Positions 1 to 34,692 are shown, counted from the stretch's first letter. The stretch: DNA of 34,692 nt from Chloroflexota bacterium (GCA_005879785.1 VBJV01000022.1:65749-100440); one strand, 5' to 3'. The notes: generated by a model from the letters alone, not told the origin. Translations and numbers: made by a program.

Positions 1-2
1 GG

Positions 3-353
3 CTTGTCCGGTGTGGAATGCTCGTCGCACAGGCGGCGCGCCAGCGCTGCCGCGGCGACGTTGAGCCGCGTGGTGTGCTCGGCCTGGCCCCATTCCGTGA
101 GGCGCAGTCGCGTCGCCTGGAATGTGCAGGTCTCAACGGCATCGCAGCCCACCTCGAGGAACGATCGGTGCACGCGCTCGACGACGTCGGGGGCATTGAG
201 GACGAGGCCGTCCATCCAGCCCTCGAGCGCCGCGCCGCCGTACTGTTCGAGTGCGGGGTGCTGGGCATGCAGGCTGGTGCCCATGGCGCCGTCGACCACG
301 AGCACGCGGCGCTGCAGTGCCTCGAGAAATGGCGACTGCACCTGGACTGCCAT
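3..353 (-). CDS. metH: Methionine synthase (homocysteine S-methyltransferase domain), N-terminal part; runs off the window start
   Basis: Own translation from ATG at 353: MAVQVQSPFLEALQRRVLVVDGAMGTSLHAQ...LVLNAPDVVERVHRSFLEVGCDAVETCTF, matching the DGAMGT and HxxFLxxGxDxxET motifs of MetH. Absent from the ORF track because it is truncated. Confidence 0.9.
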   Translation of the reverse strand, partial: MAVQVQSPFLEALQRRVLVVDGAMGTSLHAQHPALEQYGGAALEGWMDGLVLNAPDVVERVHRSFLEVGCDAVETCTFQATRLRLTEWGQAEHTTRLNVAAAALARRLCDEHSTPDK

Positions 354-436
354 GGCTAGACGGTATCAGGAGTTGGCTGACCGGGCCGTGATACTCTCGG
401 CCGGCGCATTTACCAAGTCGCAGCAGGAGCAATCGT

Positions 437-745
437 TTGGCACGACGTCCACCCCGTCCAGGCGGCACGCGCCGTCGCGGTCCGGCGCGCCGGCGCGACG
501 TGAGCGCCGAGGACGGCGCGGTCGCCTCCGTAAAGGAGGAGACGATCGAGATGGACGCGACGGTCCTGGAGCCGCTGCCCAACGCCATGTTCAAGGTGCA
601 GTTGCAGACGGGCCAGGAGGTGCTCGCGTACACGTCCGGCAAGATGCGCAAGTTCTACATCCGTATCCTCATCGGCGATCGGGTGCGGGTCGAGCTCTCG
701 CCGTACGACCTGACGCGCGGGCGCATCACGTTCCGTTACAAGTAG
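437..745 (+). CDS. infA: Translation initiation factor IF-1, with a probable ~30-aa basic N-terminal extension
   Basis: LPNAMFKV...[36 protein letters not shown] is the IF-1 signature. AGGAG at about 425-429 precedes the TTG start at 437. Confidence 0.95.
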
Positions 746-760
746 GCGCGGGGCGAGCCG

Positions 761-1213
761 ATGGTGGTCGGCTATGTCATCGCCGGCCTGGTGCTCCTGG
801 CAATCCTGGTCGCGGCGTATCGCGCGCTCGGACGCCCCAGCGCGCCCGTCAGCGATCCGCATGCGCTGTTGCGCGCTGTCGCGGACACCGCGGAGTCGGC
901 GACGGCGGCGACGCAGGAACCCGCCGCAGGTGCGCGCTCAGAACAGCGCCGCCTCGAAGGTTGCGCACAGGCGCTGGACCGGCTGACGCCAGGCGACCTC
1001 GACGCTTCCGGTGCACGTGCACATGAGCTTCTCGCGCAGGGAGTCAACGAGCTGCTCTGGGCAGCGCGCCTGCTGGAGCGCAGCGGCCTCGCCAGCGAAG
1101 GATTGCGCCGAGCGCACGCAGAGCTGACAACCTCGGGCACGCGGTGCCTCGCGCAGGCGCGCGCGCTCCTCGCCGGCTCAGGCGCCGCGAAAGAAGGTCA
1201 CGGTGCGCGCTAG
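761..1213 (+). CDS. Hypothetical protein with an N-terminal membrane anchor and helical body
   Basis: ATG 15 nt after the infA stop; hydrophobic N-terminus (VVGYVIAGLVLLAILVAAY); GC3-rich codons. Confidence 0.7.
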   Translation: MVVGYVIAGLVLLAILVAAYRALGRPSAPVSDPHALLRAVADTAESATAATQEPAAGARSEQRRLEGCAQALDRLTPGDLDASGARAHELLAQGVNELLWAARLLERSGLASEGLRRAHAELTTSGTRCLAQARALLAGSGAAKEGHGAR

Positions 1214-2040
1214 GCCTTCGTCGAGCCCGACGGCGGGCGCCCAGCCGAGCTCGCCGGCGGCACGCTGCACGTCCACGCACGAGCGCCGCTGCTCACCCGG
1301 CTTGGCCTCGCCATGGTGTGCCACGGCGTCCACCCCGATGACGGCGCGTAGTCGCTCGAAGAGCTGGTTCACGTCCGTCTCGGCGCCTGTGCCGATGTTG
1401 TACGCACCGGCCGGTGCGTCGATCGCGCAGAGATTGGCGCGCACCACGTCGTCGACGTACACGTAGTCGCGCGTCTGCAGTCCGTCACCGTTGATGACAG
1501 CAGTCTCGCCGGTCAGCAGCCGTGTGGCGAGAATGGCAACGACGCCGGCCTCTCCATGCGGGTCCTGCCTCGCGCCGTACACATTCGCGTACCGCAAGGA
1601 GACCGATTCGAGACCCTGCACGCGCTGGAAGGTCGCCGCATAGAGCTCGGCGCACAGCTTCGAGGCGCCGTACGGGGACTCCGGCCGGCAGGGCGCATCC
1701 TCCGGGGTCGGGATGGTGTCCGTTTCGCCGTACACCGCTCCGCCGCTGGAAGCGAAGACGACGCGCTGCACCGCGGCTGCGGCGCACGCTCGCAGCACGT
1801 TGACCGTGCCCAGGACGTTGGTCTGCGCGTCACCCAGCGGATCGCGGACCGAGCTGCGCACGTCGATCTGCGCCGCCTGATGGAACACCACCTCGGGCCG
1901 GGTTGCTGCGATGGCGTCGACGAGCGCGGGTGTGGTGACATCGAGCTCGAGCAACGTCGCGCGGCGTGACCCGCGTTCAGCAGCGCGTCGACGAGGTGCG
2001 AGCCGATGAAGCCGGCGCCGCCGGTGACCAGCGCCCTCAC
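1178..2040 (-). pseudogene. NAD-dependent epimerase/dehydratase (UDP-glucose 4-epimerase-like), frameshifted near 1964 (may be an assembly error)
   Basis: GTG at 2040 gives MRALVTGGAGFIGSHLVDALLNAGH in one frame. The rest (VFHQAAQIDVRSS, SSGGAVYG, SPYGASK, LRYANVYG, QTRDYVYV) is in another frame, and the beta-2 acidic segment between them is missing. Confidence 0.85.
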
Positions 2041-3089
2041 GCTTCGACAAGCGGGGGTCGCGGTTTCGGCGCGTGGACGTGGGTGAGCAGGAAGACGACG
2101 AAGCCGAGGACGACCAGGCTGCCGTAGCTGATGCTGCGATCCAGGATGGCGATCGACAGCGCAGCCTCCTTGCTGATGCCGCCCACCGCGACGAGCACGG
2201 TGACCATCCCGAACTCGACCAGGCCGAGGCCGCCGGGCAGGAAGGGCACGGTGGTGAGCAGCGCCGCCGCCAGCGCAACGAGCAGGAACTGCGACGGTCC
2301 CAGCAAGTTGCCGTCCCCGAGCGCGAAGACAACGAAGGCGAGGCGGGCGGCCTCCATTCCCCACACGGTCCCGGTGAGCGCGATCAGCGTGGGAAAGCGG
2401 CCGAGTGAATGGACGGTTCCCACCCTGAAGCTCTCGTAACGGTGGAACACCGCTTCCGGCAGCAGGCGGAGCAGGCGCTGGCCGCGGCCCGCTCGCATGG
2501 TGAGGACGACGCCGACGCCGGCGCAGCACACCAGGGTCCCGGCGACGACGTACGGAATCAGCACACCCGGCGCCTTGCGATGGAAGACCACCGCGCCTGC
2601 CGCCAGCAGCAGCGCCATCAGCACGCACAGGTCGACGAGGCGCTCGGCGATGATCGTGCCCAGCGCCTTGCTCGCCGAGATGTGGCGCTTGGCCCGGGCC
2701 AGGTACGCGCGATAGACGTCGCCCATCTTGGCGGGCACGACACAGTTGACGAAGAACGATGTCACGATGATGCCGATCAGTCCTGGCCAGGGCTGGCTCT
2801 CGCCCGCGTTGCGCAGCAGCAGCCGCCAGCGGATCGCGCGCACCACGAAGCTCGAGTAGAAGACGATCAGCGCCGCCAGGTAGAGCAGCGCGTTGGCGTG
2901 ACGGATCTTGTTCCACGCGTCGCCCCAGTTGATGGGTGCGCGGGTGACGGCAACCGCGACGATGATCGCCGCCACCAGCAGCGAAGCGACCGTGCGCGGC
3001 GTGAAGAGACGTGCTGAGAGCGACGGTGGGACACCCGGGCGCACCGGCTCGACCGTGGCGAGCGTGCTGGTCACGGCTCGCTCCGCCAC
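2037..3089 (-). CDS. Lysylphosphatidylglycerol synthase TM-domain / UPF0104 flippase-like membrane protein
   Basis: Multiple TM helices with family motifs RAIRW, NCVVPAKMGDVYR, ERLVD, PFLPGGLGLVE; stop overlaps the epimerase start. Confidence 0.85.
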   Translation of the reverse strand: MAERAVTSTLATVEPVRPGVPPSLSARLFTPRTVASLLVAAIIVAVAVTRAPINWGDAWNKIRHANALLYLAALIVFYSSFVVRAIRWRLLLRNAGESQPWPGLIGIIVTSFFVNCVVPAKMGDVYRAYLARAKRHISASKALGTIIAERLVDLCVLMALLLAAGAVVFHRKAPGVLIPYVVAGTLVCCAGVGVVLTMRAGRGQRLLRLLPEAVFHRYESFRVGTVHSLGRFPTLIALTGTVWGMEAARLAFVVFALGDGNLLGPSQFLLVALAAALLTTVPFLPGGLGLVEFGMVTVLVAVGGISKEAALSIAILDRSISYGSLVVLGFVVFLLTHVHAPKPRPPLVEA

Positions 3090-3127
3090 GTCGTGCGCAC
3101 GCGGCCCCTTCCGATCATGGCCTGCAT

Positions 3128-3578
3128 TCAGCGTGGGCGGCGCATGCGCGAGAGCAGCGCGCGCCGCTGCGATTCCGCCGGACCTCCCGCTGCGTGCATC
3201 TCACGCTCGGCCAGAATGCGAGCCAGCTGTTCCAGGTGACCCGATCGTACGCATCTCGTCCGATCCGGGCTCGACGATCGGCCAGACCCCACCGTGCCGT
3301 CCGAGCACGACATCGGGCGAGATCGAGGCGCGCAGCACCTCGCCGTCCATGAAGTGGAACGCGGCGCGGTCCCAGGCAGCCACGACCTCTGCGGGCGGCG
3401 CGGGGACCGAGTCGCCGACGATGATCTGACGGATCGCGGTCATCGGGAAGAGGGCGCGCTCGGTGTTCGGGTCGACGGAGCGGAACTCGGCTTCCAGGAC
3501 GGCGTGGTCGAACGTGATCTCGGGCGTGTCCGCATGCAGGACCTCGCCGTCAACGAAGCTGATCACCACGGCCGGCAT
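3128..3578 (-). CDS. Hypothetical protein with an internally repeated F-x-DGEVL-x-A motif (DUF6982-like); apparent frameshift near 3239
   Basis: ORF 3578-3201 has ISFVDGEVLHA and FHFMDGEVLRA. After MRTIG a protein-like tail (HLEQLARILAEREM...RMRRPR, stop 3128) continues in a different frame. Confidence 0.6.
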
Positions 3579-3661
3579 AGCCCCGCCAATCTACGACACC
3601 CGCGCCACCTTCCCACGCCGCCCGGCTCGGTATGCGAACCGCGCCAGGAAACACCGAGAAG

Positions 3662-3679
3662 TGTCACAGCCCGGTGACA
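3662..3679. promoter_or_regulatory. Palindrome TGTCAC-N6-GTGACA, candidate transcription factor site
   Basis: Perfect 6-bp inverted repeat in the intergenic region between divergent genes. Confidence 0.35.
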
Positions 3680-3730
3680 GAGGCTGCAGCGGGCCGCGGG
3701 TAGCATGACCTGCGGGGAGTTGGTCAAACG

Positions 3731-4417
3731 ATGAGCACACGCTCGACTCGACGCGGGCGCGGCGGGGCGCGCTGGCCGAGCAGCGAAACATGCCGTCGCT
3801 ACGCGCCGGTGCTGTTCGCGGGCTTCGGCGCTGCGCTCGCGCTCGCGTTGCATGTGGTCACCGCCGAGGCAGCCGGGAGCGCCAGCGTCGCTGGGCAGGC
3901 CGCCGCCGGCGGGCCCTGGGCCGGCGTGTTGACGGCTGCGCCGGCCACGACCCCTGAACACTCGCGCCGAAGCGACCGTCGCCTGCGCCGGGACGATCGG
4001 AACCGCGGACGGCATCACATGGCGGGCACCGCACGAAGCACCACTCGCGCACGAACCGGGACGGCGCGAAGCCAGCCACTGCGCGGCGAACGCGCACCCG
4101 CGGCCCCGGCAGAGTCCACTGTGGTGAGTGGCGTCGAAGCCGCACGATCGAGCGCTCTCGTGCCCGTGACGCCGCCGGCGCAGCCGGCGGCAGCGCAGCC
4201 GGTGGCAGCGGAGCCGGCCGGGCCGCTGCCGACCCCGCCCGCCGAGATCCCACCCGTGATCGCGCCGCCGTTGCTCACCCTTCCGTCGGCTCCACGTCAG
4301 CAACTCTTCAGCCCGTCGTGGCCCGGTGTGCCGTTCAACGTGGCCAGCCTGGCTGCCCTGGTGCTCGCCGCCGCCGTCGCCGCCAGCGCGCTCGTGCTCG
4401 CGCGCCGGCGCACCTGA
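3731..4417 (+). CDS. Hypothetical exported Pro/Ala-rich protein with a C-terminal membrane anchor
   Basis: GGGGAG upstream; N-terminal hydrophobic segment (VLFAGFGAALALALHVV); Pro-rich stalk; C-terminal hydrophobic helix followed by RRRT. Confidence 0.55.
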   Translation: MSTRSTRRGRGGARWPSSETCRRYAPVLFAGFGAALALALHVVTAEAAGSASVAGQAAAGGPWAGVLTAAPATTPEHSRRSDRRLRRDDRNRGRHHMAGTARSTTRARTGTARSQPLRGERAPAAPAESTVVSGVEAARSSALVPVTPPAQPAAAQPVAAEPAGPLPTPPAEIPPVIAPPLLTLPSAPRQQLFSPSWPGVPFNVASLAALVLAAAVAASALVLARRRT

Positions 4418-4427
4418 GCGAGCGCCG

Positions 4428-6539
4428 GTGCAACTCATTCGTCAGACGTTGGCGGCCTGGCGGCGAACGCGTTTCTCGGTCAAGTTCACCTCCGTCATCG
4501 TGGTTGCCTGCCTGCTCATCTCGCTGGTGCCTCTGTGGATCGCGCAGCTCAACACCAATGACGAGGCGAAGGACCGGGCGGCCGACAAGGTGGGGGTCGC
4601 AGGCAACCTGATCGCCGGGCAGCTCAGCTCGCTCAGCTCGTTCATCCAGGGCGTCGCACGACAGATCGACGCCAGCCGTGACCTGCCCAACCCCGAACTG
4701 GTGCGGGCAACGCTCGCGCAGGACGCCGCCGTCAATCCGTTCGGCGACGTGCTTGGCGTCATCGATCCCGATGGTCGCGTCGTGTCGGTACAGGGGACGC
4801 TCACCCTGACCCGCGCAGATCCGATCATCAGTGTGCTGACCGCCGCCGTTCCCAAGGGCGCGCACGTCGCGCCGGCCACCGACGGCCAGCCGTGGCTCGT
4901 CGAGGACGCGGCAGTGCCGAACAGCACAGCCACCGCCTTCGTGGGGCGTCCGCTGAGCGCCCAGCTCGCCACCGCCATCGGCAGCAACCTGGCCACCGCG
5001 GCGGATCCGGCCGACTTCACCGTCATCGGCACCGACGAGCGCTTCGCCATCGACGGCCGCATCGCGGGGCTCACCGTGAGCATGGGCGACAAGCCGTTCG
5101 CGCAGCTGGCCAGCGTGCTGTCCGGCAGGTCCGCTTCGGTGGTCACGGTGGGGACACGTGACTTCGCAGTGGCGACGGCGCAGCTCGGCCCGGCGTTCCG
5201 ACTGGTGGTCACCACACCTGTGGACGTCGTGGCCACGCCGCTGCAGCCGCTCATCCTGCTGATCGCACTCATCGTCGCGCTGGTGGCAGTCATCGTGGTG
5301 ATGGTGCAGTTCAGCCTGCAGCGTCCACTGCGCCGGCTCGACCGCGCTGTGGCGGGTCTGGGCAAGAACGAGTTCGACGTCCCGGTGCCGACAGGTCCCG
5401 ACAATGAGCTGGGCCGGCTTGGCGAGACCTTCGAGAAGATGCGCCGTGAGCTGCAGACGCAGATGAAAGCGACGCGAACGCGCGCAGCGATCGCGACCGC
5501 GTTGAGCACCTCGCGTCCGCTCGAGGAAACGCTCTCCGAGGTCTGCACGGAGCTGCGCACGTCAACCGGCGTGGACGCGGTCATGATCCTGGTGAACGAA
5601 TCGGAGATGAACGACCCGTTCGCCATCTTCGAGGGCGTGCGCGACGTCGACGTCGACGCGCTGTTGAAGGGCACCGGACCGATCGGCGAGGGCTACCGTC
5701 AGAGCATGATGGGAGCGCTCATGCTCGGCGCTGCGCCCGCGAGCCTGGAGGCCCACCTGGGGATGCGCGATTTCTGTGTCGCGCCGCTACGCCTTGCGGA
5801 GCACCTGCATGGTGTGCTCGCCGTGGCTCGCAGTGAATCGGAAATGGACGAGACCGACGCCGACCTCGTCGTCGGCACGGCGGAACAGCTTGCGCTGGCG
5901 TTGGAGCGATCCCGTTTCCTCGCGTCGGTGAAGCGGCAGGCCAGCATGGACGACCTCACCGGTCTGTACAACCATCGCTTCCTGGTCGACTACCTCGGCC
6001 AGCAGGTCGCGCTCGCAGAGCGTCTGAACACGTCCCTGGCGATACTGATGATCGACATCGACCACTTCAAGGTCCTCAACGACAGCCTGGGACACCAGGC
6101 AGGCGACGTCGCGCTCGCCGCTTTCGCGCAGACGCTCGTGAGCAGCGTGCGCCGGTCGGATCTCGCCGCCCGCTACGGTGGTGAGGAGTTCGCGGTGGTG
6201 ATGGCCAACACGTCGGCCGAGGAAGCGCGACTGGTGGCGGAGAAGATCCGGCTGGCCCTGGCCGACAGCATTATCGAGCTCGAACCCGGAGCGCCCCTGA
6301 CGCTGACCGTGAGCGTCGGTGGCGCCGCGTTCCCCGAGGACACAGAGAGCGCACGTGAGCTGCTCACGCTGGCCGACGAAGCCCTGTACCGCGCCAAGCG
6401 CACGGGGCGCGACCGCACCTGCATGGCGGGTGACGTGCGTGCGAGGATCAAGCCCAAGGTGGCCAGGATGCGTGATGCCGGCGTGATCGATGTGGAGTCC
6501 AATGTCGGTGCCGGCGGGCGCCATCGACCTGCGCAGTGA
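4428..6539 (+). CDS. Membrane diguanylate cyclase (TM, extracytoplasmic sensor, TM, HAMP, GAF, GGDEF)
   Basis: Two TM helices; HAMP (RPLRRL...[14 protein letters not shown]); GAF-like segment; [27 protein letters not shown]-site, [16 protein letters not shown]. Start estimated at GTG 4428. Confidence 0.92.
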
Positions 6540-7539
6540 CACGCTGACCGTCCCCGACGCGGGAATGCGCGCGGCAATCGCCGCCGCTGAGGTCGGGGAT
6601 GACGTGTGGGGTGAGGACCCCACGGTGCGCCGGCTCGAGGAGGGAGTCGCCGCACTGCTGGACAAGCAGGCGGCGGTGTTCGTGCCCAGCGGCACGATGG
6701 CGAACCTCGCCGCGGTCGCCGCGCAGACCCGCCCCGGCGACGAGGTCATCGCCGATGCGCAGGCACATGTCGCGCTGCACGAGGCGGGTGGCTCAGCCGC
6801 GGTTGCCGGTGTCCAGCTTCGCCTGCTCGACGGGTTCGAAGGCACCCCCGACGCCGCGATGGTCCGCGATGCGGTGCGCGATCAGGACATCCACAATCCG
6901 ACCTCGAAGCTTCTGTGCCTGGAGAACACCCACAACCGTCGCGGCGGCTGCGCGATAGCCTTGCAACGGATCACGGCCGCTGCCGGCGCGGCGCACGCGG
7001 AGGGCCTGCGCGTCCACTGCGACGGGGCACGGCTGTTCAACGCCGCTGTGGCGCTGGATTGCGCCGCCGCGGCGCTGGTCGGCCACTGCGACACCGTGTC
7101 CGTGTGCTTGAGCAAGGGGCTGGGGGCTCCGGTCGGCTCGGTGGTCGCCGGCGATGACGCCGTCATCGCCGAGGTGCGGCGCTGGCGCAAGCGCCTCGGC
7201 GGCGGCATGCGGCAGGCCGGTGTGCTGGCGGCGGCGGGACTCTACGCACTCGACAACAACGTGGCTCGGCTCGCGGACGACCATGCCAACGCACGCGTCA
7301 TCGCCTCCGCATTGCGCGGCGTTGGCGGCGCGACGCTGCTCGAGCCGACCATCCCCACCAACAGCGTCATGCTGCGCACGGCCGCGCCGGCCGATGTGGT
7401 GGTGCGTGAGGCTGCCGCCCGAGGAGTTGCACTAGCGGTCATGGGGCCTGACCTGGTCCGCGGCATGACCCACCTCGGTGTCACCGACACCGATGCGCGC
7501 CGTGCGGCCGAGGTGCTGAGCGAGGTGCTCGCCGGGTAA
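6502..7539 (+). CDS. ltaE: Low-specificity L-threonine aldolase (PLP-dependent)
   Basis: [60 protein letters not shown]; GGAG before ATG 6502. Confidence 0.93.
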
Positions 7540-7542
7540 GCG

Positions 7543-7572
7543 AAGGCCCCCGACGAAACCGTCGGGGGCCTT
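7543..7572. terminator. Bidirectional hairpin terminator between convergent genes
   Basis: Perfect 13-bp stem AAGGCCCCCGACG / CGTCGGGGGCCTT with a 4-nt loop, 3 nt after the ltaE stop. Confidence 0.8.
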
Positions 7573-7601
7573 GCGACGAGTTGTTGGGGTTGAGTGTGAG
7601 G

Positions 7602-8300
7602 TCAGCTCGCCGGCGGGGCTGCTGCCGCTGCTGCCGCAGCCGGAGCTGCTGCCGCCTTGCGACGGCCACCACGCCGTGCCGCCGGCTTGCGTGCCGCGGC
7701 CGCCTTGGGGGCGCGCTTTGCGGTGGCGCGCTTCGCAGTGGTGCGCTTTGCGGTGGTCCGCTTCGCCGTGGCGCGCTTCGCCGTGGCGCGCTTCGCACCG
7801 ACCCGACGCTTCGCCGTGGTGGCGCGCTTGGCTGTGGCGCGCTTCGCGGTCTTGCGCTTCGCGGTGGTGCGCTTGGCGCCGGCGCGACGCTTCGCAGTGC
7901 GCTTTGCCGTGGTGCGCTTGGCGCCCCGCCGTGCCCGGCGCACAGTGGTCTTCGCTGCAGTCCGGCGGCGGGTGCCACGGCGCGCAGTGGTGCGCTTCGC
8001 GGTCCGCTTCGCCGTCGCCCGCTTTGCGGTCTTGCGCTTGGCAGTGCGCTTGCCGCGGACGGCGGAACCGGCGCGCCGCGCAGCCCCGCGCAGCCCTGCC
8101 TCGAGTCTGGCAACTGTTTTCTCGAGCCCTGCGAGTCTCTTCTCGAGCTCGCTGACGGGCAGTGCCTTCACCAGGCTCTGCACCGCCTTCATGAGGTCGC
8201 CACCAGCGGGTGCGCGGCGACGCGCGGTCGTCCTGACGCGCCTCACGGTGCGTTTGACGGCCGTTGGCACGCCGCCTCTCCTACGTCTGGTTCTGGCCAT
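7602..8300 (-). CDS. Histone H1-like basic nucleoid-associated protein (coiled coil plus KR(A/T)TA repeats)
   Basis: Strong SD AAGGAGG 10 nt upstream; sigma70-like promoter; 232 aa, very Arg/Lys/Ala/Thr rich; downstream terminator hairpin. Confidence 0.85.
   Translation of the reverse strand: MARTRRRRGGVPTAVKRTVRRVRTTARRRAPAGGDLMKAVQSLVKALPVSELEKRLAGLEKTVARLEAGLRGAARRAGSAVRGKRTAKRKTAKRATAKRTAKRTTARRGTRRRTAAKTTVRRARRGAKRTTAKRTAKRRAGAKRTTAKRKTAKRATAKRATTAKRRVGAKRATAKRATAKRTTAKRTTAKRATAKRAPKAAAARKPAARRGGRRKAAAAPAAAAAAAAPPAS
7705..8055 (-). repeat. Coding tandem repeats of about 15 nt encoding KR(A/T/K)TA pentapeptides
   Basis: Repeated (+)-strand units such as GCGCTTCGCCGTGGC and GCGCTTCGCGGTGGT inside the H1-like gene. 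Confidence 0.85.
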
Positions 8301-8398
8301 ATTGGATGGGCCTCCTTGAGTGACGGCCCGCTCTTTTTCCGGACCGTCGGTTTAGACGTTTGTGACAGGAGGTGACTAAAACCTCCAGTCGGTCGTAC

Positions 8399-8427
8399 AT
8401 CATGCTGGTTGTACGCGCAATTGTCAA
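8399..8427 (-). promoter_or_regulatory. Sigma70-type promoter of the H1-like gene
   Basis: Minus strand TTGACA (8427-8422), 17-nt spacer, CATGAT (8404-8399). Confidence 0.7.
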
Positions 8428-8532
8428 CGTTTGCACCCTGGGTTGCTGCCAGGGCAGACATCTACCCATGTCGCAGACTCGTCGCGACTTGTCCACGGGG
8501 CGCTGACCGGTTGCGTATAGTGCGGCCTGCTG

Positions 8533-9789
8533 ATGGCGACAGACGAAGGCCGCTCGGCACTGAGCATTGCCCAGCACCGGTTCGAAGCGACGGCAGAAGC
8601 ACTCGGACTGGACGAATCATTGCGCGGGATCCTGCGCGCCGTGAAGCGCGAACTGGTGGTGCATTTCCCGGTCGAGATGGACGACGGGGGCTTCAGGGTG
8701 TTCACCGGTTTCCGGGTGCAGCACAGCGTCGCCCGAGGGCCCGCCAAGGGTGGATTGCGGTATCACCCCGCGATGACGCTCGACGATGCACGGGCCCTGG
8801 CCATGCACATGACCTGGAAGGCTGCGGTGGTCGACCTCCCGTTCGGAGGTGCGAAGGGCGGTGTGATTTGCGATCCGCGAGCGCTGTCGGCATCGGAGCT
8901 GGAACGGCTGACGCGGCGCTTCACCACCGAGATATCCATCATCGTCGGCCCCGATCGCGACATTCCGGCACCGGACCTCGGCACCAATCCTCAGGTGATG
9001 GCCTGGATCATGGACACGCTTTCCATGCACGCGGGGTTCTCTGTCCCCGCGTCCGTGACCGGCAAGCCGATATCGATCGGTGGGTCCGAGGGACGCTTCA
9101 CCGCGCCCGGACGCGGTCTGACGATCGTCACCGTGGAGGCGATGCGCGACCGCGGACTGGACCCGATGGGTGCGACCGTCGCGGTGCAGGGCTTCGGCAA
9201 GGTCGGGTCCGTCTCCGCCGACCTCCTCACGCGAGCGGGCATGAAGGTCGTTGCCGTGTCCGACAGCGCGGGCGGCATCTACCGCGGCGACGGCCTCGAC
9301 CTCGCCGCGCTGCGCGCTCTTAAAGAGGAAGGGGGCCGGCTGGCCGACTACGGCGCGGCCGACCAGTTGAGCAATGACGAGTTGCTGACCCTCGAGGTCG
9401 ATGTGCTCGTCCCGGCGGCGCTCGAGGGTCAGGTGACCGCGGCCAACGCCGACGGCGTGCGGGCCCGCGTGATCGCGGAGGGCGCCAACGCGCCGCTCAC
9501 GCTGGAAGCGGACACCATGCTCGAGGATCGCGGCGTGCTCATCCTTCCGGACATTCTGGTGAACGCCGGAGGGGTGGTCGTCTCGTACTTCGAGTGGGTG
9601 CAGGACCTGCAGGCGTACTTCTGGGCGACGGGCGAGGTGAATTCGCGGCTCAAGGAGGTGATGGTGCGCAGCTACCAGCACGTCAGCGCGCGAGCCGCGC
9701 AGCGCGACGTCACGCTGCGCTCGGCAGCGTACGAGATCGCGGTGGAGAAGGTGGCCGAAGCGACGCGGGTGCGCGGTATCTATCCGTGA
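8533..9789 (+). CDS. gdhA: Glutamate dehydrogenase (Glu/Leu/Phe/Val dehydrogenase family)
   Basis: RGPAKGGLRYHP, MTWK, LPFGGAKGG, DIPAPD, VTGKP, QGFGKVG, EGANAP, NAGGVVVSYFEWVQ; TATAGT at 8516-8521. Confidence 0.93.
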   Translation: MATDEGRSALSIAQHRFEATAEALGLDESLRGILRAVKRELVVHFPVEMDDGGFRVFTGFRVQHSVARGPAKGGLRYHPAMTLDDARALAMHMTWKAAVVDLPFGGAKGGVICDPRALSASELERLTRRFTTEISIIVGPDRDIPAPDLGTNPQVMAWIMDTLSMHAGFSVPASVTGKPISIGGSEGRFTAPGRGLTIVTVEAMRDRGLDPMGATVAVQGFGKVGSVSADLLTRAGMKVVAVSDSAGGIYRGDGLDLAALRALKEEGGRLADYGAADQLSNDELLTLEVDVLVPAALEGQVTAANADGVRARVIAEGANAPLTLEADTMLEDRGVLILPDILVNAGGVVVSYFEWVQDLQAYFWATGEVNSRLKEVMVRSYQHVSARAAQRDVTLRSAAYEIAVEKVAEATRVRGIYP

Positions 9790-9823
9790 GCCCCGCGGCA
9801 GTGGAGTAGGATCGAGCACCGCA

Positions 9824-10930
9824 GTGGTCGACACTCGACGCGTTCTCATCACCGGTGTCTCGCGATTCTGGGGCGGGCAGCTGGTCCGCCGCCTCGAGGC
9901 GAGCCGGGAGATCGAGCGGATCGTGGCCGTCGACACGAAGGCGCCGACCATCAACCTGCAGCGCACCGATTTCGTACGCGCTGACATCCGGCACAGCCTG
10001 ATCGACAAGCTGCTGCGCGCTCTGGACATCGACACCGTGGTGCATGCCGGTCTCATCGTCGATCCCCGCCGGGCGACGGCGCGAGTGGTGCACGAGACCA
10101 ACGTCATCGGCACCATGAACCTCATCGCCGCGTGCAGCGGGGCCGACAGCCCGGTGCGCAAATTGGTCGTGAAGTCGAGTACAGCGATCTACGGGTGCGA
10201 GCCCGACGATCCGTCGTTCTGGTCGGAGGCGATGACACGCAAGGCTCCGGCGCGCGACTCGTTCACGCGTGACCTCGACGAGGTCGAGGCCTACGTGCAC
10301 GACTTCGCCGTGCGCAAGCCGGCGGCGGTCACCACCTGCCTGCGATTCGCCAACGTGCTCGGCGGGGCACACAGCACGCCCTTCTCCCGTTTCTTCGACC
10401 TGCCGGTGGTCCCGACGGTGCTGGGATTCGATCCTCGCCTGCAGTTCGTGCACGAGGAGGACGCGGTCTCGATCCTCGAGCAGGCGGTCACGCACGATCG
10501 ACCGGGCGTCTTCAATGTCGCGGGCAGCGGCATCGTGCTCCTGAGCCAGGTCGCAGCACTGCTCGGCAAGCGGAGCGCCCCGATACTGCCGTTCACCGGC
10601 AGCTCCATCGCGCTCCCCATTTTCAATCGCGCGACGGGCACCGGGTTTCCCCCGCACCTGGCGCGCCTCCTTCAGTTCGGACGGGTAGTCGACACGGCGC
10701 GACTGCAAAGCCAATTCGGCCAGCTGGAGTGGACGACGGTTGGCGCGGTGAAGGAGCATGCCCGCCAGCGCCGCCTGCCCGCCGAAGTCGAGGAGAAGCC
10801 GCACATGTACGAGAGCGAGCTCGAGGAATTCCTGCGCGCACGCCGCATCACGTCCAATGGGCACGGCGACGAAGCACCCCGTCGCCGATCGCCACGCCGT
10901 CCCAATCCGCGCAGCCGGGCCAGACGATGA
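9824..10930 (+). CDS. NAD-dependent epimerase/dehydratase family protein (Rv0501-like)
   Basis: VLITGVSRFWG, ETNVIGTMNL, KSSTAIYG, LGFDPRLQFVHEED; coupled to the downstream acyltransferase. Confidence 0.85.
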   Translation: MVDTRRVLITGVSRFWGGQLVRRLEASREIERIVAVDTKAPTINLQRTDFVRADIRHSLIDKLLRALDIDTVVHAGLIVDPRRATARVVHETNVIGTMNLIAACSGADSPVRKLVVKSSTAIYGCEPDDPSFWSEAMTRKAPARDSFTRDLDEVEAYVHDFAVRKPAAVTTCLRFANVLGGAHSTPFSRFFDLPVVPTVLGFDPRLQFVHEEDAVSILEQAVTHDRPGVFNVAGSGIVLLSQVAALLGKRSAPILPFTGSSIALPIFNRATGTGFPPHLARLLQFGRVVDTARLQSQFGQLEWTTVGAVKEHARQRRLPAEVEEKPHMYESELEEFLRARRITSNGHGDEAPRRRSPRRPNPRSRARR

Positions 10931-11943
10931 GCGTCGATCCGGCCGCGGCAAGCAACGGCGCGCATCCGGGCGGGCGGTCGCGCTCCCCGCGGCGGACGCT
11001 GAACCGCTTGCGCGCCGAGCTGCCGGTGACAGCGATGAGCGCCACGGGCACCGCAGCGGTGCGGCTCAGGCAGCTGACCGGCCGAGAGATCATCGATCTG
11101 GCCAGCCTTCAGGACGCGGTCGCGATGGGATATCACGTCGCCGAGGTGCGCCGCAAGCACCGCGGCGGCGACTACCAGGTGGACGAGTTCGGCTTCGATC
11201 GGACCTGGACCGAGGCCCTGATCCCGCTCTTTCGCATCCTGTACCGGCGCTACTGGCGCGTGGAGACGACGGGCATGGAAGTGGTGCCGAGCCATGGCCC
11301 CGCGCTGCTCGTCTCGAACCATTCGGGGGTGCTGCCTCTGGACGGCGCGATGATCGAGGTAGCGGTCTTCGATGAGACGGACCGCGTCCCGCGCGCCCTG
11401 GTCGCCTCGTGGTTCGGCGGGCTGCCGGTGCTTTCGTGGCTGCTGCGCCGCACCGGTCAGACGACAGGACACCCCGACGACTCGGTGCGTCTGCTGCGTG
11501 CGGGCGAGCTGGTGCTGGTCTTTCCGGAGGGTGTCCGGGGCACGGGCAAGCCATTCTCCGAGCGATACCGTCTGCGCCGTTTCGGCCGTGGCGGCTTCGC
11601 CGAGGTGGCGCTGCGCGCCGGCGCTCCGATCATCCCCATCTCGGTCGTGGGCGCGGAGGAGATCTATCCGATGATCGCCGACGTCCAGCCGCTCGCCAAG
11701 TTGATAGGAATGCCGTACTTCCCGGTGACGCCGACCTGGCCGCTGCTCGGCCCGCTGGGCCTCATCCCGCTGCCAAGCAAGTGGCGGATCCGTTTTCACC
11801 CGCCGGTGCGGACTGACCAGTACGGGCCGGACGCCGCTGACGACCCGTCGCTCGTCATGCGCATCAGCGACGAGGTCCGCGACACCATTCAGGCCGGGCT
11901 GGTCAACGAGCTGGCCAGACGCAAGGGCGTCTTTCGCGGATAA
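10927..11943 (+). CDS. Lysophospholipid/glycerol acyltransferase family protein (Rv0502-like)
   Basis: VDEFGFD, NHSGVLPLD (HxxxxxD), VFPEG, FGRGGF, GAEEIYP; ATGA overlap with the upstream stop. Confidence 0.88.
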   Translation: MSVDPAAASNGAHPGGRSRSPRRTLNRLRAELPVTAMSATGTAAVRLRQLTGREIIDLASLQDAVAMGYHVAEVRRKHRGGDYQVDEFGFDRTWTEALIPLFRILYRRYWRVETTGMEVVPSHGPALLVSNHSGVLPLDGAMIEVAVFDETDRVPRALVASWFGGLPVLSWLLRRTGQTTGHPDDSVRLLRAGELVLVFPEGVRGTGKPFSERYRLRRFGRGGFAEVALRAGAPIIPISVVGAEEIYPMIADVQPLAKLIGMPYFPVTPTWPLLGPLGLIPLPSKWRIRFHPPVRTDQYGPDAADDPSLVMRISDEVRDTIQAGLVNELARRKGVFRG

Positions 11944-11959
11944 GGGGGGGAGGCTGTGA

Positions 11960-12005
11960 GCACCATATGTGGTAGTGCCATTCGGCGCTGACCACAAGAT
12001 GGTGC
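11960..12005. promoter_or_regulatory. Tandem NrdR-box-like operators
   Basis: gCACcATATgTgGTag (11960-11975) and gacCAcaAgATgGTGc (11990-12005) resemble the consensus acaCwAtATaTwGtgt and are about 30 bp apart. Confidence 0.6.
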
Positions 12006-12049
12006 GCCTGCCGGGCTGTCTTACTCAGGCCGTTTGCTAAACTCCTCAG

Positions 12050-13210
12050 ATGGAGCTCGAACTCGGCAGAGGCAAGCGGGCACGCCGGGCGTACGGGTTC
12101 GACGAGGTGGCGCTGGTCCCTGGTCGCATCACCATCAACCCCGACGAGATCGACATCTCAACGTCGATCGACGGCACGGGTCTGACGATCCCCTTCCTGG
12201 CCGCCGCGATGGACGGCGTCGTCGACACTGCGTTCGCTGCCGAGATGGGCAGGCTCGGCGGTCTGGCCGTCCTGAACCTCGACGGGGTGCAGACGCGCTA
12301 CGAGGATCCCTCCGGCGTGCTGCGTGAGATCGCCGATTCGCCACCCGACCAGGTCAACACGGTGTTGCAGCGCATCTACACCGCCCCGGTTCAGGACGGC
12401 CTCATCGGTCAGCGCATAGAAGAGGTGAAACGCTCCGGCGCGCCATGTGCGGTGTCGACCGTGCCCGGTATGGCGGAGCGGCGGGCGCCGATCGCCCAGG
12501 AGGCAGGCGCCGACGTTTTCGTGGTGCAGGGCACGGTGCTGACCGCTCGGCATCGCAGCAAGTCCTACCGCCACCTGTCGTTTCGAGAGCTCACGGAGTC
12601 GCTCGACATCCCGGTGATCGCGGGCAACTGCGTCGACTATGCGACCGCTCTGGAGCTGATGGACACCGGCATCAAGGGACTGCTCGTCGGAGTCGGACCG
12701 GGCGCCGCGTGCACGACGCGCGCGGTCCTTGGCGTCGGCGTGCCACAGGTCACCGCCACGAGTGATTGCGCCGCAGCGCGCGACGACCATCTGCGCCGCA
12801 GCGGTGACCGCGTGGCGATCATCACCGACGGGGGCATGCGTCTCGGCGGCGACATCGCCAAGGCTTTCGCCAGTGGCGCCGACGCGGTGATGATCGGCTC
12901 CATTTTCGCCGCGGCGCAGGAAGCCGCGGGACACGGCAACCACTGGGGCATGGCCACGCCGGATCCGAACCTGCCGCGCGGCACCCGGATCCGCACCGGA
13001 ACCAAGGGCACGCTGGCCGAGATCCTCTTCGGCCCGGCGCACGTCGATGACGGAAGCATGAACCTCGTCGGTGCGCTGAAGAGCGCCATGGGCGTCTGCG
13101 GCGCGCGCACCGTGCGCGAGTTCCAGGAGACCGAGATGGTGATCGCCCCGTCGATCAAGACCGAGGGCAAGATGCAGCAGCGCGAGCAGCGCGTGGGGAT
13201 GGGCGTGTGA
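12050..13210 (+). CDS. guaB3: GuaB3-family IMP dehydrogenase-related protein (no CBS domains)
   Basis: [49 protein letters not shown] with catalytic Cys, HWGMAT...LPRGTR; directly upstream of guaA. Confidence 0.9.
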
Positions 13211-14793
13211 CGGTTGCGACCGAGTTGGGCAGTGCGACGAACACGCCTGCCCGGGTCGCACAGGACACGGTGTTCGTCCTCGACTTCGGCTCGCAGTACA
13301 GCCAGTTGATCGCGCGCCGCGTGCGCGAGGCGAAGGTGTACTGCGAGCTCGTGCCCGGCTCGATTCCCGCCGCCGAGATCGCCGCGCGCGCGCCGCGCGG
13401 TTTGATCTTCAGCGGCGGCCCCGCATCGGTGTACGAGCCGGGAGCGCCCCACCCGGACCCCGATGTGTACAACCTCGACCTGCCCATCCTGGGTATCTGC
13501 TACGGGATGCAGTTGCTCGCCGGCGACCTCGGCGGTGCCGTCGAGCCGGCGCAGCGACGGGAGTACGGGCACGCGTCCCTGACCGTGGACGACGAGGCGG
13601 GCATCTTCGACCGGCTGCCACACGAACTGTCGGTGTGGATGTCGCACGGCGATGTGATCACTCGGCCGCCACCGGGCTTTCGCCCCATCGCACACTCGCT
13701 CAACTCACCGTGCGCGGCCATCGCCGGCCCGCGAGGTCGCTTCGGCATCCAGTTCCATCCCGAGGTCGCACACACTCCGCTCGGTCGTGACGTGCTGCGC
13801 AATTTCCTGCTCAATGTCTGCGGCTGTGCCGGCACCTGGGAGCCGGCATCCTTCATCGAGAGCGCGGTCGCGGACGTGCGCCGGCGCGTCGGCGACGCGC
13901 GGGTGCTGTGCGCACTGAGCGGAGGAGTCGATTCGGCGGTGGCGGCGACTCTCGTGCACCGCGCTGTCGGCGACCAGCTCGCGTGCGTGTTCGTCGACAA
14001 CGGCCTGCTGCGCCGTGGCGAGGGCGACCGCGTGGTCGAGATCATGTCCCGGCAACGCCACATCCGGCTCGTCCACGTCGATGCCGCGGAGCAGTTCCTC
14101 GACGCGCTGCAGGGTGTCACGGATCCCGAGGAGAAGCGCCGGCGGATCGGGCGCACCTTCATCCGGGTCTTCGAGGAGCAGGCGCGAGCGCTGGGGCAGG
14201 TGCCCTTTCTGGCGCAGGGAACGCTGTACCCCGACGTCATCGAGTCCACGTCGTATGACACCCAGCACGCCCAGAAGATCAAGACGCACCACAACGTCGG
14301 CGGACTGCCCGAGAACCTGCGCTTCGAGCTCGTGGAACCGCTGCGCTACCTGTTCAAGGACGAGGCGCGCGAGGTCGGCATCGCGCTGGGACTGCCCGAA
14401 GACCTGGTGTGGCGCCAGCCGTTCCCCGGTCCGGGATTGGCCATTCGCATCGTCGGCGACGTGACCCGCGAACGGCTCGAGACGCTGCGCGCCGCCGACT
14501 GGGTGGTTATCGACGAGATCAAACGCAGCGGTCTGTACCGCAAGGTCTGGCAGTCCTTCGCGATCCTGACGCCGATCTCTTCAGTGGGTGTCATGGGTGA
14601 TTACCGCACGTACGCCAACGTCGTCGCGGTGCGCATCGTCGAGAGCGACGATGGCATGACCGCCGATTGGGCGAAGGTGCCGTACGACGTCCTCGGCACC
14701 ATCAGCCGGCGCATCGTCAACGAGGTTCCCGGAGTGAACCGCGTGGTCTACGACATCTCGTCGAAGCCGCCATCGACGATCGAGTGGGAATGA
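13207..14793 (+). CDS. guaA: GMP synthase (glutamine-hydrolysing)
   Basis: [67 protein letters not shown]. Confidence 0.97.
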
Positions 14794-14814
14794 GCGCTCA
14801 GACAAATCTGGTGA

Positions 14815-15009
14815 GGATGGGGAGGACGGCGCGGCGAGGGACCACGCGGTCGGAGCCCCGCTGGCGCACCTCACCCCACGAAGTCCGCACCCGACCACCG
14901 CGACTTCGTGGGGACCCCGAATCCGCCGCTGACTCTCGGCTCGACCTCCGCTCCGAGCCGTGCCGTCTCGCCTCCGAGACGATCCCTCGCTGCACCGTCC
15001 TCCCCATCC
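14815..15009. repeat. 195-nt cruciform element with 27-bp terminal inverted repeats (REP/MITE-like or structured RNA)
   Basis: Arms 14815-14841 and 14983-15009 match at 25/27. Internal perfect stems: 14874-85/14902-13 (12 bp), 14937-43/14954-60 and 14964-70/14975-81. Confidence 0.75.
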
Positions 15010-15096
15010 CCTAGACGTGCTGGTGGTCACTCATTTCCCTGAGTTCTCTTCGGAGCTTTCTAGTCGCACGACCACGCTCCCGATACCCTTGGCGGC

Positions 15097-16354
15097 GTGA
15101 TGCGCCTTCTCATCGTCGGCGGCGGAGGGCGGGAGCACGCGCTCGCCTGGGCATGCCGGCGCGAGCGCACCGACATCGAGGTCATCTGCGCGCCTGGCAA
15201 CGGGGGAACGGCAGTCATCGCGGAGAACGTCACGATCGACGTCACCGACGCGCGCACCATCGCGCGAATCGCGGCCGAGCGTGAGGTCGACCTCGTCGTC
15301 GTCGGGCCCGATGCCGCGGTCGCGGCGGGTGTCGCGGATGCGTGCGCCGCGCGGAACATCCCGGCCTTCGGGCCGACCGCCGCCGCCGGCCGCATCGAAT
15401 CCTCGAAATCGTTCGGCAAAGTCCTGATGGACGAGGCCGGCATACCGACCGCACGCTGGTTGAGCGGCACCGCCGATCAGCGCGACGCGCTGCTCGCCTT
15501 CGCCGAGGATCTCGGCGGCGCATGCGCTGTGAAGGCAGACGGCCTGGCTCTCGGCAAGGGCGTGGTCATGTGCGAAACGCTCGACGACGTGCACGGGGCG
15601 CTGCGCGCCTGCTTCGACACCGCGCGTTTCGGCGCTGCGGGCAGCCGCGTGGTCGTCGAGGAACAGCTCACGGGTACGGAGGCATCGGTGCTGGCACTGA
15701 GCGACGGTCACCGGCTGCGCCTGCTGACGCCCGCCCGCGACTACAAGCGCGCGCTCGACGGAGACGGGCGCATGCGCGCCGCCGCCCGACATCGACGCAC
15801 ACGGTCTGACCGACCAGGCAGCGCGCAAGGTGCTGCAGCCGTGCGTCGACGCGCTGCGCGCCCGCGGCACGCCCTTCGTCGGGTGCCTGTACGCAGGACT
15901 CATGCTCACCGGCGATGGCATCCGTGTGCTGGAGTTCAACGCCCGGTTCGGTGACCCGGAGGCGCAGGTGGTGCTGCCGCTGCTCGACGAACCGCTGGCG
16001 GAGGTGCTCCGCGACTGCGCGCGCGGCGAGGTCGCGCCGGGAGTGGCCGTCACGTCCGGCGCCGCCGTCGGCGTGGTGGCCGCTGCGGCTGGATATCCTG
16101 GCGAGGTGCGCATCGGCGACCGCATCGAGGGCCTGGACACGATCGACGCGCGCGCTCTCTGCTTTCATGCCGGCACGCGTCGCGCACCCGACGGGACGGT
16201 GCGCACATCCGGTGGCCGCGTGCTCTGCGTCGTGGCGCGCGCTCCGCAGCTCGAAGAGGCGCGCTCGGCCGCGTACGAGAACGTCGCGCGCATCACCTTC
16301 GCCGGCATGCAGCGGCGCGGCGACATCGCGCAGCGGGTCGGAGTCACTGCGTGA
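15097..16354 (+). pseudogene. purD: Phosphoribosylamine-glycine ligase, frameshifted at about 15766 (may be an assembly error)
   Basis: GGGGREHALAW, APGNGG, IESSK, VKADGLALGKGV, DYKRALDGD in one frame; GACAP...GCLYAGLM, LEFNARFGDPE, FHAGT, TSGGRV in the next frame. The GPNTGGM motif is absent at the junction. Confidence 0.9.
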
Positions 16355-16860
16355 GCGCAGCGCTTCTCGTGGGCATCGTGGTCGGCAGCGAGTCTGACCT
16401 GCCCGCGATGCGACGCTGTGGCGAGGTGCTCGACGAGTACGGCATCGGCTGGGAGATGGGTGTGATGTCGGCGCATCGCGCGCCCGACGTCGTGAGTGGG
16501 TATGCACGTGCGGCGCGGTCGCGCGGCCTGCGCGTGCTCGTGGCCGGCGCCGGCGCGGCCGCGCACCTGCCCGGGGTCCTGGCCTCCATGACGACACTGC
16601 CGGTGATCGGGGTGCCCCTGGCCGCAACCCCGCTGGCCGGCCTCGACGCGCTGCTCAGCATCGTGCAGATGCCGCCCGGCACACCGGTGGCCACCGTGGC
16701 GGTGGGCGAGATGGGGGCGCGCAACGCCGGCCATCTGGCGGCCCAGATCGTGGCCCTCGACGACGCCGACGTGGAAGGGGCGCTCGGCCGGGTTCGCGCG
16801 CGCATGCGTGAAAGCGTCCAGTTGCCCGAGGGATTCGACCCCTCCGGAGCCGGCGACTAG
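16351..16860 (+). CDS. purE: N5-carboxyaminoimidazole ribonucleotide mutase (class I PurE)
   Basis: GSESD, SAHR, AGAGAAAHLPG, PVIGVP, LLSIVQMPPGTPVATV. Confidence 0.96.
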   Translation: MSAALLVGIVVGSESDLPAMRRCGEVLDEYGIGWEMGVMSAHRAPDVVSGYARAARSRGLRVLVAGAGAAAHLPGVLASMTTLPVIGVPLAATPLAGLDALLSIVQMPPGTPVATVAVGEMGARNAGHLAAQIVALDDADVEGALGRVRARMRESVQLPEGFDPSGAGD

Positions 16861-16904
16861 CGCAGATGCACGAAACCTCGGCTCCGCGACACTAGACTCG
16901 CGCG

Positions 16905-18698
16905 ATGCCTCGCCTCGAACTGGTGGAGACGTCGCTCCGCCTCGGGCAGCAGTCGCTCCTGATCAGCCGTCTGCGCCAGCGGCACGCTGTGCCGGTCGCC
17001 GAGCGCCTCGACCGCTGCGGATTCGCCGCGCTCGACGTCTTCGGCGGCTCGACGTTCGAGGCCTCCCTGCGCTTTCTGGCTGAGGACCCCTTCGAGCGGC
17101 TGCGCGCGATCCGCGCCGCGGCTCCGATCACGCCGCTGCTCGCCATGATCGGCGGGCAGGCGCTCGTCGGTCACCGCCACGTCTCCGACGACACCGTCGA
17201 CGCCTTCATCGCCGCCGCAGCCGAAGCGGGCGTGGACATCTTCCGCTGTTACGACCCCCTCAACGACACCCGCAACCTGGAGCGCTGCGCAGAGGCGGTG
17301 GCGCGCGCCGGCAAACAGGCCGAAGGAGTCATCGTCTACAACGACGCCGCGGACGGTGACATCCTGGTCGCCGCCGCGCGGCGGCTGGTCGAGATCGGAT
17401 TTCCGACGCTGTGCGTGCACGACCCCCTCGGTGTCCTGGTGGCCAGCCGCGCCGCCGAGACCGTGAGTGCAGTGCGTGCGGCTGCCGGCGTGCCGGTGGC
17501 GATATCGATCGCTGCGCAGACCGGACAGGCGACGCTGGCGGCGTACAGCGCGGCTCTGGCCGGGGCTCACCGCATCGACGTGGCGCTGTCGCCGCTGGCG
17601 GGTGGCGCGTCGGTACCCGCAGCCGAAGCGGTCATCGCCGGCTTCGCAGGAAGCCCGGTCGACCCGGGCCTCGATATCGAGCCCATCGCAGCAGCCGCGC
17701 TGGAGCTGGAGCAGGCGCTCGTGCACTACGCGGACGTGCTCGACCCACTGGCGCTGCGGCTCGACACCTCGGCGCTGCGTGGTCTGCTGCCGCCCTCCGC
17801 GATGGGGCACGCCCTGGCCGAGCTGCGCGCCCGCGACGCGCTTGCGAAGCTGGGCGAGGTCGAGGCTGAGGTGGTACGCGTCCGGGCCGAGCTTGGCTCG
17901 CCGCCTATGGTCACCCCGCTCACCGAGATCATCGCCACCCAGGCTGTCTACAACGTCTGCAACGGCGATCGCTACGCGACGGTGAGCCAGGAGGTGAAGG
18001 ATTACTGCCTCGGCCTGTACGGCGAGCCGCCGAAGCCGGTCGATCCTGAGATCCGGCGGCTGGTCAACGGCCGCGAGGAGCCGATCACCTGCAGGCCCGC
18101 CGATCTCCTGGAGCGATCCATCGCCGCGACGCGGCGCGAGCTCAAACGTGAGGGCCTGGCCGATGCGGCCGCGGCTGCCGTGGTCACGTACGCGCTGTTC
18201 CCAGCCGAATACCTCGCGCTCGTGCGCGGCGAGAGCGCCGCGGAGCAGCTCGGCGATGAGGCCGTTCCCCAGGGTGAAGCGCCCGTGGGCGTTCCCGAGA
18301 CCGCGATCGTCGACGAGCCTGCGGTGGCGCCAACTGTTGACGGCGCCGAGCCGGCCGTGGCCGCGCGCGAGCTCACCGTTGAGGTCGACGGCCAGTCGTA
18401 CGCGGTGCGGGTCATCGGGCTGCCCGAGGCGAGCGGTGCGAGCGGGGTGGCCGCCGCCATGCCCGCCGGGCCGCCCCCGGTGCGCGAAGGTACGGTGGTC
18501 GCTCCGATGCAGGGCTTGCTGCTCAAGGTTTCTGTCAAAGTTGGCGACAAGGTGAACCTGGGGGACGTGGTGGCGGTCCTCGAGGCGATGAAGATGCAGA
18601 ACGACATCACCGCTACCCGTTCGGGAACGGTCACCGAGGTATACGTGAAGGCCGGCGACGTGGTCAGCCCCCGCGATCCGCTTGTGCACGTCGGATAG
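16905..18698 (+). CDS. Pyruvate carboxylase subunit B / oxaloacetate decarboxylase alpha-like protein with a degenerate carboxyltransferase active site and an intact biotinyl domain
   Basis: GGSTFEASLRFLAEDP, DPLNDTRNL, PMVTP, TCRPADLL and the C-terminal APMQG...LEAMKMQN biotin site. The catalytic RD, KD and HxH motifs are substituted. Confidence 0.88.
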   Translation: MPRLELVETSLRLGQQSLLISRLRQRHAVPVAERLDRCGFAALDVFGGSTFEASLRFLAEDPFERLRAIRAAAPITPLLAMIGGQALVGHRHVSDDTVDAFIAAAAEAGVDIFRCYDPLNDTRNLERCAEAVARAGKQAEGVIVYNDAADGDILVAAARRLVEIGFPTLCVHDPLGVLVASRAAETVSAVRAAAGVPVAISIAAQTGQATLAAYSAALAGAHRIDVALSPLAGGASVPAAEAVIAGFAGSPVDPGLDIEPIAAAALELEQALVHYADVLDPLALRLDTSALRGLLPPSAMGHALAELRARDALAKLGEVEAEVVRVRAELGSPPMVTPLTEIIATQAVYNVCNGDRYATVSQEVKDYCLGLYGEPPKPVDPEIRRLVNGREEPITCRPADLLERSIAATRRELKREGLADAAAAAVVTYALFPAEYLALVRGESAAEQLGDEAVPQGEAPVGVPETAIVDEPAVAPTVDGAEPAVAARELTVEVDGQSYAVRVIGLPEASGASGVAAAMPAGPPPVREGTVVAPMQGLLLKVSVKVGDKVNLGDVVAVLEAMKMQNDITATRSGTVTEVYVKAGDVVSPRDPLVHVG

Positions 18699-18708
18699 CA
18701 CGGCCGCG

Positions 18709-20151
18709 ATGTTCGACACGGTGCTCGTGGCCAATCGCGGCGAGATCGCGCTGCGCGTGGTCCGCGGATGCCGCGACCTGGGCGTCCGCAGCGTCGCCGC
18801 GTACAGCGAGGCCGACCGCGACGCTGCGTTCGTGCGGCTGGCCGACGAGTCCGTCGAGATCGGTCCGGCGCCGTCGTCACAGTCCTACCTGGTGGCAGAG
18901 CGCATCATCGACGCGGCGCAGCGAACCGGAGCGCAGGCGATCCACCCGGGCTACGGGTTCCTGAGCGAGAACCAATCGTTCGCGCACGCATGCCGCTCGG
19001 CAGGCATCGTGTTCATCGGGCCGCCGCCCGAGGCGATGGCGGCGATGGGCGAGAAGGTGGCTGCCCGCGAGCGCATGCGGCGATCCGGAGTGCCCGTCGT
19101 CCCCGGCACGGATGCGCTGAGCGGCGCTGACGAGGCAGTGGCCGCCGCGAACGACGTCGGCTATCCGGTGCTGATCAAGGCGAGCGCGGGCGGCGGTGGC
19201 ATCGGCATGCGGATCGCGCGTGACGAGCGCGAGCTGCGAGAGGGTTTCGAGACGGCGCGAAGCACAGCGGCGCGAGCCTTCGGCAACGACACCATCTTCC
19301 TGGAGCGCTACGTCGACGAGCCCCGTCACATCGAGATCCAGGTGCTCGCCGACACGCACGGCGCCGTGATCCATCTGGGCGAACGCGAATGCTCCGTGCA
19401 GCGGCGGCATCAGAAGATCATCGAGGAGACGCCGTCGCCGGTCATCGACGCCGAACAGCGGCAGCGCATGGGTGAGGCGGCGGTGACCGCGGCGCGGGCG
19501 GTCGGCTACGTCAACGCTGGCACCGTCGAGTTCATCTACAGCCGGGGCGAGTTCTTCTTCCTGGAGATGAACACCCGCCTGCAGGTCGAGCACCCGGTGA
19601 CCGAGCTCGTGTACGGCGTCGACCTCGTCGCCGAGCAGCTGCGCATCGCCGCGGGCGAGCCGTTGAGCCTCACCCAGGATGCGATATCGCCGCGTGGGCA
19701 TGCCATCGAGTGCCGTGTCAACGCCGAGAACTACGCGAAGGGGTTCCTTCCGTCGCCGGGGCGGGTCACCGGCTACCACGAGCCGTCCGGTCCGGGGGTG
19801 CGCGTGGACAGCGCGCTGACCGGACCTGGCGTGATCTCGCCGCACTACGACCCGCTGGTGGCCAAGCTCATCGTGCACGGCGAGTCGCGTGCTGCCGCCA
19901 TCGAACGCATGCGGCGTGCGCTGCTCGAGTACATCGTCGTGGGCATCCGCACCAACATTCCGTACCACCTCGCCGTGATGTCCGACACGGACTTCCGCGC
20001 CGGCAGCTACACGACGCATTTCATCGACGAGCATCCGCAGCTGGTCGCGGACGCCGACGCATGGGCGGAGCGGCAGGCGGCGCTGCGAAGCCTCGTGCGC
20101 GACCCGGCACGGGCCGCGGCGATCGCGGCCGCGGTTGCCGTGTCCGTGTAG
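18709..20151 (+). CDS. accC: Biotin carboxylase (PycA/AccC-like)
   Basis: VLVANRGEIA, HPGYGFLSEN, KASAGGGGIGM, ERECSVQRRHQK, FLEMNTRLQVEHPVTE, ECRVNAE, YDPLVAK; C-terminal AAAIAAAV helix like two-subunit pyruvate carboxylase A chains. Confidence 0.93.
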   Translation: MFDTVLVANRGEIALRVVRGCRDLGVRSVAAYSEADRDAAFVRLADESVEIGPAPSSQSYLVAERIIDAAQRTGAQAIHPGYGFLSENQSFAHACRSAGIVFIGPPPEAMAAMGEKVAARERMRRSGVPVVPGTDALSGADEAVAAANDVGYPVLIKASAGGGGIGMRIARDERELREGFETARSTAARAFGNDTIFLERYVDEPRHIEIQVLADTHGAVIHLGERECSVQRRHQKIIEETPSPVIDAEQRQRMGEAAVTAARAVGYVNAGTVEFIYSRGEFFFLEMNTRLQVEHPVTELVYGVDLVAEQLRIAAGEPLSLTQDAISPRGHAIECRVNAENYAKGFLPSPGRVTGYHEPSGPGVRVDSALTGPGVISPHYDPLVAKLIVHGESRAAAIERMRRALLEYIVVGIRTNIPYHLAVMSDTDFRAGSYTTHFIDEHPQLVADADAWAERQAALRSLVRDPARAAAIAAAVAVSV

Positions 20152-20155
20152 TTGC

Positions 20156-20926
20156 GTGGCCGCGCCCCGTTTCGGGCGCCTGTACGCGTCCGCGGTGCTG
20201 CGTCCGTTCGCCGAGCAGCTCATCCAGGAGACCGGCCTCCGGGACGGCAGCGTCGCGTGTGACCTGCTCTGCGACGGCGGAGCGCTGAGCGGCGCGCTCG
20301 CCGCAGCGGTCGGCCGCGGCAGCCTGGTTGTCAGCGACGTCGATTCGGCGCTGGTCGAATCCGTGGCGCGAGACCTCGCCGCCGCGAGGTGCTCGGTGCG
20401 CGGCGTGGCCTGCGACGGCCAGACCCTGCCGATGGAGAGCGCGTCATGCGACTGCGTCGCGTCGCTGTTCACCATCGGCTTCGGCGACGGGGACGCCCTC
20501 ATGCTCGAGGCGCTGCGCGTGACGCGCCCGGGCGGCACCGTGATGATGGTGCACTGGGATGCCGATGCGCTGCCAGCGCACGAGGACGCGCTGGCCGCCG
20601 CGCTCATCGAGGTCACCGGGACGCGCACCGCGTTCTTCGACCACATCGCGCCGCGCCTGCAGCTGCCGCGCGGGGCGTCCGTGAGCCGGCTTGCCGATCT
20701 GGTGCGCTTCGATGGAATCCAGCACTATTGGAATGCGATGGTGATCGAGCGAAACTTTGGCGACGAGCAGCGGCCTGTCTCGGACGACGAACTGGCATCG
20801 GTCAGAGCAATCTGCGAAGCGCGGCTGGCGCCGTACACCGCCGCCGACGGCACCATGCGCATCCCCGTAGAAGCCGCGCTTGTGCGAATGACTGCGCAAG
20901 CCGAACCTTATGATGCGTGCGCGTGA
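20156..20926 (+). CDS. Class I SAM-dependent methyltransferase-like protein with degenerate motif I
   Basis: RPFAEQL, ACDLLCDGG (motif I position), VVSDVD, CDGQTLPM..SCDCV, EALRVTRPGG; GTG 4 nt after the biotin carboxylase stop. Confidence 0.7.
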   Translation: MAAPRFGRLYASAVLRPFAEQLIQETGLRDGSVACDLLCDGGALSGALAAAVGRGSLVVSDVDSALVESVARDLAAARCSVRGVACDGQTLPMESASCDCVASLFTIGFGDGDALMLEALRVTRPGGTVMMVHWDADALPAHEDALAAALIEVTGTRTAFFDHIAPRLQLPRGASVSRLADLVRFDGIQHYWNAMVIERNFGDEQRPVSDDELASVRAICEARLAPYTAADGTMRIPVEAALVRMTAQAEPYDACA

Positions 20927-21021
20927 GCTCGAAAGACGGTGATGAGACCGACGAAGACAGTCACGCCGACTTCTACTTCGAAGGGGGCGAGCGCCGCTGG
21001 CGTTGGCCCCCCCCGACCTGA
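20923..21021 (+). CDS. Putative 32-aa small protein MSSKDGDETDEDSHADFYFEGGERRWRWPPPT
   Basis: GTGA overlap with the methyltransferase stop; TATGAT 8 nt upstream; fills the intergenic gap; own translation. Confidence 0.45.
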   Translation: MSSKDGDETDEDSHADFYFEGGERRWRWPPPT

Positions 21022-21034
21022 GAGGCGTAGGCGC

Positions 21035-23269
21035 CTAGAAGGCGACGGTGGCCGAGAAGGCCGCGGCGAGCGCCTGCCCGTCGATGTCGCGCAGCGCGGT
21101 GCTCACCGCGACCCGCAGCGGTCCGGCCGGCAACGAGGCAAGCGTGACCGTGGCGGTGCGCGAGCTGGTGTCGTATGTCGTGGATATGGGGGTGGCGACA
21201 CCGGACGCGGATGTCACGCTGATGGCGCCGGGAACGCTGCTCGCGTCGAGGTCGCTGTCGAAGCTGATCTGCAGCGTGAAGGCGCCGGTGGCGCTGCTGC
21301 TCACGCGCACGACGTGCGGCCCCGACGACTGGTCGTGCAGCGACGTCGTGTCGATGTCGACCACGAGGTACGTGGACCCGTCGGTCGAGGGCGACAGCGC
21401 GAGCCGCTCATCGGCGACCGACGCGGTGCTGTGATGCCCGGTTGGGTCGACGATCAGCTCGACGGTGGCATTCACCGTGCCGTCCGACGATGCCGAGACG
21501 CTCACGATGTACGCGCGGCTGAGGCGGTGCGGCGCGCGCGCCGAGGCGTCGACGCCGGGGCCGCTGAGCGCGGTCAGCGCCTTGCGGTCGCCACGGACCT
21601 GCGCATCGACGAACGCGTCGAGCGTGGAGCTCGCCGCGGCCGGGGCAGCCAAGCGCGCCGCCGCACTCGACCCGGGGATCATGCCCCGCTCGACCTGGGC
21701 CCCCGACGGCGTGGAGGCGATGAAACCGAAACCGCCGCCGGACGGCGCGAAGGCTGGAGCGCTTCCCGCCGGGCTCACCGCCAGGGGGGCGCCCGAAGGC
21801 AGCTGGGCAACGACCAGCTGCGCCGCGCCCGTCGATGCGGAGAGCACGTACGCAACCTCAGTGCCGTCGACGTTGAGCGCCACGTCACTGGTGGGCGCGC
21901 TCGGGTCGAGCGTCGACACGCTCGCGGGCGTGTCCCGGTCGACGGGCTCGGTGACCAGGCGGGATCCAGCGCCGCCGGCGTCGATCCACGCAACCGTGCG
22001 TCCGTCGGCGCTGAACGCCACGCCGCCGGCGGTAACGCCGCTCAGCAGCCGGCTGGTGCCTGCAGCGATGTTCAGCAGCTGTCCCCCGCCGGTCGACCCC
22101 GGGGCCGCCACGAACGCGTAGCCGCTGCTGGACAGCGCATCGACCTCACCCGATGCGGTCGGCAGGGTCAGCAGGATTCGCTGGTGGCCGGAAAGCTGGA
22201 CCGACTTGATGGCGTCGCCGTCGGCGAAGATCAGCCGCTCGTTCGACGTCCACGCCAGTGCCGTGACCGTGGTGGCGGCCTGCCCCAGCACGGTCGTGCC
22301 GCCGCCGTTCGACGCCGCCACCTCGATGAGCGAGCCACCGTCGGGGTTGGGAACCGCCATGGCCAGGAGGCTCCCTGCCGGCGCGAAGGCGAGCGCTGTG
22401 GCGGAGGGCCCGCGTACAACGGGCGCACCGCCGCCGGCCGGGAAGTCGATGACCGCGGGAATGCTGACGCCGAGCTGGCCGGCGGCGGCCGGCGACGCGC
22501 TCGGGCTGCTCGGCCGAGGCGGCGGCGACGCCTCGACGGTGGCGGCAGGCAGCAGCCCCGACGAGACCGCGACCGCGCCGTCGGGCGCCACCACGACCGA
22601 CGCGCCGGTCTCCGCTGAGCCGAGCGCTGCCGCGGCCAGTCGCGGCGGGATCGGAGTGCTCGGGCCCGGTGGTGGCGTGGGCGCGGTGCCGAAGGTGATC
22701 TGGATCGGCGCGGCGGCGGTGGCGCCCGACGACGCGCGGATGGAGGGCTGGGCGATGGTCACCGTGTACGGGGTGTTACCGACGAGATGGTGGACCGGCG
22801 TGATGACCAGCTTGTTGCCCCGCCACGAGTAGTTGACCGTGGTGGCCGGCTGGATGTGAACGCCCTTCTCGACAGCCTGGTGGTTCATGGGCTGGTTGAA
22901 CGCCACGGTGATCACATCGGCTGGGCTGACCGCGTGCTGCGCGGCGACGTTGGAGCTGGCAAAGAGGTTCTGGTGGTCCTGGGTGTGGCCGAACAGCAGC
23001 GAAACCACGGCGGCTGCGACGGCCACGACACCGACCGCAGCGCCGCTCCATGCTGCGTGGGCCGGGCCCACGCGCCACCAGGCCCGGCGCCGGCGCAGGG
23101 ACCGCTCGGCCTCGGCCATGAGATGACCGCGCAGCTGGTGACGGAAGTGCGGGTCAGCCTCCGCCAGCGGCCGCGAGGTGTGCAGCAGCCGCGCCGTGTC
23201 GGCGAGCTCGGGCTGATCGCGGAAGAGGTCCTCGAGCTCCGGGTCGAGCCAGCCGTCGAGGCGTGGCAT
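21035..23269 (-). CDS. Putative membrane anti-sigma factor with extracellular Ig-like (Big_5) and beta-propeller domains
   Basis: TGATG coupling to the ECF sigma; cytoplasmic N-terminus (DPHFRHQLRGHL), one TM helix, ITVAFNQPM...TPYTVTI Ig-like domain, AFAPAG/AFSADG/AFAPSG propeller repeats, C-terminal ISFDSDLD...ALRDIDGQAL Ig-like domain. Confidence 0.8.
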   Translation of the reverse strand: MPRLDGWLDPELEDLFRDQPELADTARLLHTSRPLAEADPHFRHQLRGHLMAEAERSLRRRRAWWRVGPAHAAWSGAAVGVVAVAAAVVSLLFGHTQDHQNLFASSNVAAQHAVSPADVITVAFNQPMNHQAVEKGVHIQPATTVNYSWRGNKLVITPVHHLVGNTPYTVTIAQPSIRASSGATAAAPIQITFGTAPTPPPGPSTPIPPRLAAAALGSAETGASVVVAPDGAVAVSSGLLPAATVEASPPPRPSSPSASPAAAGQLGVSIPAVIDFPAGGGAPVVRGPSATALAFAPAGSLLAMAVPNPDGGSLIEVAASNGGGTTVLGQAATTVTALAWTSNERLIFADGDAIKSVQLSGHQRILLTLPTASGEVDALSSSGYAFVAAPGSTGGGQLLNIAAGTSRLLSGVTAGGVAFSADGRTVAWIDAGGAGSRLVTEPVDRDTPASVSTLDPSAPTSDVALNVDGTEVAYVLSASTGAAQLVVAQLPSGAPLAVSPAGSAPAFAPSGGGFGFIASTPSGAQVERGMIPGSSAAARLAAPAAASSTLDAFVDAQVRGDRKALTALSGPGVDASARAPHRLSRAYIVSVSASSDGTVNATVELIVDPTGHHSTASVADERLALSPSTDGSTYLVVDIDTTSLHDQSSGPHVVRVSSSATGAFTLQISFDSDLDASSVPGAISVTSASGVATPISTTYDTSSRTATVTLASLPAGPLRVAVSTALRDIDGQALAAAFSATVAF

Positions 23270-23832
23270 CAGGCCTCCTCCTCGACGAGGGTCACGATGC
23301 CCAGACGCTGGCGCACGCCGATCATGCCGCGGTGGATGAGCAGCTTCACTGCCCCTTCGCTCTTGCCCATGATCCGGCCGATCTGCGCCAGCTTGAGGTC
23401 CTCGCCGAGCTTGAGGGTCATCGCCATGCGCTGCTGCGGCGGCAGCGAGTCGATCGCCGCCCACACTCGCTCGGCCTCCGAGCTGTCGACCACCCGTTCG
23501 ACCACCGGGCGTGCCGGGTCGGCGACGCCCACGGCGCCGTCGAGGCTCGACGTCGGCCGGCGGCTGCGGTAGTGGTCATAGATCGCATTCACGCTTATCT
23601 GATACAGCCACGCGCTGAAAGGATGGCCCGACGACCGGTACCGGCCGATGGCGCGCAGCGCTTTGAAGAACACCTCAGACGTGACGTCCTCGGCGGCGTC
23701 CTGGTCGCGCACGCGGCTATACACAAACCGGTAGATTTGAGAGAAATAGTGGTCGTAGAGCTCTCCGAATGCATCGGCGTCCGACTTGGCACGCTCGACA
23801 AGCTGTTCTTCGTACGCCCGAGGCAGGCTCAT
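23269..23832 (-). CDS. ECF-family RNA polymerase sigma-70 factor
   Basis: AFGELYDHY, AEDVTSEVF, FSAWLYQI (region 2); LPPQQR...IGRIMGKSEGAVKLLIHRG (region 4). Confidence 0.94.
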   Translation of the reverse strand: MSLPRAYEEQLVERAKSDADAFGELYDHYFSQIYRFVYSRVRDQDAAEDVTSEVFFKALRAIGRYRSSGHPFSAWLYQISVNAIYDHYRSRRPTSSLDGAVGVADPARPVVERVVDSSEAERVWAAIDSLPPQQRMAMTLKLGEDLKLAQIGRIMGKSEGAVKLLIHRGMIGVRQRLGIVTLVEEEA

Positions 23833-23862
23833 CCAGCGAACTCGGGCCGCACTTGACCGGGG

Positions 23863-23888
23863 AACGTGGGGCCCGCTCGGGCAGTTAC
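23863..23888 (-). promoter_or_regulatory. Candidate autoregulatory ECF promoter GTAAC-N17-CGTT
   Basis: Minus strand GTAAC (23888-23884), 17 nt, CGTT (23866-23863), 30 nt upstream of the sigma ATG; fits the AAC...CGT pattern of ECF promoters. Confidence 0.6.
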
Positions 23889-23905
23889 GTTCGACGCGGC
23901 CTCGT

Positions 23906-24712
23906 TCATCCGACCGGACGCCGCCTCGAATCGTGAAGACGGCGCCTGACCGCCATCGCTGCGCCGGGCAGGTCGGTGATGATGCCGGCCACCCTCGGGT
24001 CGCCGAGGTACCTGCGCATCCGGGCCACGCCGTTCACCGTCCACACGACAACGGGCACCCCGCGGCGTTGAGCGGCATCGAGCACGCCACGCTGGCGGCG
24101 CGCGCGCGCCGGCGGCGGCGGCGCCAGGAGCTGGTGGGGCACGATGAAGTCGGCGCCGCACTCCTCCGCCCATTCGACCGGAAGGCTTTCGAGCCTGCGG
24201 CTGCGGGCCACCATCCGGGTCGGTCCGAGCAGCAGCCCGCAGCGCACGGCTGGGTTCAGCGTCTTCACTGTCGTGATCACTCCTCCGTGAAAGGATGTGA
24301 TCAGAAGCCAGTCGAGACGAGTGCGTCTCGCGGCCATCTCCAGGACTGCGGCCTCGCAGCCGCGCTCTTTGATCTCGACATTGACGGCGATGTGACCGCT
24401 GCAGAGGCGGAACACCGCCTCCAGCGTCGGCGGCTCGTGTCGGCAGCGGCGTACCAGCTCCGCGTAGGTGAGCTGCGCGACGGGCACACGGTGCCGGGTG
24501 GCGCTGTGATGGATGACCAGCGTGCCGTCGAGCGTGCGGCGGACGTCGAGCTCGACAGCGTCCGCGCCCTGGCGTATGGCCTCGGTGAACGATGCCAGCG
24601 AGTTTCCCGGCGCGTAACGTGACGCGCCGCGATGGCCGATGATCAGCGGGCCCTCGCTGCCTGCGATCAGGGGGCCGGCTCCGACGTGGATGTACCGTGT
24701 GGCGACCGTCAC
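23906..24712 (-). CDS. Glycerophosphodiester phosphodiesterase family protein
   Basis: IIGHRGAS, NSLASF, VELDVRRTLDG, NVEIK, ITSF, VWTVN, GIITDLP. Start estimated at GTG 24712. Confidence 0.88.
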   Translation of the reverse strand: MTVATRYIHVGAGPLIAGSEGPLIIGHRGASRYAPGNSLASFTEAIRQGADAVELDVRRTLDGTLVIHHSATRHRVPVAQLTYAELVRRCRHEPPTLEAVFRLCSGHIAVNVEIKERGCEAAVLEMAARRTRLDWLLITSFHGGVITTVKTLNPAVRCGLLLGPTRMVARSRRLESLPVEWAEECGADFIVPHQLLAPPPPARARRQRGVLDAAQRRGVPVVVWTVNGVARMRRYLGDPRVAGIITDLPGAAMAVRRRLHDSRRRPVG

Positions 24713-24748
24713 CGGTGGCCCAGCTTGCCACGGATAGAATGAAACGAG

Positions 24749-26113
24749 GTGATCCCTCGGTACGCCCCGCCCGAGATCGCGGCGATCTTCAGCGACGAGT
24801 CGCGGCTGCAGGGGTGGCTGAATGTCGAGCTGCTGGCGTGCGAGGGCTGGACGACGGTCGGACGCATCCCGACCAGCGCGCTGGCGGCCTTGCGCACCGC
24901 GCGTATCGATCCTGACCGCATCGCCGAGCTGGAAGCCGAGCAGGGGCACGATGTCGCGGCCTTCGTAGCCGCAGTCCAGGAAACCGTCGGTGAAGCAGGT
25001 CGATTCCTGCACCTCGGTTTGACGTCATCCGACGTTGTCGACACGGCGCTGGGCAAGCAGCTGCGCGACGCTGCCGTGGTCATCGACAGAGACGCCGGGT
25101 TGCTTGAAGCCGCCCTCGTCGAGCAGGCCGAGCGTCATCGCTTGACGGTGATGATCGGGCGCACACACGGCGTGCACGCCGAGCCGATCACGCTGGGCGT
25201 GAAGCTTGCCAACTTCGTCGACGAGGTGCGCCGGGCGCGCCGCCGTCTGGCCGCGGCCACTGCCGACGTCGCGGTGGGCAAGCTCACCGGCGCAGTGGGC
25301 ACGCATGCGAGCGTGCCGCCGGAGGTGGAGGAGCACGTGTGCCGCGGTCTCGGCCTGGAGGTTGCTCAGGTCACGACGCAGGTGGTCGCCCGGGACCGCC
25401 ACGCGGCGTTCGTGTGCGCGCTGGCACTGCTCGGCGCGGTGCTCGAACGCCTGGCAACGACGGTGCGTCTGCTGCAGATCACGGAGGTCGGCGAGGCCGA
25501 GGAGCCGTTCAGCGAGCGGCAGAAGGGCTCGTCCGCGATGCCGCACAAGCGCAACCCCGTGCTGTGTGAGCGTATCTGCGGCCTGGCCAGGACCATCCGC
25601 GGGTATGCCGCGACGGCGATGGAGAACGTCGCTCTCTGGCACGAGCGCGACATCTCGCACTCGTCTGCCGAACGCGTGATCCTGCCCGATGCATGCGCCC
25701 TGACCGATCACATACTCCGCCTGAGCACGCGCATCGTCGCCGGACTCAATGTCGACGCCGCGCGCATGCGAGAGAACCTCGAGCGTGACGGCGGTATCGT
25801 CTTCTCGCAGGCGGTGATGACCGCTCTGGTGACCGAGGCGGGCTGGCCACGCGAGCGCGCGTACCGAGCTGTGCAGGCGCTGACGGCGCGCGCGCGCGCC
25901 GGCGAGGGCGGCTTTCGAGACCTGGTGCGCGCCGACGCCGACATCAGCGCCGCGCTCAGCTCCGCGTCGCTGGCGCGCTGCTTCTCTGTGGATGCATACA
26001 CGGCCAGCGTCGACGAGACGTATCGGCGCCTCGGGCTGGCCACGACGCCACGCGGCTCGGGCGCGGCGTCACCGCCTCACCGTGTCGAGGCAGTCGCACG
26101 GGGGGCGGCGTGA
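24749..26113 (+). CDS. purB: Adenylosuccinate lyase
   Basis: MIPRY, HDVAAF, HLGLTSSDVVDT, GRTHGVHAEP, GSSAMPHKRNP, WHERDISHSSAER. Confidence 0.97.
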   Translation: MIPRYAPPEIAAIFSDESRLQGWLNVELLACEGWTTVGRIPTSALAALRTARIDPDRIAELEAEQGHDVAAFVAAVQETVGEAGRFLHLGLTSSDVVDTALGKQLRDAAVVIDRDAGLLEAALVEQAERHRLTVMIGRTHGVHAEPITLGVKLANFVDEVRRARRRLAAATADVAVGKLTGAVGTHASVPPEVEEHVCRGLGLEVAQVTTQVVARDRHAAFVCALALLGAVLERLATTVRLLQITEVGEAEEPFSERQKGSSAMPHKRNPVLCERICGLARTIRGYAATAMENVALWHERDISHSSAERVILPDACALTDHILRLSTRIVAGLNVDAARMRENLERDGGIVFSQAVMTALVTEAGWPRERAYRAVQALTARARAGEGGFRDLVRADADISAALSSASLARCFSVDAYTASVDETYRRLGLATTPRGSGAASPPHRVEAVARGAA

Positions 26114-26997
26114 CCACGAGCGCGCTGAGCAGCGCCGAGGTGGAGGGTCTCCAGCTCTTTCGCCGCGGCAAGGTCCGCGACACGTTCCAGCTGGCCGACG
26201 GCACGCTGCTCATGGTCGCGACCGATCGCATCAGCGCCTTCGACGTGGTGCTGCCCACGCCGATCCCCGGCAAGGGCAGGGTGCTCACCCAGATGTCGCG
26301 CTGGTGGTTCGAGCAGACGCACAGCGTCGTGCCCAACCACCTCATCAGCGACGCCGAGGATGTGATGCCCGAAGCAGTGCGCGACACCTGGCGTGAACGC
26401 TGCATGCACGTTGCGCGCGCGCAGCGCATCGATATCGAGTGCGTCGTGCGCGGTTTCATCAGCGGCTCCGGCTGGAAGGAGTACCGGGAGCACGGCACGC
26501 TCGCAGGAGAACCGCTTCCCGCCGGACTGCGCGAGTCATCGCGGCTGACCGCGCCGCACTTCACCCCCGCGGTCAAACGCGATGACGGCCACGACGTCAA
26601 CATCTCGCGCGCGCAGCTGCGCGACCTGATGGGCGCCGAGCTTGCCGCGCGTCTCGAGTCGGCATCGATCAACCTGTTCGATCTGGCCACAGCGCGATGC
26701 GAGAGCGCGGGCATCTACCTCGCCGACACCAAGTTCGAGTTCGGCTTCGTCGCCGGGACGCTGACGTTGATCGACGAGGTGCTCACGCCCGACTCGTCGC
26801 GCTTCTGGAACATCTCCGAGTGGCGAGAAGGCGAGACCCCACCCTCGTTCGACAAGCAGTTCGTGCGTGACCACCTGGAGACGCTCGACTGGGACAAGAC
26901 ACCGCCTGGGCCTGAGCTCCCCGACGACGTGGTGCAGGGCACCGCGGCGCGATATCGCGAGGCGGCGCAACGCATCTGCGGAATCACCGCGACGTGA
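26110..26997 (+). CDS. purC: SAICAR synthase
   Basis: RGKVRD, TDRISAFD, IPGKG, ECVVRG, ADTKFEFG, DEVLTPDSSRFW, SFDKQFVRD. Confidence 0.97.
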   Translation: MTTSALSSAEVEGLQLFRRGKVRDTFQLADGTLLMVATDRISAFDVVLPTPIPGKGRVLTQMSRWWFEQTHSVVPNHLISDAEDVMPEAVRDTWRERCMHVARAQRIDIECVVRGFISGSGWKEYREHGTLAGEPLPAGLRESSRLTAPHFTPAVKRDDGHDVNISRAQLRDLMGAELAARLESASINLFDLATARCESAGIYLADTKFEFGFVAGTLTLIDEVLTPDSSRFWNISEWREGETPPSFDKQFVRDHLETLDWDKTPPGPELPDDVVQGTAARYREAAQRICGITAT

Positions 26998-27257
26998 CCT
27001 GGTCCGCCGAGGTCATCGTCTCGCTCAAGCCCGTGGTCAACGACCCCCAGGGCCTGGTGGTGCGCGACGGTCTGCGCCAGCTTGGGTTCGACGGCGTGCG
27101 CGCCGCTCGGGTCGGCAAGCACATCGTGCTCGAGGTCGATGCCGAAGATGAGCACAGTGCACGCGAACTGGTGTCACGCATGTGCGAGACGCTGCTGCGC
27201 AACCCGGTGATCGAGGACCACCGCATCAGCAGCCTGCGCCGGCTCGAGGACGGCTAG
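26994..27257 (+). CDS. purS: FGAM synthase subunit PurS
   Basis: LKPVVNDPQG, RVGK, MCETLLRNPVIED; between purC and purQ. Confidence 0.95.
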   Translation: MTWSAEVIVSLKPVVNDPQGLVVRDGLRQLGFDGVRAARVGKHIVLEVDAEDEHSARELVSRMCETLLRNPVIEDHRISSLRRLEDG

Positions 27258-27264
27258 TGCCCTG

Positions 27265-27978
27265 ATGCGATTCGGTATCGCGGTGTTCCCCGGGACTTGG
27301 TCGGATCGTGACTGCGCGCGCGCGGTGACCCTGGCCGGCCATGAGCCGGTGATGCTCTGGCACAAGGACCGCGATGTGAAAGATGCCGACTGCGTCATTC
27401 TCCCCGGTGGGTTCTCGTACGGCGATTACCTGCGCTGCGGCGCCGTGGCGCGCTTCGCCCCGCTCATGGACGCGGTTACCGAGTTCGCAGCCCACGGTGG
27501 GCTCGTCTGGGGCATCTGCAACGGCTTTCAGATCCTGTGTGAGGCCCACCTGCTGCCCGGCGCGCTGAGCCGCAACCAGTCGCTCCAGTTTCGCTGCGAA
27601 CCCGCCTACCTGCGCGTTGAGACGACCGTCTCGCCGTTCACCTCCGGGTGCACCCAGGGAGACGTTCTGCAGATCCCCGTGTCGCACGGTGAGGGGCGCT
27701 ACGTTGCCGATGATGAGACCCTCGACATGCTCGAACGTGATGGCCGCGTCGCTCTTCGCTACGTGGCCGCCGACGGCTCCGCCGTCGGCGCGCGCTCGCC
27801 AAACGGGTCGATGCGCGACATCGCCGGCGTGCTCAACCAGGGGCACAACGTGCTGGGCATGATGCCGCACCCCGAGCGGGCCAGCGAGGCGTTGCTCGGC
27901 TCCGATGACGGCATGCGCCTCTTCGAGAGCGTGTCGCACGCCGTCCGCCACGGCGATTCCTTCGCCAACATCTGGTGA
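27265..27978 (+). CDS. purQ: FGAM synthase glutaminase subunit PurQ
   Basis: VFPG, LPGGFSYGDYLRCG, GICNGFQIL, HGEG, PNGS, GMMPHPER. Confidence 0.97.
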   Translation: MRFGIAVFPGTWSDRDCARAVTLAGHEPVMLWHKDRDVKDADCVILPGGFSYGDYLRCGAVARFAPLMDAVTEFAAHGGLVWGICNGFQILCEAHLLPGALSRNQSLQFRCEPAYLRVETTVSPFTSGCTQGDVLQIPVSHGEGRYVADDETLDMLERDGRVALRYVAADGSAVGARSPNGSMRDIAGVLNQGHNVLGMMPHPERASEALLGSDDGMRLFESVSHAVRHGDSFANIW

Positions 27979-27982
27979 TGTG

Positions 27983-30150
27983 ATGACCGAGGTCACCGCG
28001 ATCACGCGTCCTTCGCAGCAGCAGCTTGCAGAAGTCGCCCTCACGACCGCCGAGTACGACCACCTCGTGGCGCTCATCGGCCGGCAGCCCAACGCACTCG
28101 AGCTTGGCATCGGCGGTGCCCTCTGGCCGGGCCGCGCGTCGTGCAAGGACCTGGCGAGAACGCGGGCGCCGTCGACATCGGCGCCGGGCTCGCCTGCGTC
28201 TTCAAGATCGAGTCACACAATCATCCCAGCGCCATCGAGCCGTACCAGGGAGCCGCGACCGGTGTCGGAGGCATCCTGCGCGACATCTTCACCATGGGTG
28301 CCCGCCCGCTGGCGCTGCTCGATTCGCTCCGCTTCGGCCCGCTCGACGAGCCGCGGCAGCGGCATCTCTTCGAGGGCGTGGTCGCGGGCATCGGCGGCTA
28401 TGGCAACTGCGTCGGCGTTCCCACTGTCGGCGGTGAGGTGTACTTCGATGCGAGCTACCGGCAGAACTGCGTTGTGAATGCGATGTGCGTCGGCGTGGTG
28501 GAGCACGCCAAACTGACACGCGCTCGAGCTGCCGGTGCGGGCAACCTGGTGCTGCTGGTCGGGGCCGACACGGGCCGCGACGGCATCCACGGCGCCAGCT
28601 TTGCCAGCGTCGTCCTCGATGAGGCCAGCGAGTCGCGACGTCCCGCCGTGCAGGTCGGCAATCCATTCCTCGAGAAATGCCTGATGGAGGCGTGCCTCGA
28701 GCTCGCCGGGCAGCCCGGAGTGGTCGCCATGCAGGACCTCGGCGCCGCCGGCCTGACCGGCAGTGCCGCGGAGCTGGCGCACCGCGGCGGCTGCGGCATC
28801 GAAATCGACGTGGCCCGGGTGTCACGACGCGAGACGGGCATGAGCGCCTATGAGGTGATGCTCAGCGAGTCGCAGGAGCGCATGCTGCTGGTGGTCACGC
28901 GCGAACGGCTTGCCGCGGTGCGCGAGACGTTCGCACGCTGGGACCTGCATTCGGACTCGGTCGGCGTGATCTTCGACGAGCCCCGCCTGATCGTGCGCGA
29001 CGGAGGCGACATCGTGGCCGACCTGCCCGTCGAGACCGCGGTCAGCGGTGCGCCGGTTCGACAGCCGGTCGGGGCGCTGCGCGAGCAGCCACAGGATGCT
29101 TCTCCACCGCCGCCACCATCACCCTGGCCCGCAGGCGAGACGCTGCTGCGGCTGCTCGCCGCCCCCAACATCGGCAGCCGCCGCGGCATCTTTCGTAGCT
29201 ACGACCACCAGGTCGGGGGCGCGACCGTTGTTCTGCCCGGCGGCGACGCCGCGGTGGTGCGCGTGCCGGGGACGTCGCTGGCGCTGGCGGTGAGCACCGA
29301 CGGCAATGCGCGCTATTCGGCGCTGGACGCGCGCCGGGGTGCTGCCATCGCTGTGTGCGAAGCAGCGCGCAACGTGTCGGCCACCGGCGCCGTACCGGTG
29401 GGCATCACCAACTGTCTCAACTTTGCCAACCCTGAGCGCGCCGAGGTGTATGACGCGCTTCGAGCCAGCATCGAGGGCATCGCCGAGGCGTGCCGGGCGT
29501 TCGACATCCCGGTGGTGAGCGGCAACGTGAGTCTGTACAACGACGCACCGTCGGGCGGCATCGATCCGACCGTCGTCATCGGCATGGTCGGTGTGATCGA
29601 TGACGTCGAGCGACACTGCACTGCGGCGTTCAGCGTGGATGACGACCTGGTGGCGCTGCTCGGCCCGATCGGCACGGAGCTCGGCGGCAGCGAATACCTG
29701 CGCCTGGTGCAGGGCGCTGGCGATGGCGAGCCACCGCACGTCGACCTGCAGCTGGAAGCTCGGGTGCAGGCCTTCGTGCGCGAGGCCATCGCCGCGGGTC
29801 TGCTTCGTTCCGCGCATGACTGCGCGGAGGGCGGTTTCGCTGTGGCAATCGCGGAGTCGTGCCTGCTGGGCGGGAGGGGAGCCTGGGTGGGCATCGAGGA
29901 GCTCGAGCGCGAGAGTGCGGATCCGGCCGGCGAGGCCGGTATACTTTTTGGCGAGAGCCAGTCGCGCTTCATCGTCAGCTTCCCAAGGGAGGCCTTAGTG
30001 CAGTTGCACGACCTGTCCAGCCGGCGTCAGGTTCCGTTCGCTGGGATCGGATCAGTCGGCGGGGAGCGCCTCGTGGTCACGGGCGCCATCGATGTGCCGC
30101 TCAGTGAGCTCCGCGAAGCGTATGAAGGGGCTCTCGATGCACCTGCCTGA
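27983..30150 (+). pseudogene. purL: FGAM synthase subunit PurL, frameshifted at about 28127 (may be an assembly error)
   Basis: MTEV...[25 protein letters not shown] in one frame, then [66 protein letters not shown] in another. The SEHCSYK motif is missing at the junction. Confidence 0.9.
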
Positions 30151-31615
30151 CACGTTCGCCGAGCATCTCGACGACGATCACCTGCATGAAGAATGCGGCA
30201 TCTTCGGCGTCTTCCACCCCGGCGAGGACGTCGCCAACCTCACGTATTTCGGGCTCTACTCGCTGCAGCACCGCGGTCAGGAGTCGGCGGGGATCGCCGT
30301 CAGTGACGGACGCGACATCCACATGCACAAGGAGATGGGCCTGGTGTCGCAGGTGTTCGACCAGGACAACATCGCCGAGCTGCGCGGCAACATCGCCATC
30401 GGTCACACGCGGTACAGCACCACGGGCAGCCCTCGGTTGCCCAATGCCCAGCCGATGCGTTTCGAACACCCGCAGCTGGGCCCTGTGCTGCTTGCCCACA
30501 ACGGCAACCTGGTCAATACACACCAGCTCCGCGAAGAGCTGGCCGCGGCCGGCGCCACTTTCGAGACCACGAGCGATACGGAGGTGCTCGGTGCGCTGCT
30601 GACGCGCACACCGGGGGAGACCCTCGCCGAGGTGCTGACCGCCGCGCTGCCCCGCGCCGAGGGCGCGTACTGCCTGCTGTTCCTGACGCGCGACTCGCTC
30701 GTGGCCGCGCGGGATCCGCTCGGCATACGGCCACTCTGCCTGGGACGCTTCGGCGAGCCCGAGGCGCCCGGCGGCACCGGCTACGTCATCGCCAGCGAGA
30801 CCTGCGCGCTCGACGTGATCGGCGCCAGCTTCATCTGCGAGATCGATCCCGGCGAGATCGTGTCCATCGATCAGAGCGGCATGCGCAGCACGAAGGTGCC
30901 GCGCACCACGCCGCACCGCGCCATGTGCTCGTTCGAGTTCATCTATTTCGCGCGCCCCGACAGCGTCATGATGGGTCAGTCGCTGTACGAGGCCCGCCGC
31001 GAGATGGGTCGTGAGCTGGCTCGCGAGTCTCCTGCCGACGGTGACATCGTGATCACCCTGCCCGACAGCGGCACGCCCGCGGCGATCGGCTTCGCCGAGG
31101 AGACCGGCCTGCCGTTCGCCGAGGGCATGATCAAGTCGCGCTACATCACGCGAACGTTCATCCAGCCCTCGCAACGTCTGCGCGAGGCGGGCATCCGTCT
31201 CAAGTTCAACCCGATGCGCCATGTGCTCGAGGACAAGCGCGTGGTGCTGGTTGACGACTCGATCGTGCGCGGCACGACCTCACGGCGCATCATCGACGAG
31301 CTGCGCCGGGCCGGCGCACGCGAGGTGCACATGCGCATCGCCTCGCCCCCGATCGCGTGGCCGTGTTTCATGGGCATCGACATCGCCTCACGGCGCGAGC
31401 TCATCGCCGCCGACCACTCACAGGAGGAGATCGCCACCCTGCTGGGCGCGGACTCGCTGCACTACCTCAGCCTGGCGGGGTTGCGCCGGGCCATGGGCAA
31501 GCCTGACGGCAGTGGCTTCTGCTTCGCCTGCTTCACCGGCTCGTATCCGGTTGACGTGCCCGCCCACCTCGAGGCCGACAAGCTTGCGCTCGAGATCCCG
31601 GTGGCAGCCGGCTAG
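30137..31615 (+). CDS. purF: Amidophosphoribosyltransferase
   Basis: Propeptide ending [50 protein letters not shown], Fe-S cysteines (PCFMG, CFACFTG). Confidence 0.97.
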
Positions 31616-31629
31616 AAACGCTGAAGAAG

Positions 31630-32055
31630 CTATATGTCGGGGCGCTTCTCCGCGTCGCGCAGGCGCGCGCACAGCTGTAGCAGCAGCTTGTAGGTGAGCT
31701 TCGGCTGCTCGAGCAGCAGCGGCTTGAAGTTCCACGAGGTGAGCGACAGCAGTCGCAGCGGTGTCTCGGCGGTCACGGTCGCGCTGCGCACGCCTCCGTC
31801 GATGAGGGCGATGTCGCCGAAGGAGTCACCGGGTGCGAGGCGTCGTACTCGCCGTCCCCTGCGGCTCACGTTGGCGGTGCCGTCCAGGATCAGGTGGAAG
31901 CCGACGCCGGGTGCGCCCTCGGTGACCACCGCACGCCCCGCCGGAGTGTCCACCTCACGCGACGCCTGCACGATGCGATCGAGGTCCTTCTTGCTCAGAC
32001 CCTCGAACAGCTGCACCCGGCCGAGCAGTCCCACGAGTGTCTTGCGATCGGTCAT
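31630..32055 (-). CDS. Stand-alone cyclic nucleotide-binding domain protein
   Basis: LFEGL, VVTEG, ILDG, GDSFGDIALIDGGVRSATV phosphate-binding cassette; no HTH. Start at ATG 32055. Confidence 0.88.
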   Translation of the reverse strand: MTDRKTLVGLLGRVQLFEGLSKKDLDRIVQASREVDTPAGRAVVTEGAPGVGFHLILDGTANVSRRGRRVRRLAPGDSFGDIALIDGGVRSATVTAETPLRLLSLTSWNFKPLLLEQPKLTYKLLLQLCARLRDAEKRPDI

Positions 32056-32249
32056 CTGATCACGCTGTGCGGGGAGCCCTGGCAGGAATGCGGCAGTATC
32101 CAGTACTTGTCCTGGCAGGTATCGCACGAGGCCTGCAAGCGGATGTCCGCACCCACCTGAGCCTTGGGATGCTTCCTGCCGTCGCCGTTGCAGGTCGGGC
32201 AGGGCGACACGTCGTGATGTCCGCAGCCGCCTGGGCAGTCTCTGGCCAT
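32052..32249 (-). CDS. 65-aa Cys/His-rich putative zinc-finger microprotein
   Basis: GGAGG SD; MARDCPGGCGHHDVSPCPTCNGDG...SCDTC...HSC; ATGA overlap with the cNMP-binding gene. Confidence 0.7.
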   Translation of the reverse strand: MARDCPGGCGHHDVSPCPTCNGDGRKHPKAQVGADIRLQASCDTCQDKYWILPHSCQGSPHSVIR

Positions 32250-32329
32250 CGCTCTCTCCTCCGCCGGGTGAAAATGCGTGGCGTACATGGTGCCACCCGC
32301 GGGGCTGGTGCGGAGGAAGCGCTGACGCG

Positions 32330-34692
32330 GTGATCAAGCAGATCCGGAGCCCGGTGATGATCGGCCGTGACCGCGAGCTCGCGCGGCTCGAGGACGCGTT
32401 GCTGTCGTCGCTGCGTGGAGAGCCTCGTCTGACGGTGCTCAGCGGCGAGGCCGGTGTGGGGAAGTCGCGGCTCTCCGAGGAGCTGCAGCGGCGGGCGCAC
32501 TCGCTGGGTTGCGTGACCCTGGTCGGCGAATGCTCGGAGACCGATCTGTCGCTGCCGTACCTGCCGTTCGTGCAGGCGATCGGCAACCTGCTCGAGGCCG
32601 GCGCCGGCTTCGACGAGCTTCGCGCCGCGCTCGGGCCGGCGGCGGCCTCGCTGACGCTCCTCTTCCCGCAGCTGGCCACAGCCGAGTGGCATCACGACCC
32701 TCAGGGGACCGCCTTCGACAAGCTGCGGCTGTTCGAGGCCGTGGTCAGCCTGCTCAGGACCCTGTCGGACACGCGAGGGCTGCTCTTCGTTGTCGAGGAC
32801 GTGCACTGGGCCGACCAGGCAACGCAGGAGCTGCTCGATTACGTCACGCGTCGCCTGGTGGCCAGTCGCACCATGTTCCTGATCACGCACCGCGACGCCG
32901 AGATGGACCGGCGCCATGCCTTGAGGCCGGCGCTCGAGCGCTGGCACAAGTCCGGGCGCTCCGAGACGATCGCGCTCGCACCGCTGGCGCTCGCCGCTGT
33001 GCGCACGATGATCGCTGCGATTCTCGACGACGATGATGCGCCCGAGGCGCTCGTGCGCCAGTTGCACGAGCGAGCCGACGGCGTCCCATTCGCCGTCGAG
33101 GAGCTGCTCCGTGACGCGGTGGAACGTGGCACCGCGCAGGGACCGGAGCACGGAGGCGATGGGCGTGGCGGCCCGCCACCGCGAACCCTGGCGGACAACA
33201 TCCTGCTTCGCGTCGAACGGATGCCGCCCGAGCAGGCGCACGTCGTTCGCTGCGCCTCGGTGCTGGGTCGCAGTTTCGACTTCAACGTCCTCGCGCAGCT
33301 CGTCGAGCGGCCGGTGGATCCGGTGCTCGACGCCTTGGATGGATGCGTCGCCGCGCAGCTGCTGGAACAGGATGCCCAACGCGACAACGGATACCGTTTT
33401 CGTCACTCACTCATCTGCGATGCCGTGTACGAGGACATGCTCGTCTCGCGGCGGCGTCTGCTCCATGGCAGGGCCGCGGATGTGCTCGAATCGACCGCGG
33501 CCGGCGAGGCGGCGGAGATCGCCCACCACCTCATCGCCGCCGGCCCAAGCGAACGGGCCGCCCGCGCCTGTGTGGATGCCGCCGAGCACGCGTTGCGCGG
33601 GTTGGCGCCTCGCGAGGCGTGCGACCTCTTTCAGCGCGCGATCGCGCTCACCGGCGATATCAGCGAACGCGCCGTCCTGACCTGCCGCCTCGGCGACGCG
33701 CTGCACGAGGCGGGTGACGTCGCCGCCGCCGAACGCACGCTGAGCGAAGGTATCGCCGCGCTCGAGCAGCTTGGGGAGCCGCGCACCGCCGCGCGGTACC
33801 GTCTGACCCTGGGACGCTGCTGCTGGGAGCGGTCTCAGTACGAGCGCGCGCGCGAGCAGTACGAGCGAACGCGCGACGTGCTCGAGCCGGAGGGGCCGAG
33901 TGAAGAGCTCGCGAACGCATACATCCGGCTTTCCGGGTTGCAGTCGTTCGCGGGCGCCGCGGACGAAGCCCAGCGGCTCGCCGAGCGCGCCATAGCCGTG
34001 GCGGGCAGCGCCGGAGCAGAAGCGGCCGGCATATCGGCCCGCGACTGGCTGGGCCTGGCGCTCTGCCATCAGGGTCAGCTCGACCGCGGGCTCGCTGAGC
34101 TCGACGAGAGCGCGGCGATGGCCGCCGCGGCCGGTCTGCACGCCCTCGAGGTCACCGTGGTCAGCCACGCGCTGAGCATCCTGGAGAGCTACGGCCGGGT
34201 CGCTGAAGTGCAGCCCTTCCTGCAGCGATTGCACGAGCTGCCTGGCGATCCGTGGATTCAGGTGGTACTGCCGTACTACGAGAGCTGGGTCTGGTTCTGG
34301 TCCGCAGAGCTGCGTCGGGCTGCACGAGCGGCAAGCAGCTGCATCGAGCTGGCGACACGGTTCGGCATGGACACCCAGGTCGCCTGGGGTCGCGCGGCGC
34401 TGTGCGCCATCGCCACCGAGGTCGGCGACCTCAACGCCGCGCACAACCTGCTGCCGCGGCGCGACCGCGTGCTCGAGCGGCAGGAGCTGCTCGAACAGGG
34501 CTGGGCCAGCCTCCGCTATCTGCTGGCGATGGGCGATGCCGGGGCGTGTGCCGAGCTGGCCGCCGAGCTCAGCGCGATGCCCGATGCGCTGGCCGGCACC
34601 GCACTGGTCGACACCGTCGTGGAGGCACTGATCGCTGCCGAGCGCACCTCCGAAGCCGCCCGCCTCCTCGAAGCCGCGGGTGGCAGCGCACG
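32330..34692 (+). CDS. STAND/AAA_16 ATPase with TPR-like helices (MalT/LuxR-like regulator); runs off the window end
   Basis: Own translation: MIGRDREL, Walker A GEAGVGKS, PYLPF, Walker B VVEDVHWAD, DGVPFAVEEL, ASVLG, YRFRHSL, all in one frame; GGAGG upstream. Confidence 0.9.
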   Translation, partial: MIKQIRSPVMIGRDRELARLEDALLSSLRGEPRLTVLSGEAGVGKSRLSEELQRRAHSLGCVTLVGECSETDLSLPYLPFVQAIGNLLEAGAGFDELRAALGPAAASLTLLFPQLATAEWHHDPQGTAFDKLRLFEAVVSLLRTLSDTRGLLFVVEDVHWADQATQELLDYVTRRLVASRTMFLITHRDAEMDRRHALRPALERWHKSGRSETIALAPLALAAVRTMIAAILDDDDAPEALVRQLHERADGVPFAVEELLRDAVERGTAQGPEHGGDGRGGPPPRTLADNILLRVERMPPEQAHVVRCASVLGRSFDFNVLAQLVERPVDPVLDALDGCVAAQLLEQDAQRDNGYRFRHSLICDAVYEDMLVSRRRLLHGRAADVLESTAAGEAAEIAHHLIAAGPSERAARACVDAAEHALRGLAPREACDLFQRAIALTGDISERAVLTCRLGDALHEAGDVAAAERTLSEGIAALEQLGEPRTAARYRLTLGRCCWERSQYERAREQYERTRDVLEPEGPSEELANAYIRLSGLQSFAGAADEAQRLAERAIAVAGSAGAEAAGISARDWLGLALCHQGQLDRGLAELDESAAMAAAAGLHALEVTVVSHALSILESYGRVAEVQPFLQRLHELPGDPWIQVVLPYYESWVWFWSAELRRAARAASSCIELATRFGMDTQVAWGRAALCAIATEVGDLNAAHNLLPRRDRVLERQELLEQGWASLRYLLAMGDAGACAELAAELSAMPDALAGTALVDTVVEALIAAERTSEAARLLEAAGGSA

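Follow-up and report, generated by a model that had tools for sequence, protein, structure and literature searches.

The window, which is the whole stretch of DNA analysed (34,692 nucleotides from a Chloroflexota bacterium), carries two overlapping plus-strand open reading frames, 16905-18698 (597 amino acid residues) and 18682-20151 (489 residues), the same coordinates as in the initial annotation. The first encodes a PycB/OadA-like protein (hereafter the PycB-like protein) and the second a biotin carboxylase (BC). Together with a methyltransferase gene (MT), they are located within a pur supercluster, guaB3-guaA-purD-purE-[PycB-like-BC-MT]-..-purB-purC-purS-purQ-purL-purF. The features were as follows.

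16351..16860, plus strand: purE, 44 nt upstream, given as context (N5-CAIR mutase model TIGR01162, 171.7 vs 149.6 bits)
16905..18698, plus strand: PycB/OadA-like protein of 597 aa with a dismantled carboxyltransferase (CT) site (Pfam, NCBIfam, PDB alignments, AF2)
Residues 4-264 of this protein: HMGL-like TIM barrel (Pfam PF00682, 42.9 bits only)
16941..16943, plus strand: Leu13 in place of the metal-ligand Asp, LRDxHQS reading LRLGQQS (alignments to 5KS8, 2NX9 and 1S3H)
17151..17153, plus strand: Gly83 in place of the substrate-binding Arg, LLRGQN reading MIGGQA (PDB alignments)
17418..17426, plus strand: His172-Asp173-Pro174 in place of Lys-Asp-Met with the carbamylated Lys, IKDMxG reading VHDPLG
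17505..17513, plus strand: Ser201-Ile-Ala203 in place of the His-x-His metal ligands (PDB alignments)
17790..17804, plus strand: PPSAM in place of PGGM(I/L), PGGM reading PPSA at residues 297-300 (PDB alignments)
Residues 306-500: PYC_OADA domain (Pfam PF02436, 102.9 bits)
17913..17915, plus strand: Thr337 of VTP, kept, corresponding to the Thr essential for catalysis (Thr882 of R. etli pyruvate carboxylase, PC)
Residues 487-502: beta-hairpin VRELTVEVDGQSYxVRV, conserved in alignment A1
Residues 530-595: biotinyl domain (Pfam PF00364, 64.5 bits)
18591..18593, plus strand: Lys563 of EAMKM (residues 560-564), the biotinylation site, kept in 120/120 homologues
18682..20151, plus strand: BC of the PycA/AccC type, 489 aa, its start overlapping the PycB-like stop by 17 nt
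20135..20926, plus strand: class I SAM-dependent methyltransferase of 263 aa that shares 17 nt with the 3' end of BC

The family architecture of HMGL-like barrel, PYC_OADA domain and C-terminal biotinyl domain was found by Pfam in the PycB-like protein. When PDB chains were searched with phmmer, the best match was 5KS8_C (E 2.7e-107, residues 3-595), the PycB of the two-subunit pyruvate carboxylase of Methylobacillus flagellatus; OadA (2NX9, E 2.5e-80) and transcarboxylase 5S (E 9.4e-65) were also matched. The AF2 model (mean pLDDT 73) had 5KS8_C as its nearest solved fold (Foldseek E 1.3e-42). As in the 5KS8 system, a CT barrel, a PYC_OADA/BT-like region and a BCCP are joined in one chain, and a separate BC subunit is encoded alongside. 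The homologous CT barrel and the PYC_OADA domain are likewise shared with OadA (2NX9) and 5S (1RQB).

The full-length domain model NF006761 was passed (481.3 bits, cut-off 402), whereas every oadA, PycB, 5S and PC equivalog model in NCBIfam remained below its cut-off: TIGR01108 for oadA (439.7 vs 756.5 bits), NF010645 for PycB (321.3 vs 1182), NF008984 (268.9 vs 827) and NF009554 (247.6 vs 965). The AccB/BCCP model TIGR00531 was not passed either (43.5 vs 115.2 bits). Homologues are publicly annotated as 'pyruvate carboxylase subunit B'. Contigs of four public soil DNA runs contained the gene with zero differing letters (X1, for example, covers 17109-18602 and X2 covers 15777-17140), and the run with the best coverage may represent the source sample; the 20 public sequencing runs found for the gene included no RNA run.

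The partner BC passed the accC model TIGR00514 (647.4 bits, cut-off 626.5) and is intact; it aligned to solved BCs (E 1e-160) through the GGGG-x-GM, ERECSxQRRHQK and EMNTRLQVEHPVTE stretches. The BC gene lay directly 3' of the PycB-like gene in 53 of 55 related loci, and the remaining 2 end inside the gene. The methyltransferase gene was seen 3' of BC only in family f1, and its relatives in PDB, NCBIfam and the ESM Atlas were generic class I matches only.

The carboxyltransferase site

From the literature on PC and 5S, we take the Asp, the carbamylated Lys and the two His to be metal ligands and the Arg to bind the substrate. These residues, as well as the GG and the Thr, were identical in all 41 canonical representatives compared. 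In the PycB-like protein, unlike 5KS8_C, the PDB alignments showed other residues at the four metal-ligand positions and at that of the substrate Arg, and PGGM was lost as well. Position 13 varied among relatives (His/Ala/Leu/Gln/Ser/Trp), and position 83 was Gly or Ala in most of them (G/A/R overall), while Gln85 was kept. Ser49 aligned to the position that is mutated in the A59T entry of 5S, 1S3H. Thr337 was invariant in the 43-sequence alignment A1; in R. etli PC, the Thr882Ala replacement abolished CT activity (PMC5895798).

The initial annotation had described a full-length relative of PycB, OadA and 5S with these five motif substitutions, and with the VTP threonine, the EAMKM site and the partner BC intact; each of these points was borne out by the alignments and by TIGR00514. 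Judged by its sequence, the gene is a descendant of the PycB of a two-subunit pyruvate carboxylase with a dismantled CT site, and therefore neither pyruvate carboxylation nor oxaloacetate decarboxylation would be expected by the known metal-dependent mechanism.

Conservation and history of the site

The catalytic losses were common to all 120 closest homologues, from Candidatus Dormibacterota. Asp occurred at the ligand position in 0 of the 113 having a residue there, and His stood at the Lys position in 115/120 (0.96). Among the 63 columns conserved to at least 90% in canonical proteins, 35 were kept in the close homologues, 12 were variable (including positions 13, 83 and 203) and 16 carried a new residue that was itself at least 90% conserved (K to H172, M to P174, H to S201, G to P297, Q to E341 and others), a measure of limited power given the close relatedness within the f1 set (62-100% identity). 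Mean conservation was 0.93 at the canonically invariant barrel columns and 0.83 over all barrel columns. The median dN/dS, taken over 837 of 861 pairs, was as low in the barrel (0.17) as in the BCCP (0.16), with 0.23 in PYC_OADA and 0.35 in the linker. Strong purifying selection retains the TIM-barrel fold, the biotinyl domain, the PYC_OADA/BT-like region including its invariant hairpin, and likewise the BC; the selection check proposed in the initial annotation came out in favour of its reading. PYC_OADA was found in 78/81 genomes of the class and in 60/60 high-quality ones, with one copy per genome except in G044, where the gene is split across two contig ends. Because dN/dS is about 0.2 and the single copy is retained in all high-quality genomes, the dead site is not the product of decay.

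Trees were built with FastTree and, for a smaller set, with the IQ-TREE quick mode. In the latter the class formed one clade (99), within which the canonical-site family f4 branched first and f1 and f40 formed a clade (100). Of the five families of the class, f4 is canonical by sequence (D, R, K, H, H and Thr all kept in 10/10), and the three besides f1 are crippled in different ways, by Thr to Ala, by Lys to Glu or by partial loss of the metal site. Family f3 has Thr to Ala in 20/20; f2 has Lys to Glu plus Thr to Ala in 13/13; and Asp, Lys and the second His are missing in f40 (3/3) and f1 (12/12). A model that would tell whether the f3-type proteins are 2-oxoglutarate carboxylases was found neither in the literature nor in NCBIfam.

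A second dead clade was found in Gaiellales (clusters of P0185, P0205 and P0221), with the same architecture and type of loss. Across 9/9 loci and 34 cluster members, D to L, K to H, HxH to Y.Q and T to A/S/Q were observed and EAMKL was kept; K to H and M to P ('HDP') occurred as in Dormibacterota. Unlike Dormibacterota f1, the Gaiellales proteins keep the Arg and lose the Thr. The clade was separate in the tree (100), and forcing a single origin cost 49.6 lnL (p-AU 0.022); the loss in Gaiellales is, as far as these trees indicate, of independent origin, inside a different canonical subgroup. The PycB-like gene was directly upstream of BC in the 7/7 loci with downstream DNA. Both loci scanned had the order ..pepP..[PycB-like-BC]..polyprenyl synthase-FtsJ-..-recN, preceded in L213 alone by aroC-aroKB-aroQ and efp, whereas the Dormibacterota genes lie in a pur neighbourhood. 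The Gaiellales aro-pepP-efp ... recN surroundings presumably resemble the accB-accC gene order of Bacillus; in the E. coli K-12 gene order, aroQ does not precede accB.

Biotin enzymes of the genomes and a possible carrier role

The biotin carboxylases of the metagenome-assembled genomes (MAGs) were counted by six-frame HMM scans. Exactly one BC was found in 15/19 f1, 5/5 f40, 21/23 f2 and 21/23 f3 genomes (62/70 together), and two or more in 11/11 f4 genomes; the link between BC number and the state of the site rests on few evolutionary events. Wherever the locus of a single-BC genome was fetched (f1, f40, f2, f3), the sole BC was the one adjacent to PycB. This was also the case in the complete chromosome G001, which has just two biotin proteins, the PycB-like one and an ELMKM protein of ~80 aa, and whose CTs comprise fabH-accD-accA, MCM+PccB-like, HMGL+MccB-like and a fourth CT. 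Canonical AccB (TIGR00531) exceeded the cut-off in 0/41 genomes; among the matches listed for G000, the highest-scoring one was the C-terminus of the PycB-like protein. BirA was over the cut-off in 19/21 f1 genomes, including G000.

The orphan carboxyltransferases that had been suggested at the outset were present in relatives: fabH-accD-accA, a PccB-like CT with methylmalonyl-CoA mutase as its neighbour and an MccB-like CT adjacent to HMG-CoA lyase. In most of these genomes, the CTs are found without an alpha subunit, a canonical AccB or another BC. On the further question raised in the initial annotation, whether the genome holds another accB or accC, no canonical accB was found and most genomes have one BC, but the MAG to which the window belongs (75% complete) holds a second one, a BCCP-fused fragment on the 4.4-kb contig C236. 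The sole-BC argument therefore fails for this MAG. The f1 genomes G086, G136 and G148 likewise have 2-4 BCs, yet the dead PycB is kept.

It is about an even chance that the PycB-like protein is a pseudo-carboxyltransferase retained as a BC-docking biotin carrier that feeds separate carboxyltransferases. Lys563 would be biotinylated by BirA, and BC would dock on the PycB-like scaffold and carboxylate the biotin using ATP and bicarbonate. The carboxybiotin would be spent not at the dead barrel but at separate CTs (AccA/AccD beside fabH; PccB- and MccB-type). The protein would thus combine an AccB-like carrier with a BC-organising pseudoenzyme. The initial annotation had likewise named a separate carboxyltransferase such as AccAD/PccB as one possible destination of the carboxybiotin, and the comparative evidence, namely the shared substitutions under purifying selection, the gene inventory and the Gaiellales replicate, supports this.

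Like AccB, the protein has a biotinyl domain with an MKM motif, and its gene is directly 5' of BC, parallel to accB upstream of accC in E. coli K-12, in genomes with accA/accD and no canonical accB found. Unlike AccB, whose N-terminal region is short, it has 597 aa and a large dead CT module in that place. A precedent for an unusual BCCP supply is offered by the acetyl-CoA carboxylase of C. aurantiacus, of the same phylum, which lacks a classical AccB and uses a fused BC-BCCP (BC1, PDB 8HZ4; PMC11077971). Residues 480-588 of the PycB-like protein matched 8HZ4_E (E 4.5e-14) and the BC matched 8HZ4_A (E 8e-158); the C. aurantiacus carrier is fused to BC, whereas the PycB-like one is fused to a dead carboxyltransferase.

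A small biotin protein of ~70-80 aa, which in G000 adjoins a PccB-like CT on C307, could serve other CTs without the PycB-like protein. Moreover, a pure carrier has no evident need for a barrel at so low a dN/dS, or for the newly fixed pocket residues His172, Ser201, Gln205, Pro297 and Glu341 together with the kept Thr337; these are a hint that some role in binding or catalysis persists.

Alternative readings and significance

Such a role is taken further if the barrel has been neofunctionalised, its metal-free pocket binding a new acceptor or a metabolite that gates BC/BCCP, as enzyme or sensor. The 16/63 newly conserved columns and the 0.93 vs 0.83 conservation of the barrel fit this reading, as do the retention in f1 of Thr337, which is lost in f2 and f3, the independent appearance of K to H and M to P in Gaiellales and the f1-specific methyltransferase gene overlapping the BC stop. 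However, the Asp, Arg and second-His positions vary freely (H/A/L/Q; G/A/R; S/A/V/T), unlike a defined catalytic constellation, the gene context offers no candidate substrate, and the methyltransferase, of a generic class I type, has no informative relatives. The reading is possible, though rather doubtful.

PurK and BC are homologous ATP-grasp N-carboxylases, and BC with the PycB-like protein might replace PurK by making N5-CAIR, or by delivering CO2 to AIR, for a class I PurE. In this vein, purK was over the cut-off in 0/4 relatives (one a complete chromosome) and 0/13 genomes of the class, PurE passed the N5-CAIR mutase model and the pair lies within the pur supercluster. The BC itself did not pass the PurK model TIGR01161 (26.8 bits, cut-off 318.4). 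The synteny is shared by f4, which has a canonical pyruvate site, so the pur adjacency predates the loss of the site; in several f1 genomes purE is separated by unrelated genes from the one for the PycB-like protein, and the dead clade of Gaiellales lacks a pur neighbourhood. In addition, no purK above the cut-off was found in 94/121 sampled genomes of the phylum, the majority of which also lack the PycB-like protein, and in 4/4 purK-positive relatives examined purK was upstream of purE, not in the PycB slot. Elsewhere, too, a class I-like PurE is known to occur without purK, which PMC3261824 attributes to the availability of CO2. Replacement of PurK is therefore improbable. The same low likelihood is given to the version in which the remodelled barrel is a new metal-free acceptor site where AIR is carboxylated via carboxybiotin, with BC, for PurE, and dead-CT PycBs are more broadly recurrent, unrecognised carboxybiotin hubs with a ligand site of their own.

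In the 121-genome phylum sample, purK and PycB matches were mutually exclusive, save for one weak match of 29% identity; no weight was given to this pattern, as it follows a few deep clades and other lineages have a canonical PycB.

It is very improbable that the protein has remained a subunit of pyruvate carboxylase or oxaloacetate decarboxylase that uses unusual residues, or else is a decaying relic, since the public annotation, the passed NF006761, Thr337 and the intact BC are outweighed by the loss of the four metal ligands and the substrate Arg, the failure of every equivalog model, the lack of OadB (PF03977, found in 0/41 class genomes, G000 included) and the PEP carboxylase and/or malic enzyme found in relatives, and, for the relic, by the low dN/dS and single-copy retention. 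A Na+-pumping oxaloacetate decarboxylase was rejected on the same OadB result.

Candidatus Dormibacterota and Gaiellales are abundant soil lineages that carry dead-CT PycB-like proteins. Because databases use PycB/OadA names for them (also 'oxaloacetate decarboxylase alpha' and, in Gaiellales, 'OadA/BCCP'), metabolic reconstructions would wrongly credit these organisms with anaplerotic pyruvate carboxylation. Literature searches on Dormibacterota pyruvate carboxylase and Dormibacteria acetyl-CoA carboxylase, and on the broader subject by titles and abstracts, found no paper on a dead PycB carrier. If the carrier reading is true, a catalytic subunit would have been demoted to a carrier/scaffold pseudoenzyme, independently at least twice, and afterwards retained over a very long period; one BC would run acetyl-, propionyl- and methylcrotonyl-CoA carboxylation for a whole bacterial class, and the system would provide a natural test of BCCP domain sharing among different carboxyltransferases.

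The gene pair and its carboxyltransferase site

The gene pair lies in DNA with a GC content of about 0.70, and the named relatives of the window are metagenome-assembled genomes (MAGs) of Candidatus Dormibacterota. The ORFs concerned are as follows:

16905-18698, + strand, PycB-like ORF (597 aa), with a 17-nt overlap with the biotin carboxylase (BC) ORF
18682-20151, + strand, BC ORF (489 aa)
20135-20926, class I SAM-dependent methyltransferase (263 aa), with a 17-nt overlap with the BC end (stop codon)

The PycB-like gene was covered without mismatch by contigs of public soil runs. Its product carries the Pfam domains HMGL-like (42.9 bits), PYC_OADA (102.9) and Biotin_lipoyl (64.5) and passed the NCBIfam domain model for PycB (481.3 vs. 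a cut-off of 402); all equivalog models were failed (oadA, 439.7 vs. 756.5; PycB NF010645, 321.3 vs. 1182). The partner BC, previously described as intact, indeed exceeded the cut-off of TIGR00514 (647.4 vs. 626.5), and its top matches were solved BCs (E 1e-160). The methyltransferase 3' of BC was found in loci of family f1, to which the window's genome belongs, and was not found in the examined f2, f3 and f4 loci.

When the PycB-like protein was analyzed by phmmer, residues 3-595 aligned to 5KS8, a two-subunit pyruvate carboxylase, over its beta subunit (E 2.7e-107), and alignments to OadA 2NX9 and transcarboxylase 5S were also obtained. In the alignments, the Asp of LRD is replaced by Leu13, the Arg of LLRGQN by Gly83, Lys-Asp-Met by His172-Asp-Pro, His-x-His by Ser201-Ile-Ala203 and PGGM by PPSA, with Thr337 and EAMKM retained; this confirmed the residue losses, and the intact threonine and biotin motif, reported in the initial annotation. 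The catalytic roles of the replaced residues are taken here to be those of the pyruvate carboxylase and 5S literature. Ser49 aligned with the residue that is mutated in the A59T entry of 5S. An AF2 model (43 sequences; mean pLDDT 73) had a well-formed barrel core, and its nearest solved fold was 5KS8_C. The Thr is described as essential in PMC5895798.

Conservation and history of the altered site

The homologue set comprised the best 120 of 446 matches (62-100% identity), and the losses were common to all 120. Among these best 120 of 446, none of the 113 homologues with a residue at position 13 had Asp, 115/120 had His172, nearly all had Ser201, and 120/120 had EAMKM. When the homologues were compared by column with 41 canonical representatives, 35 of the 63 columns at least 90% conserved in the canonical set were kept, 16 had changed to a new residue that was itself at least 90% conserved, and 12 were variable, among them the positions once held by Asp, Arg and the second of the two His. 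Nei-Gojobori dN/dS was calculated for 42 orthologues (837 of 861 pairs, non-independent, with dS of 0.15-1.2), and the median was lowest in the biotin carrier domain (BCCP, 0.16) and the barrel (0.17), followed by PYC_OADA (0.23) and the linker (0.35); dS may have been underestimated at such GC content. The losses are shared under purifying selection, and the dismantled site, judged from these sequences, has been maintained and is not decaying.

The protein was present in 13/13 class genomes of the phylum sample. PYC_OADA was found in 78/81 class genomes and in 60/60 of the high-quality ones, with one copy per genome except in G044, where the gene was divided between the ends of two contigs.

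Site residues in the five families of the class
f4, 10/10: Asp, Arg, Lys, both His and Thr kept; PGGM to P(E/A)WM
f3, 20/20: Thr to Ala; the five other residues kept in 19
f2, 13/13: Lys to Glu and Thr to Ala
f40, 3/3: Asp, Lys and second His lost
f1, 12/12: Asp, Lys and second His lost; Arg and first His kept in one sub-clade

A quick tree from IQ-TREE (39 rows, LG+G4) recovered the class as one clade (support 99), in which f4 is the first branch, f2, f3 and f1+f40 are grouped (91), and f1 is united with f40 (100). FastTree, run on 86 rows, gave an agreeing tree. Taken with the site states by family, the trees therefore place different losses of the canonical function in several branches, the protein being kept everywhere. 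The syntenic PycB of the sister families (loci L091-L096 and L149-L175) has Ala at the essential Thr in f3, to which f2 adds Glu at the carbamyl-Lys; apart from this Glu, the metal ligands are kept. These f2 and f3 proteins, too, are unlikely to be pyruvate carboxylases.

Of the 150 best representatives at 50% identity, many are PycB/OadA-like biotin proteins that depart from the canonical site. One deviating clade belongs, by source names, to Gaiellales/Gaiellaceae (P0185, P0205, P0221; metagenome loci L189-L201, L213), and its annotations disagree (OadA, 'biotin/lipoyl-containing protein', 'ACC biotin carboxyl carrier protein', hypothetical). Here Asp is changed to Leu, Lys to His (or Leu), HxH to Y.Q and Thr to Ala, Ser or Gln, with EAMKL kept (9/9 metagenomic loci, 34 cluster members). 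The clade is nested in another canonical subgroup with a support of 100, and a topology constrained to unite it with that of Dormibacterota cost 49.6 lnL (p-AU 0.022, for a group named after the first tree was seen). On this topology, the Gaiellales clade is an independent replicate of site loss.

BC directly follows the Gaiellales PycB-like gene in 7/7 loci with downstream DNA. In the two loci scanned, the gene orders were aroC-aroKB-aroQ-pepP-efp-[PycB-like-BC]-Asp23-polyprenyl synthase-FtsJ-..-recN (L213) and pepP-DUF1361-[PycB-like-BC]-polyprenyl synthase-FtsJ-NAD kinase-recN (L189), a neighbourhood that presumably matches that of Bacillus accB-accC; in E. coli K-12, accB is likewise directly upstream of accC. 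Non-canonical sites were also seen in P0201/P0216, P0158/P0193, P0157/P0161, P0178/P0231, P0156 and P0240 of the 150 best representatives, one such cluster, from Desulfoluna spongiiphila, being labelled 'biotin/lipoyl-containing protein'. Degenerate sites seem recurrent in the PycB/OadA-like family.

The purine neighbourhood

The pair is located inside a cluster of purine biosynthesis genes:

12050-31615, purine supercluster, interrupted by the PycB-like, BC and methyltransferase genes and a Big_5 gene (- strand)

The order is guaB3-guaA-purD-purE-[PycB-like-BC-methyltransferase]-(Big_5 gene, - strand)-orf-purB-purC-purS-purQ-purL-purF. PurE passed the N5-CAIR mutase model and a search of 13 class genomes found no purK, which would fit a PycB-like protein and BC standing in for PurK. 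Such a replacement is nevertheless very improbable, because synteny is equal in f4, where PycB is canonical, and in some genomes unrelated genes break it between purE and the PycB-like gene; because purK was not over cut-off in 94/121 phylum genomes, most of them without a PycB-like protein, and lay upstream of purE in 4/4 purK-positive relatives examined; and because the pur context is absent around the Gaiellales clade (two loci scanned). There is also an archaeal precedent, in which purK is missing beside a class I-like PurE, ascribed to CO2 supply in PMC3261824.

In some relatives (L024:4779-5675 and L018:2711-6151), the inserts between purE and the PycB-like gene code either for an ice-binding-like protein together with RidA or for a nitronate monooxygenase-like product together with a histidine kinase. 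In the window, purD (15097-16354) is in two frames, with a break near 15765. One contig of the public soil run X1 (depth about 6) has 23 extra bases after 15765, which would restore the single purD frame seen in every relative, so that the frameshift looks more like a deletion of assembly or strain origin than a dead gene.

Biotin carboxylases, carriers and carboxyltransferases

Exactly one BC (one PF02785 match in a six-frame search of genomes that are mostly MAGs) was found in 15/19 f1, 5/5 f40, 21/23 f2 and 21/23 f3 genomes, and at least two in 11/11 f4 genomes. These counts take in four unpublished genomes (G140 and G156 in f1, G174 in f40, G190 in f2), minus which they are 13/17 for f1, 4/4 for f40 and 20/22 for f2. 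The single BC adjoins the PycB-like gene at every locus retrieved, save in four f1 genomes, where the two are 3.8-8 kb apart with unrelated genes between. In the complete chromosome of a relative (G001), the sole BC is the PycB-adjacent one, and biotin proteins are limited to the PycB-like protein and one of ~80 aa with an ELMKM motif, the five other PF00364 matches having lipoyl-type motifs. The orphan carboxyltransferases anticipated in the initial annotation are present there: fabH-accD-accA, one by methylmalonyl-CoA mutase, one by an HMGL-like gene, and a fourth. The window's own genome encodes AccA/AccD on contig C294 and has PccB/MccB-like carboxyltransferases on C307 and elsewhere.

BirA was over cut-off in 19/21 f1 genomes, and OadB was absent in 41/41 class genomes. 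Since relatives have PEP carboxylase or malic enzyme, loss of pyruvate carboxylase would be tolerable. As for another accB or accC, canonical AccB (TIGR00531) was over cut-off in 0/41 class genomes and BC is single in most genomes of f1, f40, f2 and f3; the window's own MAG, by contrast, has a second BC-BCCP. This BC C-terminal fragment fused to BCCP (EAMKM) lies at C236:1-609, the start of a 4.4-kb contig, and is similar to the fused type described for Chloroflexus. Most sampled f1 genomes have a single BC match, so a second BC of this kind is apparently lacking there. Small biotin proteins of ~70-80 aa (ESMKM/ELMKM) were seen in the window's MAG (C307:5060-5236), immediately behind the genes for a PccB-like carboxyltransferase and an enoyl-CoA hydratase, and in G001 (L126:3388-3561); in f4, the cluster with the small protein also carries its own BC.

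The comparative data show site loss, purifying selection, universal retention and the BC, BCCP and carboxyltransferase gene inventory, and on these the repurposing proposed earlier is essentially the reading favoured here. The PycB-like protein would be biotinylated, would bind BC, and would pass carboxybiotin to AccA/AccD and to PccB/MccB-like carboxyltransferases. Against this stand the second, fused BC in the 75%-complete MAG of the window, three f1 genomes with extra BCs that retain the dead protein, and the small BCCP beside a carboxyltransferase, which could serve other enzymes. The low dN/dS of the barrel, the fixation of new residues in its pocket and the retention of the Thr also count against it, as they hint at a residual role in ligand binding or catalysis. 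A pseudo-carboxyltransferase kept as a biotin carrier to which BC docks, and as scaffold for a shared supply of carboxybiotin, is still the most economical reading, to which we give middling credence.
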